Shown here: positions 1 to 64,000 of the stretch, piece after piece
Layout of the letters: each line of letters opens with the position of its first letter
Numbering within the stretch: position 1 is the first letter of the stretch
Notes under the pieces: generated by a model
Told to the model about the DNA's origin: nothing
The model's input: the letters and a program-made list of their open reading frames with translations, nothing else
The model's database searches: none
Program-made: the position numbers and the translations under genes
From: Naegleria gruberi
Lineage: Eukaryota
Reading direction: 5' to 3' (one strand)
NCBI GenBank assembly: GCA_000004985.1
Contig: GG738924.1
Length of the DNA: 64,000 bases

Positions 1-1152
1 AATGGTGAACTTTGAACGTTCGTCTACACTCTGAACAAAATTACCATCTCTATGAGGAACGAAACCAACACAAGGACCATTATAACGACAACATCTCATA
101 CAGTTATTGATTGAGGATGGATTCCATGTCCCTTCGTTATGCCAACCGAATGGTCGTTGCTGGCTCCATAACTTTTCATCTTTTTCAAATATTGGTCTTA
201 TTCTATTCCAAAGTAGATCAGCAAAATAAGGGAATATCAATAGAGATCTATCGTTATCTCTTTCATAGGAAAGAAATTCATGCTCTAATGTTCTGTATCC
301 TACCGTTTCAGTCTTTTCGATTATGGCACTGCATTCATCCTCAGTGAGGACATTATCAATGTAGAATGCAACTGGATCTCCAAATTGGCAACACTCTTTT
401 GGAAGTGGAATATCTACTCTGCTCAATGTATTTCCATCAACATTGGAAAATTTAATTCCCAAATCACCATCAATGTTGTGAAGCAAATTTTTAGTTCTGG
501 TAAATTTGTGTCTTGGAATTGGTGTTTGATGGAGTGAATATTTGACAACTTCTCTTGCTGTTTTCTCCTTGTAGTATTCTTCCATGATGGAAAATAATTC
601 TTTCAGAGAGTCAGTATTGATACTCGATAATGTTACACTGTTTGGTACATTTTCCTGGTAACACATATTGTGTGGACAGGATGAATCCAGCACTGTTGTC
701 TCATCATTGGAATTAAACATTTGTCGACAGATATCTTCAAATAATTGAGAACCCAATACAACAGCCATTGGAAACTTATTCATAAAATAGTTTCTTCCCT
801 TGAACAATCTTCTCAGAAATGAATCCAAAGCCTTGATCCGATCATTCCACAACTTGACCAACTGATCTACACTATTGACAATTTTCAAATCCTCCAACTG
901 ATGTAAAACTTTTAATATTTCCTCATGAATTAATTGATTCAATAATGTACAACTATCCCTTTCATCATCCATAATTGCATCATCATCAGTTTGCCCCATT
1001 GCACCAACAATAGGCTTGTCTTGAGTAAGTTCCATAACCTTGTTGTACATGACAATAAAATCCGTGTTGGAAACCTTCTTCCCATTCAACACGAGATTAT
1101 TCACAGATGGTGCGAAGAGTGTAATAAATTCCCTATGATCGGATGAAGACAT
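1..1152 (-). CDS. 2OG-Fe(II) oxygenase (prolyl-4-hydroxylase-like) domain protein, partial; the C-terminus runs off the left window edge. The ATG is at 1152 and 384 codons are open to position 1.
   Basis: I translated the minus strand chunk by chunk and found no stop from 1152 to 1. The C-terminal half has P4Hc-like motifs: IDNVLTEDECSAIIEKTE, FPYFADLLWNRIRPIF, and PHRDG (the H-x-D iron ligands). The ORF track omitted it because there is no stop in the window. Confidence 0.55.
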   Translation of the reverse strand, partial: MSSSDHREFITLFAPSVNNLVLNGKKVSNTDFIVMYNKVMELTQDKPIVGAMGQTDDDAIMDDERDSCTLLNQLIHEEILKVLHQLEDLKIVNSVDQLVKLWNDRIKALDSFLRRLFKGRNYFMNKFPMAVVLGSQLFEDICRQMFNSNDETTVLDSSCPHNMCYQENVPNSVTLSSINTDSLKELFSIMEEYYKEKTAREVVKYSLHQTPIPRHKFTRTKNLLHNIDGDLGIKFSNVDGNTLSRVDIPLPKECCQFGDPVAFYIDNVLTEDECSAIIEKTETVGYRTLEHEFLSYERDNDRSLLIFPYFADLLWNRIRPIFEKDEKLWSQQRPFGWHNEGTWNPSSINNCMRCCRYNGPCVGFVPHRDGNFVQSVDERSKFTI

Positions 1153-1233
1153 TTTTTTTATTATTTAAAAATTTTCTTAAATTTACTAGAAATTTTACTG
1201 AATTTACAATGATATTTATTAATTCCAAATAAT

Positions 1234-1929
1234 TTATGGATAGAGAGTTGTACTCTTCCAAGAATTATCTTGTTCTTTTTTATATTGAATTCTATTGGCA
1301 AGACGATGATCACCACTCTGCCAAAATTCAATACAATGAGCTCTTACTCTAACTCCTCCCCAATGCTTTGGTCTGACAGGTTCTTGAGCTGACAGTTTTT
1401 GTTCTTCAATGGCATTGAAAAATTCATTCAATAATTGTTCTCTTCCACCAACTAATTCTTGAGATTGTTGACTCACACTGGAGGCAATTCTCGATTCCAA
1501 TGGTCTTGAATTGAATATTTGATCAGATTCCTCATCAGAACAAAATTCAGCCACTCCCTCAATTCTCACTTGTTTAGAACTCATCACTGATCCATAACTC
1601 CAATAGAAATTTAAAGCAATTTTAGAATTTTCTGCAATTTCACTTCCCTTTCTCGAATTAAAATTCGTACAAAATATAAATTCCGATGTTTCCACATTAA
1701 AACTCTTAAGAAAAACATTTCTAGTGGATGGTTGCAATGTTTTTGGATTTACTGTAGCAACTGTCATGGTGGCTGGCTCGGCAGGAAGTAAAAGTTCTGG
1801 AATTTCCTTTTGGAGAGGAATAATTTTCTCTACAGATTTTTCATAATTTGAACAAGCTTCCAAATACCAATCGGAAAAGATTTTCATTGGTGATGGAAAT
1901 GTCATGTTATTGTTTCCTTCTTGTTGCAT
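1234..1929 (-). CDS. PNPO: Pyridoxamine 5'-phosphate oxidase (PNPO/PdxH family), single exon
   Basis: 231-aa ORF with hallmark PNPO motifs: ATVNPKTLQPSTRNVFLKSF, FCTNFNSRKG, QVRIEGVAEF, and the C-terminal HWGGVRVRAHCIEFWQSGDHRLANRIQY. The ATG at 1929 was checked. Confidence 0.85.
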   Translation of the reverse strand: MQQEGNNNMTFPSPMKIFSDWYLEACSNYEKSVEKIIPLQKEIPELLLPAEPATMTVATVNPKTLQPSTRNVFLKSFNVETSEFIFCTNFNSRKGSEIAENSKIALNFYWSYGSVMSSKQVRIEGVAEFCSDEESDQIFNSRPLESRIASSVSQQSQELVGGREQLLNEFFNAIEEQKLSAQEPVRPKHWGGVRVRAHCIEFWQSGDHRLANRIQYKKEQDNSWKSTTLYP

Positions 1930-2017
1930 TTTTTTAATAATTATTTGAAAAATTAAATAGTAAATTCAAGTTATTTAAATTTAATATTATAATAATATTA
2001 ATAAATATAGAGATAAA

Positions 2018-2575
2018 TTAAATAATATCAAATGTTTTCAGTGATCTACTATATCGGAGATTATCCTCATCACTTGAACTCCTTTCCGTTACCAAATTGT
2101 CATCCGAATTTTTCACATCTCCCAACACATTAATCCGATCTCCCCTCGAATTCACCACAAATCCCTCATCATTCACAGAATACTTTCCCCTCCATAATCT
2201 CCATCCAACAATCAAGGTAACAATACCAATTCCCAAAAAGAGAATTGAAATTGCAACGAGCAAGGCGTAAATTCCATTTTCAAGATCTGGAAAATCAAAG
2301 AGTGAATCACAAATTGCAAAAGTGATGGTCATACTGATGAGAATGAATGCTAGGAGGAAGGAGATGGCGGTAACTGAGACGATGGTGAGGATGAATTTAG
2401 TTTTCGGGGTGAAGAATGAATTGGAGGGTTTAGAATGGATTTGAGTAGTTTCGGCAGTGCATGTTTCAGTTGGAATGTGTTGTTGGGAGGTTGTATCGAG
2501 TGATGCAGAAGTGTTTGTGGGATCTATTGAAGGTCTTTCAGTTGTACTTTGATTGGTGTCAGTCGTTATCGTCAT
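2018..2575 (-). CDS. Hypothetical small membrane protein (paralog 1 of a tandem pair). It has an S/T/Q-rich N-terminus and TM helices.
   Basis: 185-aa ORF starting at a true ATG. Its C-terminus (WRGKYSVNDEGFVVNSRGDRINVLGDV) is homologous to the neighbouring ORF 2707-3237. Confidence 0.5.
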   Translation of the reverse strand: MTITTDTNQSTTERPSIDPTNTSASLDTTSQQHIPTETCTAETTQIHSKPSNSFFTPKTKFILTIVSVTAISFLLAFILISMTITFAICDSLFDFPDLENGIYALLVAISILFLGIGIVTLIVGWRLWRGKYSVNDEGFVVNSRGDRINVLGDVKNSDDNLVTERSSSDEDNLRYSRSLKTFDII

Positions 2576-2706
2576 GCTTTTTTTTTAGTGTGATTCTTCA
2601 CGAATCCTAGTACAATCCACATATAGTAGTGTAAAGTGCTACTAATAAGGATTGTACTTTATTGATGAACTAACAAGAAGTTTGTATTTGATTACAAGAA
2701 TTGATT

Positions 2707-3237
2707 TCAAATGATCATTGAATTGTTTAATTTTACATTAATATCAGTAACTTCTCCCAAATAATTAATTGGTTCACCTGTCGAGTTTACAACTGTCCCT
2801 TCTGAATTCACTGCAAACTTTCCTCTCCACATTTTAATCCCAACCAAAGTAGTAACCAATCCAACAGCAAGAAAGAAGGCAGATATGGAAATCATTAAAG
2901 CATAAATTTCACCATGCGCTTGAGCATAATCAAGAGAATGCATAACTGCAACAATGACAGTTGAAATTAATAAAGAAATTCCTATGAAACATGAAGTACA
3001 CGTTGTGATTATGATAATTAGTGAGAAACGAGTTTTGGAATTGCAACACGAGGAAGTATTTGGGGCGGTGGTTGTAGTTTGGTCAATTTGTATTGGGATA
3101 ATTTCTTGTTGTGGTTGATTGTGATTTGCTTCTTTTTCTTGATGCTTTACCTCCTGATAGGTAACAGCTGTTGTGAGTTGTGGTGGCGTCGCTGGACATG
3201 GTATTATTGTTGATGAAATAGCACTGTCAGTAGTCAT
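2707..3237 (-). CDS. Hypothetical small membrane protein (paralog 2 of the tandem pair)
   Basis: 176 aa. It shares a hydrophobic core and the C-terminal motif MWRGKFAVNSEGTVVNSTGEPINYLGEV with ORF 2018-2575. Confidence 0.5.
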   Translation of the reverse strand: MTTDSAISSTIIPCPATPPQLTTAVTYQEVKHQEKEANHNQPQQEIIPIQIDQTTTTAPNTSSCCNSKTRFSLIIIITTCTSCFIGISLLISTVIVAVMHSLDYAQAHGEIYALMISISAFFLAVGLVTTLVGIKMWRGKFAVNSEGTVVNSTGEPINYLGEVTDINVKLNNSMII

Positions 3238-3707
3238 GACTATTTTTTTTTATAATCTTTTCCTCTTGCAAATTTGGAAATTATAATAGCGAGAGTACCA
3301 AAATGTTCATTGGTTCATGAAATGTGTGATTCACTGTTCTCAATATCCACAATCCTCAATAAATACATATTAATTCGAATAATAAAATCTGTTTCGTTAC
3401 ATTAAAAATTTAATTGAAAAAGTTAAAGTTATGGGAAATATTAATGAAAGTTGTTATCAATAGGTTTCGTCTTGAAATATGGTCCACTGTTCGAATTTAA
3501 ATCCAACTTGTTGATGCTCCCAATTATCTGGACCAACCTTACGAACAATTCTTGAACCTGAACAATAAAGAACATCATTGGGCGATGTTTGTTTTCTATT
3601 GTTCACAAAAGAGGTGTCATGCATTTGATGTGAACTATTTAAATACCTGTCATGTTTGACAGGAACAAAACAACATCAAAAAAATATCTCAAAATCAGAA
3701 CAACAAC

Positions 3708-4772
3708 ATGCCATTCAAAATATTCGATACTTTAGAAGTTACCATTAAAAACGGTGTTGATCTTGAAGCCGCTGACTTTAATGGCTTCAGTGATCCATAG
3801 TATGTTGTGTTAAATATTTAAAATATTGTAACGATCGATTTAGTGTCATTGTTCAAACTAAAGCTCTTGTAGATGAAAAGCTTCCTTCCTATTTGAAAGA
3901 AGCAGCCAAGGGATGGAAGCAAAAAACCTCCATCAAGAAGAAGGATTTAAATCCAACCTGGAATGAAACCAAAACTTTCCACAGTGTTTACTGTCTTGAT
4001 AAAGGTGAAGGAATTAAAGTACTTTTCAAGGTTTTTGATTGGGATATGCTCTCAAGAGATGTAAGTATTGATTGATCAAAAATGAATGTTGATTAATAAC
4101 GGTTTCGAATAATAATAGGATGCTATTGGAAAGGCAGAAATTGTTATCAATTTTGACAAGCTTGAACACAATAAGGAATATTCTGAGACTCTCAAATTAA
4201 CAGATTGTAAATCTGGTAGCTTGAACATTACCTATAAGGTTGTTAACTTTAATCAATGTAGAGTTGAATCTGGTTATCAATATCACAACTTGTTCACTCC
4301 ACCAGTTGCTGAACTTTGTGCTCCAAAAGACTTTTCTCTACTCAGTTCTAGCTCTGTTGGTGTTGCTAGTGTTGCAATCTTTGCCAACATGAAGAAGGGT
4401 TACGTTCTCTTGTCAACTCTCACCAAATTAGAATCAGGTGATTTAGATTTTGCTGCCATTGCCAAGAATATGAGTGAAGATCGTTTCCGTGAAATGAGAA
4501 AGGAATATTCCAAGGTTGATATCAAATCACGTGATGAGAATGTCAACCCAGATCCTCATTGCAAGAATAAGTTCATTACCCACATTTTGGAATTTGTTTT
4601 GAATGTTGAAAAGAAGGGATTGAAGATGATTGGTACTTTGAGAATTGTTGGACATTCTAATGGATATTTGGGTATTTATGTTTATATGGAACCACAAGAA
4701 AGCTTGTACTCTAGTGGTTCAGGTCAAACTGAATTGGCTAGAATATCCGAGAGTACTATCTTTTTGAATTAA
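3708..4772 (+). CDS. C2-domain protein, three exons (3708-3799, 3844-4060, 4119-4772)
   Basis: Exon 1 encodes MPFKIFDTLEVTIKNGVDLEAADFNGFSDPY, the start of a C2 domain. Intron 1 runs GTATGT to TTTAG (44 nt). Exon 2 continues VIVQTKALVDEKL...KKKDLNPTWNETKTF...FDWDMLSRD. Intron 2 runs GTAAGT to AATAG (58 nt). Exon 3 begins DAIGKAEIVINF. Phases were checked by hand. Confidence 0.65.
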
Positions 4773-4834
4773 TAAATTAATAGAAAATAATTGGTTCATT
4801 GCAGCAAGATTCTAAGGTTATTAAGGAAAACACT

Positions 4835-4925
4835 GGTGAGATGGTCGAGTGGTCTAAGACGACACGTTAAGGTATGATTAATACCGTGTTCCGCAAGGGC
4901 GTGGGTTCAAATCCCACTCTCATCA
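4835..4925 (+). tRNA. tRNA-Leu(AAG) with an 11-nt intron 3' of position 37
   Basis: Acceptor stem GGTGAGA/TCTCATC, D-arm GTC-GAGTGGTCTAA-GAC, and anticodon stem ACACG/CGTGT. The loop reads TTAAGG[intron TATGATTAATA]C. It has a long variable arm TCCGCAAGGGCGT (class II) and T-arm GTGGG-TTCAAAT-CCCAC. Confidence 0.8.
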
Positions 4926-4989
4926 AATTTTGCTTTAGGAATTGATTGGAAACTAATAAGGCTCTTGATATTTAATTAAATTTCGTTAA

Positions 4990-5001
4990 TTAAGGCAAGA
5001 A
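4990..5001 (+). promoter_or_regulatory. Conserved ATTAAGG(C/A)AAGAA element immediately 5' of tRNA-Ala. The same motif precedes the other tRNAs at 4821-4830, 6298-6309 and 7284-7295.
   Basis: All four tRNA genes, including the unrelated tRNA-Leu, are preceded within 1-5 nt by TTAAGG(A/C)AA(A/G)AA. Confidence 0.35.
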
Positions 5002-5007
5002 GGGGTT

Positions 5008-5038
<31 letters not shown>

Positions 5039-5074
5039 TGCAGAAGGTCTAGGGTTCGATTCCCTATGACTCCA
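5002..5074 (+). tRNA. tRNA-Ala(UGC)
   Basis: GGGGTTATAGCTCAGTTGGTAGAGCGTCTGCTTTGCATGCAGAAGGTCTAGGGTTCGATTCCCTATGACTCCA. It forms a cloverleaf with anticodon TGC and the G3:U70 alanine identity pair. A T-run lies downstream. Confidence 0.9.
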
Positions 5075-5496
5075 ATTTTACCCCATTCGTTGTTTTTATT
5101 GGCCAAATATGTATTATTATATTACTTATCGATTTCATACCCAATACTCTATTATTTCGATGGTTTGAGTGTCAAATCCAACCACTATGAATACTGAGAG
5201 TTGATCTTGGAGTTTTTGGAATTGTTGGAGATGACAACCTTGAACTTTTAAAAAGAAGTGAAAAGACTTGATATTGAAATATAAACATTGAATAGTTTAT
5301 TAACCACTTTTAGATTGTTATGAATTCAAAGTCAATCTATCGCTCATTTTTTTGTATACAAACATTGTAAACTCTGATTTCGATTACTTTCAACAATGAG
5401 TAATTATATTATTAGAAACGTGATTACTAAAAACAATTCAAAAAGCACGTTTCAGAAATTCCCAACAAGAAACAACTTTAAAACAAACAATTCTAA

Positions 5497-5859
5497 ATGG
5501 CAATCACCAGAATCACAGAAATTTGGGTCGTTTCCTACACTATCCAACACAGAAAAACAGAAGTTTCATCCTGTTGCGTTCTAATCCTCTGGATCATCCT
5601 TACATGCATTTCCATTCAAGCAATCTACACTGCATGCGATCAAATTCAAAACAATCCTAAAGATAAAACATTTGGTGATCCAGTTACTGCTATAATCATC
5701 TGGTCAGGGATCTTGGCAATGTTGACATGTTGTTGCTGTTCATGTTGTTGTGGGGTGGTTTGGAAATGTATTAGAAATCCAGTTTCTAATAATTTGCGTA
5801 AAAATAATGGTATGGATGAGAATGCCAACAGTGGATATTATCAGAGTGCTGAATGTTGA
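5497..5859 (+). CDS. Hypothetical small membrane protein with a CCCCSCCC cysteine cluster (possible palmitoylation cluster)
   Basis: 120-aa ORF from a true ATG with two hydrophobic segments. I did not recognise any homology. Confidence 0.35.
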   Translation: MAITRITEIWVVSYTIQHRKTEVSSCCVLILWIILTCISIQAIYTACDQIQNNPKDKTFGDPVTAIIIWSGILAMLTCCCCSCCCGVVWKCIRNPVSNNLRKNNGMDENANSGYYQSAEC

Positions 5860-6309
5860 AGAGGGAAGTTTCGAATGAAAATTGTAAATATACTGTATTC
5901 CAAAAACTAATAAATAAAATTCTAATAAAATAGATCAATTCATAACTGAGGAGTGTTCTACTCATTGGCGAATATTACAAGTTTCCACAATGAAAGAATA
6001 AAAGTTCTTAAAACTAAAAACTTTGCCAAAAATAAATTATAAATTGTTAATATTTCTTCATTCTCATCAAATACTTTTTCAAGATGATCCTCCTTATCAG
6101 CTTTGGAATTTCCTTTAATGAGAGGAAGAACAACTGTTTTCAATGAAGCCGTTCCAGAAATTTTTTGGTTGATGGGCACTCAATATGATCTAATGGTAAC
6201 ATGTATTGTTTTGGAGCATTTTTCTTTCTTTTAGTATTCTACTTGCAATACTTGCAAGAAGACTAAGGCTATAAATGAACTCATTTATAAATCCTAATTA
6301 AGGAAAGAA

Positions 6310-6315
6310 GGGGTT

Positions 6316-6346
<31 letters not shown>

Positions 6347-6382
6347 TGCAGAAGGTCTAGGGTTCGATTCCCTATGACTCCA
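6310..6382 (+). tRNA. tRNA-Ala(UGC), copy 2
   Basis: Identical 73-nt sequence to 5002-5074. Confidence 0.9.
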
Positions 6383-6514
6383 ATTTTGGTCCCATTAGTT
6401 ATTTTTTATTGAGGCATGCAAGAAGAACATATGGGAAGCGTAATTGGATTGTGGGCTGATTTCACAATCTTAAAAAATCCACAACACAACTGACTCAACA
6501 CTTCACAGGATACA

Positions 6515-7243
6515 ATGAATGGATCTCTCATCAGTAACACCCAGACAATAAAATCCTCCTCTCAATACGCAACACCAAAGAAGATATCCAAAGACACTGA
6601 AGTAAAATGTGAGTTACTGTTTTTATTACCAAATCTTATTCAATGATCTTCTTTTCGGTATTCAATCGTTATTATCTTTGTTCATCACACTTCTAAATTA
6701 CTATTATGAACAGTCTGTAAAGGATACATGAACAAGTTGGGAGCCATTGATACTTGTACAGCAAATATTGGAGGAAATATCATGGTTAGGCAAATTCAGA
6801 AACATCACACTCTCAATCTGATGGCTGTGACAAAAACCGTCGATACTTCTCCGCCTTGGTCATATAGACAGCATCAGTCACCCAAAACCAATACCATTCA
6901 GCAAGTAAATATGATGAGAGCCTCCTTAAATACTACAAGTCCACTAGCAAAGCAAAAATCGTCTAGCAATTTTGAAAAGCTGGATTTAAAGTAGGTTTTC
7001 CAATTGAATCTTATCTCATACTGTTATTTATTGATCAATAGTAAGGAAAATATGATTGATATTGAACAGGAGTTGGACGAACATGATCAGATCATTTACA
7101 AAAACTTTATGGAAATGTTGTCAAAGAGAAAATGTTTTGCAGATGCTCAAATATTGGCAACAATTGCATTGGGAAAGGTTGAAGAAGAATGGGCAGAAAA
7201 ACAACAAATTCCACCATCACAACATGAAGAAATAAATTCGTAA
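6515..7243 (+). CDS. Hypothetical protein, three exons (6515-6608, 6714-6990, 7042-7243). It is paralog 1 of a tRNA-Ala-linked tandem gene pair.
   Basis: Exon 1 encodes MNGSLISNTQ...DTEVK and ends in phase 1 at a GTGAGT donor. The acceptor is GAACAG. Exon 2 encodes (F)CKGYMNKLGAIDTCTANIGG...KLDL, then a GTAGGT donor and CAATAG acceptor. Exon 3 begins NKENMIDIEQELDEHDQIIYKNF. The same exon structure and sequence similarity recur at 7646-9014. Confidence 0.5.
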
Positions 7244-7295
7244 ACTCTAAGATGGTTAATGCATATATTGATCGATTTTAATATTAAGGCAAGAA

Positions 7296-7301
7296 GGGGT
7301 T

Positions 7302-7332
<31 letters not shown>

Positions 7333-7368
7333 TGCAGAAGGTCTAGGGTTCGATTCCCTATGACTCCA
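7296..7368 (+). tRNA. tRNA-Ala(UGC), copy 3
   Basis: Identical 73-nt sequence to 5002-5074. Confidence 0.9.
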
Positions 7369-7645
7369 ATTTTTTTGTTCCGTGAGTACACTCGAATTGT
7401 ATTCTTAATTAACTCTCTTATTCTGAAATAACATTTCAACAATGGTAATGCTTTCTACGTCAATCCAAGGCATTGAGATTTTGTTAAAAGAGAGACGCGA
7501 ACAGTTGATTTAATGGTAATAATCGATTCAGTGGAGAAAGACATTCCAAACATAACGGAAAAAGTTTACGATTTTGTAGTTGGTAGTTTTAAGGGCAACA
7601 ACGATAAAACAGGAGATAGAGAAAATAAAATACAAATAGAAACAA

Positions 7646-9014
7646 ATGAATGGAACCACTACCTCACAGAGTACAAGAAATAACAACAGCAACAACAACA
7701 ACAACAATAACAAGAATAAGAACAATGAGGTTAAAGGTAAGGAAAATGAAGCATATTCATCCCATTAATTTATAAATTGATTTTGTTATTTCAAATAATA
7801 CAAATTTGAAAATATATTGTTTTACGTCATCTCTATGAAATTATTGATTGTTATCCTAATAATACAATATAAAGTATGTCGGAGCTATATGAATAAATTG
7901 GGAACAATTGATGCTTGTACAGCAAACATTGGAGGTAGTATTATGATCGATCAAATCAAGAAGAACCACACTGTAAATATGATGTCCATGAAGAAACGTG
8001 TGGATAATGAATTACCTTGGTCTTATAGGAATGTACCAGCTAATTTCAATTTAAATCGTAGAGTGAGTCCTCTGAAGAAACCAAAAACACTCTCACCAAT
8101 TAATACCAAAGACAATAGAATGGCCACTTTATCAAGCACTCAACAACATCGAGGAGCACACACTGAAAGAGGAGGCTCTAAGAGTAAATTAGATCTGTCG
8201 TAAGTTTCATAATGCTTTGATGGTTTGCTCAATATAATTTCCTTAAACATCATTTGCTGATATTACATGATAATACTATTATAATTTCAATTTACATTGT
8301 TATCAACAAATAATTATTTAAATATAATTTAACAGAAAGGACAATAAGATTGACCCTGTTCAAATATTGGAAGAACCAGAAGATCAGGAAATTTACGAAA
8401 AATTCCTCGATTTACTGAGGAGGAGAAAGACCATTGAGGAGGCTAGAAAGATAGCTTCCTCTGTCTTTTTGGAAGCCGAAGAGCAAATGCTCTTAGGAGC
8501 TTACAGTGGAGTACCTCAATATGTTGAAGGATTTATAAGTAAGGATGACGAACATCAAACCCCTAATGAAGATCTTGAAGAAGATAGAACCCTAGAGAAC
8601 CATGCACAAGAATCAGAAGCTAAGGAAGAAGAATTAAATGAAGGCCAGTACGAAACATCATTTGCAACACTGGAAGAACACGAAGAGAGTATCTCCAATC
8701 CATATGAAGACAACTCTAATCCATACGATGAAGATAACACAATTGAGGAAGGTAAACCTGAGGTGACTGGAAAGTATAAGGAAAAGTCTGGAAAGATTTG
8801 GGTTGTCACAGCTTCCACTGCATCAGCATTTGAGTTGTTCAATGAGAAGGATGGAAGAAAGGCTGAAGGTAAATATATTAAGGATTCCTCAGGAAATTAT
8901 TCCATCACTTTTACTTTCCATGATCCTAATGGTGATGCTGTTTTAACCTCTGTGACATCGAACCTTAACACGATTCCTCTCAGTAATGGAGATGCCTTCA
9001 CAAAAGTTGAATAA
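7646..9014 (+). CDS. Hypothetical protein, three exons (7646-7736, 7875-8199, 8336-9014), paralog 2 of the tandem pair
   Basis: Exon 1 encodes MNGTTTSQSTRNNNSNNNNNNNKNKNNEVK, with a coding (CAA)n/poly-Asn stretch, and ends at a GTAAGG donor. Exon 2 encodes (V)CRSYMNKLGTIDACTANIGG...KLDL and ends at a GTAAGT donor. Exon 3 begins (S)KDNKIDPVQILEEPEDQEIYEKFLDLL. It is collinear with 6515-7243. Confidence 0.5.
7684..7712 (+). repeat. (CAA)n trinucleotide microsatellite, coding for poly-Asn inside exon 1 of gene 7646-9014
   Basis: The run is aacaacagcaacaacaacaacaacaataac. The antisense poly-Leu ORF 7528-7725 in the track is an artefact of this repeat. Confidence 0.7.
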
Positions 9015-9450
9015 AGAAGAGGAGCAAATCAATAGAATAAATTGTACATATTCGATAAACAGTCAGCATTATGTTATAATAACATGAAACACTTCAAATA
9101 ATCCTTTTTTGGAGACAGTATGAATCAAGGACCTCTTCCTTAATAATCCTTATTGAACTTCCACATAACAGAACCTGTAAGTATTGATTTGGTCAAACCG
9201 TACACCTAAAGTTAATAACAAACATTAAGAACAACAACCAACACACCCAACAACACTAGTTTACCATCAAATCGCTTCACAATAACCGTCAACTTCATCA
9301 ACAATTTGGTATCTCTATTAGGAGAGAAAACAACCCCAAATCCCTCTAAATTACATTCTTTCATAAACTGTACAGCAACACTTTTTCAATAGGCCCATTC
9401 CAAAGTTTCCATTTCCGTCCACCAGAACAGAACAACACCAACAAAAGAAA

Positions 9451-11649
9451 ATGAGCAAACCCTACTCTTCCTCAAAATCAAAATCTACAACTTCGACGAC
9501 AATATCAAATAATTCATCTTTCTTGATTGGTAATCATCACCCTCATCATCTCTCGAATGCTCCCTCATCATCATCATCAAGTAGAATTAATCTCTCCTTT
9601 CAATATATGAGCATTGAAAATCCATCTTCAAACTCCAATAATGCTTCTTTTCATTCCTTTCAGCATCGAGGAAGTGGTGCAACCTCTCCGACCATGTTGA
9701 ATTCGACCACATTACCTTCCCTCACTTCCCCAATTAATAAACAGATGAGAAGTGCCTCACCAGCCTCCTTTGAGAACCAACGTCCTGAATCTCCAACCTA
9801 TCTTCCTCTTGGAATTGGTGAGTCAGTGTCATCATCCACCTCATCAAACTCATCCTCTGCTAGAAATACAAATAGAACATATAATATTGGTCAGAGAGCT
9901 CCTTCGGTGCCTGCTGATGCCTTTCATAGAGGGTCCCAACGATCCCTTTTTGAATCGAATGCTCCCACTCTTGTAATGACCAGTACTGCCTCATCAATGC
10001 GACCTCCTAAATCACCCATATCAATGGCTAGTAGTAGTAATAATTTAACAGATACAAGTTCTGTATTGAGCTCTGTCAGTAATGCACAATCCAATTATCA
10101 ACCTGTGGCTTTTGATGATGAAACAACTCTCTTTGTGAATATAATGAAGAAGGATTTGGGATATATTCAAAAGAGAATTAATGAATTAAAATATGAAGAG
10201 AAACACAACTCACAGAGGAGTGATGATATTGGTAATTTTTCAAATTGTATATATCAAAATGATCAGTACAGAACTAGGTATTCATTACTGGAGCTTTTTG
10301 TGGATAAACTTGCTGAAATGCAACAAATTCTAATGCAGAAAACGGACAAGCTAATTCCAGTTTCTAAACGCTTTAAAACCAACAGTTACGAGAAGAAGGT
10401 TTCCATTAGACTGCAAAGATTTGCTGAAGTATCGGATAGAATAATGGATGTTGTGGAAAATAACAAACCTTCTTCTCTTTCTTCTTCACCAAAGAAGGAA
10501 AAAGTTCAAACTTCCAATAAGGAAACTCAAACCAAGGATTCAACATCGAAAAAGGTTGCTTCTCATAAGGAAACTCAAGATGCTGAGGTAAATACTGATA
10601 GGGTTGATAAAACTCCATACGAGGCAGAAATTCAAGAATTGAAAAAATTAGTACGATATTTACAACTAGATAAGGAACAAGCAAACAAGACTATTAAGGA
10701 CTTGAGTGAAACTGTTTCTTCGGCTCATTTCGATAGACAAAAGGAATATGATATCATTATTGGCCAACTTAAGAAGGATATTGAAAAATTAAAACAGGAA
10801 AAGATGCAAATTTTGGAAAATCAAGCTGCAACCATAGAAAGTCACCGAAAAGCTGACTTGCAAAAAATTGAATCTCAAATGAAAGAAAAAGCAACAAAAA
10901 TTGAAAACCTTGAATCGAGACTCTACTTTAAAGGAAAGGAGATTGAAGCCATTCAGGATGAATTGGATTCACTGAGGAGTAAATCAGCTCTCCAAAAAGA
11001 AAAAGATGAAGCAGAAGTTTGGAAAAGCAAATATCAAGAATTGGAAAGGTCAAGAAATGATCTGGAGAGGAAATACAGAGATCTCATTGATGAGTGTGAT
11101 TTGGTAAAGGAAACATTGAAAAAGGAAGAACTCAGACACAAAGAAACTGTTGAAACCATGCGAGAAATGCAAGACCATCAGAATAGATTACATTTAGAGG
11201 CATCCAAACAAGACACCAAAAAGCTTCAAAGCAAATTAGAAGCAGCTGAAAAGATTGCCATGCAGAAGGAGTTTCAATATGAGGATTTAGTTAAAAATTA
11301 TCAAATTCAATCGATAGAGTTGGGAATTAGTAATAAGCAGAATGATAATTTAAAGGATCAAGTGAAAAATCTGAATAGGGAAAAGCAAAAACTTTTGGAA
11401 AATGTTGCTCAAGAACAAAATGTGGATGTGAAACATGAAATTGATATTATCAAGCGAGATTATGAAGAAAAATCAAAGACTATCAATGAAAAGATGAAAG
11501 ATTTACAGATGGGTCATGTCATGCAACTGAAAGCTCTTAACGATACCTTTACACAGGAACGAAAAATGTTACAAAGGAAGGCAGATAAATTCAAACAACG
11601 ATGTGACTTGTTAGAGGCAAGATTGGAGGAGATGGAAAAGAACCGATAA
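9451..11649 (+). CDS. Coiled-coil protein with a Ser-rich low-complexity N-terminus (732 aa)
   Basis: Long single-exon ORF from a true ATG. The C-terminal ~400 aa have heptad-like charged repeats (EKLKQEKMQILENQAATIESHRKADLQKIESQMKEKATKIENLESR...). I recognised no specific family. Confidence 0.6.
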   Translation: MSKPYSSSKSKSTTSTTISNNSSFLIGNHHPHHLSNAPSSSSSSRINLSFQYMSIENPSSNSNNASFHSFQHRGSGATSPTMLNSTTLPSLTSPINKQMRSASPASFENQRPESPTYLPLGIGESVSSSTSSNSSSARNTNRTYNIGQRAPSVPADAFHRGSQRSLFESNAPTLVMTSTASSMRPPKSPISMASSSNNLTDTSSVLSSVSNAQSNYQPVAFDDETTLFVNIMKKDLGYIQKRINELKYEEKHNSQRSDDIGNFSNCIYQNDQYRTRYSLLELFVDKLAEMQQILMQKTDKLIPVSKRFKTNSYEKKVSIRLQRFAEVSDRIMDVVENNKPSSLSSSPKKEKVQTSNKETQTKDSTSKKVASHKETQDAEVNTDRVDKTPYEAEIQELKKLVRYLQLDKEQANKTIKDLSETVSSAHFDRQKEYDIIIGQLKKDIEKLKQEKMQILENQAATIESHRKADLQKIESQMKEKATKIENLESRLYFKGKEIEAIQDELDSLRSKSALQKEKDEAEVWKSKYQELERSRNDLERKYRDLIDECDLVKETLKKEELRHKETVETMREMQDHQNRLHLEASKQDTKKLQSKLEAAEKIAMQKEFQYEDLVKNYQIQSIELGISNKQNDNLKDQVKNLNREKQKLLENVAQEQNVDVKHEIDIIKRDYEEKSKTINEKMKDLQMGHVMQLKALNDTFTQERKMLQRKADKFKQRCDLLEARLEEMEKNR

Positions 11650-11694
11650 TCAATTGTTTTCTCAATTAGCCTTGGGAATGATTCAGAATACTCT

Positions 11695-12534
11695 TTACAC
11701 CTTTGCTCCATAGTACTCACTGCTCAACCTTTCTTGATAAAATTCTTCTGAAAATTCAAGGTAGAAACCATTTGATCTTACAGCTTCTAACTGGACTTGC
11801 TTGTTCATTTTCAAGATAAAAGGAAGATATTTCAAAGCTAGACCATTCTGTTGTACTGCCATCATTGCTAGCTCTTCTGAAATCAAGTTGTCTTCAATAT
11901 TGCAAACCACCAAACCATTGGTAGAGATCGCCTCTCTGATGAAACTTTCGTCATACTGGTGAGGATTGTTCCAAAAAGTTGCATTATTATATTTGATCAG
12001 TTCCAAATACATGTATCTATCTTCCCAACATGAAAATTCTGGAATAAAAAAGTTAATACGTCCACCTTTAGCAGCATACAAAACAATTTCCTTATCCAAT
12101 CTCAAGTTAAGTGAAAGACATTTGTAATTATGTGGATTCGTTTTCATAATGTGGAGTGCTAACTCTCTATCATTTCGTAAATCGCTCGACAAATAATCAA
12201 CAATAAAACATTGTTCATCCATTTTCTGCTCACAAAGTTCAAATATGAAATCTCTCTCGCTCAATATCGTATTTCTGGTGGAATGGAATTGTTCTGGAAG
12301 CTTTTCCAACATGGAAGGTTTTTTCAAGAGTGCAATTTTGAGAATTTCATCATCCATATAGTTAGCATAATGAACAGAATAGGGATTATGTTTAACTGCC
12401 TCTAATATAACCTCCCTGTCACATTTCAATAGATCTGATGCATATCTAAGGCATGATTGACCAGACACTAGTGGTTTATCGCATCTTACAGCCAGTAAAA
12501 CTATTTCTCTATCATTTTTCATTTCTCCACTCAA
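11695..12534 (-). CDS. DUF4116-like repeat protein, probably the 3' part of the gene that starts at 15055 (see the gap finding)
   Basis: Repeats fit the DUF4116 consensus (NDREIVLxAVxxNGxxLxY): MKNDREIVLLAVRCD, DREVILEAVKHNPYSV, DKEIVLYAAKGG, EELAMMAVQQNGLALKYL, QVQLEAVRSNGFYLEF. The first 71 aa are identical to an internal segment of ORF 14035-15055. Confidence 0.5.
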   Translation of the reverse strand: MSGEMKNDREIVLLAVRCDKPLVSGQSCLRYASDLLKCDREVILEAVKHNPYSVHYANYMDDEILKIALLKKPSMLEKLPEQFHSTRNTILSERDFIFELCEQKMDEQCFIVDYLSSDLRNDRELALHIMKTNPHNYKCLSLNLRLDKEIVLYAAKGGRINFFIPEFSCWEDRYMYLELIKYNNATFWNNPHQYDESFIREAISTNGLVVCNIEDNLISEELAMMAVQQNGLALKYLPFILKMNKQVQLEAVRSNGFYLEFSEEFYQERLSSEYYGAKV

Positions 12535-12539
12535 ATATT
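12327..12539. repeat. 213-bp near-identical direct repeat, copy A (copy B is at 14035-14247). The two copies flank the scaffold gap.
   Basis: The aligned sequence runs agagtgcaattttgagaatttcatcatcc...ctccactcaaatatt and differs from copy B at only two positions. Confidence 0.8.
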
Positions 12540-13984
12540 GAGGTCATTCAAAAATTAAGTGTTTTTCAACACAAGCAATACACAAATTTTTTTAGTGGTA
12601 ATTGGATTCATTTTTGTTTGTGTTGTGTGTTTGTGTTTTGGCCATTAAAATTACACATACAATACATATTTTTATTCATCGATATCCATGAGATCTGCGA
12701 GAATTAATTTAGTCTTCACTGCGTATTGGGTATTCGTTTAAATAAATATTCGTTAAAATTGCACAAACCAACACAATTACTGGTTGACAACTAATGGAAT
12801 GCCTAAAAAGTTTTGCTAATATTTGAAATCGCTTTAGAAATGCATTTGTGATTTCAATTATAACTCTTTCATATTTCTGTTCATAATTTAGGTAAGATCC
12901 ATCACTCATAGGTTCAATCAGTTTTCCAGGAATTGAGTTGACCGAAAATCCACTGTCAACATTAACTTTGAATTTTGGATTCTTTTGTACTGCTTTATGA
13001 AGTCCAGATAATTTTAAAACAGTGTTATCATTCATTGAACCTCTAAAACCAATACTAATATGTGCTATTATTCCTGTTCTGTAAGTGGTAATTTGTGTGA
13101 TTAGGTCATGTCTTTTATCTTTTCGGTAATTTAAATGTTGAAGATAATTTGTTCTTGAATGTTTGAAGTGTGTAAATAAAGATTTATATCCTTTAAAGCA
13201 GGTTCCAAGGTTGATTCACCATATGGTGTCTCAATCCTTGAGCTTTTAATCCATTTGTCTTAATTTATTATTTTATTATTTTGTGGTTTTAAAAACATGT
13301 GTTAGATTAGTATTTAACAAAGGATGAGTTAATAAATTATCATCATGTAATTTGATAGTTTGACTTGTTATGTTAGTAGCAATATTAGTTAAAATATGAG
13401 GCAAATCAATACTTAATGTTGATAAACTAATACCAAACATTAAACTAATCCAAGTATTAGCAACACCACCCTTTAAATACATTAAAGCAGCTAATAATCA
13501 ATCTTCATTACTTAAAAGTCTTCTTTCTTTCTGTTATTAAATGATTTATGCTTTGATTAATTTAAATTGTGATATTGTTACTCCTGTCAAAGATAAGAAC
13601 AATCCTTTATCTTATTGAAGAACGGAAGTATTGATTCTTTGTATTCTATTTGTTGAAAATCAATGTGAATCTATTAAACCTTCTTTTTGTAGTGTAAATA
13701 GGATCAAATATTAAAGGAGGTGGAATATTAATTAAGTTTAAAATATTATATATTAATTCAAGTTCAGAATTACTGCAACTTGTTATTAGTAATTGTTCTT
13801 TTATAATTAGTAATAGTTTGTTTTGTTTTTGAGAAGATGAAGAATAATTTCTTCCGATAATGGTGTACCATTAATTGGAGGAGGATTTAAAATATCTTGT
13901 GTAACATTTAACAAGTCCTCCAGTATTTGTTGTGTCGAAGGTGATGGTAGTTGTGTCATTTTTTTTCCATTTAGATTTTTTAAT

Positions 13985-14034
13985 NNNNNNNNNNNNNNNN
14001 NNNNNNNNNNNNNNNNNNNNNNNNNNNNNNNNNN
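13985..14034. other. Assembly/scaffold gap (50 N)
   Basis: A run of 50 n characters. The track ORFs that translate across it (XXXX) are not real. Confidence 0.99.
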
Positions 14035-15055
14035 AGAGCGCAATTTTGAGAATTTCATCATCCATATAGTTAGCATAATGAACAGAATAGGGATTATGTT
14101 TAACTGCCTCTAATATAACCTCCCTGTCACATTTCAATAGATCTGATGCATATCTAAGGCATGATTGACCAGATACTAGTGGTTTATCGCATCTTACAGC
14201 CAGTAAAACTATTTCTCTATCATTTTTCATTTCTCCACTCAAATATTCCAAGCACATACTATTTGATTTCAAAGCGAGGAAAACAATTTCTCTATCCAAT
14301 CTAAACTCGGATGGAGTTTTTGCTATTATATTTCCATTTCGTTTAACAGCTTCTATCACAATATCCCTGTCAGTTGACCATCTTTTTTCTAAATCTCTCA
14401 ATACCAAACCATCAACCCTGACTGCTTTTAAAATCATTTCCCTATCATTCTTCAGATCATTATTTGCAAAATTTAATGAAAACCCATTGTACTTCACACA
14501 TTCTTCTATTATTAATCTATCACTTCTCACTTTCTCAGTTGCCAACTCTAAGAGAAGTAAAACATTCTTTTCTACCAATCCCTCAAATTTAACAATCTCT
14601 AAAAAGTGCTTTTTATCATCAAATACAGCTCTCATTGATGGATAATATGTCATCAATCTATTTAATATATCTTCTTCTAACAAATGTGCATGACTCTTTA
14701 GGAAATTGGCCACAAATTTCGTGTCATTCATTGTATTTTCCAAAGCCAATACTTGCTTTGAATCCACTCTATCGGTCCACAATAAATATTCCAAAGCAAT
14801 ATCAACATCCAACTTTAACATTGGATCAATCATTTCATAAACCATTTGAGGATTATTCTTCATATTTTCAATGATGAATGATTTATCTTTGGCATATTCT
14901 ATGGGAAAATATTCGTATGATTTTTCCATTCGAACAAACCATAACAGTTTGCCAAATTGTTGGCTTTCAAATTTGAATTTTAAATATTGGAAAGTTGGTT
15001 GAGTGGTGATGGGACGATCCGTAAGAATAATTGTAACTGGTTCTAACTCTGACAT
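14035..15055 (-). CDS. DUF4116-like repeat protein, 5' part. The ATG is at 15055 and the ORF is open down to the gap.
   Basis: The repeats NDREMILKAVRVDGLVLRDL, DRDIVIEAVKRNGNIIAK and DREIVFLALKSNSMCLEYLSGEMKNDREIVLLAVRCD are followed by the 213-bp segment identical to 12327-12539. Confidence 0.5.
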
Positions 15056-15256
15056 TTTTTTGTTCTTTCTAATTTAAATGAACCTGGTTCATTAGTCTAA
15101 TGAGACTGCTTCTGATGTTTGGTGAACTTTACAATATTGCGTTTTGATATAAAAACGTCTGGGATTGGGTTCACACTTAAATTTAAGCAATTTGAAAATA
15201 TTAATCATCAACCATTTTCATTATGTTCTAAGCCAGCATTATCTCAAAACCTGGCA

Positions 15257-15712
15257 TTAATACGACCTTGTTCTTCCATTTTCATATTGCTTGAAGAACT
15301 TTCCAATACCGATGTAACAAGACGAAACCAAAACAACTAACAACCCCACAACAAATAGAACAATCCTCAACAAGAAGAACAGATTAGCATGACGTTCACA
15401 CTGTCTCTTTGTCATGGTGTATGCATATTCATCCTTATAAAACGGAGAATTCATTCTCTGCATGAGAATAAACCCAACGATTCCCGAATAAACTAACAAA
15501 CCCAACACAGAACCAATTGCCCAATTCATTCTCAAGCAAATCCTTCTCGAAGGAACAAACAACACATTAAAAACAATTCCAATCATAAAAACCACTCCAA
15601 CAACCAACATTCCCCACAGAACAATATCCATCAATTGATGATTATCAGTATATGTATAAAAACAAGCTTGTTGCGAGGTGGAAATATTATAAGATACAAC
15701 CAGACAACTCAT
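15257..15712 (-). CDS. Hypothetical four-TM membrane protein (start moved to the first ATG, MSCLVV)
   Basis: It has four hydrophobic helices. The track start at 15742 is a TTG, and an in-frame TGA lies immediately upstream of it. Confidence 0.4.
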   Translation of the reverse strand: MSCLVVSYNISTSQQACFYTYTDNHQLMDIVLWGMLVVGVVFMIGIVFNVLFVPSRRICLRMNWAIGSVLGLLVYSGIVGFILMQRMNSPFYKDEYAYTMTKRQCERHANLFFLLRIVLFVVGLLVVLVSSCYIGIGKFFKQYENGRTRSY

Positions 15713-16044
15713 TCCGAAAATTAAATAGAAAATAATCCACAATAACCATCATAATTTGAATCTCGCTGTGATGATGATTTTGATGGTGGAAGGATGAGAA
15801 AGATTCGAGTTGAGCATTTTTCTTTGAGAGTTTTTTCAATTAAATTTGGCGCCAAAAATAGTCATCTTGATTTTGGTGGGAGAATTGTCAAACTACTAAG
15901 GTGTGATTCAAAACAAGCAACAGAACGGATCCATTTCCTTGACAATGTTCTCCTATTTTTGTAATTTCAATTCTTCTAACAACTTGTTCAGCTATTTTAC
16001 AGTTCTTTCAAACTCTGGAAGTGGTTGGAAAAATTAATTAAAAA

Positions 16045-17520
16045 ATGAATAGATATGATTTCTTGTCTAGCTTGCCGTTTTTGCAGCCATTTCATGCTTT
16101 TAATCAATTTTATGAAGAATTTTCTCGGAAGGAACCTTACTCTTCAAAATATGATAATGTACGAGTTGTGGAGTTGTCCAAGTTTTTACAGCAACATTAT
16201 GAACAATATGTTGAAGATGCCTTTATGATATTTAGTGGAAATTCGTGTTTGACTGATGATAGAGATGAATTACACTTCTTTTTTAAAACAGGAGGATCGG
16301 AACAAGAACAATTGAATATTCAGGAGAGTAGTGATCCTGGACAATTGAAAACAAAAATTATATTGATTAAAGCCCATTCTTTAAATTCTGCAGAGGCTGC
16401 TGAAAGGTACTTGTTTGGAGAATGTATTTTGAAATATGATGTACCTCCATCAGAAAAGAAGAGAAAGAAACTGGAATCAACCAAACCAACTACCTTCAAA
16501 GCTACAACAGAAATTGAGATTGAGCATGCCAAGGCTTTGGAACTGAGAGGATTTCTCACATATAATACTAGTACGAAACTCTACGAATTGGTTACAATTT
16601 ACTTTGTAATTATGATGATTGACGGTTTCTGTTTTCTGTACGATCACACAGAAATTGAAAAAATTACCAAACCAATCCTCTCCATCAATAAGACTGAGGT
16701 CACTAATTCAGTTCAATCCTCTCCCTCAGCCAAGACTGCTTCGGCTGCAGATGCTGAGCTCTTGCGAGATGTGGAACTATTTTTGAAAAATAAGGACAAG
16801 GAGAAGGGTTTGAATACTTCTGAAAGTGAAATACATAACGAGGATATTAATATACCATATCTTGGATTGACATCATGCTATACCAATATGAGATTGTATC
16901 ATATTTTGGACACATTTGAAGTTTCTAATGCTGGAGACAAAATTTCAACAAAGGAGGAAAAGTTGGAAGGAATTCATTCAGACTTGGTTGGATGTATGAA
17001 TATGATGTTAAAACATTTGAGACCTATCAATATGGGATTTTTAATCAATCTAATATTTGGAAATTATCTCAAAGATTCCATGACAGATGAGGGTGATTCT
17101 AACTCTTTTCAAAGTTGTGTCTATTCAAAGTGGAATAATTTAGAGAATTTCCTGCACTCTACCAAAACTCATCCAATATTGCTCAGTAGTAGCAACTTGA
17201 AAACATCCTCTCTAAAGAATATACCCACCCAAGATTTGGAAATTTGCTACAATAGTCTATCTGATTTGATTGACCAATATCAGAGTGCACTCATGCCAAT
17301 CAGTTCAACAGCCAACGAACAAGCCTTAAAAAAACTCAAACAAAAGGAATCAGATCACAAACTCAAAATTGAAGAAATGTGCAAACAATTCAACAATGAT
17401 TCCTCACTCACCAACTCAGCAATGTTAGTCGATTTGGATGAAGAAATTGCCAACATGAGAGCTACTCAAGAAATGCTCATTCTCTCGAATTGTGTCCTCA
17501 ACAAGAACTTTTCATTGTAA
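16045..17520 (+). CDS. Hypothetical protein (491 aa)
   Basis: Long ORF from a true ATG with coding-like composition. No recognised domain. Confidence 0.5.
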   Translation: MNRYDFLSSLPFLQPFHAFNQFYEEFSRKEPYSSKYDNVRVVELSKFLQQHYEQYVEDAFMIFSGNSCLTDDRDELHFFFKTGGSEQEQLNIQESSDPGQLKTKIILIKAHSLNSAEAAERYLFGECILKYDVPPSEKKRKKLESTKPTTFKATTEIEIEHAKALELRGFLTYNTSTKLYELVTIYFVIMMIDGFCFLYDHTEIEKITKPILSINKTEVTNSVQSSPSAKTASAADAELLRDVELFLKNKDKEKGLNTSESEIHNEDINIPYLGLTSCYTNMRLYHILDTFEVSNAGDKISTKEEKLEGIHSDLVGCMNMMLKHLRPINMGFLINLIFGNYLKDSMTDEGDSNSFQSCVYSKWNNLENFLHSTKTHPILLSSSNLKTSSLKNIPTQDLEICYNSLSDLIDQYQSALMPISSTANEQALKKLKQKESDHKLKIEEMCKQFNNDSSLTNSAMLVDLDEEIANMRATQEMLILSNCVLNKNFSL

Positions 17521-17663
17521 ATAGATATCTAATTCAAAATTAAATTGTATTATATATTTGTACATGTGATTTTGCAAAATTTGATTTTTCTGCCACTTGA
17601 AATCATCTATTAGCTTCTACTACCATCCACAAAAAAGGAATAGAAAATGTAATTTGAAACTGA

Positions 17664-18308
17664 TTAAAGAGAATCAATTAAACCAGCCATATCAGAAAAT
17701 TCGGAATACATCTTTTTAAATTCACTCAAACTCAAATCAATAGTCTTTCTTTGAGAATTGGTCATTAACAATGTAACAGTGACTTTAGCTGTTTGTAAAT
17801 CCTCACAATCACTTGATGATGTAGAAATACTCAACTTCCAATCCAAATGTTTCAGACGAGGTAATTCAAAATCATCCAAAATTTTCTTTTGTTCACTATT
17901 CTCTGTATTTTCACCATTATCCTCATCTCTAAACTTGGTTTCAGCCAACAAAATTTCATACTCTGGACACATGACTTTAATCTTGTTGACTTGAATTTGT
18001 GTTGTTGATCTTAATAATTTCGGAAATTCAGCAAGTGGTACTCTGTATTGTCTTGCTGTACGGAATATATACAATAAAAGATTAATAACATTTTCTATTT
18101 GTTTTTCGGAAAGTGTTTGATTATTAACTGTAGAAATCCATGATTGATAATCATCAACGTAACATCCCAATCCTCTACCAAGAATAAACATGACTGTCTT
18201 GTGCGACATTTCATTGATAATATCTGGATGAACTCTATTCAAATCATCAACAGCACTGTGGAATCCTTCAGGTACACTTTGAAAACATTGGGCTGGATTT
18301 AAAGACAT
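17664..18308 (-). CDS. COMM-domain-like protein (214 aa)
   Basis: The C-terminal segment LKHLDWKLSISTSSSDCEDLQTAKVTVTLLMTNSQRKTIDLSLSEFKKMYSEF fits the COMM-domain pattern (DFDWRL...VxL.L.....F.m...L). The size is typical of COMMD proteins. Confidence 0.45.
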   Translation of the reverse strand: MSLNPAQCFQSVPEGFHSAVDDLNRVHPDIINEMSHKTVMFILGRGLGCYVDDYQSWISTVNNQTLSEKQIENVINLLLYIFRTARQYRVPLAEFPKLLRSTTQIQVNKIKVMCPEYEILLAETKFRDEDNGENTENSEQKKILDDFELPRLKHLDWKLSISTSSSDCEDLQTAKVTVTLLMTNSQRKTIDLSLSEFKKMYSEFSDMAGLIDSL

Positions 18309-19893
18309 TTTTTCACTTATTAATTATTTAATTGATGATGAAAAAGATTTTTTGCTTGATAGTTGGTTGTGATCAAATAATAATATTATCATCTTTGGCA
18401 GAGTATATTCAATAATTATTCTAACTATTATAACTAAACAATAGTTTGGAAAGAATTAAAAACAATAATTTAATGAGCAAAATTTGAAAAAAGCCGATAA
18501 GGATATCATCCCCTTGTTAGAATCATTAGTCAATGATCAAAATTGTGTTGGAGAAAAAGATTAGAGGTATTGTGTGGTTGTTATGGTGAATGAGACAATG
18601 GTAAATTTCGTTATATGAGAAAATATAACGAGTGTCTCTCACTCTCTTCGGATGACAATGATTGCAAATCCACATGTACAATATCCTGACAACCAGGTGG
18701 TTACACTCAGCTGCAAGGTGACTGTACCTTTGGACAATCACATATTGTCCATCCACAAGTTGTTGCTACTATTATGGCCAACTAATTTCCAATGTTCAAC
18801 TGTTTTTCATCATGATAAACATAACAAGATATCCAGTCGCTGTGGTGATTGCACCACAATTAGGAACTGTCTAATCTTTAGCATTGTTCATCATTCCTCA
18901 GAGTTGACAAATAGCAGCAACAAGTGTTCATGATCAATATCCAGAATTATTTGATACTTTGTTTCGACATGACCATATTCTTTCTATTGATAAGAGCCAT
19001 ATCCAAAATCTTTCCCAACTCACAATGAGATGAAGCCTTGCTTACCGGACGAGTACAACTTGAAACTGGAGTATTAACTTGATGACCATTATTTACCTTT
19101 GTTGGCACATAGGAAGTTCCAATGAATCCCATTTGATTTCTATAGTTTTGAAATTCGAGCATTTTGTATCTTCTAATATATGGTTCAAGCACACAGAGTT
19201 TGTTTGATTGAAAAACTATCAACGTTTTGTCGTTTCGTTGTTGGTTTGTTGTGACGTCGTTTTTTCTTCGGCGCTCTCTTCTGATTGTTGCACTTATTGA
19301 TTTGTTCAGTAAAGTGCTAAAAATTGTTTGATAAAACGCTGCGTTTTCTACCGTTACAAGTGACGGAATTAGAAAAAATCTTAGATAATAATAAAGGCTT
19401 GTCGAATGTTGTGATCGATGGAAAGTTGATGAGGTTGATGAAGGGAACTGAACAAAAGGATCTAATTCAGGTGTACAGATATCACTTGCAATTTTACTGT
19501 AGATGTGAGTTAATTTTAAACTAGAGTCTCTATTAATATTCAATCAATTTTTATTGATGAAAGGTTGAGCTTAAGAGTGAGGATGATTCATAGTTGGCAA
19601 GTTAGAGAGAAGAGATAATTTCCTCAATCGAAAGGTTGAATTGCTTGTTGTGATGTTGATGAAAATCCTCATTGAATTGTACTAATCGGAAAAGTGTCTA
19701 TTGAGATAATTTCTATTACCGTTGTGAGGTCTTAAGAAAATTGTGTTCTTTTGAAGAACATCAAAAGTACTCTCAATTTACCTTGTACTACCGCTAACTT
19801 GAATTCCAACAATATGAACTTGTAGTTCCTTGACTCTCGTTGATGTTCTCTTCAAATCTTATATCATCTCAAAATAATTCACTTACTAGAAAA

Positions 19894-21037
19894 ATGTCAA
19901 CACAAGAACAAGCAGATAAATGGTTTGAAACTAATATGGATGTTTGGTATGATGCCATTGTCGATCTAACATTTAGGTGAGTTGATCTATTATTCTTCTA
20001 TTATTTAATTTGGTTATCATATTATAGAACAAGAATGATATCTCTTTCGGAGGAGCAAATTATGGCCATCATTCTCGATAATGAATATTTCAATGGTGAA
20101 TGCAATCAGGAAGTGTTGGAAACAAGTGGTATTGATATCGTGTCGAGTTTAAATTCCGACACAAGGCGAACAGTATTGGAAACGTTAGAAATTGATGTAA
20201 ATAGAGAGATGAAAGAATTATCTTGTTGTAATGATGAAGGATGTTTTATTAAATTGAGCTGTAGATCTCCGAAGGATGCCTTTGCTGTATGTGCAAAGAT
20301 GAAGGAGTTATTCAATGACAAGATTGAGAAAATTGTAATGGAAAAGAAAGGAGTTTTAGCAACTCCCAATGAAAGGTTGATAGCTGTCAACGAATCATTT
20401 ATACAATCAATGAAGGTGAAGGATTTTGCTGAAGAGTACACATATTTTACCAAGTCAGCAAGAGTATTGGAAGATTTACTGTTATTTCTCAAATATGATA
20501 AGAAGCAACGAGAAGAAAATCCTATCAAGATTATCATTAGAGAGTGGGTTGATATTCCTTCAAAATATGAATTCAGATCATTTGTGAAAAACAAACAATT
20601 GACAGCCATCTCTCAATATTTTGACACTTGTTCTATCCAGATTTGGTTGCAGAGGAAGATTTAATTAAGGAAAAAAACTATACGACTTTTTCACAAACCA
20701 AGTTGCTCATCGAGTTCCCCTAAATGATTACATTTGTGATTTTGCAATTGATTCGAATGGAAGAGTTTACATTGTTGAATTGAATCCATTCTCCACAACA
20801 ACTGATGCATGTCTCTTCAGTGTAAGTTGACTTTAATTCTTGAAAATTTATTTACTAAAATACTTACAATGAAAATAATAGTGGACAAAGGATGGTGAAA
20901 TTTTGAATGGAATACAAATCAAGAATGAAACAAATCAATTGGATCAGATCGAGTTTAGACTCAAAAAGGAAGTTGAAAAGCATTTGAAACATCAAATCAT
21001 TTCAGTGTGGGTTCCTTTTGTCATTCCATCCCAATAA
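19894..21037 (+). CDS. CDC123: CDC123/D123 family protein with three introns predicted, four exons (19894-19976, 20028-20821, 20882-21037). Exon 2 carries two apparent 1-nt frame disruptions.
   Basis: Exon 1 encodes MSTQEQADKWFETNMDVWYDAIVDLTF, then a GTGAGT donor and TATAG acceptor. Exon 2 reads ...REWVDIPSKYEFRSFVKNKQLTAISQYFDTC, then in frame -1 YPDLVAEEDLIKEK, then in frame -2 KLYDFFTNQVAHRVPLNDYICDFAIDSNGRVYIVELNPFSTTTDACLFS. It ends at a GTAAGT donor, and exon 3 encodes WTKDGEIL.... This aligns with human CDC123 (ISQRDYTQYYDHISKQKEEIRRCIQDFFKK...VWLIDFNPFGEVTDSLLFTWEEL). Confidence 0.6.
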
Positions 21038-21146
21038 ATATTTTACAATTTCCAATAATTGAATTGTAAACTATTACCCAAACACAACCATCAACTTACT
21101 TTCTAATTGATTTCCACCATTCATTGAGAAAAATCAATGAAAAAAA

Positions 21147-22316
21147 ATGGGAAATTGGATCGCTAAAACATTTTCCACTTTTTCTACGAGAATCAATAAT
21201 TATTATGATTATGATGATAATGCAGAGAATGGTCGTGATGATGAGCAAACAAAAGGCCATAGAATAATTTGCGATTTATTTCGTGATTACGATCTTGATT
21301 GGGTGATTCCGAATAGTGATGATAATTCCGATATTGATGATCAATATTATCATCAATTAGTTTATAATGAAGAGAATATTGGAGTGTTGGAAGAAAAACT
21401 GCCGTGTGAAATCATTGTTTGCATTTTGACTTTTTTGCCTTTTGAAAGTTTAGTAAAACTTGGCAGAGTTTCGAGGAATTTTAGAAATTACTGGATAGAA
21501 TTGCCACAATTATGGAAATCGAGAAGTGATTCTAAAATAATTTCAGAATGTATGATGCCTTTTTGTCCTGTTTTTTCGAAAATTAATCCAGTGATGAATT
21601 CTCTATTCTTTCAAAAGTCAATGAAAGTCAAAATTAATAATTCATTTGTATATTCTGAAATACGGGAAGCAACGGATTTGAGTAGAATACCAATCGTAAT
21701 ACTGTATGTTTTTGTGGAATATTCAATTACTAACTCTTGGGGTCCTTCGATTAGATTTGTTGGTTTGGATAAATGTGGAAAATCGCAACTCATATCCAAA
21801 GCAATGAAACGAGAGAATTTCACAGATTTTTATATTCCTACTATTGGATTAGATACCTGCTCTTGTAGATATCGATATCAAAACAAATTGTTTCATTTCA
21901 ATACATGGGATACGAGTGGTCAGGAAAGATTTAAATTTGTCAACTCTACACTTCACTCGAAAGCAAAAATTAATTGTTTTTGCTTTAGTTTGAATGATTA
22001 TTCATCTTTTGAAAGGTGTAAGGAAAATTATAACGATTGGAAAAAAAGGAATGCTAATTACAAAGTTATGGAATATTTGGAAAATCATAATGGATGTGTT
22101 TTAATACTTGGATTGAAATCTGATCTAGAGCAGAAGGTTCCATCGCAGGAAATTAAAGAACTTCTATTGGTTGAACCGGCCAACTGCAGGTTATATTCGA
22201 ATAGAGTACAATATTTTGCGCTAAGCTCCAAGAATGATACATTTGAAGATTTGATGATACCATTCCTTTATGCTAGGTCAATAACAGAACAACCACAATT
22301 CTTCAATAATTATTAA
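21147..22316 (+). CDS. F-box domain fused to a Rab/Ras-like small GTPase domain (389 aa)
   Basis: The N-terminal F-box reads LPCEIIVCILTFLPFESLVKLGRVSRNFRNYW. The C-terminal GTPase has G1 GLDKCGKS, a switch-I TIG, G3 WDTSGQERF, and a degenerate G4 LGLKSDL. The N-terminus MGNWIAK has Gly at position 2. Confidence 0.6.
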   Translation: MGNWIAKTFSTFSTRINNYYDYDDNAENGRDDEQTKGHRIICDLFRDYDLDWVIPNSDDNSDIDDQYYHQLVYNEENIGVLEEKLPCEIIVCILTFLPFESLVKLGRVSRNFRNYWIELPQLWKSRSDSKIISECMMPFCPVFSKINPVMNSLFFQKSMKVKINNSFVYSEIREATDLSRIPIVILYVFVEYSITNSWGPSIRFVGLDKCGKSQLISKAMKRENFTDFYIPTIGLDTCSCRYRYQNKLFHFNTWDTSGQERFKFVNSTLHSKAKINCFCFSLNDYSSFERCKENYNDWKKRNANYKVMEYLENHNGCVLILGLKSDLEQKVPSQEIKELLLVEPANCRLYSNRVQYFALSSKNDTFEDLMIPFLYARSITEQPQFFNNY

Positions 22317-22348
22317 TAATTGAAAAGTTGTTTGTGAAAATAATTTAT

Positions 22349-23134
22349 TTAACACAAGACAATGACAAATTGAAGAGTTGCCAATAGGAGCAAGCAAGCC
22401 ATATTGAACGTACCCACAGCAGAATTCATCTTGAAGACATATTCTTGTCCAATGTAGGCCCATGATCTTCCATTGTCCTTTCTGGTTGCAACTACATCAA
22501 TATGATAAGCGGCACTCTTCTTCAGATTTAATACGAAACTAGTTGATGAGGTACATCCTTGAAGTTCACTATCTGCAAAGACAGCACATGCACTTCCATG
22601 AACATCTCCATCATCATGTTCTTGTTCAGAGTGAGCATAGACACAATAGTCGATATAGGCAGCATTCTCAACAACTGGATTCCAACTCAATTCAATTTGG
22701 TCACCATTCTGTTTAACAGTGATGGAATCAGAGGATGGGAGGATTGGATATGGATTGGTAGAGGTTGAGTAGAGGAGATTATATCTTGCCTTGACATTAC
22801 CTGAGTTTGTAACCTTGAGATAATAGGTGGAGTTTCCTGGGAGAATACCATAAATACCTTTAAGATTGAATGGAGTAACAACATTTGGAATATCGTCCTT
22901 GGATGATCTGCTCTTATATTTAATTTGTGGAAATATGAAAGAGAATAAGCTATTGCCTGTGGTCAGTTCGCTTGCTTTAGAGACTTGGGATGAGTTGGCA
23001 ATGAACCAATCAATTTTTCCTTCACAAGGAAGAACAAAAACCATCAAATTGGAGCTAGTGACTGGATCTGTTTTAAATTTGTAAAGATTGGTCATACCAT
23101 TCGATTGAATTACTGAAGGAATGGAAACACCCAT
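22349..23134 (-). CDS. Putative secreted or GPI-anchored protein (body, 261 aa). A 19-codon signal-peptide ORF lies in frame upstream but is separated by a TAA.
   Basis: The body ends in a hydrophobic tail MACLLLLATLQFVIVLC and contains an FN3-like segment. Upstream at 23210-23153 the sequence ATGGCAATATTGCTTGTCATTATTTGCTTCATTACTACTCTTTCAATGGCTCAACAATAA encodes MAILLVIICFITTLSMAQQ* in the same frame. Confidence 0.45.
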   Translation of the reverse strand: MGVSIPSVIQSNGMTNLYKFKTDPVTSSNLMVFVLPCEGKIDWFIANSSQVSKASELTTGNSLFSFIFPQIKYKSRSSKDDIPNVVTPFNLKGIYGILPGNSTYYLKVTNSGNVKARYNLLYSTSTNPYPILPSSDSITVKQNGDQIELSWNPVVENAAYIDYCVYAHSEQEHDDGDVHGSACAVFADSELQGCTSSTSFVLNLKKSAAYHIDVVATRKDNGRSWAYIGQEYVFKMNSAVGTFNMACLLLLATLQFVIVLC

Positions 23135-23430
23135 TTGATCAGAGAGATCAATTTATTGTTGAGCCATTGAAAGAGTAGTAATGAAGCAAATAATGACAAG
23201 CAATATTGCCATCAAGGTCTTGAACAGAATTTCTCTGTTGTTTTGAGATTTGTAGAGAAGGAATATATTTTCTTGAACGCTCTTTGGAGAATTATTTTTT
23301 AACCATTTAATTGCCTCTCCACTTTTGGAATTTAATTGGATATTGTGAAATGCAGAGATCGTAACATGTTCAATGTATTTGGTACAGGTTCAATTATTAG
23401 TTGATTTCTGTTATTTATTCGAAACATTAA

Positions 23431-24779
23431 GTGAAATAGTTTAATTTATTTTGTTATTAATATTTCTCACGTATTACTAAGAATCTGTTAACAAATTCAG
23501 TTAATTTACAAGGTTTTGATGATTGGCTTTGATGGCTTTTTACATGTCTTTCTCTTGATACAAATCTTCTTCTTGATTGACTTGCAACACTTTTTCTTTC
23601 CACCAACTAATTTGAATTTCTTACAAATCTTCTTTCCCTTTGAACGTTTCAAACACTTCTTATAATACTTCTTCTTGATACATCTTGGTGGAATGACAAT
23701 TGACTTGGCACAATACTTCTTCTTGTTATATTTCACACATTTGGAAATAGTCTTCTTGTGTTTACAGAACTTGATAGTCTTATGTTTGGCACAGAAGAAT
23801 TTCTTCTTAATGAGACAACATTTCTTAATGGATTTTCTCTCCTTACAATATTTAACCTTCTTATACTTGGCACATTTCTTTGCCCATGAAACAATCTTGC
23901 ACTTTTTAACATATCTACATTTGGCAATCTTCTTATTATAGGAATCAACAGTATACTTATCACAGACTTTCTTCTTTTCACACTTCTTGATTGGAACCTT
24001 CTTGAATTTCTTACAGATCTTCTTGCAACCCTTCTTGACACACTTGTTGACAATCTTGTGTTTGGCACAGAATTTCTTGAAACCCTTCTTAATACAAATC
24101 TTCTTAGTTCCATAAGAATCACAAACTTTCCAATACTTCTTCTTGGCACATCCAACAGTCTTGTATGCATGCAAGACACACTTCTTTGTTGCCTTACTGT
24201 ACTTGTCACATTTGGAATATTTCTTATGTTTGAGACATTTACCAGCACCGACAATTGCATATTGATCACAGACCTTCTTTTGACCGACGAGTTTGTGTTT
24301 CAAACACTTCTTAATCCACTTGTGCTTTAAGCATTTTCTCTTACAAATTCTTGGTTTGTGATACTTGTCAACTACGACAACTGGAGGTTTGGTTTGATAG
24401 CTGTCACTTGCTTGAACTGAGAGGATTGCAAGTAAAAGTAGAATTGCAATTGAAAAGATTAGATTTGTTTTCATTTTTTTGTTGGATAGTAAAGTTCAAA
24501 CACATGGTGCTAATTTAAACCATTTCGAATAGTTTTTCATTTGGAACAAACTCAAAAAGTTAGATGTAAGGTTCCAAATTTGGATGGAAATCTGATTTCC
24601 CTAATGAAACCTTCACTGATTCAATCTACTAATTTACTTTTCAAATATCAACTCATATTTCAAATTTAAATAATGTTATATGATTCGTACATTACAATTA
24701 ATTCAAGTTCTTCTTTCACTTTCAAGGTTTAATGCCTTCTTTTGTGTTTCTATTGAATGAGTAATTCATTAAAAATCTT
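23431..24779. repeat. Segmental duplication copy 1 (~1.35 kb). Its copy is at 33841-35170 in the same orientation.
   Basis: The aligned block starts at gtgaaatagtttaatttattttgttattaatatttctcacgt, runs through the K/C-rich gene and its 5' flank, and ends at ttcaaggtttaatg...tgaatgagtaattcattaaaaatcttt. Only a few substitutions and indels are present. Confidence 0.85.
23506..24474 (-). CDS. Secreted, extremely Lys/Cys-rich basic protein (322 aa), copy 1
   Basis: It starts with a signal peptide MKTNLIFSIAILLLLAILSVQA. The mature part is about 30% Lys and 15% Cys, with reiterated CxKHK, KKC and CAKxK units. The long antisense ORFs in the track are codon-periodicity artefacts. Confidence 0.6.
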   Translation of the reverse strand: MKTNLIFSIAILLLLAILSVQASDSYQTKPPVVVVDKYHKPRICKRKCLKHKWIKKCLKHKLVGQKKVCDQYAIVGAGKCLKHKKYSKCDKYSKATKKCVLHAYKTVGCAKKKYWKVCDSYGTKKICIKKGFKKFCAKHKIVNKCVKKGCKKICKKFKKVPIKKCEKKKVCDKYTVDSYNKKIAKCRYVKKCKIVSWAKKCAKYKKVKYCKERKSIKKCCLIKKKFFCAKHKTIKFCKHKKTISKCVKYNKKKYCAKSIVIPPRCIKKKYYKKCLKRSKGKKICKKFKLVGGKKKCCKSIKKKICIKRKTCKKPSKPIIKTL

Positions 24780-25363
24780 TGGACTCATTCTATGACGTCA
24801 AATATTAATTGACAAGCATTACTTGTTTCTGTGAAAATCACTCGAATATTCACAATACTTCCAATAAGACCAAATCACATGCTTCTTCAGTTGTTGCTAT
24901 TGAAAGTCATGTTTCGTCTGCAAAGAATTGCGACAAGTGCTCGAATGATGATGAAGAGAAAGTTTTGGCAACTCATCGCTGCAAGCAATGTAATTCGTTT
25001 GATTTGTTTTCAAATTGTGAAAGACAATTATTTACAAAAAAAGGATGATGTGCGTAGACAGAAAAAATTGTAATTTGTAATATTGAAAGCAATTTTCACG
25101 TTTCAACCAGTCAGTTATGAGAATTCCATTGAAAAGCTTAAAAAAAAATGACAACCAACAAACCTGTTAGATTTTTCAGTGGCCAAGTCATTGTTACCAA
25201 GAGAACCAATCAATACTTTGAAGTATTTGATTCAGTCTGTGATCAGAAAGCAGACACAGAAACTATGCAAACAGATCAATACAATTATTACATATTTGTT
25301 GCAGTGTTGGCAGATGGAGTGTACAAGTAAAGAATAGAGTAAAGGTGAATGATGTAATCCTAG

Positions 25364-26947
25364 ATGAAATTCATGGTATTAAAGTATATAGAGCATTCGG
25401 AACGAATTATTCCAAACGAACCTTTGCGACTTATTCAACGTGATGAACAATTTGAACACATTGCACAATTCAAAACACTTATAAAAGCAAAGGATGATCC
25501 AAACGATACCAGCTACTTTATGACAACCAAATATTATGAAGGAGGTACTTTAGGTAATACCAAATATGGATTTTCATTTAACTTTGTAATTTCAGTTGGA
25601 AAACAATTAGTTCAAGGTTTGAAAGATATTCACATGAAAATGAGTCTTATCCACAGAGATATAAAGTTAGATAACATTGCTCTTGATCAAGTGGTAGTTG
25701 AAAATAATGAAATTCAAAGCGCAATCATCAAGGTTATTGATTTTGAAAGTGCTGTTTCTATTCAAAATCAGGGAGCTCTTGAAGAAGAAATGTATCATGC
25801 CACTAAAAGTTATCGATGCCCAGATGATATACTACTTTCCACCAAGAGCGAGATTTATGCTCTTGGTTTGATTTTATTTAGAATGTTGTATGGTACCTAT
25901 GGTGAAAGAGACGAATTGCACGTTTCTCAAAATTTCAAAGGTCAACAAGATTACACCGAACAAATGAAAAAAAGCCTTGATGTGAATACAAGATTACACA
26001 GAACAATTATGGATGATTGTAGAATGAAAAGATTATTGAAAAGGATGTTAAGTTACAATCCCCACCAAAGACCAGAATTAGACGAAATAGATTTTGAACT
26101 TAGCATTATTAATACAGCTGTTGATCCACCAATACCACTACCGTGTCTTAGAATCGATGAATCTTATAGACAGAAAAGATGTTTTGAACCTAAATCGGTT
26201 TATTTGGAAGATATTGCTGACATGTTTAATGTTGATGTTCTTTCCATGACACCTGAAAATATTCTCAGCTTTTGTGACAACAATGAATGTGCTGGATTGA
26301 GTTCTGATTACTTTATTCAAGATACATGTGTTATGATTATTTGTAAGATTATGAATGTTGAACCACATCCAGACAAAAATCAAACACGTAAGCTTTGTAA
26401 ACTTGAAAAGGAACATTTAAACAAGTTGGGCTATGCCATGAAAGAATTCGAGTTGAATTTAGGACAAAACCTATCAAGAGTCAACAAACTTTTTGAAAAA
26501 CAAAGAAAAAACAAAAATCCAAAAGAAATATTAGATATGGTAAATGAGAATCTTGAAGTTAATCCAAATTTGAAGAAAACAGCCAGTGATATACTGCAAC
26601 TTGTAGATATGATAAGACCACAGCTTAATCTACTATCGACACCATCCTCAGACACCGAAAACATCGATGATGGCGATTCTCGTTTTCTGAAGTTGTTTCC
26701 AATTTCAAATGGTTCATCAAGTCAAAAACCAACCAAAATTGTAAAAGTGCAATGCTTGAACGGTGGTGATGAAAAAACTATTGATGTAACCAATTTTGAT
26801 GTTATGGGTACTCAATGTCAACAGAGATTTCAAAATGAAAAACTGATTGCAATCTTGAAACAGAACAAATTTGTTGATTTATTGGAAGAATTGCAAGATG
26901 GAGAAACATACGTTGTTATTACAAGAGACTATTTTTTAAACAAGTAA
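25364..26947 (+). CDS. Protein-kinase-like domain protein (527 aa). The N-lobe motifs were not found in this ORF, so it is either a pseudokinase or has upstream exons.
   Basis: The catalytic loop reads HRDIKLDNIALD. DFE replaces DFG (DFESAVS). Subdomain IX reads SEIYALGLILFRMLYG and subdomain XI reads HQRPEL. No GxGxxG loop or VAIK lysine is present. Upstream ORFs at 24809-25048 (CxxC/HxC zinc-finger-like) and 25148-25330 are in the same orientation. Confidence 0.6.
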   Translation: MKFMVLKYIEHSERIIPNEPLRLIQRDEQFEHIAQFKTLIKAKDDPNDTSYFMTTKYYEGGTLGNTKYGFSFNFVISVGKQLVQGLKDIHMKMSLIHRDIKLDNIALDQVVVENNEIQSAIIKVIDFESAVSIQNQGALEEEMYHATKSYRCPDDILLSTKSEIYALGLILFRMLYGTYGERDELHVSQNFKGQQDYTEQMKKSLDVNTRLHRTIMDDCRMKRLLKRMLSYNPHQRPELDEIDFELSIINTAVDPPIPLPCLRIDESYRQKRCFEPKSVYLEDIADMFNVDVLSMTPENILSFCDNNECAGLSSDYFIQDTCVMIICKIMNVEPHPDKNQTRKLCKLEKEHLNKLGYAMKEFELNLGQNLSRVNKLFEKQRKNKNPKEILDMVNENLEVNPNLKKTASDILQLVDMIRPQLNLLSTPSSDTENIDDGDSRFLKLFPISNGSSSQKPTKIVKVQCLNGGDEKTIDVTNFDVMGTQCQQRFQNEKLIAILKQNKFVDLLEELQDGETYVVITRDYFLNK

Positions 26948-28649
26948 CGTTTCCTTAATAAAACATTCAAAAAAACGTTTTAAATGTTGTCTAGAATGTT
27001 GTTGAAACCCTTAATTTTCAGAGCCGAAAGGTTACTCTACAATAGCAACTCCACCTAAGAGAGTCTTATTAGAAACGTTACCTTCCCAGTCTAGTCTTCA
27101 TCTCTCCTTTGAGGATCAGCTAATCCCACTCGCAACTGGTGAACAATTTAAGAAAGCACTCCCTTATCATCATATTGCTTGTTAGACAGTTAAAAGCCCT
27201 TGGGTTTTATAAAAAGAGATTCAGTGCAGAGATTGCCAACTGAATACACGACCATTTCTAGTATTGGAATTATCCTGTATGGAATGAAGAGAAATCATAG
27301 GGATAATACATTGTATTAGAGTTATCACAGTGGACCCATCATTGTTGATCTAAATCTGCCTCTTAATTATACGTATTATCTTCAAGAAAATGTTAAAGAA
27401 GATATAAATGGCAATGATTGCATTAGTTGCTCAACACAGAGAAACTTTGCAGAAACCCACAAGTTGATTGATTCAATTGATTCATTTAGTCCAATGAATT
27501 GGCCAGGAGTTAATCCAAGTATGAGAGATACAGAATCCCTTCAAATTATCATGAAAGATATTGAGAAACATAGAATAACTAGTTCTCATGTTTATCATTG
27601 GATGGAAGGAGTTGAATTGAAATATTCAGATGGAGGAAAGATTTGGTTTCATTTTACAATTGAAAATGCATATGTAATGGTTGATTATCAATCTTCTAGT
27701 TTATTTTAGAGAGAGTGGATTGTTATACTAATAGAATAATCAAATTAATAGTAAGAGAAAGATTGAAAAAGTAAAAGTAGGAAGACAGGGAATCAAACTC
27801 TGATCTTTGGAACCACAATCCCACTAAACCATCTCCCTCATTGCATTCTTACATTTAGAATAATTTAAGTATATTAAGGGTTTGGTCAGGCAAATTAGTT
27901 GATATGCAAATGGGAACAATCTTCTTATAAATTACATCTTTCATAATAATCTTGAGTGTGATTTTGCAAATAGATTTGATTAGAAATAGTTTATTCCTTT
28001 TCTTTGTATGATACAATTTTCAATGCTAATAGTTTCGCTCGCAGTTAGCAAATTTGAGGTCTATATTGATCAAGATGATATGCCTATTATTGAATATGTG
28101 TTGTTACTATTACACATAACAATCCGAGCACTTCTTTACCATCTAGCATCCCAAACATCACTATATTCATGTCTATGTGGCAATGATTCAATTCCACTCA
28201 AAGTACAATCCTTTGTAGTCTTTGATAAAACGGAACGAGTCATTGTTCTTCCGGCTCCATGATATTCGGCTTTCCAATACTTGTTAGAGTGAAGTGTTTT
28301 TGTTATTTTTAGATTTTAAAAATAAATTTGAACACTTTGAGTTCTTCTGGTGTTCATTGTAATTATACACATGAATTTTGTTGATAATAAAAGTTGTAGT
28401 CTACATGTGATGAGCAATGATAAATTGTGTTTCTTTTCATGAAGATTAGAATACACAATTAACTTCTTATTATTAGTATGAGCCCATCTTCACATATTTT
28501 TTGAAACAAAAAGCTGGGCTCTGGCGATAATAACATCATCAAGCTGTGCTTTATTTGATGATGAAGTATTTATTAGACTGCTTATTTAAAGCGTATACGA
28601 GCAATCATTGTACAATCTACACAATCATCATTCATCACAACATCAAAAA

Positions 28650-31022
28650 ATGTCTCAACACGATATTAACAACATGTCCATTAGAAATGTTGCAATTTGT
28701 GGTGAACCATCAAGTGGAAAATCCTCTCTTGTCCACTTGTTAATCAACAACAATCATCAAACAAATTCAACACAAATTCTTTTTGAAACTTTTCAATCAC
28801 AACTTTATTCAACAAGCCTAAAATTAAATTCTCATCATGATGTTGAAGTAAATTCTATCCTCAACTTGGTGGATTGTATTGGTAGATTAGAATCACTCTC
28901 CCAAGTCAAGGCAGATCTCAGATTGACTGATGGTTGTATTATGGTAGTTGATGCAAGTTTACCAACATTTGGAAAATATTCGGAATTGGTTTTGAGACAA
29001 ATTTCACAGGAGAACATTCCTCTTGTTGTACTGTTTAACAAATTAGATGAACCTTTGATGGATTGCAATGTTGATTTGGAGGAAATTAACAAATCAATAC
29101 AGAGGATTGTTGATTCAGTTAATTTGGTGATGAGCACATTCAATACTGAGAGTAAATTAAGTTTGGAAAGTATTGTATTTGGATCTACAAAGCAGGGGTG
29201 GGCTTTTACGTTGAAACATTTTGCCATGTTTTATTCGAAACAATTTGGAATGAACCAAGATGAATTATTAGAGAAATTGTGGGGAGATTGTTATTACGAT
29301 GCAGAAAATGGCAAATGGACAAATCAATCTAATGACAACATTTTCCAAAGGAGTTTCTGTCAATTTATTTTAAAGCCTATTAGGAGAGTATTAGCAGCGT
29401 GTGAAAAATCAGAGTTTAATGTGTTAGAAGAGGTGTTAAATCCTTTTGTGAAAAGTCTTTCAAAAACAGAATACACGGATCTCAGCAAGCAAGAATTAAT
29501 CAACTCAACCATGCAAAAATGGCTATCAGCCAACAACTCAATACATGAGTTGATTTTTAATCAATTACCTTCCCCAGAAAAGGCTCCGTATAACAGGGCT
29601 AAAAGTATCTATTCTGGCTCAATTACAGACAAATTCGGAACAGCCATCAAGAATTGTGATCCATGTGGTCCCTTAGTTGTACATGTTTCTTCTAACAAAA
29701 TTATTAATGGAAAGATTTATGCAATTTCAAGAATTTTTTCTGGATCTTTGAAATCTGACACTATTGTAAGAGTATTTAATTCAAAGCAGGTGTTTGAGGA
29801 AAAATCTCTTCGAGGAATTGTAAAGATCAATGGCACGAGTATTGAACCTATTGAAGAGGCAAGTTGTCAATTCAATCCTATTATTGGATTGATTGGAATT
29901 GAATCATGTTTAACAAACAAAGGATCCACAATAACTGAGAGTACAGAATTGGAGGCTAAACCATTTATTTCTGATTCAAAAAGTAATTTACCAATGATTA
30001 ATGTCTATGTAGAGCCTAAGAAACAAGCCTATCTTCCCAAACTTATAAGAGGACTAGAATTAATTTACAAATGCGATTCTTCACTATCTTTCACTTTGGA
30101 TGAATATACTGGAGAGAAGATACTTACAGTTTTTGATGAAAAACATTTGGATTCGGTGCTACACCAATTTAAACAACTTCATCCAAGTATTGAACTCGAG
30201 GTTTCTGGACCCATTGTAAAATATCAAGAAACAGTGACAAGTTCATCTGCAAATATAACACTTGTAAAAACACCAAACAAACACAATAGGCTATGGCTCA
30301 CTACTGAACCTTTAAAAGAGGATGTAATTAGCTATTTTGAATCAGGAAAATTACCTAGCGAGCCTAAACAGAGAGGTAAAATATTGAATGAAAATTTTGG
30401 CTGGGATTTGGTAGATGCAAAAAAGATTTGGTCACTTTGCGAAAATAGTCTAAACGTATTTGTTGACAAGACACAACAAGTTTGTTATTTGAATGAAATC
30501 AAGGATGCAGTAATTCTTGGTTTTCATATTGCAACAAGAGAAGGGCCACTATGTAATGAATTAATGAGAGGCGTACGTTTTAATCTTAAAGATGTAGCCA
30601 TGTACAGTGATGCCATTCATAGAGGCACTGGACAAATAGCACCAACTGTGAAAAGAGGTTGCTATGCTAGTGTATTGGATGCAGAGCCAAGTTTATTAGA
30701 GCCAATTTCTCTAATGGAATTCAAATGTAAAAAATCGGAATTGAGTGCTGTTTATTCAATACTCAATTCAAGAAGAGGAGTTGTGATAGAAGAGCAACAC
30801 ACTTCATCTGTTTTTGGAAAGGCTTTTTTGCCAGTTTCTGAATCGTTTGGGGTTTTGCAATACTTGGATCAGTATAACGTTTCGTCTCAATTTATTTTTG
30901 ATCACTGGCAGCCAATACCTGCTAACTCATCCCAATTTCATGACATTGTGTATAGAACTCGCCTCAGAAAAGGTCTACCAGAAAAGTTACCTTGCCATTC
31001 TGAACTAGTAGACAAACTTTGA
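28650..31022 (+). CDS. Divergent EF-2/EF-G-family GTPase paralog (EFL1/Snu114-like architecture) with degenerate G motifs
   Basis: 791 aa from the first ATG (the track start was a TTG). G1 reads AICGEPSSGKSS, G3 reads DCIGRLES and G4 reads NKLD. The C-terminal EF-2 domains IV/V are conserved (VLDAEPSLLEPISLMEFKCKKSELSAVYSILNSRRGVVIEEQ...FGVLQYLDQ...FDHWQPIP). Confidence 0.7.
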   Translation: MSQHDINNMSIRNVAICGEPSSGKSSLVHLLINNNHQTNSTQILFETFQSQLYSTSLKLNSHHDVEVNSILNLVDCIGRLESLSQVKADLRLTDGCIMVVDASLPTFGKYSELVLRQISQENIPLVVLFNKLDEPLMDCNVDLEEINKSIQRIVDSVNLVMSTFNTESKLSLESIVFGSTKQGWAFTLKHFAMFYSKQFGMNQDELLEKLWGDCYYDAENGKWTNQSNDNIFQRSFCQFILKPIRRVLAACEKSEFNVLEEVLNPFVKSLSKTEYTDLSKQELINSTMQKWLSANNSIHELIFNQLPSPEKAPYNRAKSIYSGSITDKFGTAIKNCDPCGPLVVHVSSNKIINGKIYAISRIFSGSLKSDTIVRVFNSKQVFEEKSLRGIVKINGTSIEPIEEASCQFNPIIGLIGIESCLTNKGSTITESTELEAKPFISDSKSNLPMINVYVEPKKQAYLPKLIRGLELIYKCDSSLSFTLDEYTGEKILTVFDEKHLDSVLHQFKQLHPSIELEVSGPIVKYQETVTSSSANITLVKTPNKHNRLWLTTEPLKEDVISYFESGKLPSEPKQRGKILNENFGWDLVDAKKIWSLCENSLNVFVDKTQQVCYLNEIKDAVILGFHIATREGPLCNELMRGVRFNLKDVAMYSDAIHRGTGQIAPTVKRGCYASVLDAEPSLLEPISLMEFKCKKSELSAVYSILNSRRGVVIEEQHTSSVFGKAFLPVSESFGVLQYLDQYNVSSQFIFDHWQPIPANSSQFHDIVYRTRLRKGLPEKLPCHSELVDKL

Positions 31023-31617
31023 TGAAACAAATTAATGAAAATTTAAAAAAAATGGAAAATATTTTACTGGGTAAAGAATTATGTCATCATGAAGAGAAGG
31101 AATTAAATAGATTTCAGTTCTATTCTTCTTGATTTGAAGAGAGTAACTAAACTCAAGCGAAGATTGAAGCGTAGATCTAATTAGTATTTCAATGTTTCCT
31201 ATTACAACAATATTGTCATCATACATAGAAATGTGGATAATATTCGATGGATTAAAGTTATGACAGTGTTGATATTACAAGAGCAAAATATAGGTACTTT
31301 AGAACTCTTCTAATTCCGTTTAAAATTATTGTAAAGACCAATAATCAATCAACAAGACCAATAATTGTAATTGAGGTTTTAGCAGAAACGAGAAAATTCA
31401 ATCATCATTCGTTTATTGTTGAAAAAATTAGGAAATGATTGAAAATTTATTATCAATAACTGATATCAAAATATTGGATCAAGCAAGAACTCCCAGAATA
31501 TTTATCCAACAACAAGAGGAATAAATATTTCAAAAATTTAAACATCTAATAAATTTGATTAAAAAAAATTCATAATTTAAGGTTTTGATCATTAATCTTG
31601 TCCATCAACAAAATTAA

Positions 31618-32739
31618 ATGGAAAATCTTGGAGCAGAGCTTTGTTATTTGGCACAATTACCACCGGAAGAACAATTCACAATTCGACTTGTAATAATTTG
31701 GGAATTAGACAATAATAAGTTTCTTGTTTGTAGAGCAAAGCCAGACAATGCCTATCCATTTCTCAATGAGGATATGGAGTATTCTAATGCGGATATTGTT
31801 TATTTCAGCCCAATTGAAGTGTATACACATACACCTGTAATAACAGGAGATGTAGTGGAAGTTGGAAGAATTTTAATTATTGATAATGCATTGCATCTTG
31901 ACTCAGTGACGTTTATTGAGAAAGCAAACACTATGCCAGGTAGGATAGAGTATATGACTGAAACTATGAATGATATTTGGATTCAAAAGGAGTATGTGAG
32001 TAATGGGAAAAGTTCAAAAGTGGAGGAAGAGAGTGAAATAGATGCAAGTTTACTTGATCAATTACCATTTGATATGAAATTTGAGATTATCTCTTTCATT
32101 CCAACTTATTCGAAACAAGAACGAATTAAACTAGTCGAGAGAAATGTAAGAATAGCCTGTGAACTCTTGAAAATATGTGAGGATGAGTTTAATGATAAAT
32201 ATTGTGATAAAACGTGTACTGCAATGCGTATTGAAAAGAGATTAAATCCAGATCGATTATATGAAATAGATAATGATTTTATCAGATTTGTGAAAATGAG
32301 ATTGATTAATAAGGAGTTTGCCAAAATTATGAAGGAAAACATTATGAAATTGGATTTATTATATATTTATCGAGATGATATAGGAAGGAGACGATTGGTA
32401 AGGACTAGTATTGAACTTGCAAGAAGAGATTATTTCAAAGACCCTTCACTTAATCCCATCTATTTTCTTTATTATTATTCACAGATAGAAAAACATGCCT
32501 ATCCCTACTATGGTTATAATGATCTTAATATTGCATGTGCGCCATCTTTAGATAAACTGAGCAGGTTTGATTTTGCAGTATCATTCTATGAAAAGTTTGG
32601 ATTGTCATCTAATGAAATATATTTGATGGAAAAAATAGATTTTTGTGTTAACAGGAAGGAACTAAAATTATATAGACCTACGTTCATCTTGGAAGAGTTT
32701 AGAGCACTTTTGGGAGAAATTTTTCTTGCTCTAAATTAG
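31618..32739 (+). CDS. Hypothetical protein (373 aa)
   Basis: Long ORF from a true ATG with coding-like composition. No recognised domain. Confidence 0.45.
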   Translation: MENLGAELCYLAQLPPEEQFTIRLVIIWELDNNKFLVCRAKPDNAYPFLNEDMEYSNADIVYFSPIEVYTHTPVITGDVVEVGRILIIDNALHLDSVTFIEKANTMPGRIEYMTETMNDIWIQKEYVSNGKSSKVEEESEIDASLLDQLPFDMKFEIISFIPTYSKQERIKLVERNVRIACELLKICEDEFNDKYCDKTCTAMRIEKRLNPDRLYEIDNDFIRFVKMRLINKEFAKIMKENIMKLDLLYIYRDDIGRRRLVRTSIELARRDYFKDPSLNPIYFLYYYSQIEKHAYPYYGYNDLNIACAPSLDKLSRFDFAVSFYEKFGLSSNEIYLMEKIDFCVNRKELKLYRPTFILEEFRALLGEIFLALN

Positions 32740-32924
32740 AAATCTATTGCCTCTTTTTTGATACTAGAGTATCACAGTTTATTGTTGATGAATTAAGCAC
32801 TCAAAGCTATATAATTACATTACACAAAAGAGATTTTTGCAAGAGAATACAAAGATTTATACAGACGGATGAAAATCCACCTATACAAATTAATCTATTT
32901 GAGCTAGAAGAATATCATCCATTA

Positions 32925-33650
32925 ATGGATCCTTATCCCATACAAAATAAGCTATTTTTCTGCATGGATTTATCGCAAACCAAACGAATGCTGGACTCAA
33001 TTTTAAATAATAATCATAGCTTAATTTTGGACACTACATTCCATCCTTCTCACCTAAACGAATACTTTTCAAAACTTTGTCAACACCAGTCAGGAGGAAA
33101 ATTTAATGCTCATCCTTGTGAAAGGGAGACCACTACTGACTATGAATTCATTGATGTAATTCGAAACTCTAACTATTCTATTGAACACATGATGCACGAA
33201 ACTTTGAGTCTGATTACTTTGGATCCAAAGTTACGGAGCTATTTTTATAGACCTTACATTACATTTTCAGGACCTTCTTTATTATTTGCCAATCATTATT
33301 CAGCTGGTTGTGAAATTGCTTTCCAATACATGGAAGAGCCTGAACTTTCTTATCGAGACCAAAATGGGTTAACTGTACTGCACTACATTGCAGAGAATTT
33401 TTTGGAGATTAAGCAACAGAAAATTTTAACAGAAAAATTAGTCAAATATCCCCATTTATTGAATATTTGTGATAATAGGGGAAGAGTTCCAACTGATATT
33501 TTTATGCCACCATTTGCAACAAATTTTTTACGTAACTATATTGAAGAAAATGAAATTACAATTGAACGAAGGTACATACCATTTAACCCCTTCGAGTTAC
33601 CTTCAAAGAAACAAAAACGAATTGATTCATATTTTAAGAAGAAACAATAA
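32925..33650 (+). CDS. Hypothetical protein (241 aa)
   Basis: ORF from an ATG. The segment GLTVLHYIAENFLEIKQQKILTEKLVKYPHLLNICDNRGRVPTDIF is weakly ankyrin-like. Confidence 0.4.
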   Translation: MDPYPIQNKLFFCMDLSQTKRMLDSILNNNHSLILDTTFHPSHLNEYFSKLCQHQSGGKFNAHPCERETTTDYEFIDVIRNSNYSIEHMMHETLSLITLDPKLRSYFYRPYITFSGPSLLFANHYSAGCEIAFQYMEEPELSYRDQNGLTVLHYIAENFLEIKQQKILTEKLVKYPHLLNICDNRGRVPTDIFMPPFATNFLRNYIEENEITIERRYIPFNPFELPSKKQKRIDSYFKKKQ

Positions 33651-33840
33651 AAGCATAGCTTATAATTCGTTTGGCATTATCCAGTTTGTAATCTCATTAT
33701 TGTAAACCTTTACACAAAATGCAATCAACCACTGTTGAGGAAATATCCAGCATGATTAATTTCTATTCAAAAGTTGGAAATTCAGCTTTCCATAATCACC
33801 TACAATGCAGAGATCGAAACATTGGCCTTCCACTGAGATT

Positions 33841-35170
33841 GTGAAATAGTTTAATTTATTTTGTTATTAATATTTCTCACGTGTTACTGAGAGTGTGTAA
33901 GTAAATGCCATTAATTTACAAGGATGGTTTAACGATTGGCTTTGATGACTTTTTACATGTCTTTCTCTTGATACAAATCTTCTTCTTGATTGACTTGCAA
34001 CACTTCTTCTTTCCACCAACTAATTTGAATTTCTTACAAATCTTCTTTCCCTTTGAACGTTTCAAACACTTCTTATAATACTTCTTCTTGATACATCTTG
34101 GTGGAATGATAATTGACTTGGCACAATACTTCTTCTTGTTATATTTCACACATTTGGAAATAGTCTTCTTGTGCTTACAGAACTTGATGGTCTTATGTTT
34201 GGCACAGAAGAATTTCTTCTTAATGAGACAACATTTCTTAATGGATTTTCTCTCCTTACAATATTTAACCTTCTTATACTTGGCACATTTCTTTGCCCAT
34301 GAAACAATCTTGCACTTTTTAACATATCTACATTTGGCAACCTTCTTATTATAGGAATCAACAGTGTACTTATCACAGACTTTCTTCTTTTCACACTTCT
34401 TGATTGGAACCTTCTTGAATTTCTTACAGACCTTCTTATATCCCTTCTTGACGCACTTGTTGACAATCTTGTACTTGGCACAGAATTTCTTGAAACCCTT
34501 CTTGATACAAATCTTCTTAGTTCCATAAGAATCACAAACCTTCCAATACTTCTTCTTGGCACATCCAACAGTCTTGTATGCATGTAAGACACACTTCTTT
34601 GTTGCCTTACTGTACTTGTCACATTTGGAATATTTCTTATGTTTGAGACATTTTCCAGCACCGACAATTGCATATTGATCACAGACCTTCTTTTGACCGA
34701 CGAGTTTGTGTTTTAAACACTTCTTAATCCACTTGTGCTTTAAACATTTTCTCTTACAAATTCTTGGTTTGTGATACTTGTCAACAACTGGAGGTTTGGT
34801 TTGATAGCTGTCACTTGCTTGAACTGAGAGGACTGCAAGCAAGAGTAGAATTGCAATTGAAAAGATTAGATTTGTTTTCATTTTTTTTTGTTGGATAGTA
34901 AAGTTCAAACACATGGTGCTAATTTAAACCATTTCGAATAGTTTTTCATTTGGAACAAACTCAAAAAGTTAGATGTAAGGTTCCAAATTTGGATGGAAAT
35001 CTGATTTCCCCTAATGAAACCTTCACTGATTCAATCTACTTAATATCAACTCATATTTCAAATTTAAATAATGTTATATGATTCGTACATTACAATTAAT
35101 TCAAGTTCTTCTTTCACATTCAAGGTTTAATGAGACCTTCTTTTGTGTTTCTATTGAATGAGTAATTCAT
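33841..35170. repeat. Segmental duplication copy 2. It overlaps the 3' end of gene 35120-37663.
   Basis: See copy 1. In this copy the right end of the repeat coincides with the last ~17 codons (ERFLMNYSFNRNTKEGLIKP*) of the adjacent large gene. Confidence 0.85.
33916..34881 (-). CDS. Secreted Lys/Cys-rich basic protein, copy 2 (start at MKTNLIF)
   Basis: It differs from copy 1 by a 2-aa indel (PPVVVVDK in copy 1, PPVVDK here), a few substitutions and the C-terminal residues. The 5' poly-T differs (9 T here, 7 T in copy 1), which explains the spurious upstream ATG in the track. Confidence 0.6.
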   Translation of the reverse strand: MKTNLIFSIAILLLLAVLSVQASDSYQTKPPVVDKYHKPRICKRKCLKHKWIKKCLKHKLVGQKKVCDQYAIVGAGKCLKHKKYSKCDKYSKATKKCVLHAYKTVGCAKKKYWKVCDSYGTKKICIKKGFKKFCAKYKIVNKCVKKGYKKVCKKFKKVPIKKCEKKKVCDKYTVDSYNKKVAKCRYVKKCKIVSWAKKCAKYKKVKYCKERKSIKKCCLIKKKFFCAKHKTIKFCKHKKTISKCVKYNKKKYCAKSIIIPPRCIKKKYYKKCLKRSKGKKICKKFKLVGGKKKCCKSIKKKICIKRKTCKKSSKPIVKPSL

Positions 35171-37663
35171 TAAAAATCTTTCAGTTCTAAGTTTCCTGCA
35201 AGATGGACAAAAAACATCACGGTCATCGGTATCAGTAGATTCTTTACCATTCCATCGTTTGCTGCTAATTATTTCGGCCAATGTTGGAGAATAGAGATAG
35301 GTTAAGCACTTGTCACATTTGGCTATACAGTACTTTCTTGCCAAATGCCTGTCAGAGTATTTCTCCTTTACAAAATCATGGTTTTCTGCTAAAATCTGAA
35401 ACAGTTCTGAAGGTCTATCAATAAAGATGTACTCATCTGTTGTCATAATATTTTCAACTCTTTCTGCATGTTGAATCTCATCAGATTTTAGATTTTTCAT
35501 AAAATCTTCCACATTTTCCGAGTGTTTGAATGGTGTGGTAAGAATAAAATCGAATATAAAGCAGTGATGATTCCTTGATAGGTGTCTACGAAGTTTCCAC
35601 AATGCAGCGCTCAATCCAATACTCTTACATAGGTCAATAAAATAATAATCCACATTTCTCAATACTAAAGGATACAAGTATTCAGAAGCATCCAAATCTA
35701 TAGAACTACTAGGGTCAGTAGTATGCGTTGATTGAACATGCAAGTTAGATGAAGGATGAAACCTATAATATCCAGATTCATAATTCGAGAGATAATTTTT
35801 AAGAGTATGCAATCGGTGGCTTTCAACAATAAAATCACAATGCATGGCATGCAGCAAAGGATGGTCATATTTCAGTACGAATGTGTGAAAACCTCTAGTT
35901 CCATATTTCCATGCCCGCCTATTATTGATTTCTGAGTTTCCGGTTTCTTTAGAAAGAAAATTTATCTTATACTTGAGGGATCTTAAACATTCTAAAACAG
36001 TAAATACTTGTGATCCATCATAGGCAAGTTTGCAGCAATCCAAGTCAAAAAATAAAAGTAACTCCTCAATAGAATCATATTTCAATAAAACTATTTGAAT
36101 ATTTTGGTTGCTTTCCACTCTGTAACCATCCTTTAGACTCATTCTAGGACGTTTTTGACAAATATTAATTGTTGTCTTGGAGCTCATTATGTTATAATCA
36201 AATTTGGTAGATTTCTTCTCAAACATTAGCATTACGTGTTTAATTGCTTGATTAATCACATCATTTGACTCGCCATTATTAATGATGAAAATATCAATAT
36301 CTTGACATCCACAACCAGTTAATGTGTGAAGGAGTGATCCTCCTGAAACAACAAAGCGTTCCTTTGTTTTGGTTGTTCTATTGTACTGAAAGATGCAATC
36401 ATAAATAAGGACTCTTGCTAGTTCATTAAGGAAATGGTTCTTGAATCTTTCTTCGAAATTAGAAAATGTCATCTTGTGAGGATGTTTGAAAAATCTCACC
36501 AATCTCTCCAAGTAAATAGAATAAAGGTCTGGATTTGGTTTGTCTACATATGTGTGATAATCAATTTGTGAATGGCTACCTAATTCACTTTGTTGATTGT
36601 AAAGATCTGGAGTAATTACACGATCCAACTTCCATATTTTGTCCAAATCTGTATAATACTGCCTGGTCATTCCTTTCACACATCTTCTCCTTACAAATTG
36701 ATCAAACGTGAGATAGTATCCATCTTTCTGTGGAAAGAGTCCATAAGGAAAGACAGGAAGACTTTCATTTGACAACTTTTGAATTTCATCATCTGGCAAA
36801 CTATTTAAAGAGGCCATTTTCAAATCAGCAGTATCATTAATTTCCTTAATTTCTGGATCATCCGCTTGATAAACGGTTGAAAACTTTTTCTGATCATGAA
36901 AATAACTCAAAGGCCACGATACTGAACTTCTCGTTCGGAAATATTGATCATAGGTCAACATGACTTTCTCTCCACCACTAGCCAAACTATCCGAAAACAA
37001 ATCAAACGCTCTACTCAACTCTCCAATCTTCCTCTTTCCATTCAAAATATCCAAACGAAGCCTCTCAACACTCTGACCATAAATCTCATCAAACAATTGA
37101 TAAACATCTCGGCATGTACATATAAAATTGAAAAGGCTCTTCGTATCCATATAAAACATCCAATCTAACATTATTTCATTTGGAATTTGCTTGATTAAAT
37201 TATGATCAGGTATTACTTCATAATGAATTTCTCCCCAATCAATATTAATAATATTATTATCATCACCATCATCCTCATCACAATTATTCATTAAATAATT
37301 AGTATCGGAATCGATATATCTTTCTTCATCCTCTTCATGTTTACGTATCAGACCTCCATTGGAAAATATCTTTCCATCTTCAATAATCATTGCCACCTCA
37401 TCAGTACTCGATTTAATTGTATAAATATTGTTGTTGTTGTTGGGTGAGAAAATGTTTGGATTAAATTCATTTTGGATTTTTTCTTGGCGGGAAATTCCAG
37501 AAGAGGAAGCAATCGTAGTGGATTTTTTTTCATGATCCTGAATTTCCTCCCAATCAATAATGAGATCATCATTGTCATCATCACTGATAACGATTACCTG
37601 ATTGTCAGGGGTCTTTTTGGTTGGGCGGGAAGAGGGTGAATCTGAATCAAACTTTCGTTTCAT
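35120..37663 (-). CDS. Large hypothetical protein (847 aa) with an F-box-like motif and a nucleotidyltransferase-fold signature
   Basis: The F-box-like segment reads IPNEIMLDWMFYMDTKSLFNFICTCRDVYQLFDE. The NTase-fold motif reads VVSGGSLLHTLTGCGCQDIDIFII, which fits hG[GS]-x(9-13)-DhDh. Confidence 0.6.
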   Translation of the reverse strand: MKRKFDSDSPSSRPTKKTPDNQVIVISDDDNDDLIIDWEEIQDHEKKSTTIASSSGISRQEKIQNEFNPNIFSPNNNNNIYTIKSSTDEVAMIIEDGKIFSNGGLIRKHEEDEERYIDSDTNYLMNNCDEDDGDDNNIINIDWGEIHYEVIPDHNLIKQIPNEIMLDWMFYMDTKSLFNFICTCRDVYQLFDEIYGQSVERLRLDILNGKRKIGELSRAFDLFSDSLASGGEKVMLTYDQYFRTRSSVSWPLSYFHDQKKFSTVYQADDPEIKEINDTADLKMASLNSLPDDEIQKLSNESLPVFPYGLFPQKDGYYLTFDQFVRRRCVKGMTRQYYTDLDKIWKLDRVITPDLYNQQSELGSHSQIDYHTYVDKPNPDLYSIYLERLVRFFKHPHKMTFSNFEERFKNHFLNELARVLIYDCIFQYNRTTKTKERFVVSGGSLLHTLTGCGCQDIDIFIINNGESNDVINQAIKHVMLMFEKKSTKFDYNIMSSKTTINICQKRPRMSLKDGYRVESNQNIQIVLLKYDSIEELLLFFDLDCCKLAYDGSQVFTVLECLRSLKYKINFLSKETGNSEINNRRAWKYGTRGFHTFVLKYDHPLLHAMHCDFIVESHRLHTLKNYLSNYESGYYRFHPSSNLHVQSTHTTDPSSSIDLDASEYLYPLVLRNVDYYFIDLCKSIGLSAALWKLRRHLSRNHHCFIFDFILTTPFKHSENVEDFMKNLKSDEIQHAERVENIMTTDEYIFIDRPSELFQILAENHDFVKEKYSDRHLARKYCIAKCDKCLTYLYSPTLAEIISSKRWNGKESTDTDDRDVFCPSCRKLRTERFLMNYSFNRNTKEGLIKP

Positions 37664-37783
37664 TTTTTTTGATTTTATTTCACTTCTAGTTTGTGCACGA
37701 ATTTAGTATTTGAAAGATGATTCAATACTATTTGATATTTGAAATAAAGATATTGAGTTATTTGTTTCATCTTTCCTTTAAAG

Positions 37784-38705
37784 TTATTCGAATTGTTCGA
37801 GCCACATCAAGTGACAACCATCATTCTTTGGATTTTTAAAAGTAATTTGTTCGAATGGTTTGTATAATTCACCAGTTTCCAAATGATTAGTTTCGTATTC
37901 TGAATATTTTACAACAGCTTTTGAGACAAAGTTATGTTGTTCCTTAATTGATTTTGAAGTGTGACTTGTGCACTCTGCAACGGCTCCCTTAAATCCCAAC
38001 ACATTTTTAGCATAATCAAAATGAATTTTGGTCAATTGTGAAGCAATTCCTTTTCCTCTATTTTCAATTTAGTCAAAAATTATGGAATATTTCAATAATT
38101 TAAAGTCAATCAATTTACACACCTATACTCTGCATAAACACTTGTGCAATTCAAGTGAAGAATCTTTCCAAAACTTTCAGAATTTTTAATTTCCTTCTCA
38201 CGTTCAGGATTTGCATGGAAGAATTTTTCATGTAACAATTCCAAAACTTTAATCACTCTTCCAATTTTCTTATTTTCCATCAATTTTTCTGGAATAGTTG
38301 CAAAAAAGCTTTTGGCATAGTCTTCACTGATGATTACACCAATTAATTTTCTATTCATTTTCATTAATTTTTCATTAATTTAAATAAATATTCACCAATT
38401 ATATTATTATTTTAAAAAATTAATTTTAATATTATTAAACACCTCGGAATAAATATAACAAACAAGCAATACACTTACCCAGTAGCTGTATCGATAGCTA
38501 CATGTCCCAATCTCTGCTCACAAGCCACACCTGCAAAATAAACCTCAAAATCCAAGTAATCATCAGGAACATGTCCCAACGCTACTCCCATTGGTTCCGA
38601 TGTACCAAAAGTATAGGCAAGACATTGAACGGCTTCATCCAAATACTCTGCAGTTAACAGTTGATATTGGATAGCATCAATAACAGTAGAATCTTGTGAT
38701 GACAT
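37784..38705 (-). CDS. GNAT-family N-acetyltransferase, three exons (38479-38705, 38123-38350, 37784-38057)
   Basis: Exon 1 ends ...HVAIDTATG with a GTAAGT donor. Exon 2 encodes KLIGVIISEDYAKSFF...HLNCTSVYAEY with a GTGTGT donor. The junction of exons 2 and 3 recreates acetyl-CoA motif A, R|GKGIASQL. The introns are 128 and 65 nt. Confidence 0.6.
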
Positions 38706-38982
38706 TTTTTTAATAGTGGTTGATAAATCTTCACAGTTGTTTGCACAATATTCTGAAACATCGATTCTCTTCTATTGGCAATGTTCCACTCTTAAGTTAG
38801 TCAACTTGTATTACAAATTTTATTGAGTTATTAGTAATGTTAAAGGAAAACAATGAAGAAAAACCTTAAAGATTACTCAGAATCTTAACACATGTTGACT
38901 TTGCTTCTCTCTTGGTACTATCCTTCAAAATCCACTTTCTTCCTAATTCACATCCGTGTGAATAAGATGTAATTTAAAAAAA

Positions 38983-39936
38983 ATGCAAAAAGATATTTCT
39001 CCTGATCAATTTCGTAGATTGGTTCGGAATGGACAGTTTGAGCATGGTACATCATCAGGATATTGTGAAGGTTGGTTGAATTTTATTGGATGATGGAGTG
39101 GACTATTGAGAATTTTAATAATTATTTTGATGATATGATTAAAGGCTTTATTCAGGCCAATTTGGTCATTCTGCCTTCGGAATATGCAACAGAATTTGAA
39201 GAATTTTGTAAGCTAAATCATCAGCCATGTCCAGTATTGGAGACTCTCAAACCAGGATGTATAAAACCAGAGAAATTAGTATTGAATGAAAATGAATGTG
39301 ATATTAGGAAGGATATTCCAAAATATAGAGTTTTTAAAAAAGGAAAATTGATTGAAGAAACACGTGATGTTACAAAATATTGGAGGGATGATCTGGTAAC
39401 TTTTCTGATTGGATGCAGTTTTTCGTTTGAGAAGGCACTTCAAGCTCATGGAATTGAAATTAGAAATATTACAGAGAAGAGAAATGTATCCATGTACAAG
39501 ACAAATATATTATGCAAGACACAACCAAACTTTAAATATTTGAATCAATCAATTCCAATGGTTGTTTCCATGAGACCTGTAAAACCAGACCAAGTAGAAC
39601 TTGCCAAAGCAATTACTGAACAATTCACAACAACTCACGGAGGACCAATTCATTGTGGAGATCCTAAAGAGATTGGTATTGAGGATTTGAGTAAGGTTGA
39701 CTTTGGAGATTCAGTTACAGTGCATCAAGATGAGATTCCTTGTTTTTGGGCATGTAAGTTTTTAATGATAATGTGAAATTGTTTTTTACATTAATTTAGG
39801 TGGTGTTACAAGCTCAATGGCAGCACTTGCTATTGAGTCAGACATTTGCATTACTCATGCTCCTGGAAATATGTTCATTTCTGACATTAGAGAGCCAATA
39901 ATTTCCCTTAATAAAATTGGAAATGACCGAAAGTAA
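38983..39936 (+). CDS. DUF1445 / D-glutamate cyclase-like (UPF0317) protein, three exons (38983-39070, 39145-39753, 39800-39936)
   Basis: Exon 1 encodes MQKDISPDQFRRLVRNGQFEHGTSSGYCE. A 74-nt intron (GTTGGT...TTAAAG) joins it to (G)FIQANLVILPSEYATEFEEFCKLNHQPCPVLE, which is the family signature. A 46-nt GTAAGT intron joins ...PCFWA|CGVTSSMAALAIESDICITHAPGNMFISD. Confidence 0.65.
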
Positions 39937-40094
39937 AATAAAACAAAATCAATTAACATGTGCACTAACATGTTCTTAAACGCATCCTTGAATACGCATA
40001 CTTCACAGAACTTTTTCGAACTAAACATTACAAGATTCTTATTTGCTCCAATTTTCACATTGTTCGAAAATAACAAAAAACAATCATAAAAAAA

Positions 40095-41909
40095 ATGCAC
40101 AACTTATCTCTGGATGAACTTTTCTGTGTGATGGAGTATTTACCACTCCATGATTTATCAAATGCTCTTCTTGTTTGCAAGGAATGGCACTCTCTGGATC
40201 AATATGAACCATTCTGGAAGATGATTCTTCATCATCATTTAAATGGAAAATTAATTTTATTATTTGATCGAATGGCTTCGAATCATCTTTGGAATATTGG
40301 AAAGGTGAAGGAAACTCTGAAGGGAAATGATGTGAAGAGTAAATATTCACTGTTGAGAGCTTTGAAATCGTGTAAATTGAAGGAAACGACAATTAATTAT
40401 CAAATTGATAAGGCATTGATGAATTCTGTTTGTTTCTCGTATGAGAGTCATATTTTGAAAGATAGAACTGCTTCGAGGGAATCCTTGGGAAGGTTTAGTA
40501 GATTGGAGGAGAGTGAGTTGCAGGAAGTGGAGGAAGTGGAGGATAGGTCATCAATGATTGGAAAACGATTCAAGTATTTGATGGAACGACAATTATTTTC
40601 AAATATTGCAATTACCATCTCAACATTTTTCAATTCGATTCATTATAATAAGCAAATTGGATTTAAGGAATTTTTCAATGTCTTTATGAATGGAGAGGTA
40701 GAGCTCGAGTCTAAACCCAATGAAGATATGTACAAATTACGAATTGAAGTGTTTACTCTATTTTTAAAGAACTATCAAAGACTAGATAATGCAAGCAAAT
40801 ATTGGGAACAAATATTGAATTGTTGTCTTTATGAAATGGCAAAACAGTGTCAAGTTCAGGATTGTGAAAAATTATTGAAGAAAATTATCAATTCTGATGT
40901 TGTGTGTCCTCTTTCCAATACAATGCTTGGATGTGTGTTTAAAGACTTTGAGTATTATGAAGGTATTCTTCCTATAATTACTCAATTGTTTCAAAAGATG
41001 AAAACATATTACGAAATGCCAACATTTTCTGGTAATTTTAATTTTAATTATCGTGATGGCATTTCAAAGGCCAATGATATTGTGAAAAGATTAAGATATT
41101 TGGAAAACTTCAAATCTGAACAAGAGATAATTGAGCAATATATGGTCGATTTGTTTCGAATTTGTACTAGTTTGATTTCTACAGATGACCAGAACAATTT
41201 TATAGACGAAATTTTGAGAGTGTACCCTTCTATGGATCTACTCAAGTTCCCTTTTAAAGAAGGTTTCTTTGTAGTTGACAAGGTTATTGAAGTTGCCAAC
41301 AGAAAAGGCATTCAGTATCCATTCGAAAGTATTCAACAGGCGCTCACTGAAGGTACATCCCTAACAGACACAGCCTCAATAATTCGCTACATTAGAGATC
41401 ACTTTAAAATGGACATTTATGAGATTCAGAAAAGAACTCAATTCTTCATCAATTTTTTATGGCAACAAATTAACTCTTACCAAACATTTGATCATTTAAA
41501 AGAAGGATTCAATGGTGTATTCTTGCCCTCAGAATTTCCAATTGACTTGAATAGATTATTAGAGGTTACAGAAAACCCTGATTCGATTTGGAGAAGATTT
41601 AAATCTTTAGTCAACTTTTCATTTGATGGAACAGATGGTTTGCTGTATTTGAATGAAATATTCACGCCAACTATTTTCAATGTGGAAACTCTCTCTGCTT
41701 GTGTTAATAACTGTTATGATTCTGATATTCGTCAAGTACTTTACAATATCACCATGTTTGACGAGAATGAGAAATTAAGTGACCATGTTGAAAAGATGCT
41801 GCAAGAGAAAGATTGGTCCGATTTCACAGATACAGATCATGGCCAATATCCAATTTCAGATCCAAAGCATTTGATTGCTCTCTATAGAATGTGCATGCAT
41901 GATGATTGA
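40095..41909 (+). CDS. F-box protein (604 aa)
   Basis: The N-terminus LSLDELFCVMEYLPLHDLSNALLVCKEWHSL is a canonical F-box. The rest has no recognised domain. Confidence 0.55.
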   Translation: MHNLSLDELFCVMEYLPLHDLSNALLVCKEWHSLDQYEPFWKMILHHHLNGKLILLFDRMASNHLWNIGKVKETLKGNDVKSKYSLLRALKSCKLKETTINYQIDKALMNSVCFSYESHILKDRTASRESLGRFSRLEESELQEVEEVEDRSSMIGKRFKYLMERQLFSNIAITISTFFNSIHYNKQIGFKEFFNVFMNGEVELESKPNEDMYKLRIEVFTLFLKNYQRLDNASKYWEQILNCCLYEMAKQCQVQDCEKLLKKIINSDVVCPLSNTMLGCVFKDFEYYEGILPIITQLFQKMKTYYEMPTFSGNFNFNYRDGISKANDIVKRLRYLENFKSEQEIIEQYMVDLFRICTSLISTDDQNNFIDEILRVYPSMDLLKFPFKEGFFVVDKVIEVANRKGIQYPFESIQQALTEGTSLTDTASIIRYIRDHFKMDIYEIQKRTQFFINFLWQQINSYQTFDHLKEGFNGVFLPSEFPIDLNRLLEVTENPDSIWRRFKSLVNFSFDGTDGLLYLNEIFTPTIFNVETLSACVNNCYDSDIRQVLYNITMFDENEKLSDHVEKMLQEKDWSDFTDTDHGQYPISDPKHLIALYRMCMHDD

Positions 41910-43190
41910 GCATTTTCAATTATTATCCTAAATAGTTTCCACTCTTTGGAAATTGTTGAGTTCAAATTGAAAGAGATCGGATTGCTACACTGCATTTCTT
42001 TTTATTTTTTTCATGATCTTTTTAAATATTTAATAATTATTGTAAAGTATTAAATAATTATTACAATATTTTTTGTATACACGCAAAGTTCAAGATGAAC
42101 TCTAGAGATAATCACACATATTCATAGATCTTTTTCAAATAGAAAATTCCACTCTAGTCAACTCTTTCCTGATTTTGATTCGTCTTGACTTTTTCAAGAT
42201 TTACTCGAATTGTCTTCCTTAGATTTTGTAAACTTTTTCAAGGCATTAGCTATTAATGTTTGGAATCAATCTGTCAAGTGTTGAGCAAAAATGTAACAAA
42301 AAATCGAGGTTTGTAGTTTTTCTATTTAAAAGTTCAGTTTCAAATAGACTAAGGGTGAAATATGAATCGGTTTGTTTCGAATACAACACCATGAAATTGC
42401 GCAAGGAAACAAGTTTTTGTCAATCAGCTACATAACGGTCCAAGAAATCTCTGTCAAAATTATAAAGATATCTTGCATGTTGGTGAATTGAAAAAAAAGC
42501 AATTATTCTAACTGCTTTCTTGTAGACGAAATATTGTACGAAAGTCAATAGGACAACTTTCTCTGAAGAACGAACAACAAGTAGTAACTGCACCACCAGA
42601 CAATTACCTCAATATCGCTCACAGACAGATTCAACCAACTCAAAGCACCATTGTCCAAACACTACCTTTCTAACAAATTTGATACTATCAGAAACTTTAG
42701 AAATCCAATTGTAAAAATAGATCCCACTATCATTCCAAATCATACACAACCCTCTTTCTAATCTGTCCAAACAAATTACTCATTTGTAGTCGGGTGTATC
42801 TTTTTCAAAATTTAGTAAGTAACGAATAACAATTAAAATATCAGAAAACCTCAACTAAGTAGCTATATATACAATACGCAACGAATACTTGCTGTAAAAC
42901 AACACAACAACAACACACAACTACTTACTACCTCAATATTGTTTTGTTGTTGTTTGAGATCTCGCTTTGTTACTATATTAATAGAATCTTTGCTTTGAAA
43001 AAAAAACAAGCAACATCAAACACTTGCGAATTCATCACATACAACGCAGAGAGTTTTTCAATATAAAGAAAATATACACCACTTTGAAAGTATTCTCTCT
43101 TCCCGCCCGCAGATTTTGTGTTACTAATTACTCAATAAGAATAATAATAATTGTATCCTTTGAATTTTCATTTAAATCAGAATAGAAAGA

Positions 43191-43868
43191 ATGGTCATCT
43201 TACAACTCAAGAAGATTATGGTCAATTCATCAGCATCATCGACATTGAATAATTCAGTGTCGTCACCACTGCATGCTGTTTCTGCCACTAACCACCACAC
43301 AACAACAACAAGTTTTGAATCATCCTCCAACCATTGTAAATCTTCCACTCCTTTTCTTGATTCATTTTCCTCTGCCTCAATGATTTCATCCAATGAATTA
43401 TTCAAAGATAGATTGGATTTGAAAAAGAAAAAACAACTCTCACTTAATAATTATCAAACATCCTCTCCAACTCTTAATGTTCAACTGACTCCTAGTACTC
43501 CTACAACTCCTCATTCACCAAGTCATTTGGCTCATTCTCCCAGAAATGGAAAGCAGCCACGGTCTCGAATGCAAACTACTGGAATCCATCTGAAAGAAAA
43601 AGTCATTGAAGAAATACCTAGTGTTTTTGATGTTTGTTTTGCAACAGATTTGAAAAAGGAATCCTCTCATCAATCTGGAACAATTCTGGAGAGTGATGAA
43701 CTGAAGCAATTGCAAGATACTCTATTGGCAGAGTATTGCAAACTCAGACCAGTCACCGTTCAGGTTGATAGAGAACAACGAGCTGACAAGACAGCTGTCT
43801 GCTCAATGAAACCACTCATTTCAATAACTCTTCAATTGCCCCATCTCAGTAGAAAGAAGAGAAACTAA
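43191..43868 (+). CDS. Hypothetical Ser/Thr-rich protein (225 aa)
   Basis: ORF from an ATG with a low-complexity N-terminus. Confidence is low. Confidence 0.35.
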   Translation: MVILQLKKIMVNSSASSTLNNSVSSPLHAVSATNHHTTTTSFESSSNHCKSSTPFLDSFSSASMISSNELFKDRLDLKKKKQLSLNNYQTSSPTLNVQLTPSTPTTPHSPSHLAHSPRNGKQPRSRMQTTGIHLKEKVIEEIPSVFDVCFATDLKKESSHQSGTILESDELKQLQDTLLAEYCKLRPVTVQVDREQRADKTAVCSMKPLISITLQLPHLSRKKRN

Positions 43869-44972
43869 TAATAAATTATTCTAACTTGATGATAATTTCA
43901 GTGACGCAATTTTGTTATTCCAAATAAGTCTCGATTTCAAAAATGTTCTTCCATCCAATACAATCCCTTTTCTCATTCTTCTTTTAATGGAACTTGTTAT
44001 AGCAAAACCATTTGGAATTGAGCACTGTAATGTTTAATTGACTTGTATAATGTTTGGACAGGTCACGCCAACCAATAAAAATTTACCAGAAAACTTGAAA
44101 AGTTACCTTACTCAAATCAAATTATTGGTCCATTTATGGTCCATGTTTGGTAATAAAAAACGATTGAGGAAAAGGGACCCTTAATGAAAGAGCCACAAAA
44201 ACTCCGTAAAAAGCAAAGCATGTAGCACTGAATTTGCCAGTGGATCATTCATTATTGAAGATTAACACAGTAAATATTCCAATGCTCAGTCATCCAAAAA
44301 ATTAAATACATACTCTGTGAACAATAGTTGAACAAAATTGCAAATGTTTCCTCGATTACAATAGAAACTCCACGATAACACTCAATGGTTAAAAGGTTTC
44401 TATTTAATTGTCATACATTACAATCATCTTCCAATTCATAGATTTTTTCTTCAAAGAATTGAAACACCTCAATTCGAATCAATCCTACTTGCTTGTAGTT
44501 GATCATCACAGTAATCGTACTTAATTGCCCTCAATACTATTGAATTACAGAGAACAGACATTAATATGATAAACCAATTAAGCCCTGCTATTCAAATAAC
44601 CGCCAATATGTTGTAACACCCATTGCCAAACTTTGTTATTTTGTTTGTTTCAGCTCATGGAGTGTTGCTTTGCACTCCCGATCTCTCTTTCGTGGAACCC
44701 TGTATAATGAAAGCTGAGACAAGATATTTAATGGTTGTGATTGGGAACATTTCGGAAGTGGATTGTATGCAACCTTTACTTCTCTCTCTTCCATCATACA
44801 ATAGATATTTGAAAGAAGTCCAAAGTAATGAACATTGTTGGTAAAATTAACTCTGTTTCATTGGAGTATGAACAAGGGATTATAATTTTTTTGTGGTAAG
44901 ACACCTTTGTATGTATGTTCTTCAAAGAACACAGCAAGGTAGAACCAAATTCCCCGCAACATCGATTCAGCT

Positions 44973-46822
44973 ATGAAAGAAAAAAAAAGTATGCAAAGAC
45001 GCCACTACAAATCCAGCATACGGCAAACAGGGAAAAGTGGCGCATCAATTAAAGGAGCAACATTTGGCAATCAACACCACCACTGTAATGATACTACTAA
45101 TAACAATTTTACATCACCATCAATAACAACTACAACGTTACAACATCATAGTAAACCAATAGTGATTCGCAAGTCACAAAATACTGAATGGAGTTGCCAT
45201 CACCAACAAAGCCAACAATTAATGCTCTCTCCTTCCAATGCTGATGATTCGGAAGATAGTACGAGTCTCATGGAAGAGGAAGAGGATCCTTCATCAGTGC
45301 TCGAATGTACAGCCACTTCAACATCTTCAATAACAACAACAACATCGATAACCTCTTCAATACTTTCATCACAAGTTGTCTCTTCTTGCAGCACTACAAT
45401 TAACCCATTCGCATCATTTGCTCTTCTTCCTCCGATTAGTAAGTTATTGATTCATCCTTCTATTTTACTCAGCATTGAACCCAATTAGAAAATAGTCCTT
45501 CCCAATCCATTCTTCCAGAAACTACTACTACTACTACTACCGATAAACCCCAACCACTCAACATTCTTGCATTCAATCCAATCCTTAATTCAATTCACGA
45601 CGAACATGAATTGTTAAAGACCTTTAAGAAAGCTCAATCTTCACCACAATCACTCATATCAACTATTTTCAATTCATTCATAATGGAAACTCTATCCGAA
45701 TATCCAACTGATGGAACTTTTGATTTTGGGTGGACGAATCCAAATACTACTGTACCGAATTCTCCTGTTGCTTCTCCTTCCACTTCCCCTCTCGAGTTGG
45801 CTAGTCCATCCAACAACAATAATAGCTTACTGAGATTTGCCTTGACTAGCAATTTACCTTCTGCCATGCAATCGGATGAAACCAATCCAAAACCACTCTC
45901 CACCAAACTTGTACAAACACTTGTGAGACACCAAGAAGAAGCAAACTCTGGTCCATTCCCAATACTGGACCCAAATGCTGTGCCTGACGAACCATTCTTC
46001 ACCTCATTCGAAACTATGAATGATTTGTTGAAGGAACATGAACGAGGTGATTTGGAATCATTCCTCCTTGCCTTACCACCTGTGAAGAAGTGTTTATGTG
46101 ATAGAAAGGCCCTCCACTGTTGTGTCTGTGGCCACGTAGGTTATGGGACAGCAAAAGATTTGTATCTGCCCAACTTGTCTACTGGTATAACTCAATCGAG
46201 ACGCCTCTTGCTACCATCTCTCAGTTCCACACTGAAAGGTAAAAAGCTGATAGCCGAAAAGAAGAAAGACCTCATGATGGACGTGTACAGAAAATCCCAA
46301 TCATCCATGATGAATGCAAGATTCCCAATTTTCCTCTCCATTTCCCATCCTGGCCACCTCCAACCTCCTTCAACGCCAGCTCCAAAACTCACCATCCCAG
46401 GAACTTTTTGTTGTGGCATGACCTATGAGATTTTTGTAAAGGTTTTTATTGCAAAACATTCACAATACAAGCAATTCTCCTCCATTGAACAAATGATGGA
46501 TATTAAGAGAGATTGGTTCTGTGAGAAGGAAGACGAAGATGATGAAACCTACAAACAAGGTTGTTACAAGGCACTCATGACACGAAATTTGGGAATACAT
46601 GTCGAGTCAATTAGTGATGCTATAAAGGGTGATTTCATTCAGTTCTGGAGGCATAACGGTACAGGTCATAGTGTTATTTTCAATAGCTTGAGTGAGGATG
46701 GTACTGAATTCGAGTATTGGTCCTCACAACGATCAACCAAAGGGCTGGGCTTCAACAAGGAAAATGTCTCTTCCATAACAAACTTTTACATTGTAAGATT
46801 AAAAGATGAACCAGCTGTTTAA
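44973..46822 (+). CDS. Hypothetical protein, two exons (44973-45438, 45519-46822)
   Basis: Track ORFs 44973-45488 and 45611-46822 are joined by an 80-nt intron with a GTAAGT donor at 45439 and a TTCCAG acceptor ending at 45518. The phase is consistent (exon 1 ends ATT A, exon 2 starts AA ACT..., which encodes a poly-Thr stretch). Confidence 0.5.
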
Positions 46823-47069
46823 TATTATTTTCATCATAATAATAACTTAAAGTTTACCATCATGATCTCTTTACCTTTTAACGTATGTTTCTAATAATCA
46901 TTGGAATGGGAATGGTACTTTCCAAGAATATGATTCCTTTAAAAAACGAAATTCCTTACTTGGAAATTTCTCATTTTCAAAACTACTTTCAAAAAATTAG
47001 ACGAATACGCTTTGCACAAGAAACTAGTTTCAAAAAGCACTTGTTTGAAGTCAATCCTGCTAAGAAGAA

Positions 47070-50000
47070 ATGGAACTCACCCTATTAACATTCAATTTGA
47101 TATTTGGCACTTCCCTTATCATTCTCTATCTGGTAGGATTGGTAGCTTGGAAATATTACGATAAGAAACAACGACTTTTCAGAAAGGATATTCTCAAGAG
47201 AGTTTCTCGTCATGTCAATTCTACTCGAAAGGGAGAACATCACGTCAGCCAACATGAACCTCTTGAATCCTCTCCTCCTATAGTTATCTTTCCACTCTCA
47301 AGACAAGAAATTTATCCATACGAAAAGCAAGAAACTTTCCCCTCTCAAACCCACACTCCATCCTCGCATAGGATAAGAAGAAGTTCTATCGACTGTACTC
47401 ATTTACATCAATCGTTGCACTCGTCCACTTCATTACACTACGATCATCACAAGTGGATTAAAATAATGTGGGATTTATACGAATTACTTCCACCAGTGCC
47501 TTATTTGAGTGTATTGATTCAGTATTTGAGTGATCCTGTGGTGTTTGTTGAGAGATGTGCAAAGATTTATGGTCCTTGCTTTTCAATTTATGCTTGGTTT
47601 GGTATCAAGTGGACTTTTATGGTGGGACCAGATTCGAATAGAATTTTCTTTTCAGATATTGAGGGAAAACAATCGAATTTGTTTAATCCTTTAATTGATT
47701 ATAGTAAAGCTTCTGAAATGTTGAATAAGGCATTTGAGAGAAGTGACATCTTGCCAAGAAACCATCAAATTTGCTTGCCTTTCATTTCCAGAAGAGTGAG
47801 ATGGCATCCACTTGAAAACGAACCTGAACTAAAGGAGGAGCCAATCTCCAAGAAACAACTATTAACTGAAAAAGAACATTTGAAACAAATGCTTCATGAA
47901 GGTTTCTCCTCCATTCAACCACTCTCTGAATTTGTTTTAGAAAATATTCGAAAGGAAGTCAAAAGCTCACTCTTCCACCTCAATCACATCAATTTGGATT
48001 TTGTTGATAAGAATGAAATGCCAGCCATAGCCGAAGCAGATCTAGAAACTCCAAAGCAATTATTTGGCATTACGAAGACATTTTCACCGAAGGTTTAAAG
48101 AAGCAACAATTCAATGATCAAGTTTTAGTGATGGGTGACGTTTTTTCACACATGTCTCGATTTGTTATCAAGTCAGTGTTGAGAAGCATCTTTGGATCAA
48201 CTTTTGCCAAGAGTCATGGTGATGAGTTGTCAGAAATTGTTTCAACTTTGCAAGTTTCTTGTTGTGATCCATTAATGATGTGTTATTATAACTTTTTTAG
48301 GTTTAAACTGTTAGAAAATGTTTGGGTTCCTAATAAGGTTTATGAAATTGAATTGAAGAAGAAGAGATTACACGAATTATTGTTCAGAGAAATTGAGAGA
48401 CATGTCAAAATTTATCAATTTAACATGACAAATGCCAGCACTAAGAAACCATGCTTGAAGAATACCAATTATGCTAACAATTCTCTTAAAACATATGGCT
48501 GCTACATGGACTATGTCTTGGAAAATCTTGGACCTAACCTTTCCAAATATGGATCCACAATTGAGCACACCATGTCCATCTACGCCATTCACTTTGAAGA
48601 ATTGATTCTCTCTGTTCACAAACATGAAGTAACCAACCTATCCTGGACAATCTGTCACTTGGCACAAGATCAATCCCTCCAAGATAAGGTAAGAAAGGAA
48701 ATCTTCCAATTTCAAGATGAATTGAAAAATCAAATGACCAGTTTAATTTCACAGAAAACAGATACAGAAGAGTATTTGAGCAAATTTGATCATTTGAATG
48801 GAGTAATGAATGATAATAACTTTGATGAGCCTAGAAAGGAGCTTTTGGAAGGTATTCATACACTCAAAAAGGAAGATTTGGATTTGCTCAATAGGGTGAA
48901 TAGCATGGACGAAACCCCACCGACAACATTTTCTGCCAATGATATTTCAGATCCATTTGCTTCACATACTTCATTGGATACAATTCCATCTGAGAGTATT
49001 GGTACTCTTTCAAGTGCTCCTTCCTCACCGGTTGGTTTCGTTCCCTCTCCATTTTCTCGTTCGAATGATGAGTTGAAAGAGAATACATTCCCTTCAGATC
49101 AAGATACAATTAATTATACTGAGGAGCAAATTATTACTGGAGAATTGATTCCTCCTCACTATTTGAATGTCAATAGAACAGTATCTCCATCCAAGACAGA
49201 ACAATTAACATTGCCAAATATGGATAATTTGAGTTTGGCTGCTCAAGCACCAATGCAATCTATTGCTCAATCCAAGAATTATGATTTCAATGTGGAGACT
49301 ATTAGTCCAGATCTTGTACATAAGGGATTGGTTCAAAAGAAACTCTTGTTCAATGCTTTATTTGTTGAAAGTGTTCTTTCTTCCAGTTTCGACAAGCAAT
49401 TCGAATCCATGCACCACTCAGGCCTCCTCAATCCAGATGAAAACAACCTCAGACTCCTAGACGCATGCTTTAAAGAAACTACTCGTCAATATTCTTTGAA
49501 ATTCATGACAGGCAAGACGACCAAACTAGACTTTAGAACTCTTCGTTATTTCAATTATGACATTCCGAGCGGACAATTCGTTTCCATCGTTCCATACTTT
49601 TCACATCACTCGAAGGAATATTTCCCATTCGAAACTCATACCTACAGACCAGAAAGATTCTTGGAATTGTATCACCCAGATGAGAAGGAAGAAACTCCAA
49701 CCATTGAAGTTTCGAATAGTGACACTGAGAAACAACAAGTACTTCGTGGTGGACCATCTGAAGTTTCTGAATTATCCTTCAACAAGTCCAATTCCATTGA
49801 AGAAGATCGCTCCTTAATGAACAAATTGAGAGTTGACCAAGCATTCACTCAATACGGATATGTTCCTTGCAAATCCCATCAACAAATTGTCAAGAATGGT
49901 GAATCTATCGAAAGTAACACTAGTGTTCTATTGGATACTTGTTTGGGTTGTAATTTCATTCATCTTTCGAGTAGAGTTTTCGTTATTGAACTTTTAACTC

Positions 50001-50128
50001 ATTACAAGGTGGAAATTCCTCAATGGCAAAAAGCTGATGTTTCATCCAACAGATATTTAAGTTCTGAGAGTCATGATTGTGCATTCCCTATTCATCCAGT
50101 TGCTCTCGTCCTCAATCCATTCCTCTAA
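47070..50128 (+). CDS. Cytochrome-P450-like protein, probably two exons (47070-48092, 48173-50128) with a long Ser-rich insertion
   Basis: There is an N-terminal TM anchor. The P450 N-terminal region reads LPPVPYLSVLIQYLSDPVVFVERCAKIYGPCFSIYAWFGIKWTFMVGPD. The K-helix motif is ETTRQY, followed by YRPERFL (the PERF motif) and a degenerate Cys region LLDTCLGCNF. The two track ORFs join in phase through an 80-nt intron (GTTTAA donor at 48093, ATCAAG acceptor ending at 48172). Confidence 0.5.
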
Positions 50129-50239
50129 AAACTCATTTATTAGATTATTTAATTCTCATTGTAAAGTAGTATTTAATTTTCATCAAATAAGGAAATTCAA
50201 TAAAATACAAAAAAAACTATTAAGAAACAACAAAAAAAA

Positions 50240-50512
50240 ATGCTTTCAAATATTTGTCATAATATGGGTGTTTCCGAGAGTGATTGGAACAAGATGGACC
50301 ACAACTTGGCCACTTGCAACATCTCCGATGAAGACACTTTAAATTCATTCAATAGATATCAAGATTACTCACCACTCACTAAGACAGTGATGGGAAGTAT
50401 TAAGATTGATACCTCCATGAAGGAAGATGCCGTTTTGAAGAGATATTTCAAATTTAAGGAAGGCACGGTGCAGTTGAAGATTACTAGAGAGTTTCAAGAA
50501 AAGTTAGAGTAG
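50240..50512 (+). CDS. Small hypothetical protein (90 aa)
   Basis: ORF from an ATG. A GTAGGT lies at the stop, so it may be the first exon of a longer gene. Confidence 0.3.
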   Translation: MLSNICHNMGVSESDWNKMDHNLATCNISDEDTLNSFNRYQDYSPLTKTVMGSIKIDTSMKEDAVLKRYFKFKEGTVQLKITREFQEKLE

Positions 50513-51027
50513 GTTTTTATGAAGAATTGATTTGATAATTATTATGTTTTGTATTTTCGGAATTTTATATTAATTTTGAATATGATTTTCTAATTGATGA
50601 TGTAATGGAATTTTAAATTGTATTGAATTGAAAAAGAACCATTGATGAGGTTTCGAGTGTTTTAGTTTCGTTTTTCCCTCAATTCTTTTGTCTTGAGGTT
50701 ACGTGCTCACCAGCAAATTTTGAAATAGTGGAAGAAAAGCTGAAGGAGGATATTGAAAGTGGATGGGTAAGATTATTGGTTTTGGATCCTCTTTCTGATG
50801 ACGACGAAGAGGAATAATTGTTTTAAACATTTAAATAATTTGTAAATAATATTAATACCATCAACTCTTCAATTAATTCAATAACAATTAATTCAATTAT
50901 TGAATTAATCAGATTTTGTATGAATCAATATGATTTCTCCATGGATCATCGGTTCCTTTCCGAATACCTTCCGATTCCCAAAGATTGTTTTATTATAAAA
51001 TTGAATTAATTTTACAATAAAAAAACA

Positions 51028-52716
51028 ATGCAACAACAAGAAGTGACAATGAACCTCTCACTCCTTGATGAAAATCTTCTCGGATCTATATTTTCCTTTG
51101 TTCCTATCAATAGATTGGCACTCCTATCACAATCTCGATTAGATTTAGTCTGCAAGAATTTCTACCATTTTCTCCATTTCAAAATTAATTTCTGGCAAAG
51201 AATTTATGGAAGGGAAGTTGATGAAACCAGTTCACAAACCAATCAATCGTACAAGCATACTGTACATTATGTTTTGGAGGAGAAGGAAGCACATGATACA
51301 AAGATTTCAGATGATGAGGAAGGTGATGAGAATTTGATTGATAGCAGTCAATTTTTGTACAGACCTGAACAATATAGTGAGGAAGATAAAAGACAAACTG
51401 ATGTTTTCAGGTGGATGTTGGTTCATTTGATACAGTCGAAGGATAGATTGAGTGTGGGAGGTAATGCTGTGAAGGAGAATTTTCAAGTTGTCTCTTCAAT
51501 CATGACTGAGAGTATTCATTCAAATACTTGCTTTGCCATTTGTAATGTATTTAATAGACATACAGAGTTGATTGCTTCTGGAACTCGTGATGGATTGATT
51601 CATATCTATACTCGAGATTATGGAAAGGAATTTTCTGAGAGATATAACCTTATCAAGAATGATGATGAATACATGCAGGAATCTGACTCTGATTACAAAT
51701 TCAGTCTCAGAGTTAAAAGTGCACACAATGATGAAATTACATGCATGAAATTCTTGAATTCTCAATACTTTACCAAGAGGTCAATGCACTCTGACAATAT
51801 CAATTCTCTTATCCTCCTCACTGGCTCAAAGGATAGAACTCTCAAGATGTGGAAAATTACCTTCTCAGAATTTGAAACATTGAGCGGTAAGAGAAGTATT
51901 TCCATGAAATTAGTTGCCACTTTAGATTCCCATCAGGATTGGATTCGTGACATTACTCTCATCAGTCAACATCCAACTAAGATTGTTACCACATCAAGAG
52001 ATAAGACAATCAAGATTTGGGATTTGAATAGATTGGATAAAGAAATAACTATTGATTTACCAAGTACCTTAGCATGGACTGTAGCAGATCACTTGGATAA
52101 AGGCTATCTCATTGTTGGGTTGGCGAATGGTAATTTACAATTCTATGATGTAATGGGAGGAAAGTTAATATATCAAATGAAAGCTCACTCTGACCTCATA
52201 TCTGACATTCTCTATGTTTCCAATCAGATTAATCCAGATTCTCCTAAACAATTAATTCCACTCATTATTACTATTTCCTACGACAAGTCCATCTCCATAT
52301 TTAATGCCCTTACTTTGGAGAGAGTTATACAAGTGAGTGAAGCTCATTCGACACCTCTGTTTTCTCTTGCATCGAATGGAAAGGATTGTTTCACTACATG
52401 CTCAGTTGACCAATTCGCCAAGCAATGGAAAATAGAGAGGAATGATTGTAAACTAGAGCAGCTACTTATTGGACCAGAGAAGCACAAACAGCTGGTTTCC
52501 CCAAGTCCAGTCAGCTCTATCCTCGAAATTAGCAGTATGTTTAGCACGAGAGAATGTAAAATTGTAACAAGTGGAAGCAAATCATCCAATCCAAGTGCCC
52601 AAGTGATTCATTGGAATATTTATCAGTATGGATATCAGATCAGCAATCTAAGGAAGAGAAGAGACACTACTGTTTCCCAAATGTTCTCCTCACTCCAAAG
52701 AATCAGTACTCTGTGA
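51028..52716 (+). CDS. F-box / WD40-repeat protein (562 aa)
   Basis: The N-terminal F-box reads LSLLDENLLGSIFSFVPINRLALLSQSRLDLVCKNFYHFL. It is followed by WD40-like units (LTGSKDRTLKMWKI, TTSRDKTIKIWDL, GLANGNLQFYDV). Confidence 0.65.
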   Translation: MQQQEVTMNLSLLDENLLGSIFSFVPINRLALLSQSRLDLVCKNFYHFLHFKINFWQRIYGREVDETSSQTNQSYKHTVHYVLEEKEAHDTKISDDEEGDENLIDSSQFLYRPEQYSEEDKRQTDVFRWMLVHLIQSKDRLSVGGNAVKENFQVVSSIMTESIHSNTCFAICNVFNRHTELIASGTRDGLIHIYTRDYGKEFSERYNLIKNDDEYMQESDSDYKFSLRVKSAHNDEITCMKFLNSQYFTKRSMHSDNINSLILLTGSKDRTLKMWKITFSEFETLSGKRSISMKLVATLDSHQDWIRDITLISQHPTKIVTTSRDKTIKIWDLNRLDKEITIDLPSTLAWTVADHLDKGYLIVGLANGNLQFYDVMGGKLIYQMKAHSDLISDILYVSNQINPDSPKQLIPLIITISYDKSISIFNALTLERVIQVSEAHSTPLFSLASNGKDCFTTCSVDQFAKQWKIERNDCKLEQLLIGPEKHKQLVSPSPVSSILEISSMFSTRECKIVTSGSKSSNPSAQVIHWNIYQYGYQISNLRKRRDTTVSQMFSSLQRISTL

Positions 52717-53536
52717 TGAAGCTATTGGAAGTAATTCCTTCAGATATCATGTTGAGAAACTTTACCATCAGCGCTAATCGAGTGATTTGTATTGCTGATT
52801 TTGTGCCACATGCCTCGAGAGAGACTATGAGAGAAAACTTCTTAACTCAAAAGAGAGCTGCTATTTGTATGTGGACTCTCTAATCTGTTGTTGAATTAAA
52901 TATTTAATTTCTTCTTGTTTCTATTGTAAGCTTAATTATATTGTAAGAACCCTATTAAGAAACAAAAAAATGTAAAAGCAGTAAATTATTAAATATTAAT
53001 TGATAATCTCTATCTGTGCTTCAATTTTCGTATGTAAGGATAGGGAAGAAAGAGAATGGAATACCTTGATGATAAATATTCTCTTGATAACACCATCGAA
53101 TGGGAAAAGGTAGTGCGAAGTACTATCTAGATAGATTACTGGTTATTACAATATGGTCAATTAGGTTGTTAGTAATTGCAAATAAATATTATATTAATTA
53201 TGAACACAATCTACAACAAGCCTTTCCAATTAGCATAGTACTGTTGTTGTTGGTGTAATTGTTATTGGATTTTATCATCTTCATCTTCAAGCCATATGTG
53301 AAGTTGGTGAAAAAACGTTGTGAGTGAATAGAAAAAAAATAAAAAACTACATTGCATTTTTTAATCAAAAAAAATATCAAGTCTTGTTGGCTACTCACTC
53401 TATTGTTTTTTTGTTGTGAACAATTCTTGATTTTTGTACAAAGATTGATACACTAGACTACTCTACTACTACCTCTACAACTATAATAGTTGTATACAAA
53501 CTACTTTATATAATTTATTAACTAATTTATAGGAAA

Positions 53537-56500
53537 ATGATGGACGATAATAATCCTAACATGGATGATATGGAATACGAAGATGATGAACAAATGGACT
53601 ATGAAGACAATAACCAATACGCTGGTATTTCTATGGAAGATGATCAACAAAACTTCAACTTTAACGAAGCTGATGAACTGAAAGTACAAGAAGATGTCTG
53701 GCCAGTCATTACAGCCTTCTTTGATCAAAAAGGAGGTCTCGTAAGACAGCAATTGGACTCTTTTAACGTATTTATTCAACAAACTATTCAAGAACTTGTC
53801 GAAGGTACATCAGAAATTATGCTCTCCAGTAGTGCTTCATACAAAGTTGGCCAAAAGAGAGACCAACAACAAAATCAACCACAATTCAAGTATAATATCA
53901 AGTTTGGACAAATCTATTTATCTAGACCAACAGTAGATACCAAGTCTGAACAAATTGAAGCTTACTCCTCCGTATATCCTAATGATGCTCGTCTGAGAAA
54001 TCTTACCTATTCAAGTCCACTCTATGTAGACATTCACGAAAAGAAGATTACTCTCAGGCCCGGATCAACAGCAAACATTTATACAGCCCAAGTTGGTGAA
54101 GAAGATACAGATGACTTTATTGTGCAAAGCAAAATCCATAATCAAATTCCACTCGGTTCTATTCCTATCATGCTTCGTTCTGTCTATTGTATGTTGAGTG
54201 AAGTGCAGGATGTTACCGATGTTGGTGAATGTCCATTCGACTCTGGTGGTTACTTTATTATTAATGGTGGTGAAAAAGTTATTATTGCTCAAGAACGTAT
54301 GGCCACTAACCATGTATATGTTTTCAAAAAGGCAATGAGTAAGTTCAGCTATGTTGCTGAAATCCGTTCTTCACAAGAAGGTGGCTACAGAGCACCAAGT
54401 GGATTTTTCATTAAAATGGAACCTAAGCAAGGTAATAAGAAGGGTGGTATTGGTGGATTAATTCATGCCACAATTCCATATATTAGACAAGATATCCCTA
54501 TTGTCATTTTGTTCAGAGCTTTGAGTTGTCAAGCCGATAAGGAAATTATCAAACATATTATCTATAATTTGAACGATGGTCAAATGATGGAACTTTTGCG
54601 TCCATCTTTGGAAGAAGCTGTTGCTGTTCTTTCAAACACTGTAGCTTTGGATTATATTGGTAAGAGAGGTAACACTCTTGGTGCCAGTCAAGAAAAACGT
54701 ATGAATCATGCTGAAGAAATTTTACAAAAGGAAATGCTTCCACACGTTGGTATTGGTGACACTTCATACGATCGTAAAGCTTACTTTATCGGATACATGG
54801 TCCATCGTTTATTATTGGGTGCTCTAGGTAGAAGACCATTAGATGATCGTGATCACTATGGTAACAAGCGTTTGGAATTGGCTGGTGGTTTGTTGCAAGG
54901 TTTATTCTTACAATTATTCAAGAAGGTTGTTAAGGAAATGGAATCAACATTGAAAAAGTCAATTTTGAAATCATCAGAAATTGATGTTGCTCCAGCTGTC
55001 AATAAGAGAACTATTACCAAGGGTCTCCAATATTCACTTGCCACAGGTAACTGGGGTGTCCAAGGTTCTAGAGATATTCGTGCTGGTGTTGCTCAAGTGT
55101 TGAATCGTTTGACATATACTTCAACTTTATCTCACTTGCGTAGATTGAACACACCAATTGAAAGATCAGGTAAACAAGCTGCTCCTAGACAATTGCACAA
55201 CACTCAGTGGGGTGTTATTTGTCCAGCTGAAACTCCAGAAGGTGGTGCTTGCGGTTTGGTCAAGAACTTGGCTTTAATGTCTTATATTACTGTCGGTACT
55301 GACAAGACTCACATTTCTAAAATGTTGGACGAATTGGGTATTAACAAGTTGCACGAATTGGACGAATCTGATTTGAACAAGTACACTAAAGTTTTCCTTA
55401 ATGGTATGTGGATGGGTGTTCACCACACCCCAGATGAATTGGTTAAACACTTGAGAGTCTTGAGAAGAACTGGTGCTGTCGATATGCAAGTCAGTATTGT
55501 TCGTGATGTTAGAGAAAGAGAAGTTAGAATTTGGTGTGACAGTGGTCGTTGTGCTAGACCATTATTCATTGTTGATCGTGATCATGATACATTATTCATT
55601 AAGAATCAACATGTTCAAGCTCTTCGTGAAAATACCATGAACTGGGACAATTTATTAGAACAAGGTCTTGTTGAATTGATTGATACTGAAGAAGAAGAAT
55701 CAATCATGATTGCTATGGACTTTAGAGAACTTGTAGAAAAGAGATCATCTGCCAATGAAGGCAAATCTAGGAAGGGTGGTAGTAGGCAACCATATACACA
55801 CGCAGAAATTCACCCTAGTATGATTCTTGGTATTCTTGGTTCAATTATTCCATTCCCTGATCACAACCAATCTCCTCGTAACACTTACCAATCTGCGATG
55901 GGTAAGCAGGCTATGGGTGTCTATATTACAAACTTCCAACAACGTATGGATACTCTTGCCCACGTTTTGTACTATCCTCAAAGACCTCTTGTTACAACTC
56001 AACCTATGGAATATTTACGTTTTGGTGAACTTCCTGCTGGTCAAAATGCTGTTGTCGCCATTGCTTGTTACTCTGGTTACAACCAAGAAGACTCTGTCAT
56101 TATGAACCAAAGTGCCATTGATCGTGGTTTGTTCCGTTCTGTATTTTATCGTACCTACAGTGATCACGAAAGAAAGAAGGGTAACTTTTTATTGGAAAAC
56201 TTTGAAAAACCAAAACGTGATACTACAGCTGGTATGAAGACAAGTACCTATGAAAAGCTTGAAGATGATGGTATTATTGCTCCTGGTGTTAGAGTATCTG
56301 GATCTGATATCATTATTGGTAAGACTGTTCCACTCCCAGAAGAATCAGCTAAGCAAAAGACAAGTCGTCAAACCAGACTTGATATGAGTACTCCTTTGAG
56401 AAGTAATGAAAACGGTATTGTTGATACAGTTGTTGTTACAACAGATTCTGAAGGTTTCAAATTTGTCAAGATTAAGGTTAGAGTTGTCAGAATTCCTCAA

Positions 56501-57238
56501 ATTGGTGACAAGTTCTCATCTCGTCACGGTCAAAAGGGTACTTGCGGTATTACATATAGACAAGAAGATTTACCATTCACTCGTGAAGGTATTGTTCCAG
56601 ATATTATTGTCAACCCACACGCTATTCCATCTCGTATGACAGTCGGTCAGTTGATTGAATGTTTATTGGGTAAGATCAGTTCCTTGTCTGGTAACGAAGG
56701 TGATGCTACACCATTCACTGATGCAAACGTTAACTATTTCTCTGAAATGTTGCACTCATTGGGTTATCAAAAACGTGCCAATGAAGTCATGTTCAATGGT
56801 CACACTGGTAGAAAATTGGAAGCTCAAATCTTTATTGGTCCAACTTATTACCAACGTTTGAAGCACATGGTCGACGATAAGATTCACTCTCGTGCAAGAG
56901 GTCCATTACAAAACTTGACAAGACAACCTGTAGAAGGTCGTGCTAGAGATGGTGGTTTGCGTTTCGGTGAAATGGAACGTGATTGTATGATTTCCCATGG
57001 TTCTGCTGCTTGGCTTAAAGAACGTTTGTTCCAAGTTTCTGACGAATACCGAGTTCACATTTGTAATGTTTGTGGTATGATGGCAACTGCTAATATCAAA
57101 CAACAACAATTCAAGTGTGATGCCTGTGATAACAAGACTAGTTTCTCTCAAGTTTTCATTCCATATGCTTTCAAGTTGATGATTCAAGAACTTATGGCTA
57201 TGAACTTGGCTGTTAGAATTATTACTGCTACTGAATAA
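53537..57238 (+). CDS. RPB2: DNA-directed RNA polymerase II second-largest subunit
   Basis: Single 1233-aa exon with many conserved RPB2 blocks: [79 protein letters not shown], and the C-terminal Cys4 zinc ribbon CNVCGMMA...CDACDNK. Confidence 0.95.
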
Positions 57239-57742
57239 ATATTTAATTTATTCTATTGTTAAATCTCCATCACTATAATACTTTGAATTGTAAATAAATG
57301 AAATTATAAAAATTGTTAATATTCTTATCATGTTGGATCTCGAAATTGAATGTTTCATTCGCTTATTATAACAGCGTTCGAGTTCAGTTACTAATATTAA
57401 TTCAATAAGGCTTTGCCGCAATTTCATTCCACCACTAAAAAAATATTTACAGTAAAAACAACAAACAAATCACCACCTCTCACTTCATCCGAGTTGGTGA
57501 ACAAGTGTAAATCATATTTTCAAATAGTAATAACTTTTTATCAAATAGTATTTGCGGAAATTATCAACTTGTTATAATTCCCTACTATAAGTTTTGGAGT
57601 AAGGTTGCTTGTCATATCTTCGCATTAAATTTCTAACAGAAATTCAAAACGAATAGTAGCACAACATCAAGAAGAACTACAACAACAACCACAGATCTTA
57701 ATTGTTATTTAATTATTAATTATTTTCTATTAAAATACAATA

Positions 57743-60015
57743 ATGGATGACCATCAAATATATACATCAACAAATGACAGAGATATCATCATAGAGGAGG
57801 ATGATGCTGATTCAATTCCACCAGAGAGTCCTGCACACAAGCCACCCTCCTACTCACCATCTGTCGCCTTAATTAGCTCTCCGAGCAATCAACACCATCA
57901 ACAAAATCAACCCCACTTTAAAGAAACAATGCCAACACATCAATCCTCTAATGACAATCAAGAAAAACATTCTGGCAGGAAGAATGTTTATATAGAGGAA
58001 GAATTTGAGGACTCTGATGAAGAATCGGAATTTTCAGCAAAACACGAAACATCTGCTTCAACACTCATCTCCCAAACTTCTTCATCTACTGCCAATTCGA
58101 GAACACCTCTCACTACAGCCGATTCTTCCAAATCACGATTTGGACTTAAAATTGATATTCCCTCAAATCATCATCATGATTCTTTTCCACTAGAACATCA
58201 CGATATTACCATGCATCATTTAAAATCTCAACTCTATGAAGATGAAGATTATATTGAGGAGCTGGAAAAGATTGCAACACCAAAGAGGGGAGAGGATCGT
58301 TCTCGAGGTGTTCATTTCGATCAAGCAGCCACCAATAAGGAGGAAGAAGAACTTTTTGTAAAAACACTTTCAGCTAGAAAACATTCCCATAGTCATCCTG
58401 AAAAGAAACCACTTCCAACCACGCCAAAAGGAGAGAAATCCCTTGAGGAATTAATAACACTGAGTCCAATCGGAAAAGCCAAATTTCTTCATCAGGACAC
58501 TTCACCAAAAACTAAACATTTTGTAACTGGTTCGAAAATGTTTAATGTCACAACAGAGCAATCAACTGTACCGACCCATACAAAGAATTCATCACTCTCC
58601 TATAAGAATATGAGTGGTGTAAAATTGAGCAAACTCGAGCAGATTTACCAAAACTATTCAAAACCAACGCAACTTACTCCTCATACAATTGAGGAATCTC
58701 ACATTACCGAGAAACGATTGAAGAAAATTAGATCGAGTGTTCCATTTCATTCCAATGAAATTATTAAGGCAGATGTTTTGCTAAAGGAAGATTTTACTCA
58801 TTCACCAACTAGTCCAACTTATCAGTCCTCTTGGTCTGCTTTTAAAGAGGCCAATTCATTGCCCTCTCCTCCCAGTCTTAATAATACCATGTCGAGTGTT
58901 AATACCTATCAACAGGATATGTCCTACTCAAGTCCAAAGAGTAATGGAAGTCAGAATTTATCACCCTCATCTAAGAGTGGACAACCTTTGGATTCTCCTT
59001 CACACCAATCTACGACGAGTACATTCAGAGCTTCGAGTCCAACCAACACTTCCCCTTCTAAAAACGGATCTTGGTCCAAATTTACAGGAGGTTTTTATAA
59101 TAGTCCCGTAGGTTTTTGTAATGTCTTGATGATCATCTTAACATTTTTATTCAAATTTATTTTCAATAATGACTATTATTTCAACAGAGATGTTTCAATA
59201 CAAATCACAAACACCTCAATGATCCAAACTTTTTAAGAAAGAATGCCAATGAGGAGGTTCCAGCCAAAAGAATCATGGTTGAAAGCGAGAAAGACAACCC
59301 AACTCTGCAAAAGAAAAAGGAAGAAATCAAAAGTGCACATGCTAAATGTCAAGTTCGATCATTCAGTCCAACTACACGTTCAAGAAATAATTCTCTTGAT
59401 GGCGGCTCGTTAAAATCTGTAAATAGTAGTTTAGATAGATCATCAATACTTGAAGGTCACACTCAATTCACTGCTCAAAACAATTCTCATCTTGGTGAAA
59501 CTGATCCTGATACCCTATCGATAAGGGCCCACTCTGTCATTTCACCAATGCCTCTGGACAGAAACCCTAGGAAGGAGAAGCTCACTGCAGATGACATTCA
59601 CAGGAAGCGAAACCAGAAGTTTAATGATCCAAATACTATGCATGCCCATTCCTCATTCATAACTCAATTCAGACCAAAACAAATGAAGAAAAGAAATCCT
59701 GACGAAACCGAGGAGGAAGCTAGCCAAAGAAGAATCTACGAAAATGCCACTAAAAAGGAGATTAAGGTTGAGCATTTGAGTACGAAAAAGGCAAACTTTT
59801 TCAATTTTAAAGATTTTGATAGAAGCACTATGGCTCTTGTAAATAATGCAGATCCTGCTCTAGCAAAGTTATTTGATGCAAAGAATTATCCAGCCGAGAT
59901 GCAAGCCCAAGTGGAATATTTCAAGAGACGAAGAAATATGAATAAGAATGATTACCAGAATTTCAGTCCCAATAGATCTCAAAAACAACATACGCCTTAT
60001 TTATATTACAGGTAA
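57743..60015 (+). CDS. Ser/Thr-rich hypothetical protein, two exons (57743-59107, 59188-60015). A further 29-nt micro-intron to 60041-60239 is possible.
   Basis: The first intron is 80 nt, with a GTAGGT donor at 59108 and a CAACAG acceptor ending at 59187. The phase is consistent (...YNSP|RCFNTNHKHLNDPNFLRKNANEEVPAKRIMVESEKD...). Confidence 0.45.
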
Positions 60016-60330
60016 GTAGGTGTGCAGATATGCAATTCAGAAATACATCATTTAATAGACGAAATGCCATCAAACAATATATGGAATTCAAGCATAAATT
60101 GGAATGTGTTTTGGGAGAGGAAATTGAAGATCTTCCTCACAATCTTTTCAAAGGTGATCAGAATACTTTGAATGTTTCTCTTCCTAGTATCAAACAAAAG
60201 ATGGAAGACAATCGTGCCAATACTTCCGCAATAAATTAATCCATCTTGTTTTTGAATCAAAATTTTAATAGGTGAATAAATTAGAAAAAGTGTAAATAAT
60301 GCCATTCAAATTCTCGGGAATGGCATTGAA

Positions 60331-61027
60331 TTATTTAGATTGTTTCAACAACCAATCAACAACATCTGTGATATTGGTCTTGTGAAGGGCAGAAATTGGA
60401 ATGACAGCCCAAGGATTCTTATTGTTATCAATATAATCCAAATTCAAATGTTTAACAATATCATCCTTTGTGAATCTTCGTTCAATATCAATCTTATTCA
60501 AAACAACCAACAATGGTTTACCTTCCAAACCCTTATTTTCCAACAATTTGTGTAATTCTCTTCTAGCATCAGGTACTTTATCAATATCAGCACCATCCAC
60601 AACAAATACCACCACATCACATGACTTTGTATGTTCCAACCACTGTAGATTTGATCATTCAATTAGAACTCCGAGCGGAGCTTTAAAAACTTACCAAATT
60701 TCTGAAACGCTCTTGACCTCCAAGATCCAACACTATGAAATTTCACAAACAATGTTATAACATGATGAAAATATGGAATAAGGATCAATTTGATGAATAA
60801 TGTTAACACGATCATCAAATAAACATCAAATACAAACCTTTCATTGTAACACTACCCTTCTTGACATGTCTCATATTCACACCAACAGTTGGCAAAGTAT
60901 CTCCAGGTTCGTTATCACTAATGACGTTCAACAAGGTTGTTTTACCACTATTAGCCAAACCAACCATTAAAATTTCAATTTGTTTTCCATTAAACAATTC
61001 CCACAACTTTGAAAATAGAGCACCCAT
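60331..61027 (-). CDS. ARL8: ARL8-like Arf-family small GTPase, three exons (60838-61027, 60695-60732, 60331-60642)
   Basis: Exon 1 encodes MGALFSKLWELFNGKQIEILMVGLANSGKTTLLNVISDNEPGDTLPTVGVNMRHVKKGSVTMK, followed by a GTTTGT donor, a 105-nt intron and a TCATAG acceptor. Exon 2 encodes VLDLGGQERFRNL with a GTAAGT donor and a 52-nt intron. Exon 3 encodes WLEHTKSCDVVVFVVDGADIDKVPDARRELHKLL...LVVLNKIDIE...WLLKQSK. It is collinear with ARL8A/B. Confidence 0.8.
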
Positions 61028-62144
61028 GATGTATTCTTAAAGTAGTACTATATATCTTTTGTACACTATATTAATAATAATAATAATAATAATAAATTGA
61101 TGATGATCAATTAATATTCTATAAGAAAAACTGTATCTATCTATACAAATAAAAAAACAAAATGATGATGATGATCAAACTCTTGTTACTCCTCCGAAAC
61201 AATGATGCGATCACAAAATAAAAATTGATGATGAAAAAATTAGCGCGAGAGAACACAAACGCTGTTTGCTGTTTGGAAATAAATTACGGTATTTTTTTTG
61301 GAAGAGAAAAGCGCTGATAATTTAATGCTGAAATTTTAAGAGTTTCGTTTTTTTCAAGTCAACATGGAAATTGGATGAAAGGAAGGGATTGGGAGGTGTT
61401 GAGAGGAATGTTGAAAGGTTTTGGAGTCAGTGAGCTGTAGATGGTGAATTTCTTGATTTGGAAAGACAATTAGTAGCAGAAGATTTTATGAAATTTGACT
61501 TGGGAAGAAAGGTGAGAAGGTTTCTAATAGTGTTGGAGGATATTTTCGGAGAGAAGGTGAAAATAGATTGTGAGAAGTGAGTTGTAGTATTGTGAAATAG
61601 CTCTGAATCTCATTAATTTCTAAATTTCTAATGTGAAATTTAAGAAACAAAACATTTCTATTTGAATTGAAACTATTTTACCAAATGAACAAAAAATGAA
61701 AATCAACATTAATAATAAAAAACAACTTCCCTTAATGACAACAAGTTATTAATATTCAATTCTTAATTTCTTTCCATTTAATAACTTCCTAATTGTGCTA
61801 ATCCGCGGATTTAAGAGATCTAATTTCTCCGCCTTAGATATTTTAACAATTTTACATCGACCCTTAATTTACAGTGAAAATATCTACACAAGAAAATCTT
61901 TGCAAATTAGAGTCAAAAGATGTGATACATAGCTTTGAAATATTTTTGTAAACTTTCAAAATATTGAACTCGGAAAAAAATTGGAGATGTTGGAGTAGAT
62001 CACCAATTCTCAATGTGAGTTGCTTTGGAATTAATTAAAAAAAAATCCTTAATAACATTGAGCGAGCTGATTATCTTTATTTCTTGAATAATTATTGTAA
62101 AGATTGGCGCCAAAATTAATTCCAATGAAAAAGTAAAAAAAAAA

Positions 62145-63482
62145 ATGGCAACACATGATCTTTCCTCCACCTTCTTCATTTTTCATGCAGGAAAACGATT
62201 GCAAATTAATTGCATGGTGCGTGATAATTCACTTCATCATGATGTGTATGAAATTGACAATAATTCACCACCAATATCTTCCGAAATAATTGATCATCCT
62301 AATAGGCTGGATAGTAACCAAGAAGGAAAAAGTAAAAAAAGGAAGACCGACTTGTTTTCATCCACAAATACGAAAGTAGATGAAAGTAAAAATTCCAATG
62401 TTTGGAAGAAACTTAAAATTTATAATGAAAGAAATTTCATTCCGATCGAGAGAGAATTATTGTTGAATCAGAGAGATGTTTTTCAGGAGATTATGTCTTG
62501 CTTGGATGTGGAGAGTATTGCTTTAATATTGAGAGGTGTTTGTAAAACATGGCATGATTGGATTATGGTTGATTTTAATGGTCATTGGACGAAACAATAT
62601 GAAAAGATGTGTAATTTTGAATTATTTAGTGGATGTCAATTAAGGACATGTCAAAAGTCTTTTTTATTGAACTTGTATATTTTGGAAAAGGCCAAGAGAA
62701 AGCAAGCTAATTTTACAAAATACAGACTTGATGAGTTTACTCGTGTTCGTTATGATTTATATCAAGATCCAAATTATGGAATAGTTAAAGAGATAGTCAA
62801 GCCACGATTGTTTCTTTTGGAAATTAAGAATGAGTCGAATTATTTTGGAAAGGATAGTACAAGAATTATAGAATTGACTTCAATACTTAATCTTGGAGAA
62901 CATGGTTTTGTGAAATTTTACTATTCCTTTAAGGATTTAACACCAAACAATGGTGAAAGTGAAGTTGAAATCAACATTACTCACAAGATGTTACTGAACT
63001 CTTTTGATTGGGGTAATTCGAATCCCTTACTTGAAAGTTATGAGTACGCAGGTCCTTCCAATGTAAAAAGAAATGACGAGCTAATCAAACACATCATGTC
63101 TTTGATTGGCCTTGATAGTTGTGCAATTAGAGCTTTCCTTGCTTTTGTAACGGTTGACTTGGCTTTTAAATTTATTTATCAGATGCAATACTATGAATAC
63201 CATGAAAAAATGTTTGGTTCATATGAATGTGATCACTCTACATCACAACCAGGAGGAGTACAGAAGCAGGAATTACCAATTACTCCTATTGCTCAATTTC
63301 TGTTTTCACAACAAATTCCTCAATTTCATCCAGTAACAAGTCAACCAGTTTATCAACCAACAGTGATTCATCGACCTCAATCTATGCAGTTTGTAGAACA
63401 ACTCCAACCGATTCCAACTTATTCCCAATATGTAATGCAACAAGATCCACAACAACATGTATTGACATATCCTCGAAATTGA
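62145..63482 (+). CDS. Hypothetical protein with an F-box-like motif (445 aa)
   Basis: ORF from an ATG. The segment MSCLDVESIALILRGVCKTWHDWIMVDF resembles an F-box core. The C-terminus is Q/P-rich. Confidence 0.45.
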   Translation: MATHDLSSTFFIFHAGKRLQINCMVRDNSLHHDVYEIDNNSPPISSEIIDHPNRLDSNQEGKSKKRKTDLFSSTNTKVDESKNSNVWKKLKIYNERNFIPIERELLLNQRDVFQEIMSCLDVESIALILRGVCKTWHDWIMVDFNGHWTKQYEKMCNFELFSGCQLRTCQKSFLLNLYILEKAKRKQANFTKYRLDEFTRVRYDLYQDPNYGIVKEIVKPRLFLLEIKNESNYFGKDSTRIIELTSILNLGEHGFVKFYYSFKDLTPNNGESEVEINITHKMLLNSFDWGNSNPLLESYEYAGPSNVKRNDELIKHIMSLIGLDSCAIRAFLAFVTVDLAFKFIYQMQYYEYHEKMFGSYECDHSTSQPGGVQKQELPITPIAQFLFSQQIPQFHPVTSQPVYQPTVIHRPQSMQFVEQLQPIPTYSQYVMQQDPQQHVLTYPRN

Positions 63483-63571
63483 TGTTTCTTTTTACAATTT
63501 GGTGATCTAGGCATTTTGAATAATAAGTTAAATCATTGATCAGTTTCTATCTTTAATCTATTCGAAAGGGT

Positions 63572-64000
63572 TTAGTTCAACAAATGATCTGAATCAAACT
63601 TGGAAAGCAAAGTAACCAAATTAACACATCTCTCTCCACAACGATCCATTTCAGAACTTCCAATAATCGGCATCTTTTTTCTGACAACCACAACGTGAAT
63701 TTCTCTTGCTTGTAAAAAAGACGAAACTGTGAAATCCAAATCAATTCTTCTCCATTTGATATCTTGCAAGTTTTTCAACATTTTCACTTCAAATTCAACT
63801 TCAAAATAATTATCCCTACAGAGACTTTTGTGTTTGTCGTTGGAAATTCCATCAAATGGTTCAATTTCGGTTCCTTTCCAACTTGCTTTCCTTAATGTTT
63901 CAATTCGCTCATTTAGTCCAGTTTCTCCTTCTCCTTTAGCTGTGAAAAATTCACTCAGTAACGAGACATATTCTGGAGAATCCAAAAAATCCCCACCAAT
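63572..64000 (-). CDS. Hypothetical protein, partial. The 5' end lies beyond the right window edge.
   Basis: The reading frame is open to position 64000 (IGGDFLDSPEYVSLL...). The track start at 63985 is a TTG. Confidence 0.4.
   Translation of the reverse strand: MGGDFLDSPEYVSLLSEFFTAKGEGETGLNERIETLRKASWKGTEIEPFDGISNDKHKSLCRDNYFEVEFEVKMLKNLQDIKWRRIDLDFTVSSFLQAREIHVVVVRKKMPIIGSSEMDRCGERCVNLVTLLSKFDSDHLLN

What the first reader, a model, noticed from the sequence alone, without database searches (positions are those of the whole stretch)
4821..9014. tRNA cluster sharing an upstream TTAAGGNAAGAA element, with tandem duplication of a tRNA-Ala plus three-exon gene unit
Four tRNA genes sit within 2.6 kb: one tRNA-Leu(AAG) with an intron and three identical tRNA-Ala(UGC). 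Each is preceded 1-5 nt upstream by the motif TTAAGG(A/C)AA(A/G)AA (4821, 4990, 6298, 7284) and followed by a short T-run. Two of the tRNA-Ala copies are each followed ~130-280 bp downstream by a three-exon gene (6515-7243 and 7646-9014).

The two genes are clearly paralogous. Exon 1 reads MNG...EVK in both. Exon 2 reads CKGYMNKLGAIDTCTANIGG in one and CRSYMNKLGTIDACTANIGG in the other. Exon 3 reads KENMIDIEQELDEHDQIIYKNF in one and KDNKIDPVQILEEPEDQEIYEKF in the other. Intron positions and phases are identical. The duplicated unit therefore appears to include the tRNA and its upstream motif.

The upstream motif on an unrelated tRNA-Leu argues that it is a functional Pol III upstream element (TATA-like or lineage-specific) rather than only a duplication scar.
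Basis: seen in the sequence. Interest (0 to 1): 0.55.

Follow-up and report, generated by a model that had tools for sequence, protein, structure and literature searches.

The report
Conserved box upstream of Naegleria tRNAs
In this piece of the amoeba Naegleria gruberi's genome, all four tRNA genes carry the same short sequence (ATTAAGG-A/C-AA) immediately upstream, and a related environmental amoeba shows it on two more tRNA types, so it is probably a lineage-specific start signal for RNA polymerase III, although no genome-wide test could be run here.

Summary
One intron-containing tRNA-Leu(AAG) and three identical tRNA-Ala(UGC) genes lie at 4835-7368. Each ends in a T-run and each is preceded by ATTAAGGMAA, with TTAAGG at -14 for Leu and -12 for Ala.

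Genes A and B are real paralogues (38% identity, E 7e-38). They share intron positions and phases, and the annotated N. lovaniensis orthologue of B has the same structure.

Outside a 93-nt core (about -15 to +78), the three Ala loci are no more alike than random DNA. Either the box is maintained by selection, or it belongs to the copied or converted unit. The "tRNA plus gene" duplication rests on gene order alone, and the N. lovaniensis locus has no tRNA.

A Naegleria-related metagenome contig carries tRNA-Gly(GCC) with ATTAAGGCAAGAA abutting +1. Its neighbouring tRNA-Ile(AAU), which the search did not select, has boxes at -24 and -14, close to the -23/-14 layout of Leu. The box is not enriched upstream of protein-coding genes.

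Best reading: a Pol III initiation-region element specific to this lineage, related in position to the plant/yeast CAA motif. A genome-wide test was not possible with these tools.

The parts
4812..4817 (+). Distal CTAAGG box, at -23 from tRNA-Leu +1
   Evidence: The same two-box layout (-24/-14) occurs upstream of tRNA-Ile in L114.
4820..4834 (+). Proximal box ATTAAGGAAAACACT upstream of tRNA-Leu (TTAAGG at -14)
4835..4925 (+). tRNA-Leu(AAG). The 11-nt intron is at 4873-4883 under canonical 37/38 placement; ARAGORN places it one nt later. A TTTT terminator lies at 4928-4931.
   Evidence: (48.3 bits)
4989..5001 (+). Box ATTAAGGCAAGAA abutting tRNA-Ala copy 1
5002..5074 (+). tRNA-Ala(UGC) copy 1, with TTTT at 5076-5079
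   Evidence: (72.2 bits)
6297..6309 (+). Box ATTAAGGAAAGAA abutting tRNA-Ala copy 2
6310..6382 (+). tRNA-Ala(UGC) copy 2, with TTTT at 6384-6387
6515..7243 (+). Gene A: three exons (6515-6608, 6714-6990, 7042-7243), 190 aa, no Pfam domain. No matching N. gruberi protein model was returned by the database search run with gene B.
7283..7295 (+). Box ATTAAGGCAAGAA abutting tRNA-Ala copy 3
7296..7368 (+). tRNA-Ala(UGC) copy 3, with a T7 run at 7370-7376
7646..9014 (+). Gene B: three exons (7646-7736, 7875-8199, 8336-9014), 364 aa. It is the orthologue of N. lovaniensis C9374_008770, which has the same intron positions and phases.

Best explanation
The four genes are ordinary nuclear tRNA genes of Naegleria gruberi. 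[quoted passage not shown]

The ATTAAGG-M-AA box just upstream (TTAAGG at -12 or -14 from the mature 5' end, sometimes with a second YTAAGG about 10 bp further up) is a selected cis-element of the Naegleria lineage that is specific to tRNA genes. Its position overlaps the region where Pol III normally begins transcription. The most likely role is therefore an initiator or promoter-proximal element that fixes or boosts the start site. The start would fall at the CAA/AAA just downstream, as with the plant and yeast CAA motif. The box could also help TFIIIB or Pol III open the DNA.

What is shown: the tRNA identities, the positional conservation across Leu, Ala, Gly and Ile, the decay of all other flanking similarity to random, and the specificity to tRNA genes.

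What is inferred: that the element acts on transcription initiation, and which factor reads it.

Separately, tRNA-Ala -> gene A -> tRNA-Ala -> gene B most likely reflects an old tandem duplication of a tRNA-plus-gene unit. This is inferred from gene order only.
For: - Organism: window proteins match N. gruberi NEG-M exactly.
- tRNAs and terminators.
- All 4 tRNAs in the window carry ATTAAGGMAA. There are 5 YTAAGG boxes in 120 nt of tRNA upstream sequence against about 0.04 expected. Upstream of 26 protein-coding ORFs there are 3 in 3.9 kb against 1.6 expected.
- The three Ala loci share only a 93-nt repeat. In-register identity is 0.17-0.36 elsewhere in the flanks, against a random expectation of 0.277, but 0.92-1.0 at -13..-1.
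- Metagenome contig L114 carries a BTB-domain ORF whose only named homologues are from N. fowleri and N. lovaniensis, at 43% identity. The same sequence was assembled independently in an ENA metagenome (L125).
- On L114, tRNA-Gly(GCC) has ATTAAGGCAAGAA abutting +1. The unselected neighbour tRNA-Ile(AAU) has TTAAGG at -24 and CTAAGG at -14, close to the -23/-14 layout of the window's Leu.
- CAA lies at -6..-4 in Ala1, Ala3 and Gly. This matches the plant/yeast CAA motif position of -7..-3 (PMC3082873).
- The leader is unpaired in 5 of 7 predicted pre-tRNA folds, which gives no support to an RNA-structure role.
Against: - Only seven genes and four or five isotypes were seen. The Gly and Glu hits were selected by the motif itself.
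Even the exact 13-mer occurs by chance before bacterial tRNAs.
- No N. fowleri or N. lovaniensis tRNA locus could be examined: 63 kb fetched held none. Conservation across named species is therefore untested.
- There is no transcription-start or functional data.
- Ala2, Leu, Ile and Glu lack the CAA triplet.
- The conserved core of the Ala copies (about -15 to the T-run) coincides with what a primary transcript would span. Copying or gene conversion of that unit could explain the identity among the Ala copies without selection on the DNA.
Confidence: 0.55

Rival explanations
1. The box acts at the RNA level. It is part of a transcribed 5' leader (start at or upstream of -13) and is recognised during pre-tRNA maturation, for example by RNase P/PRORP, a La-like chaperone or a quality-control factor. 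It does not act as a DNA promoter element.
For: Conservation among the Ala copies begins sharply at about -13/-15 and ends in the T-run, which is the extent expected of a primary transcript. The A-rich end of the leader (GAA) could pair with the U-rich trailer.
Against: Predicted folds leave the leader unpaired in 5 of 7 genes and show no common structure. Pol III leaders are usually shorter than 13 nt (background knowledge, not tested here). The second YTAAGG box at -23/-24 in Leu and Ile, about one helical turn upstream, fits a DNA-binding site better than a leader.
Confidence: 0.15
2. Duplication scar or concerted evolution only. The box is carried along with tRNA copies by local duplication, gene conversion or retroposition of the primary transcript. 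Its presence before Leu, Gly and Ile is coincidence or ascertainment bias.
For: The three Ala copies are clearly copies of one another. N. gruberi has an expanded set of 924 tDNAs (PMC2888827). The Gly and Glu cases were found by searching for the motif. Chance motif-plus-tRNA hits do exist in very large databases.
Against: Leu in the window and Ile in L114 were not selected for the motif, yet each has an exact or near-exact box at the same offsets. My estimate of the chance of this is about 1e-4 per gene, calculated from base composition (the 30-nt expectation for YTAAGG is). Different isotypes cannot inherit a shared leader by copying. One Ala copy differs inside the box (C to A) while the tRNA stays identical, and everything beyond the core has decayed to random.
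Confidence: 0.15
3. The three tRNA-Ala genes arrived independently, or by a tRNA-only local duplication, in the intergenic regions of an already duplicated gene pair. In that case there was never a tRNA-plus-gene unit.
For: The two units share no DNA similarity beyond the 93-nt core. The spacers differ (132 versus 277 nt). A third identical Ala copy at 5002 is followed by an unrelated gene. The N. lovaniensis orthologue of gene B has no tRNA within 10 kb. Gene B is 70% identical to that orthologue but only 38% identical to gene A, so the gene duplication may predate the species split.
Against: The same isoacceptor, in the same orientation, lies immediately upstream of both paralogues. A single unit duplication explains this most simply. 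After divergence to 38% protein identity, neutral spacers would be expected to be unalignable anyway.
Confidence: 0.35

Closest known systems
Plant and budding-yeast tRNA gene upstream signature: TATA-like element at about -35/-29 plus a CAA motif at -7..-3 (PMC3082873; Yukawa et al. 2000 as cited there)
   Same: A short conserved sequence lies immediately upstream of the mature 5' end and is shared across different tRNA isotypes. Ala1, Ala3 and Gly carry CAA at -6..-4, the same place as the plant/yeast CAA start-site motif. The upstream region is AT-rich.
   Different: The dominant conserved part is ATTAAGG at -13..-7, which has no counterpart in plants or yeast. There is no consistent TATA box near -30: none in Leu or Gly. 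CAA is replaced by AAA, ACA or other triplets in four of the seven genes. Some genes have a second YTAAGG box about 10 bp upstream.
S. pombe tRNA/5S genes, which require an upstream TATA box (mentioned in the abstract of PMC11547032)
   Same: An upstream sequence element is shared across a lineage's type 2 Pol III genes in addition to the internal promoter.
   Different: Both position (-30 versus -12) and sequence differ. TTAAGG is not a TATA box and lies too close to the gene to place TBP in the usual register.
Type 3 Pol III promoters (PSE plus TATA, SNAPc-dependent; U6-type)
   Same: An external, sequence-specific upstream element for Pol III.
   Different: A PSE sits near -55 with a TATA at -30, and such genes lack internal A/B boxes. 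Here the A/B boxes are intact and the element is at -12/-14.
Isoacceptor-specific upstream motifs of animal tRNA genes (PMC3082873)
   Same: Copies of one isoacceptor share their immediate upstream sequence, as the three Ala copies do.
   Different: Here the same box is shared between different isotypes (Leu, Ala, Gly, Ile). That is the plant-like, genome-wide pattern, not the animal family-specific pattern.

Membership tests
Eukaryotic nuclear tRNA genes (type 2 Pol III units) | Cloverleaf scoring above the Rfam RF00005 gathering threshold | tested here: met
   72.2 bits for each of the three Ala copies and 48.3 bits for Leu, against a threshold of 29. ARAGORN gives the same isotypes.
Eukaryotic nuclear tRNA genes (type 2 Pol III units) | Internal A box (TRGCNNAGTGG-like) and B box (GGTTCGANTCC-like) | tested here: met
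   Ala has TAGCTCAGTTGG and GGTTCGATTCC. Leu has TGGTCGAGTGG and GGTTCAAATCC (consensus from background knowledge).
Eukaryotic nuclear tRNA genes (type 2 Pol III units) | No encoded CCA, and an oligo-T terminator just downstream | tested here: met
   The trailers are AATTTT, ATTTT, ATTTT and ATTTTTTT.
Eukaryotic nuclear tRNA genes (type 2 Pol III units) | Any intron lies in the anticodon loop, 3' of position 37 | tested here: met
   The 11-nt intron in Leu(AAG) can be placed at the canonical 37/38 position, giving the loop TTAAGGC.
Plant/yeast-type upstream tRNA promoter signature (TATA + CAA) | The same motif at a fixed offset upstream of many different isoacceptor families genome-wide | tested here: inconclusive
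   Seen on Leu and Ala in the window and on Gly and Ile in L114, possibly also on Glu in L118. The genome-wide set could not be reached: N. gruberi is not on record in the assembly index.
Plant/yeast-type upstream tRNA promoter signature (TATA + CAA) | CAA triplet at about -7..-3 | tested here: inconclusive
   Present at -6..-4 in Ala1, Ala3 and Gly. Absent in Ala2 (AAA), Leu, Ile and Glu.
Plant/yeast-type upstream tRNA promoter signature (TATA + CAA) | TATA-like element at about -35..-29 | tested here: not met
   TATA-like strings occur upstream of the Ala copies only. There is none in Leu or Gly at -40..-20. In a genome with 33% GC, AT-rich runs carry little information.
Plant/yeast-type upstream tRNA promoter signature (TATA + CAA) | Mutation of the motif changes Pol III transcription or start-site choice | not testable with these tools
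   Needs in vitro transcription, transfection or pre-tRNA 5'-end mapping.
Type 3 (PSE/TATA) external Pol III promoter | PSE near -55 plus TATA near -30, with no internal A/B boxes | tested here: not met
   The element is at -12/-14 and the genes have intact A/B boxes.
Tandem segmental duplication of a tRNA + gene unit | Paralogous genes with shared exon-intron structure in the same order and orientation | tested here: met
   38% identity, E 7e-38, intron phases 1 and 2 in both. The same structure is found in the N. lovaniensis orthologue.
Tandem segmental duplication of a tRNA + gene unit | Residual DNA similarity spanning the tRNA, the spacer and the gene | tested here: not met
   Only the 93-nt tRNA core repeats. 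The spacers are at random identity.

The most novel reading that the evidence does not exclude
Naegleria, and perhaps Heterolobosea more widely, may use a near-obligatory external YTAAGG box at -12/-14, sometimes doubled one helical turn upstream, on most of its tRNA genes. N. gruberi has an unusually large set of about 924. Such a box would be read by a lineage-specific factor or an adapted TFIIIB subunit. It would be a Pol III core-promoter element of a sequence and position not described in any other eukaryote.
Probability: 0.3. Interest if true: 0.6.

Novelty: new variant of a known kind. Interest (0 to 1): 0.45.

Why it matters
Shared upstream consensus sequences for tRNA genes are documented in few lineages. 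The abstract of PMC11547032 names only some plants and S. pombe.

A sharply defined, position-fixed box in a discobid amoeba would add an independent example. It would give a handle on how TFIIIB and Pol III choose start sites in a deeply branching eukaryote. It would help separate functional tDNAs from pseudogenes among the roughly 924 N. gruberi predictions. It would also supply a compact Pol III promoter for expressing guide RNA or other small RNAs in Naegleria, a genus that includes the pathogen N. fowleri.

The tRNA-plus-gene duplication itself is ordinary.

Tried and rejected
- Fetching more N. gruberi DNA. Exact look-ups of RPB2, PNPOx and P0011 showed that the assembly is not in the position index.
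- Cross-species footprinting through orthologues. The N. lovaniensis locus of gene B (L001) and the N. fowleri and N. lovaniensis loci of the L114 BTB gene (L122, L123) hold no tRNA in 63 kb. tRNA positions are evidently not syntenic.
- Orthologue of the C2-domain gene next to tRNA-Leu. Only the N. gruberi protein itself was found.
- Metagenome scan with motif plus a generic tRNA pattern. It stopped at 120 loci, nearly all chance prokaryotic hits. Many are tRNA-Ser/Leu whose own 5' end (GGAAAG...) overlaps the pattern, or yeast and insect tRNAs. Only L114 is Naegleria-related.
- Contig L118, with tRNA-Glu and ATTAAGGAAAGTA. Its origin could not be established. The single ORF is a P-loop NTPase with only sub-threshold family matches and no PDB relative. 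It is not counted as evidence.
- Viral-contig and prokaryote-genome scans returned only phage and bacterial chance hits. In some of these the box overlaps a TATAAT -10 element.
- General promoter element: rejected. YTAAGG is not enriched upstream of 26 ORFs, and the six other ATTAAGGAAA sites in the window have no tRNA downstream; most lie within long ORFs, sense or antisense.
- TTAA-target transposon: considered and rejected. There is no matching TTAA or repeat on the 3' side.
- Literature searches for the motif or for Naegleria Pol III promoters found nothing relevant.
- Pfam gives no domain for genes A, B or P0010.


Full report
**Origin of the window.** Seven of ten long single-exon ORFs match proteins of Naegleria gruberi strain NEG-M exactly. 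They include RPB2 (XP_002669613) and a PNPOx-type pyridoxal 5'-phosphate synthase, all from one 196,593-bp scaffold. GC content is 31-37%. The finding therefore concerns nuclear genes of a heterolobosean amoeba.

**Checking the observation: tRNA genes.** ARAGORN and Rfam each find exactly four tRNA genes in the 64 kb, all on the + strand.
- With intron search switched on, the first is tRNA-Leu(AAG) at 4835-4925, with an 11-nt intron in the anticodon loop.
- The other three, at 5002-5074, 6310-6382 and 7296-7368, are identical tRNA-Ala(UGC).
- All four have recognisable A and B boxes, no encoded CCA, and a run of at least four T starting 1-3 nt after the discriminator base.

**Checking the observation: the motif.** ATTAAGGMAA precedes all four genes, at 4820, 4989, 6297 and 7283.
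The Leu version reads TTAAGGAAAACA.
- TTAAGG begins at -12 for Ala and at -14 for Leu. Leu also has a second CTAAGG box at -23.
- Six further ATTAAGGAAA sites in the window have no tRNA downstream. Most lie within long ORFs, sense or antisense, so they probably reflect codon content (ATT AAG GAA = Ile-Lys-Glu).

**Specificity of the motif.** YTAAGG occurs five times in the 4 x 30 nt upstream of the tRNAs. About 0.04 occurrences are expected from its density in the window. In 3.9 kb upstream of 26 protein-coding ORFs it occurs three times against 1.6 expected. It is therefore not a general promoter word in this genome.

**The paralogous genes.**
- Gene A splices as 6515-6608/6714-6990/7042-7243 and encodes 190 aa. 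Gene B splices as 7646-7736/7875-8199/8336-9014 and encodes 364 aa.
- All four introns are GT..AG. In both genes the first intron is phase 1 (after ...EVK) and the second is phase 2 (after ...LDL). The proteins align end to end over gene A at 38% identity, E 7e-38.
- Searching the protein database with gene B returned no N. gruberi model for either gene. The only relatives are N. lovaniensis C9374_008770 (70% identical to B) and an N. gruberi thioredoxin-domain 'membrane protein' that shares only B's C-terminal domain.
- The independently annotated N. lovaniensis gene has the same three exons, with introns at the same positions and phases.
- No Pfam domain is detected in A, B or the N. lovaniensis protein.

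**Is the tRNA plus gene a duplicated unit?** The gene order (Ala, gene A, Ala, gene B) suggests it, but the DNA no longer shows it.
- The only repeat shared by the three Ala loci is 93 nt long: 15 nt upstream, the 73-nt tRNA and 5 nt downstream.
- In-register identity in every other flank segment is 0.17-0.36, against a random expectation of 0.277. An alignment shows nothing more.
- Gene B is 70% identical to its N. lovaniensis orthologue but only 38% identical to gene A, and A is 41% identical to that orthologue. Either the gene duplication is old or gene A evolves fast.
- The N. lovaniensis locus has one gene of this family and no tRNA within 10 kb on either side.
- A unit duplication remains the simplest reading of the gene order. 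Independent arrival of the tRNAs cannot be excluded.

**What the decay of the flanks implies for the box.** Everything neutral around the Ala copies has randomised, yet -13..-1 is 92-100% identical. There is one C/A difference inside the box while the tRNA itself stays identical. Two explanations fit:
- selection on the box, or
- copying or gene conversion of a unit that runs from about -15 to the T-run, which is the span expected of a primary transcript.

**Independent tRNA genes from elsewhere.**
- The N. gruberi assembly could not be reached with the contig look-up.
Nearly all were chance hits in bacteria, archaea, yeast or insects.
- One hit is informative. L114 (Ga0247722_10058881; 1473 bp; 36% GC) carries a BTB-domain ORF whose only named homologues are N. 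fowleri and N. lovaniensis proteins at 43% identity. The same sequence was assembled independently in an ENA metagenome (L125).
- L114 holds two eukaryote-type tRNA genes without encoded CCA and with T-runs. tRNA-Gly(GCC) has ATTAAGGCAAGAA abutting +1, the same 13-mer as Ala copies 1 and 3.
- The second gene, tRNA-Ile(AAU), lies 87 nt upstream and was not selected by the search pattern. It has TTAAGG at -24 and CTAAGG at -14. The window's tRNA-Leu has boxes at -23 and -14, so two unselected genes of different isotype in two organisms share a two-box layout at nearly the same offsets.
- From base composition I estimate about 1e-4 as the chance of an exact ATTAAGGMAA in the 30 nt before a given tRNA. 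This figure is my own calculation.
- A further hit, L118, has tRNA-Glu(CUC) preceded by ATTAAGGAAAGTA. Its origin could not be established, so I do not count it.
- Scans of viral contigs and of prokaryotic genomes gave only chance hits. These show that even the exact 13-mer can precede a bacterial tRNA by accident in a very large database. The weight therefore rests on L114's Naegleria affinity and on its unselected neighbour, not on the Gly hit alone.

**Limits of the cross-species test.** The syntenic loci in N. lovaniensis (L001, L123) and N. fowleri (L122) total 63 kb and contain no tRNA by ARAGORN or Rfam. Whether those species use the box is unknown. N. gruberi is reported to have 924 tDNAs (PMC2888827), so the seven genes seen here are under 1% of the set.

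**Mechanism.**
- The box occupies -13..-4 relative to the mature 5' end. From general knowledge of Pol III, TFIIIB sits further upstream and transcription usually begins a few to about ten nucleotides before the mature end. The box therefore overlaps the expected start region, not a TATA position.
- Its 3' part is CAA at -6..-4 in Ala1, Ala3 and Gly. Plants and yeast have a conserved CAA motif at -7..-3 that cooperates with an upstream TATA box (PMC3082873).
- No consistent TATA-like element is present near -30: none in Leu or Gly.
- Predicted folds of leader-tRNA-trailer leave the leader unpaired in five of seven genes and show no shared structure.
- I therefore favour a DNA-level initiator or promoter-proximal element (confidence about 0.55). 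Less likely are a leader or processing signal (about 0.15) and a pure copying artefact (about 0.15).
Nothing here shows which factor it is.

**Comparison with known systems and novelty.**
- The tRNA genes themselves are ordinary type 2 Pol III units, and all their defining features were met.
- The closest known analogue of the box is the plant/yeast TATA-plus-CAA signature. The box shares its position and partly its CAA triplet, but not the ATTAAGG core, and there is no TATA.
- It is not a type 3 PSE promoter.
- Full-text searches for the motif, and for Naegleria Pol III or tRNA promoters, found no description of it. This is absence from the held library, not proof of novelty.
- I rate it a new variant of a known kind and moderately interesting. 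The decisive genome-wide motif survey is simple to run but was outside these tools.

Noticed in passing
window 23431-24734 and 33841-35132: A segment of about 1.3 kb is duplicated 10.4 kb apart. Repeat blocks are 88-100% identical (97-100% within the gene). Each copy carries a minus-strand gene for a 322/332-aa lysine- and cysteine-rich protein with an N-terminal signal-like sequence. This duplication is far more recent than the gene A/B pair.
   Followed up: partly
window 11695-15055 (minus strand): Two ORFs share a 99% identical 213-nt repeat (12327-12539 and 14035-14247). One translation contains a run of X, meaning N bases, so there is an assembly gap. The repeat may be partly an assembly artefact.
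   Followed up: no
window 8740-9014 (C-terminal domain of gene B): The last 90 or so residues of gene B are 84% identical to the C-terminus of an N. gruberi thioredoxin-domain 'membrane protein' (P0011) on another scaffold. The N. lovaniensis orthologue of B lacks this domain, which suggests recent domain shuffling.
   Followed up: partly
window 6515-7243 and 7646-9014: A protein-database search with gene B returned no N. gruberi model for either gene, although B has an annotated N. lovaniensis orthologue. Both genes are probably missing from the NEG-M annotation.
   Followed up: partly
window 4867-4872: The anticodon loop of tRNA-Leu(AAG) itself reads TTAAGG, the same hexamer as the upstream box. 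This follows from the AAG anticodon and is almost certainly coincidental.
   Followed up: no
L118 1322-1406 (Ga0209617_10072503): An AT-rich 1.4-kb metagenome contig of unknown origin has a eukaryote-type tRNA-Glu(CUC) preceded by ATTAAGGAAAGTA. Next to it is an intron-less P-loop NTPase ORF with weak similarity to packaging or terminase ATPases. It could come from a relative of Naegleria or from a virus of such a host.
   Followed up: partly
L134/L136 (Poribacteria MAGs) and L133 (Bacteroidetes MAG): Bacterial tRNA genes can carry the exact ATTAAGGMAAGAA 13-mer directly upstream. In Poribacteria it overlaps a TATAAT -10 box. This warns that a motif-plus-tRNA hit in a very large database is not evidence on its own.
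   Followed up: yes
L001, L122, L123 compared with the window: tRNA gene positions are not conserved between N. gruberi (or the L114 organism) and N. lovaniensis or N. fowleri, although the protein-coding neighbours are syntenic between the latter two. This fits lineage-specific tDNA expansion or turnover in N. gruberi (924 tDNAs reported).
   Followed up: partly

Follow-up and report, generated by a model that had tools for sequence, protein, structure and literature searches.

An F-box–Rab-like GTPase gene of Naegleria gruberi and its family in Naegleria and Willaertia, with a G4 motif lacking asparagine

Described fusions of GTPases with ubiquitin-ligase modules

A Ras-superfamily GTPase is joined to a docking module for a cullin-RING ligase in Rab40, which has a SOCS box (Cul5), and in RhoBTB, which has a BTB domain (Cul3). 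In both of these the docking module is C-terminal, whereas the Naegleria gruberi protein considered here has an N-terminal F-box (Cul1) and no Pfam match to a SOCS box or BTB domain; the Rab40 and RhoBTB fusions and the F-box–Rab fusions are of independent origin. In the Euglenozoa, TbFRP (Tb927.7.3790) has a FYVE domain followed by an F-box and then by a Ras-like GTPase, without a CAAX motif, and its authors report no orthologue in Naegleria gruberi (PMC3593210). TbFRP and the Naegleria protein, both from Discoba, share an F-box placed before a Rab-related GTPase, the absence of a C-terminal CAAX motif, and membrane targeting at the N-terminus, which for the Naegleria protein is a prediction. 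However, the Naegleria gene encodes a Met-Gly start instead of the FYVE domain through which TbFRP binds membranes, and no Pfam match to a FYVE domain was obtained for its product at E-values up to 1. A subset of the Rab-domain effectors of Legionella, bacteria that live in amoebae, has an F-box or U-box (Gomez-Valero et al., bioRxiv 10.1101/350777), so that here also a Rab-type domain and an F-box occur in one polypeptide. A scan of 185,579 bacterial and archaeal genomes with the motif [RK][VI][QN]YFE[LVI]SxK gave 24 pattern matches and no confirmed bacterial or archaeal relative of the Naegleria protein; thus there is no sign, from this single motif, that the Legionella effectors derive from the Naegleria family.

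The closest described proteins are those of Naegleria itself. The Ras superfamily of Naegleria gruberi was re-annotated by Herman et al. (2021, BMC Biol 19:142, PMC8296547), and according to the available text of that study the F-box is the commonest additional domain on Naegleria Ras-superfamily GTPases, occurring with Rab, Rho, Ran, and Gα. The same text places the present gene among divergent “Rab-like” GTPases, describes F-box Rab-like clades as being under dynamic birth-and-death evolution with some members disrupted, and proposes “GTPase-dependent ubiquitination” while holding that a specific functional prediction is not possible. The available part of its Supplementary Material 4 records a CaaX motif in one subgroup and contains no mention of the G4 variant or of the conserved Gly2 discussed below. 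Table S8 of the study prints the exact 389-amino acid sequence as corrected “XP_002669601.1*”, a Rab with the F-box as additional domain, and attaches no pseudogene flag to it.

Because the identical sequence stands in that table, the fusion is already known down to the single gene, and about two dozen relatives are catalogued in the same paper. The initial annotation of this DNA had called such a fusion unusual, a description that does not hold in Naegleria, where the F-box is the commonest extra domain of these GTPases and this very gene is listed (PMC8296547), nor more widely, given TbFRP in the Euglenozoa (PMC3593210) and the Legionella effectors (bioRxiv 10.1101/350777). Four points are added here: a G4 motif that is a hallmark of the family, a conserved Gly2 as predicted anchor, a probable intron leading to a 372-amino acid model, and the occurrence of the family in Willaertia as well. 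The remaining interest in the F-box–Rab gene is its function.

The gene, its product, and its genomic setting

The gene lies in a 64,000-nucleotide stretch of Naegleria gruberi DNA (the window), in which one unbroken reading frame of 389 codons plus stop extends on the plus strand over 21147-22316, from the ATG at 21147 to the TAA at 22314-22316, with an in-frame TGA 9 nt 5' of the ATG. The features are as follows, with coordinates counted from the first nucleotide of the window.

21147..22316, plus strand: whole gene, Naegleria gruberi XP_002669601.1 in the corrected version of Herman et al. 2021
21147..21167, plus strand: N-terminus MGNWIAK, candidate N-myristoylation signal, fitting PROSITE PS00008
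21396..21521, plus strand: F-box, residues 84-125, from Pfam, the LPxE motif, and three predicted helices
21522..21703, plus strand: family-conserved linker from F-box to GTPase, with a helix predicted at 156-176 and a K-I-N-N-S-F motif
21704..21754, plus strand: candidate intron of 51 nt, in frame and stop-free, GTATGT…TACTAAC…TAG
21756..22235, plus strand: Rab-like GTPase domain, from Pfam, solved-structure matches, AlphaFold, and Foldseek
21762-21785, plus strand: G1, P-loop GLDKCGKS, residues 206-213
21831-21854, plus strand: G2, YIPTIGLD with the switch-I Thr, residues 229-236
21906-21932, plus strand: G3, WDTSGQERF, residues 254-262
22113-22124, plus strand: G4, LKSD replacing NKxD, residues 323-326
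22224-22232, plus strand: G5, SSK, residues 360-362
22236..22313, plus strand: C-terminal helix and tail (…PFLYARSITEQPQFFNNY), without Cys

The gene lies in a region of 32% G+C, and the other genes of the window fit a compact eukaryotic genome of the Naegleria type with approximately 33% G+C. They include a D123/CDC123 gene, a gene for a COMM-domain protein, one with DUF4116 repeats, a protein kinase gene, and a gene for an EF-2-like GTPase; no further paralogue of the F-box–Rab gene is present elsewhere in the 64-kb window, and the genes adjoining it are functionally unrelated to it. Upstream, the D123/CDC123-family gene (20035 to ~21037, plus strand; Pfam E=4e-12) contains an obvious intron of ~62 nt at roughly 20823-20884 (GTAAGT…AATAATAG), and a shift of frame near 20640 points to another small intron or to a frameshift; its stop codon is only ~110 nt from the start codon of the F-box–Rab gene. 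Downstream, a 261-amino acid ORF at 22349-23134 (minus strand) with a hydrophobic C-terminal tail and a weak, sub-threshold match to NDNF fibronectin-III is convergent with the F-box–Rab gene, the two stop codons being only 32 nt apart. Beyond it, a 322-amino acid ORF at 23506-24474 (minus strand) without a Pfam match has a start resembling a signal peptide, extreme richness in Lys and Cys, and repeated C-x-K-H-K and KKC units, and may encode a secreted cationic cysteine-rich protein. Elsewhere in the window, a 50-N assembly gap (13985-14034) falls within the minus-strand gene with DUF4116 repeats, and on its right a stretch of ~160-200 nt is nearly identical to sequence 1708 nt upstream (12367-12527 versus 14075-14235), through either tandem duplication or an assembly overlap left unresolved.

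Both domains read in the initial annotation are found in this one gene, and the F-box, P-loop, switch-I Thr, and WDTSGQERF that it quoted are all present. In the Pfam search that it had proposed, residues 84-125 score 26.3 bits with F-box PF00646 (cut-off 20.5) and 29.1 bits with F-box-like PF12937 (cut-off 24.3), a result repeated in four homologues, and residues 204-363 score 70.1 bits with Ras PF00071 (E=2.2e-19, cut-off 21.6); both the F-box and the Ras match are far beyond chance. The F-box core LPCEIIVCILTFLPFESLVKLGRVSRNFRNYW (LPCEIIV…RNYW) corresponds to residues 85-116 (nt 21399-21494) and begins with the LPxE motif (L85-P86-C-E88). An AlphaFold model built from a 15-sequence family alignment has F-box helices at residues 87-95, 99-108, and 110-116, with a moderate pLDDT of 64-72. 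Of the two family alignments (A1 and A2), both have P86 invariant, and W116 is invariant in A2. The F-box is followed by a linker of ~85 conserved residues. The model predicts disorder for residues 1-73, 128-155, and 169-197, and pLDDT is 85-95 across most of the GTPase domain.

Among solved structures, the top matches by sequence are Rab1A, Ypt6, and Rab1B (E from ~1e-9 to 4e-8), with further matches to Ypt31/32 and Rab9 (E up to ~1e-7). In Foldseek comparisons with the PDB, target TM-scores of 0.77-0.83 are obtained when the GTPase domain is superimposed on Rab9, KRAS, Rab8, and HRas, fold matches that do not separate Rab, Ras, and Rho; of the Rab motifs, only IGLD and WDTSGQERF are similar. 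G1 (GxxxxGK[ST]), the G2 Thr, G3 (DxxG), and G5 (S-A/S-K) conform to the GTPase consensus, and the catalytic Gln after DxxG is kept, but G4 departs from NKxD.

At the C-terminus (…QPQFFNNY) there is no CC, CXC, or CaaX motif, since the tail contains no Cys, and a Cys among the last four residues is found in only two of 21 relatives. At the N-terminus, GNWIAK fits the PROSITE pattern PS00008, G-{EDRKHPFYW}-x(2)-[STAGCN]-{P}. Gly2 is present in 18 of the 21 family members, although the strict pattern is fitted in only ten, and the Naegleria lovaniensis relative begins MGNSTTK. Because Gly2 is conserved and a terminal Cys is rare, the predicted membrane anchor is N-terminal acylation and not the prenylation of true Rabs; N-myristoylation, put forward as a possibility in the initial annotation, is thus plausible.

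The first public model of this gene covers only part of it. An exhaustive HMMER search returned a 170-amino acid protein, XP_002669601.1 / EFC36857.1 (“rab family small GTPase [Naegleria gruberi strain NEG-M]”), which is 100% identical to residues 220-389 of the reading frame. Looking up contigs with the exact 389-amino acid sequence gave no match, because the public entry is this fragment. That the original model spans the GTPase side only could suggest that two genes, one for an F-box protein and one for a Rab, merely appear fused. The public model is, however, truncated, because its start falls downstream of the P-loop, and it does not define a separate gene; the domains are separated by neither a stop codon nor an intergenic spacer, the collinear layout and linker recur in more than 20 homologues from four species, and the curated re-annotation unites both parts. 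Two separate genes are hardly credible on this evidence, and that reading was rejected.

Although the 389 codons can be read without interruption, as the initial annotation had it, the reading frame probably includes a 17-amino acid insert encoded by an intron. Compared with close paralogues, the query has 15-20 extra residues directly before the P-loop strand, where the aligned paralogues have no insert. The DNA at 21704-21754, GTATGTTTTTGTGGAATATTCAATTACTAACTCTTGGGGTCCTTCGATTAG, has a GTATGT donor and the branch-site consensus TACTAAC 20 nt before a TAG acceptor, and is the sole match to GTA[AT]GT…[AT]ACTAA[CT]…AG on both strands of the 64-kb window; the other candidate introns that join ORFs in the window (50, 58, and 136 nt) have GTAAGT donors and TAG or CAG acceptors. 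The segment is T-rich (43%, versus 34% for the ORF), and the residues it encodes have a pLDDT below 50. Excision would delete YVFVEYSITNSWGPSIR (17 amino acids) to give …IPIVILFVGLDKCGKS and a 372-amino acid protein, whose spliced sequence …RIPIVILFVGLDKCGKS aligns with the family without a large gap. The spacing from N-S-F to the P-loop Gly becomes 21 residues, which is that of the paralogue XP_002680417.1*, an Arg midway along the β1 strand, which is normally hydrophobic, is swapped for Leu, and the match to the Ras HMM improves from 70.1 to 71.7 bits. GTAATA at 21696 was rejected as an alternative 5' splice site; the 59-nt intron that it gives breaks the frame. It is likely, from these sequence features, that 21704-21754 is a real, unremoved intron. 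The curated 2021 model keeps the segment (Table S8, PMC8296547), and that published version differs from the one proposed here in that it probably retains the 51-nt intron.

The family and its G4 motif

The gene is, with near certainty, one from Naegleria gruberi NEG-M that belongs to a lineage-specific expanded family in Naegleria and Willaertia. The cross-species search for the architecture that the initial annotation had proposed finds the same collinear layout in Naegleria gruberi (many paralogues), Naegleria lovaniensis, Naegleria fowleri, Willaertia magna, and environmental contigs: a Met-Gly start, then an F-box and a conserved helical linker, and last a Rab-like GTPase domain that is divergent and has no C-terminal prenyl cysteines. 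The family was recovered by the exhaustive HMMER search, in which the best relative is Naegleria lovaniensis XP_044554748.1 (357 amino acids, 42% identity, E=5e-58) and no orthologue above 50% identity was found. A word-indexed protein search returned no matches with the single query sequence, and with the family alignment only the Willaertia homologue and three weak Rab matches.

The Willaertia magna homologue (JBEGDK010000139.1, locus 1501-2592) is a 363-amino acid protein with LKSE at G4, and through it the family reaches beyond the genus Naegleria, to which the 2021 text had confined it (PMC8296547). Its gene is flanked by one for Cpn60/TCP1 and one with RCC1 repeats. The homologue is intronless, so its structure is neither positional support for nor evidence against the intron proposed above. 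Another entry of Table S8, XP_002677491.1*, has a model that begins MFSKIWK… and reads MGNKQPS from residue 23; this second Met is probably the true start, given the conservation of Met-Gly starts throughout the family.

The paralogues of Herman et al. 2021 resemble the present protein in the MG start, F-box, linker, [LMT]KxD at G4, RVQYFELSSK block, and C-terminal helix with P-F-x-Y, but among those aligned only the present gene keeps the catalytic Gln after DxxG. The residue at this position is variable (D, S, H, N, E, or I), and since Gln occurs only in the query among 13 aligned sequences, hydrolysis is not a conserved property of the family. Invariant or nearly so in the family alignments are the P-loop Gly/Gly/Lys, the G4 Gly and Lys, the F-box Pro, and the Y-F before G5; the DxxG Gly is invariant in A2 and at least 90% conserved in A1.

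The Asn of NKxD is replaced by Leu in LKSD (residues 323-326), as the initial annotation had read, but its description of G4 as degenerate is misleading. Counted over 21 full-length members, the first position is L in 13, M in six, and T in two, and never N, while the fourth is D in 19 and E in two. As L, M, or T is fixed family-wide with Lys and Asp/Glu kept, this pattern points to selection of the G4 variant and not to decay, and the comparison indicates that a non-Asn G4 is a family hallmark and not a private degeneration.

Ras N116 mutants exchange nucleotide quickly, and TKxD is the natural form in the low-affinity dynamin and SRP GTPases. In the engineered mutant Ypt1 N121I an aliphatic residue takes the place of the same NKxD Asn, and binding of both GDP and GTP is abolished (PMC2120555). 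In contrast to that mutant, the Naegleria change is natural, fixed in the family, and found alongside a conserved P-loop, Thr, DxxG, and Asp, and the family probably retains or compensates some nucleotide binding despite it. Loss of the Asn probably lowers guanine-nucleotide affinity. The initial annotation had suggested altered nucleotide specificity; since the Asp that specifies guanine is still there, altered base specificity is less likely than lowered affinity or fast exchange. Conservation of the P-loop, switch-I Thr, DxxG, and Asp would favor a low-affinity switch that works without any exchange factor, rather than a pseudo-GTPase free of nucleotide, the alternative also raised there.

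A pseudo-GTPase is found elsewhere in the family. The nearest Naegleria gruberi paralogue, XP_002680417.1* (Table S8), has a good F-box and no pseudogene flag. In it the P-loop (now GDGFLQKR), DxxG, and the Lys of G4 (now GFLSD) are gone, and it is, judging from these motifs, a true pseudo-GTPase version of the F-box–Rab architecture. As this paralogue has no P-loop, nucleotide binding may be dispensable for the role of the family.

Possible roles of the protein

The role judged most likely for the protein, with a probability of about 40%, is that of a membrane-anchored, nucleotide-gated SCF substrate receptor, a mechanism we infer from the features above. N-myristoylation would put the protein on a membrane, and the F-box would dock onto Skp1 and hence onto an SCF (Cul1-Rbx1) ubiquitin ligase; the presence of SCF in Naegleria is assumed from its universality in eukaryotes, a search for Skp1 in Naegleria having found no usable literature. 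The GTPase domain would take the place of the WD40 or LRR substrate receptor of other F-box proteins. In one nucleotide state its switch regions would bind effector-like partners, which would then be ubiquitinated, and this would amount to “GTPase-dependent ubiquitination.” The [LMT]KxD form of G4 would probably lower affinity, so that the switch would exchange quickly and need no exchange factor, yet it would not be nucleotide-blind, as the P-loop, switch-I Thr, and DxxG are under constraint. The initial annotation had also envisaged an SCF adaptor, a putative role that agrees with the proposal in the available text of Herman et al. (PMC8296547).

The same parts could be arranged differently. 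The F-box may couple the GTPase mainly to its own SCF-dependent autoubiquitination, so that the Rab-like signal is short-lived. F-box proteins are often autoubiquitinated, and a role of this kind has been suggested for the F-box of TbFRP, which is quickly processed and turned over. Self-targeting and substrate targeting are not told apart by the sequence, but the GTPase domain is exactly at the position of a substrate receptor, after the conserved linker of ~85 residues that follows the F-box, and self-destruction as the main function is considered rather unlikely. Somewhat less probable again is a complex in which the F-box binds Skp1 without a cullin, as in yeast Rcy1 and the RAVE complex, and the Rab-like domain is a conventional trafficking switch. 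The best sequence matches are indeed to trafficking Rabs (Rab1, Ypt6, Ypt31/32, and Rab9) and a membrane anchor is predicted, but a trafficking switch fits poorly with the missing prenyl tail, the highly divergent Rab motifs, and the hydrolysis residues that are unconserved in the family.

The odd G4 and the 17-amino acid insert before the P-loop could instead be degeneration in a decaying or non-functional paralogue. Disrupted members and birth-and-death turnover are on record in the available text of the 2021 study (PMC8296547), the nearest paralogue has no nucleotide-binding motifs, public annotation holds only the 170-amino acid fragment, and the best orthologue is only 42% identical. However, 389 codons are intact in a region of 32% G+C, as are G1, G2, G3, G5, and the F-box, the G4 variant is family-wide and not private to this gene, the insert is better explained as an intron, and the curated table does not flag a pseudogene. 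Decay is therefore improbable for this gene.

The substrate-receptor reading may be extended, more tentatively, from this gene to the whole family: the Naegleria and Willaertia proteins would all be membrane-anchored SCF receptors in which substrate choice is gated by a fast-exchanging GTPase free of any exchange factor, and they would have rapidly diversified at the interface between organism and environment. If this is true, the family would be a new direct coupling of small-GTPase signalling to ubiquitination. If the mechanism holds, a GTPase switch would be hard-wired into a cullin-RING ligase, in parallel to Rab40-Cul5 and RhoBTB-Cul3 but via SCF, and the fixed loss of the NKxD Asn would illustrate how a Ras-like domain is retuned so as to need no exchange factor.

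What the first reader, a model, noticed from the sequence alone, without database searches (positions are those of the whole stretch)
23431..35170. Near-identical ~1.35 kb segmental duplication carrying a Lys/Cys-rich secreted protein gene; one copy includes a 3' fragment of the neighbouring gene
Blocks 23431-24779 and 33841-35170 are in direct orientation, lie 10.4 kb apart and are more than 95% identical across the coding region, the 5' flank and the 3' flank. Eleven unrelated genes sit between them, including a kinase and an EF-2 paralog.

The right end of the repeat in copy 2 coincides with the last ~17 codons and stop of the large gene 35120-37663 (…ERFLMNYSFNRNTKEGLIKP*). Copy 1 carries the same segment (with a small deletion) as an orphan fragment with no gene attached. 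This indicates that the 33.8-35.2 kb locus is the source and 23.4-24.8 kb is the derived insertion. It is a recent event: the differences are a 6-nt coding indel, poly-T length 7 vs 9, and a few substitutions.

I see no target-site duplication, terminal inverted repeat or transposase, so the mechanism is unclear.
Basis: seen in the sequence. Interest (0 to 1): 0.6.

Follow-up and report, generated by a model that had tools for sequence, protein, structure and literature searches.

The report
Duplicated secreted-protein gene in Naegleria
A 1.36-kb piece of the Naegleria gruberi genome, carrying a complete gene for a secreted, extremely lysine-rich, cysteine-periodic protein plus the tail of its neighbour, has been copied 10.4 kb away; both copies are kept by selection, and this is an ordinary gene duplication, probably with some later gene conversion.

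Summary
The repeat is real. Copy 1 is 23419/23431-24780 and copy 2 is 33814/33841-35181. They are direct, with 38 substitutions in 1332 ungapped columns (97.1%, or 95.2% counting gaps). There are only two copies in the window, both in gap-free sequence.

The window matches the Naegleria gruberi reference: three window ORFs equal its proteins exactly, all on one 196,593-bp scaffold.

Each copy holds an intact, intronless minus-strand gene of 322/321 aa. The product has a signal-peptide-like N-terminus, 35% Lys, 11% Cys at a nine-residue period, and a net charge of about +104. Relatives were found only in Naegleria and in unnamed environmental sequences. Neither copy is in the reference protein set.

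dN/dS is 0.10, so both copies are under purifying selection.

Copy 2 is the donor. Its right end is the last 20 codons of an intact 847-aa gene whose tail aligns with paralogues. Copy 1 keeps that tail as an orphan with a 3-nt deletion. There is no TSD, TIR or transposase.

The event is not uniformly recent: synonymous divergence is 10%, the 5' flank 0.7% and the 3' end 13%. That mosaic points to ectopic gene conversion or a two-step origin.

About four or five genes lie between the copies, not eleven. This is ordinary biology and of low interest.

The parts
23419..24780 (.). Copy 1 of the duplicated unit (recipient / derived locus)
   Evidence: The firm core is 23431-24780. TCGAAACATT at 23419-23428 also matches copy 2 across a 15-nt indel.
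33814..35181 (.). Copy 2 of the duplicated unit (donor / ancestral locus)
   Evidence: It spans from the intergenic DNA after ORF 32925-33650 to 62 nt inside gene 35120-37663.
23506..24474 (-). K/C-rich gene, copy 1 (322 aa plus stop). It has a signal-peptide-like N-terminus and 33 Cys, including a derived extra Cys150.
   Evidence: ORF. dN/dS 0.10. Composition and Cys periodicity. Family hits.
33916..34881 (-). K/C-rich gene, copy 2 (321 aa plus stop, counted from the ATG shared with copy 1). The mechanical ORF runs on to 34914 only because the poly-T is 9 rather than 7.
24722..24780 (-). Orphan copy of the last 19 codons plus stop of the 847-aa gene. It has a 3-nt in-frame deletion and no gene attached.
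   Evidence: tblastn (24784-24731, 83% over 18 aa). Alignment. No upstream ORF.
35120..37663 (-). Intact 847-aa neighbour gene whose 3' end (35120-35181) lies inside copy 2. It is a weak F-box protein with a GGS...DIDIF nucleotidyltransferase-like motif.
   Evidence: Paralogues are 43-52% identical and their C-terminal region aligns with this tail.
24437..24780 (.). Near-identical tract (first 38 nt of the CDS plus the whole 5' flank): 2 substitutions and 4 indels in 344 nt. The counterpart in copy 2 is 34844-35181.
   Evidence: Fisher p = 1.2e-6 against synonymous sites. There is no alignable conservation of this flank in the relative L001.
23431..23535 (.). Hyper-diverged 3' end: 14 substitutions in 105 nt, of which 10 fall in the 28 nt at 23473-23500 just after the stop codon. 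It is flanked on the left by 42 identical nt that contain an AATAAA motif.
   Evidence: Change point at 23536, permutation p = 0.0005.

Best explanation
This is a genuine dispersed DNA-level gene duplication on one Naegleria gruberi scaffold. A 1.36-kb unit at 33.8-35.2 kb was copied into intergenic DNA 10.4 kb away, between an fn3-like gene and a kinase gene. The unit comprises a complete intronless gene for a secreted, hyper-cationic, Cys-periodic protein, its short 3' flank, its entire 238-nt upstream intergenic region and the last 20 codons of the upstream neighbour.

The junctions show no target-site duplication, no inverted ends and no long homology. The unit also includes promoter-side DNA. 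The copying was therefore not transposition or retroposition. I infer that it was an ectopic double-strand-break repair or template-switch event sealed by non-homologous joining.

Both copies have since been kept as working genes (shown: dN/dS of about 0.1, in-frame indels only, and balanced numbers of derived changes).

The unit is a mosaic of ages: synonymous sites 10%, 5' flank 0.7%, 3' end 13%. From this I infer that the paralogues have exchanged sequence after the first duplication. The most economical version is a later repair or gene-conversion event. It would start in the CDS homology and copy outward from copy 2 through the upstream flank into the neighbour's tail. That would also have created the present right-hand junction at 24780|24781.

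The protein's function is inferred only. It is an extracellular structural, adhesive or polyanion-binding protein of a family seen only in Naegleria and unnamed environmental sequences.
For: - The repeat is real, with two copies in gap-free sequence.
- Organism: three window ORFs are exact matches to N. gruberi proteins EFC36858, EFC36907 and EFC36860, all on one 196,593-bp scaffold.
- Coding and selected: 17-18 synonymous against 9 non-synonymous differences, dN/dS 0.10-0.11, binomial p = 4e-8 against neutrality. With L001 as outgroup, derived changes are 7 in copy 1 and 11 in copy 2.
- Donor direction: the tail is part of an intact 847-aa ORF in copy 2. It aligns with paralogues P0003-P0005, whose E-x-x-I spacing matches copy 2 and not the deleted copy 1. 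No other trace of that gene lies near copy 1. Excising copy 1 restores no ORF.
- Not a transposon: no TSD longer than 4 nt, ends 10/40 complementary (chance level), and no transposase or RT in or beside the unit.
- Mosaic: synonymous 18/175 against 5' flank 2/288, Fisher p = 1.2e-6. The Poisson probability of 2 or fewer differences is 4.6e-5 even if only one lineage were neutral. The 3' change point has permutation p = 0.0005.
- The 5' flank is not deeply constrained. In L001 the CDS is 80% identical, but the 289-nt upstream flank is only 52% identical in a gapped alignment and lacks the neighbour's tail.
- Family: the C-terminal 137 aa of P0002 (a third N. gruberi copy on a 39.8-kb scaffold), P0011 (N. 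gruberi D2VF04, 50%), and N. fowleri and N. lovaniensis homologues at 35%. Only 18 hits below 1e-3 were found among 1.84 billion representatives, and the Cys columns are conserved.
Against: - No reads or second assembly could be consulted, so the physical existence of both copies rests on one Sanger assembly.
- The gene-conversion or two-step part is inferred from only two sequences. The third N. gruberi copy is known only as 137 aa of protein, so no phylogenetic-incongruence test was possible.
- L001 is at dS of about 1.0 and may be a paralogue rather than an orthologue. Its unalignable flank is therefore only weak evidence against constraint.
- The 5' flank against all CDS sites is only marginally different (Fisher p = 0.042).
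- The 5' flank has 4 indels, so it is not pristine.
- No signal-peptide predictor was available. The AlphaFold model is poor (pLDDT 44), so function is speculative.
Confidence: 0.65

Rival explanations
1. A single one-step duplication with no later exchange. The uneven divergence would reflect selection only: a strongly constrained promoter and intergenic region, and a fast-evolving 3' UTR patch.
For: The intergenic region is short (238 nt) and must hold both the 3' end signals of the 847-aa gene and the promoter of the K/C gene. The 42 identical nt at the far 3' end contain an AATAAA motif. The 5' flank against all CDS sites is only marginally different (p = 0.042).
Against: In copy 1 the neighbour's tail and its 3' end signals have no gene to serve, yet they show 0 substitutions in 59 nt. 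The flank as a whole has 2/288 differences against 10% at synonymous sites (p = 1.2e-6; p = 4.6e-5 even if only copy 1 were free to change). The flank is not recognisably conserved in L001, although the CDS is 80% identical.
Confidence: 0.17
2. Remnant of a larger duplication that originally included a full paralogue of the 847-aa gene next to copy 1. That paralogue was later deleted, leaving only its last 59 nt.
For: The 847-aa gene belongs to a multi-copy N. gruberi family. A deletion would also leave a junction without TSD.
Against: tblastn finds no other fragment of that gene within the window near copy 1. No other flanking genes are paralogous between the two loci. This model needs two events where one suffices.
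Confidence: 0.08
3. The unit is a non-autonomous mobile cassette that spreads around the genome and picks up neighbouring gene fragments, in the manner of a Pack-MULE or Helitron.
For: At least three near-identical gene copies exist on at least two scaffolds. The unit carries a fragment of a neighbouring gene.
Against: There is no TIR (10/40 matches), no TSD and no transposase. The ends do not fit Helitron termini: the unit ends ...ATCTTT, not CTRR, and does not sit between A and T (sequence). The captured fragment is simply contiguous with the donor locus.
Confidence: 0.05
4. Assembly artefact: one locus, or two alleles, was placed twice in the scaffold.
For: It is a Sanger-era assembly of a probably polyploid strain (my own recollection). 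Elsewhere in the window a 213-nt, 99% identical block starts at the first base after the only gap, so assembly redundancy does occur here.
Against: The copies differ at 38 substitutions and 8 indels, with dS of 0.10. Both lie in uninterrupted sequence with unique flanks on both sides and 9 kb of unique genes between them. The differences show the signature of purifying selection rather than error.
Confidence: 0.03

Closest known systems
Small dispersed segmental (DNA-mediated) gene duplication followed by non-allelic gene conversion (concerted evolution of young paralogues)
   Same: Both are direct repeats on one chromosome that include regulatory flanks. Both paralogues are intact and under purifying selection. 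Divergence is patchy along the unit, and a truncated piece of the neighbouring gene marks the derived copy.
   Different: Conversion is inferred from only two sequences. The near-identical tract runs right up to the end of homology, which suggests that the last event created the junction rather than acting inside older homology.
Gene-fragment-capturing transposons (Pack-MULEs, Helitrons)
   Same: A short unit carries a host gene plus a fragment of another gene to a new place.
   Different: TIR, TSD, Helitron termini and any transposase were looked for and not found. The 'captured' fragment is merely adjacent DNA at the donor.
Uncharacterised Naegleria protein family: N. gruberi D2VF04 (NAEGRDRAFT_67458), N. 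fowleri FDP41_004030, N. lovaniensis C9374_009239
   Same: These share a signal-peptide-like N-terminus and conserved Cys columns with a spacing of about nine residues. They also share DSY/DKY/DTY motifs and a C-terminal ...GGKK.C... block. E-values range from 2.5e-57 to 4e-17.
   Different: The window copies are the most lysine-rich members (35% K, net charge about +104). They are 35-50% identical to the named members. No member has a known function, Pfam domain or solved relative.

Membership tests
Segmental gene duplication (paralogous pair) | Two homologous blocks in one genome, each embedded in unique contiguous sequence | tested here: met
   There is no gap within 9 kb of either copy, and the flanks are unique.
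Segmental gene duplication (paralogous pair) | Both copies retain an intact ORF evolving under purifying selection | tested here: met
   dN/dS 0.10-0.11, p = 4e-8 against neutrality, indels all in frame.
Segmental gene duplication (paralogous pair) | Independent physical confirmation (reads, second assembly) that both copies exist | not testable with these tools
   Eukaryotic genome DNA was not retrievable. The exact proteins are absent from the collections.
Non-allelic gene conversion between paralogues | Significant heterogeneity of divergence along the repeat that constraint does not explain | tested here: met
   Synonymous 10.3% against 5' flank 0.7% (p = 1.2e-6). Change point p = 0.0005. 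The flank is not conserved in L001.
Non-allelic gene conversion between paralogues | Phylogenetic incongruence between segments when a third paralogue or outgroup is added | not testable with these tools
   The third N. gruberi copy is available only as 137 aa of protein (P0002). The L001 flanks are unalignable at dS of about 1.
DNA transposon / MITE / Pack-MULE | Terminal inverted repeats and target-site duplication | tested here: not met
   Ends match 10-11 of 40 positions as reverse complements. No direct repeat longer than 4 nt lies at the flanks.
DNA transposon / MITE / Pack-MULE | Transposase, or multiple copies with identical termini | tested here: not met
   Only the K/C ORF lies inside the unit. 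There is no Pfam transposase among the neighbours. Only two copies are in the window. A genome-wide count was not possible.
Retrocopy (processed duplicate) | The copy is limited to the transcript, with a poly(A) tail and loss of promoter or upstream DNA | tested here: not met
   The copy includes 306 nt upstream of the ATG and part of the upstream gene. There is no poly(A) at the 3' end.
Assembly artefact | Identical or near-identical copies abutting gaps or contig ends | tested here: not met
   There are 38 substitutions and 8 indels, and no N runs nearby. By contrast, the 213-nt block at 14035 does abut the gap.
Naegleria Cys-periodic secreted protein family (D2VF04-like) | Significant full-length sequence similarity with a conserved Cys framework | tested here: met
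   P0011 has E = 2.5e-57 over residues 1-310. N. fowleri and N. lovaniensis homologues have E = 4e-20 and 4e-17. Cys columns align.
Naegleria Cys-periodic secreted protein family (D2VF04-like) | Secretion (cleavable signal peptide) | tested here: inconclusive
   The N-terminus MKTNLIFSIAILLLLAILSVQA|SD has a hydrophobic core and small residues at -3 and -1. AlphaFold models it as a helix at residues 3-22. No signal-peptide predictor was available.

The most novel reading that the evidence does not exclude
The K/C gene unit may be one member of a repeat-like gene family, known only from Naegleria, that is missing from the N. gruberi reference protein set. My guess for its absence is repeat masking before gene prediction. 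The family would be actively expanding and homogenising through an ectopic copy-and-join repair process that drags neighbouring gene fragments along. Its products, C-x8-C proteins with a net charge of about +100, would be a previously undescribed class of extracellular polycationic proteins (cyst-wall, adhesive or antimicrobial).
Probability: 0.12. Interest if true: 0.5.

Novelty: new member of a known kind. Interest (0 to 1): 0.25.

Why it matters
The practical value is mostly for annotation. Two intact, selected genes and the 847-aa neighbour are absent from the N. gruberi reference protein set. A third copy is buried in a chimeric gene model.

The pair is a clean small example of how a compact protist genome makes and then partly homogenises dispersed duplicates without transposons. 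The orphan gene tail gives the direction of copying.

The encoded protein family is unusual: secreted, about 35% lysine, and a strict nine-residue cysteine period. It was seen only in Naegleria and unnamed environmental sequences, and is entirely uncharacterised. It may be worth a look by people working on the Naegleria cell surface or cyst wall.

None of this changes a general principle.

Tried and rejected
- Retrieving the genomic DNA of the N. gruberi scaffold and of the third copy with the look-up of encoding contigs failed. The look-ups returned nothing for the 847-aa protein, P0002, the kinase and P0001. No genome-wide copy count or read validation was therefore possible.
- A viral-contig scan with the 847-aa protein found nothing. 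My early idea of a giant virus was dropped once exact N. gruberi matches appeared.
- Pfam gave no domain for the K/C protein or the 847-aa protein.
- A PDB profile search gave no hit.
- Rfam on 23000-25400 gave only a sub-threshold chance hit. There is thus no evidence that the ultra-similar 5' flank hides a known RNA gene.
- AlphaFold with a 13-sequence alignment gave pLDDT 44 and pTM 0.18. This is too poor for a fold search, so none was run.
- Excising copy 1 in silico restores no ORF across the junction, so the insertion did not visibly disrupt a gene.
- An all-against-all comparison of window ORFs found no other paralogous pairs flanking the two copies. It is therefore not the remnant of a larger block duplication at the protein level.
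- TSD, TIR and Helitron-end checks were negative.
- L002, a metagenomic homologue of the 847-aa gene, has only 97 nt downstream and so says nothing about synteny.
- Four literature searches found nothing on this family or on such duplications in Naegleria.
Full report

Yes. The repeat finder reports a chain of direct-repeat segments with a 10.40-10.41 kb offset. MAFFT aligns the two regions continuously. blastn gives one hit, 23431-24780 against 33841-35181, at 95.2% over 1359 columns, and finds no further copy in the 64-kb window. A global alignment has 38 substitutions in 1332 ungapped columns (97.1%) plus 27 gap columns in 8 indels.

On the left, beyond a 15-nt indel, a further 10 identical bases (TCGAAACATT, 23419-23428 / 33814-33823) suggest that the unit starts there.

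The window's only gap is at 13985-14034, so both copies and everything between them lie in uninterrupted sequence.

**2. Where is this?**

Three window ORFs are letter-for-letter identical to Naegleria gruberi proteins:
- EFC36858 / D2W212, the kinase at 25364-26947.
- EFC36907 / D2W210, the fn3-like gene at 22349-23134.
- EFC36860 / D2W214, at 31618-32739.

All three are on one 196,593-bp scaffold. The window therefore matches the reference N. gruberi assembly.

Neither K/C protein nor the 847-aa neighbour is in the protein collections. The best hit for the 847-aa protein is a 52% paralogue. These three genes are therefore missing from the reference protein set.

**3. What is duplicated?**

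Each copy contains one intact intronless ORF on the minus strand: 23506-24474 (322 aa) and 33916-34881 (321 aa). The mechanical ORF of copy 2 extends to 34914 only because its poly-T is two bases longer.

The protein has these features:
- A hydrophobic N-terminus with a plausible cleavage site (…SVQA|SD).
- A 300-aa mature part that is 35% Lys and 11% Cys, with pI about 10.2 and net charge about +104.
- Cysteines most often nine residues apart, in about 30 units.

It has no Pfam domain and no relative in the PDB. AlphaFold gives only a poor model, pLDDT 44.

An exhaustive HMMER search of 1.84 billion representatives finds just 18 hits below 1e-3. The named ones are all Naegleria:
- N. gruberi D2VF04, 50% identity, E = 2.5e-57.
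- N. fowleri FDP41_004030.
- N. lovaniensis C9374_009239.
- A chimeric N. gruberi model, P0002, whose last 137 aa are about 92% identical to the window copies. Its SAM/PB1 N-terminal part is not in this window. It represents a third close copy on a 39.8-kb scaffold.

The Cys columns are conserved across the family, including less basic members. The similarity is therefore not merely compositional.

At the sites that can be polarised with L001, copies 1 and 2 share derived residues (SIKK, TISK) against P0002 and L001. They are therefore each other's closest relatives.

**4. Are both copies functional?**

The CDSs differ by 17-18 synonymous and 9 non-synonymous changes: dS 0.10-0.11, dN 0.012, dN/dS about 0.10. 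The binomial p is 4e-8 against the neutral expectation. The two coding indels, of 6 and 3 nt, are in frame.

The outgroup is L001, a Logan contig that is 80% identical in the CDS, with dS of about 1.0. With it, 7 changes are derived in copy 1 and 11 in copy 2. Neither copy is decaying.

Copy 1 carries the whole 238-nt intergenic region that lies upstream of copy 2, so it presumably has the promoter (inference).

**5. Direction of copying.**

In copy 2 the right-hand 62 nt are the last 20 codons and stop of an intact 847-aa ORF (35120-37663). That C-terminal stretch aligns with the corresponding region of paralogues P0003-P0005, so it is native to that gene.

Copy 1 has the same stretch with one codon-sized deletion and nothing upstream of it. 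The paralogues' E-x-x-I spacing matches copy 2, so the deletion is derived in copy 1.

No other fragment of that gene and no other paralogous neighbours lie beside copy 1.

**6. Mechanism.**

The ends show no inverted repeat (10-11 of 40 positions, which is chance level). The flanks show no direct repeat longer than 4 nt and no shared microhomology. There is no transposase or reverse transcriptase in or next to the unit. The copy includes upstream non-transcribed DNA and lacks a poly(A) tail, so it is not a retrocopy. The termini do not fit Helitron ends (sequence).

That leaves a DNA-level ectopic copying event, either double-strand-break repair or a replication template switch, sealed by non-homologous joining. 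This step is inferred, not shown.

**7. The unit is a mosaic.**

Divergence runs as follows:

| Segment | Differences |
|---|---|
| 23431-23472 | 0 in 42 nt |
| 23473-23520 | 14 in 48 nt |
| Rest of the CDS | about 2.7% overall (synonymous sites 10.3%) |
| 24437-24780 | 2 substitutions plus 4 indels in 344 nt |

- The contrast between synonymous sites (18/175) and the 5' flank (2/288) has Fisher p = 1.2e-6.
- Even if only copy 1 were free to change, seeing 2 or fewer differences has p = 4.6e-5.
- A change-point scan puts the strongest break at 23536, with 13.3% to the left and 2.0% to the right, permutation p = 0.0005.
- The 5' flank is not recognisably conserved in L001: 52% identity in a gapped alignment, and no neighbour tail there.
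- No known RNA family lies in the 5' flank.

Strong constraint is thus a poor explanation, particularly for the orphan gene tail, which has no function in copy 1.

I therefore favour later sequence exchange between the paralogues. The near-identity runs to the very last base of homology. The simplest version is therefore a later repair event that invaded within the CDS, copied outward from copy 2 and was end-joined at 24780|24781. Plain gene conversion inside an older, larger duplication is also possible. With two DNA sequences only, this cannot be settled.

**8. Assembly artefact?**

It is unlikely. The copies differ at 38 substitutions and 8 indels in a pattern shaped by selection. They have unique flanks and lie in gap-free sequence.

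The window does contain something that looks like an assembly problem: a 213-nt, 99% identical block beginning at the first base after the gap. The contrast is instructive. Reads would still be needed for proof.

**9. Corrections to the finding.**

- Between the copies there are four clear genes: the kinase, an EF-G/EF-2-like GTPase, and ORFs of 373 aa and 241 aa. There may be one or two small ORFs in addition, but not eleven.
- 'Recent' applies at most to the 5' part of the unit.

**10. Verdict.**

This is a real, ordinary dispersed gene duplication, probably followed by partial homogenisation. It lies in N. gruberi and involves genes missing from the reference protein set, from an uncharacterised family seen only in Naegleria and unnamed environmental sequences. 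It is a new member of a known kind of event.

Interest is low (0.25). The most unusual element is the protein itself.

Noticed in passing
window 4834-7373: There are three tRNA-Ala(TGC) genes at 5002-5074, 6310-6382 and 7296-7368. Each sits in a 93-nt unit that is 98-99% identical, including about 15 nt upstream and 5 nt downstream. ARAGORN also makes an odd 'tRNA-???' call at 4834-4926.
   Followed up: no
window 12327-12539 and 13985-14247: The only gap (50 N, 13985-14034) is followed from its very first base by a 213-nt block that is 99% identical to 12327-12539. This is probably contig-end redundancy or a misjoin in the assembly.
   Followed up: partly
window 25148-25363: The annotated kinase (EFC36858 = ORF 25364-26947) begins at position 56 of the Pfam kinase profile. 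An upstream ORF with an ATG (25148-25327) followed by a GT...AG stretch (25328-25363) looks like a missed first exon and intron.
   Followed up: partly
window 24809-25048 (+): An ORF without any ATG lies immediately right of the copy-1 junction and carries a CxxC...HxCxxC (B-box-like) cysteine/histidine pattern. It could be an unannotated exon or a gene relic.
   Followed up: no
window 35120-37663 (-): The 847-aa ORF is absent from the N. gruberi reference protein set. It has a weak F-box match (E = 0.07) and a GGSLLHTLTGCGCQDIDIF motif that resembles a pol-beta-type nucleotidyltransferase. Homologues carry a precomputed PF26128 ('Gad2') label, which my local Pfam copy did not reproduce.
   Followed up: partly
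window 2021-2584 and 2710-3249 (-): Two adjacent ORFs are 45% identical over 97 aa. They are either tandem paralogues or repeated exons of one gene.
   Followed up: no
L001 632-637 (Logan SRR32051688 contig): The K/C-family homologue on this contig has an in-frame TGA where the window copies have GGA (Gly), which splits it into two called genes. It could be a pseudogene or a sequencing error.
   Followed up: no
window 24025-24027 (codon 150 of copy 1): Copy 1 has a derived extra cysteine, Cys150. The same position is Tyr in copy 2 and Trp, His or Glu in relatives. This gives copy 1 an odd count of 33 Cys, against 32 in copy 2.
   Followed up: partly

Follow-up and report, generated by a model that had tools for sequence, protein, structure and literature searches.

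A 64,000-nucleotide stretch of Naegleria gruberi DNA (contig GG738924.1, assembly GCA_000004985.1; hereafter the window) contains two closely similar reading frames whose products are extraordinarily rich in lysine and cysteine. Are these real genes, and what might such proteins do? Copy A occupies 23506..24474 on the minus strand (322 aa plus stop; supported by the ORF list, composition, and homologues), and copy B occupies 33916..34881 on the same strand (321 aa plus stop, counted from the conserved MKTNL start); the two proteins are ~97% identical. Each copy lies within a larger duplicated unit, which we delimited by blastn. Unit A (23431..24780, minus strand) consists of the gene with ~306 bp of upstream and 75 bp of downstream sequence, and unit B (33841..35181, minus strand) lies 10.4 kb from it in the same orientation. 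The units are 95.4% identical over 1359 alignment columns, and the genes between them are unrelated to them. Copies A and B are tandemly dispersed paralogues of a Naegleria-specific gene.

The substitutions that separate the copies comprise 15 that are synonymous and 9 that are nonsynonymous but conservative; all indels are in frame, and dN/dS is roughly 0.2. This pattern indicates that both copies are genuine genes and that selection on them has been purifying, not diversifying. With the collinear homologues described below, it bears out an earlier note on this DNA, which had proposed a two-copy gene encoding about 320 aa. The longest overlapping ORF (178 aa; 23733..24269, minus strand, with a counterpart at 34146-34682) uses another frame of the same strand, and because it is in the Lys/Cys frame that the differences between the copies are silent or conservative, we regard it as a spurious by-product of codon composition. 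The earlier note had taken long antisense ORFs as a sign of repetitive coding sequence, but the true antisense ORFs at the copy A locus are only 88–90 aa long, and TRF detected a single 29-nt array, the coding DNA not being tandemly repetitive. We therefore rejected a DNA tandem repeat as the source of the nine-residue periodicity discussed below, which must be an old, diverged repeat at the protein level, the extra ORFs arising from codon composition. The ORF of copy B extends to 34914 through an upstream ATG (MCLNFTIQQKK-); we rejected this ATG as the start codon, since in copy A it is not in frame and the homologues lack it.

The protein had been described as having no recognizable homology, and this holds for characterized families: Pfam searches returned no family for the window protein (threshold E ≤ 0.01) or for seven relatives (threshold E ≤ 0.1), a PDB sequence-profile search with the protein gave zero matches, and fold searches with the predicted model gave nothing significant. 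In contrast, an exhaustive phmmer and profile search revealed a homologous family with a conserved Cys framework that is confined to Naegleria, every member being annotated "hypothetical." About five N. gruberi members exist besides copies A and B (NAEGRDRAFT_67458, 71888, 74241, 57793, and 76199), together with N. fowleri FDP41_004030 and FDP41_002578, N. lovaniensis C9374_009239, and environmental relatives. The phmmer E values were 2.5e-57 against P0003 (residues 1-310 versus 1-296) and 3.7e-20 against an N. fowleri protein, the profile search of the family gave values of 3.7e-91 to 5.7e-42, and the homologues are collinear from the signal peptide through the C terminus. All members are basic (pI 9.2-10.3), with ~10% Cys at a modal spacing of 9. 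Copies A and B share the signal-peptide-like N terminus, the two arms, and the mirror-ordered Cys ~9 residues apart that typify the family (15/15 in copy B), and long-form members carry an additional N-terminal array of ~40-aa, 4-Cys modules.

The intact copy A protein is absent from a collection of 15 billion sequences; NAEGRDRAFT_76199, the closest of the N. gruberi reference models, is chimeric and includes a SAM/PB1 protein. Gene prediction was evidently defeated here by the extreme composition. Exact-sequence look-up of the window protein, one neighbour, and P0001-P0003 returned no contig record, and, as was to be expected of eukaryotic contigs, the genomic surroundings of two relatives gave no information. 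Searches of the literature, supplements included, by locus tag, accession, and topic returned no mention of any family member and no expression data.

Residues 1-23 (24406..24474, minus strand) resemble a signal peptide by hydrophobicity profile and the -3/-1 rule: the segment MKTNLIFSIAILLLLAILSVQA/SDSY, as read from the sequence, opens with a basic n-region, continues into a hydrophobic core of 16 residues, and carries V-Q-A at -3/-1, and such an N terminus is conserved in all full-length relatives. Both copies should thus encode proteins that are routed into the secretory pathway. The mature part (299 aa) contains 35.5% Lys, 11.0% Cys, and 3.0% Asp+Glu, with a pI of 10.15 and a net charge of +104; ~113 Lys/Arg face 9 Asp/Glu, which amounts to one positive charge per 2.6 residues. 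Hydrophobic residues make up ~30% of it and flank each Cys, and the protein sequence contains no N-glycosylation sites. The picture of an apparently secreted, extremely basic protein rich in Lys and Cys is thereby upheld, although the figures first given for it were off, Lys being higher than ~30% and Cys lower than ~15%.

These properties bear on the suggestion that the ORF is an artefact of composition, or that its product is a basic protein of the histone, protamine, or ribosomal kind that binds nucleic acids inside the cell; the Lys-rich composition and the other long ORFs that overlap the locus would speak for it. Conservation of the hydrophobic signal sequence in the family speaks against a protein of the nucleus or cytosol, the conserved Cys are even in number and form a fixed framework, and conservation is frame-specific both between the copies and across species. 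A match to a histone-like or ribosomal family, which the earlier note had named as evidence against its own reading, was sought in Pfam, the PDB, and fold searches, and none was found. We regard this explanation as effectively refuted.

The mature protein begins with a linker (aa 24-43; 24346..24405, minus strand), defined from the sequence and from paralogue motifs, that contains two D-x-Y-x(1-3)-K-P motifs (SDSYQTKPP and VDKYHKP). All 7 Asp of the protein sit within D-x-Y, two of these motifs being terminal and five lying inside the ladder of cysteines that follows. Related VD[ST]YKPPK motifs occur in tandem at the termini of paralogues, with four copies of KVDTYKPPK in NAEGRDRAFT_74241. Copy A has 33 Cys in total and copy B 32, of which 32 are conserved, and the Cys framework together with the strands predicted by AlphaFold2 (AF2; 55-171 and 186-299) defines two arms. 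The N arm (aa 44-171; 23962..24345, minus strand) contains 15 conserved Cys, mostly 9 residues apart, and the nonconserved Cys150; the C arm (aa 186-311; 23542..23919, minus strand) contains 15 ladder Cys and 2 spare Cys in the CC doublets 219/220 and 296/297. Between the arms is the largest Cys-free gap, DKYTVDSYNKKIAK (aa 172-185; 23920..23961, minus strand), a predicted hairpin tip at which the AF2 strands break exactly between Cys171 and Cys186, and which is lengthened to 37-41 residues in the N. fowleri and N. lovaniensis relatives. The C-terminal tail, KKPSKPIIKTL plus stop (23506..23541, minus strand; from the translation), is hydrophilic and on inspection has no membrane anchor, GPI-like hydrophobic end, or KDEL.

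The reiterated short units reported for this protein proved to be genuine: Cys-Cys spacing is modally 9 residues, and autocorrelation reaches z = 7.8 at a shift of 9, with further peaks at 18, 27, and 36. There are ~30 such units of ~9 residues, and they are not identical copies. Two metal-related readings were rejected. The spacings (9, found 13-14 times, 10, 11, and 12) and the presence of two CC doublets only, with no C-x-C or C-x-x-C, do not fit a metallothionein-like protein, and the His of C-x-K-H-K is not conserved, Tyr or Lys occurring instead.

The order of the cysteines is mirrored about the tip. In copy B, the spacings counted outward from the tip are 6, 11, 9, 9, 9, 9, 9, 10, 10, 9, 11, 12, 9, 4 in one arm and 6, 9, 9, 9, 9, 9, 9, 9, 10, 9, 10, 12, 9, 6 in the other. 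The misfit between the arms is 6 in mirror order, compared with 16 in direct order and 23.6 ± 3.7 for shuffles (P about 1.5e-4). Paralogues and orthologues also show the mirror-image spacing, and the number of Cys per arm is equal in every full-length short-form member (15/15, or 18/18 in N. lovaniensis), copy A exceeding 15/15 by Cys150. Because most of the mirror pattern descends from a single ancestor, the family members cannot be counted as separate observations, and independence can be claimed only for rung losses and gains and for insertions. Such events were found. N. fowleri-type members lack both predicted rung-2 partners (the equivalents of Cys165 and Cys192) and have gained one new tip rung, and in N. 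lovaniensis enlarged intervals (15 and 21) occur at one and the same rung in both arms.

These observations weigh heavily on the proposal that the protein is a polyprotein precursor, cleaved at basic sites into short Cys-containing cationic peptides. The ~30 reiterated units are rich in KK/KR, and Naegleria pore-forming peptides derive from multipeptide precursors, both of which speak for such processing. However, the units differ from one another and have no DNA tandem repeat beneath them, and the Cys mirror symmetry, equal arm counts, and paired Cys loss would have no rationale unless the chain stayed intact and folded, which leaves a polyprotein very improbable.

Structure prediction is consistent with the mirror. 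With an 11-sequence alignment, AF2 produced one giant β-hairpin in the register of the Cys mirror, with continuous strands at 96-171 and 186-261 (mean pLDDT 69; 83-91 over residues 90-170 and 190-270); pTM was 0.25, and pLDDT exceeded 60 in two of the five models only. The strand breaks at 93-95/262-264, 75-79/278-283, and 64-65/291-292 span matching Cys-to-Cys intervals on both arms. A run with 3 close sequences gave a pLDDT of 37, no hairpin fold, and no usable model, and the hairpin signal therefore comes from the alignment. Fold searches matched, weakly in every case, only the very long β-hairpins found in phage tails and in the pore stems of toxins. No enrichment of opposite charges paired between the arms was seen at the predicted register (shift 0); an even/odd parity of hydrophobic residues, consistent with β-strands, was observed.

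Taken together, AF2, Cys symmetry, and covariation suggest that residues ~44-171 and ~186-311 pair as a long antiparallel β-hairpin, stapled by ~15 predicted cross-strand disulfide rungs at about one per 9 residues. One Cys of each of the two CC doublets would be left over in this model, and the hairpin, if extended, would form a stiff, lysine-coated ribbon of roughly 35-40 nm. Two features complicate the model. Disulfides in β-sheets favor non-hydrogen-bonded cross-strand sites over hydrogen-bonded ones, and with an odd period of 9 residues and no bulge, successive Cys pairs would alternate between the two kinds of site. In addition, a two-stranded ribbon with ~30% exposed hydrophobic residues probably needs partners or higher-order packing. 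To our knowledge, no longer cross-strand cystine ladder has been described; if the model is right, this one is the longest by far.

The resemblance to cysteine-stabilized cationic peptides suggested earlier is retained in kind and lost in scale. Theta-defensins, protegrins, and tachyplesins have 17-18 residues and 2-3 disulfides, set at intervals of 2 residues. Like them, the Naegleria protein is predicted to be a strongly cationic two-stranded hairpin with parallel cross-strand disulfides, but it has 299 residues and ~15 predicted rungs spaced 9 apart, and there is no sequence relationship. The mature part is not of antimicrobial-peptide length (about 15-40 aa) and has no Pfam or PDB sequence match to an antimicrobial-peptide family. 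The main rival to the structural role proposed below is nevertheless a giant version of such peptides, one that is secreted or delivered to phagosomes and acts as an antimicrobial or binds bacteria. It would target LPS, teichoic acids, or anionic membranes of food bacteria and agglutinate or permeabilize them. The net charge, the hydrophobic residues flanking each Cys, the predicted cystine-ladder hairpin, and the bacterivorous host all suit this role, and duplication and lineage restriction are common among immune effectors. Against it, the mature protein is very long and nonamphipathic, with Lys on both faces; its Cys scaffold is strictly conserved and its dN/dS low, in contrast to the diversifying pattern usual for antimicrobial peptides; and distant family members are only moderately basic (13-14% Lys, 8% Glu) and have matrix-like N-terminal modules. 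An antimicrobial function is unlikely on this evidence, though it keeps an appreciable chance.

Other known systems were compared as well. Entamoeba Jacob and Cryptosporidium COWP are wall proteins with similar periodic-Cys features. Short terminal motifs of the form D-x-Y-(x)-K-P-P-K recall Tyr/Lys/Pro structural and adhesive proteins, such as mussel foot protein-1 (AKPSYPPTYK), plant proline-rich proteins (PPVYK), and trematode eggshell proteins (DKY-type repeats), but here the motifs are few and most of the protein is Cys ladder. Its abundant Lys, together with Tyr and Cys, recalls quinone- or dityrosine-cross-linked materials, which we note as a lead only. The Tenebrio antifreeze β-helix (12-residue TCT repeats) and the granulin hairpin stack also build elongated, disulfide-stabilized β-structure from short Cys-periodic repeats; they differ in period and composition and in topology, being a solenoid in one case and stacked hairpins in the other where the Naegleria protein is predicted to form a single giant hairpin, and fold searches gave no match to either. 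Protist cyst and oocyst wall proteins offer a further parallel: those of Acanthamoeba, among them Jonah-1 with its Thr/Lys/Cys-rich domain and the Leo-TKH lectins with their basic Thr/Lys/His-rich spacers, share with the Naegleria protein a signal peptide, regularly spaced Cys, basic Lys/His-rich stretches, and multigene, lineage-restricted occurrence (PMC6541295). The secretory signal and Cys-rich repeats found here are of the cyst-wall type. The Naegleria protein differs in having no sequence or domain match and no recognized carbohydrate-binding module; a Pfam search of the protein and seven relatives found no known wall domain (CBM49, CAA, 8-Cys Leo, 6-Cys Jacob, COWP, or Giardia CWP LRR).

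Our best explanation, which we advance tentatively and largely by analogy, is that the protein is a disulfide-laddered, secreted polycationic rod with a structural extracellular role, most likely in the cyst wall or another secreted coat. Such a rod would bind polyanionic or glycan wall polymers electrostatically and could then be locked into a network through its spare cysteines and by Tyr/Lys-type cross-linking of the terminal Asp-x-Tyr/Lys-Pro motifs, and two gene copies might supply it in bulk. Circumstantial support comes from the array of 4-Cys modules in the long forms, which is typical of matrix proteins, and, likewise circumstantially, from the tandem KVDTYKPPK ends of paralogues, the restriction of Asp to D-x-Y, and purifying selection. 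A rival explanation places the protein outside the wall, as a condenser or packaging protein of the secretory pathway that would neutralize and compact a polyanion (polyphosphate, extracellular DNA, or acidic polysaccharide), either within secretory vesicles or extracellularly. The extreme charge density, the signal peptide, and the lack of N-glycosylation sites would suit it, but nothing points to it specifically, and a 15-rung Cys framework, spare Cys, and Tyr/Pro/Lys terminal motifs would be superfluous for charge neutralization; we consider it improbable.

More doubtful than the wall or coat role itself is the full architecture that it might imply: a free-standing single-hairpin rod of ~40 nm, with >100 residues per strand, ~15 disulfides, and ~100 positive charges, that would have no solved counterpart and would serve as a covalently cross-linkable cyst-wall block in Naegleria, including N. 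fowleri. If the ladder is real, it would be a natural design for a rigid polycationic nanorod, of interest for protein structure and biomaterials. Within this Naegleria-restricted family, orthologues occur in the brain-eating N. fowleri, and an abundant genus-specific wall scaffold, if that is what the protein is, would be a candidate antigen for diagnosis and offer a way to approach cyst resistance. A search of the accessible literature turned up no molecular inventory of the proteins that make up the Naegleria cyst wall. Because Lys-rich proteins yield tryptic peptides too short for detection, standard proteomics would probably miss this family.

A phage or giant-virus origin was rejected, as there was no phage DNA match and no relative on a viral contig, and all homologues come from Naegleria. 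The neighbours in the window include F-box-Ras, DUF4116, kinase, and eEF2-like genes, and its GC content is 33%.

The Lys/Cys-rich gene (called the ladder gene here, after the fold proposed below) is real, duplicated, and under selection, and it encodes a polycationic protein with a Cys framework and a secretory-type N-terminus that belongs to a genus-restricted family. Copy A is a 322-codon entry in the ORF list (23506-24474, minus strand), and the second copy claimed in the earlier note was found in matching orientation at a distance of 10.4 kb (copy B, 33916-34881, minus strand). Comparison of the two loci by blastn defined a duplicated unit of just 1.35 kb (23431-24780 and 33841-35181), consisting of the gene with ~306 bp upstream and ~75 bp downstream; the two units are 95% identical with gaps counted, and the genes that separate the copies are unrelated to the unit. 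The coding regions differ by 15 synonymous and 9 nonsynonymous substitutions (the latter chiefly Ile/Val, but including Cys150Tyr and His139Tyr) and by two indels, both in frame, and dN/dS between the copies is ~0.2 (a rough estimate), which indicates that the Lys/Cys frame is the frame under selection. Other ORFs over the locus (178 aa in another frame of the same strand of copy A, and 88-90 aa on the opposite strand) are by-products of AAG/AAA/TGT-rich codons. The suggestion that long antisense ORFs reveal a repetitive coding sequence did not survive, given the length of the opposite-strand ORFs and the finding by TRF of no DNA tandem repeat at the locus except one 29-nt array. The copy B ORF opens at an upstream ATG, which we rejected as the start because it is out of frame in copy A and the homologues all begin MK-; the start is therefore the Met at 24474 (copy A) and 34881 (copy B).

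The N-terminus (MKTNLIFSIAILLLLAILSVQA followed by SDSY) appears from its sequence to have the tripartite layout (n-, h-, and c-regions) typical of eukaryotic signal peptides. The C-terminal end is hydrophilic and lacks a membrane anchor, GPI-like tail, or KDEL. The mature part of 299 residues contains 106 Lys, 7 Arg, 8 His, 7 Asp, and 2 Glu (net charge +104, pI 10.15) and no N-x-S/T sites. Cys makes up 11% of it (33 residues in copy A, 32 in copy B); the extreme Lys/Cys richness described in the earlier note was thus borne out, and its exact figures (~30% Lys, 15% Cys) were not. The additional Cys of copy A, Cys150, is replaced by Tyr in copy B and by His in the closest relative, and so the conserved number of Cys residues is 32. 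The modal Cys spacing is 9 residues (autocorrelation z = 7.8 at a shift of 9, with harmonics at 18, 27, and 36), and the consensus unit is C-[A/V/L/K]-K-[Y/H/K]-K-x-[I/V/K]-K-[V/I/F/Y/K], in which every Cys has hydrophobic residues on either side. All seven Asp residues lie in D-x-Y motifs; the central segment (CDKYTVDSYNKK) holds two of these motifs, and the N-terminal linker another two (SDSYQTKPP and VDKYHKP). The database protein P0012 (539 aa) has ~25 tandem 11-residue repeats, CDRHKLIGAGH, akin to CDQYAIVGAGKCLKHK of the ladder protein and preceding an unrelated globular C-terminal region; this likeness is probably a chance or low-complexity match, not family membership.

A word-indexed search returned only two relatives, and the family was brought out by an exhaustive phmmer search and a profile search. 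Its members include 67458 (301 aa, 50% identical to the ladder protein), 74241 (396 aa), 71888 (371 aa), and the long form 57793 (707 aa) from N. gruberi; FDP41_004030 (379 aa) and the long-form relative FDP41_002578 (704 aa) from N. fowleri; C9374_009239 (430 aa) from N. lovaniensis; and metagenome and SRA relatives. Those with a named source are annotated only as "predicted," "hypothetical," or "uncharacterized," and the metagenome relatives are unnamed or "hypothetical"; the ladder protein belongs to an already existing, wholly uncharacterized Naegleria family. The earlier note had reported no recognizable homology, and had named a clear match to a known structural family, such as a histone-like or ribosomal protein, as one finding that would count against it. 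Pfam contained no family matching the ladder protein or the relatives scanned, and a PDB sequence search gave no match to the ladder protein, so the statement stands for known families; the existence of the Naegleria family limits it to them. All members are basic (pI 9.2-10.3), with ~10% Cys and a modal Cys spacing of 9, and their Lys content ranges from 13% to 33%, the window copies being extreme. In the long forms P0024 (NAEGRDRAFT_57793), P0029 (FDP41_002578), P0017, and P0023, ~7 repeats of ~40 aa with the pattern CP-x(7-10)-C-x(17-19)-C-x4-C occupy residues ~100-375, N-terminal to the ladder domain; these four-Cys repeats have no Pfam match. The window itself is eukaryotic (GC ~33%), with neighbors that include an F-box-Ras protein, a protein kinase, an eEF2-like GTPase, and DUF4116 proteins. 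A phage or viral origin was rejected, as there was no phage or viral-contig match and the protein relatives with a named source were from Naegleria in every case.

One of the two word-indexed relatives, NAEGRDRAFT_76199 (P0002), is an N. gruberi reference gene model that joins a SAM/PB1 protein to the last 150 residues of the ladder protein (~97% identical; compared with 23515-23967 and 33919-34380). The SAM/PB1 part is not encoded in the window, the model lacks the N-terminal half of the Lys/Cys protein, and its C-terminus (KPSKPIIKPSL) combines traits of both copies. From its sequence, this model is probably a chimeric misprediction, or else represents a third locus or allele. The ladder protein of the window was not found in intact form in a 15-billion-sequence collection.

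AlphaFold2 gave nothing usable with three near-identical sequences (pLDDT 37). With an 11-sequence family alignment, the mean pLDDT was 69 (83-91 over residues 90-170 and 190-270) and strand was near-continuous over 55-171 and 186-299; pTM was 0.25, and of the five models three were of poor quality. Fold searches gave no significant match. The weak matches (the pore stems of anthrax protective antigen, lysenin, and aerolysin, and phage tail proteins) are all to proteins with very long β-hairpins, as expected from a giant two-stranded hairpin.

Sequence evidence independent of AlphaFold2 fits the hairpin topology. The widest Cys-free gap, 171 to 186, is exactly the predicted tip break. When CC doublets are merged, the Cys counts per arm outward from the tip are equal (15/15 in copy B, 67458, 74241, 71888, and N. 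fowleri; 18/18 in N. lovaniensis), and irregular spacings are mirrored (6/6 beside the tip; 10/10, 12/12, and 9/9 farther out; 17/18 in the N. fowleri type; 15/21 in N. lovaniensis). The spacing misfit was 6 for mirror alignment versus 16 for direct alignment and 23.6 ± 3.7 for shuffles. Gene duplication gives rise to direct, not mirror, repeats; the mirror order is therefore most naturally explained by a constraint of structure, namely antiparallel pairing. The N. fowleri-type proteins have lost both predicted partners of rung 2 (the equivalents of Cys165 and Cys192) and gained one additional rung at an extended tip, and the predicted strand breaks share rung intervals across the arms (93-95/262-264, 75-79/278-283, and 64-65/291-292). 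The mirror pattern is in large part one character inherited across the family, and cross-arm charge complementarity showed no enrichment at the predicted register. An odd 9-residue period would place alternate rungs at hydrogen-bonded sites, which are unfavorable for disulfides unless bulges intervene. The predicted topology and the Cys symmetry together favor the hairpin ladder, and we propose with medium confidence that the protein is a hairpin of ~115 residues per strand with ~15 disulfides, which would be ~35-40 nm long if extended (at 3.3 Å per residue). In this scheme each of the CC doublets (219/220 and 296/297) would have one spare Cys, which could form intermolecular bonds.

With low to medium confidence, and by analogy, we suggest that the ladder protein has a structural role outside the cell, most likely in the cyst wall or else in some other secreted coat. 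There the rod, with its surface of lysines, would attach to polyanionic or glycan polymers and would be fixed in place via its spare Cys residues and Tyr/Lys/Pro motifs. A structural role is suggested by the strictly conserved scaffold and purifying selection, by the matrix-like four-Cys module arrays added in the long forms, by the suitability of duplicate genes for bulk synthesis, and by the tandem KVDTYKPPK motifs in which paralogues terminate. We take these motifs to be reminiscent of those that serve cross-linking or adhesion in structural proteins of mussels, plants, and trematodes. The main rival, an antimicrobial or bacteria-binding protein, is plausible because the predicted fold resembles that of protegrin and theta-defensin and because Naegleria feeds on bacteria, but the size of the ladder protein, its lack of amphipathicity, the purifying selection, and the just moderately basic character of distant relatives argue against it; roles as a polyanion packaging protein, a peptide precursor, or a nucleic-acid-binding protein are less likely. 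The structural role also draws on Acanthamoeba cyst-wall proteins with basic or Cys-rich segments, namely Jonah-1, with a Thr/Lys/Cys-rich domain, and the Leo-TKH lectins, with basic Thr/Lys/His-rich spacers (PMC6541295).

The ladder protein resembles protist wall proteins in general design but has none of their domains. In its working it would be closest to a cystine-ladder β-hairpin, although size and sequence set it outside the cystine-ladder peptide families. The searchable literature yielded no reports of expression or localization of family members, and no searchable paper or database name mentions the mirrored Cys order, the ladder model, or how extreme the Lys enrichment is in this subfamily. 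If confirmed, the structure would come as a surprise; the function is conjecture. That the protein is a new architecture and wall material is possible and rather doubtful.

An 847-aa ORF (35120-37663, minus strand) adjoins copy B, its 3' end overlapping the duplicated unit, which ends at 35181. A Pfam scan gave no match to it; by precomputed assignment (PF26128) it falls in a Naegleria-expanded family, some members of which are F-box- or RGS-linked. Its best N. gruberi match shares just 52% identity with it, which means that the annotated reference proteome lacks the true orthologue; the window would accordingly be either a stretch of N. gruberi DNA left without annotation or DNA of a very close relative. 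Directly downstream of copy A, a 261-aa ORF (22349-23134, minus strand) gives a fibronectin-III/NDNF-like match that is weak and falls short of the Pfam threshold, and it ends in a hydrophobic, GPI- or TM-like C-terminal tail; it has no obvious signal peptide, and an upstream exon may therefore be missing. A 213-nt direct repeat (12327-12539 and 14035-14247; 99% identity) lies inside the neighboring minus-strand ORFs 11695-12534 and 13871-15055, the second of which has four DUF4116 repeats, an arrangement that points to gene conversion or duplication between the paralogues in the recent past. On the plus strand, ARAGORN identified a tRNA-like gene of 91-93 nt (4834-4926) with an unassignable anticodon, which may contain an intron; it precedes three identical tRNA-Ala(TGC) genes (5002-5074, 6310-6382, and 7296-7368) in a loose tandem with spacings of 1308 and 986 bp.
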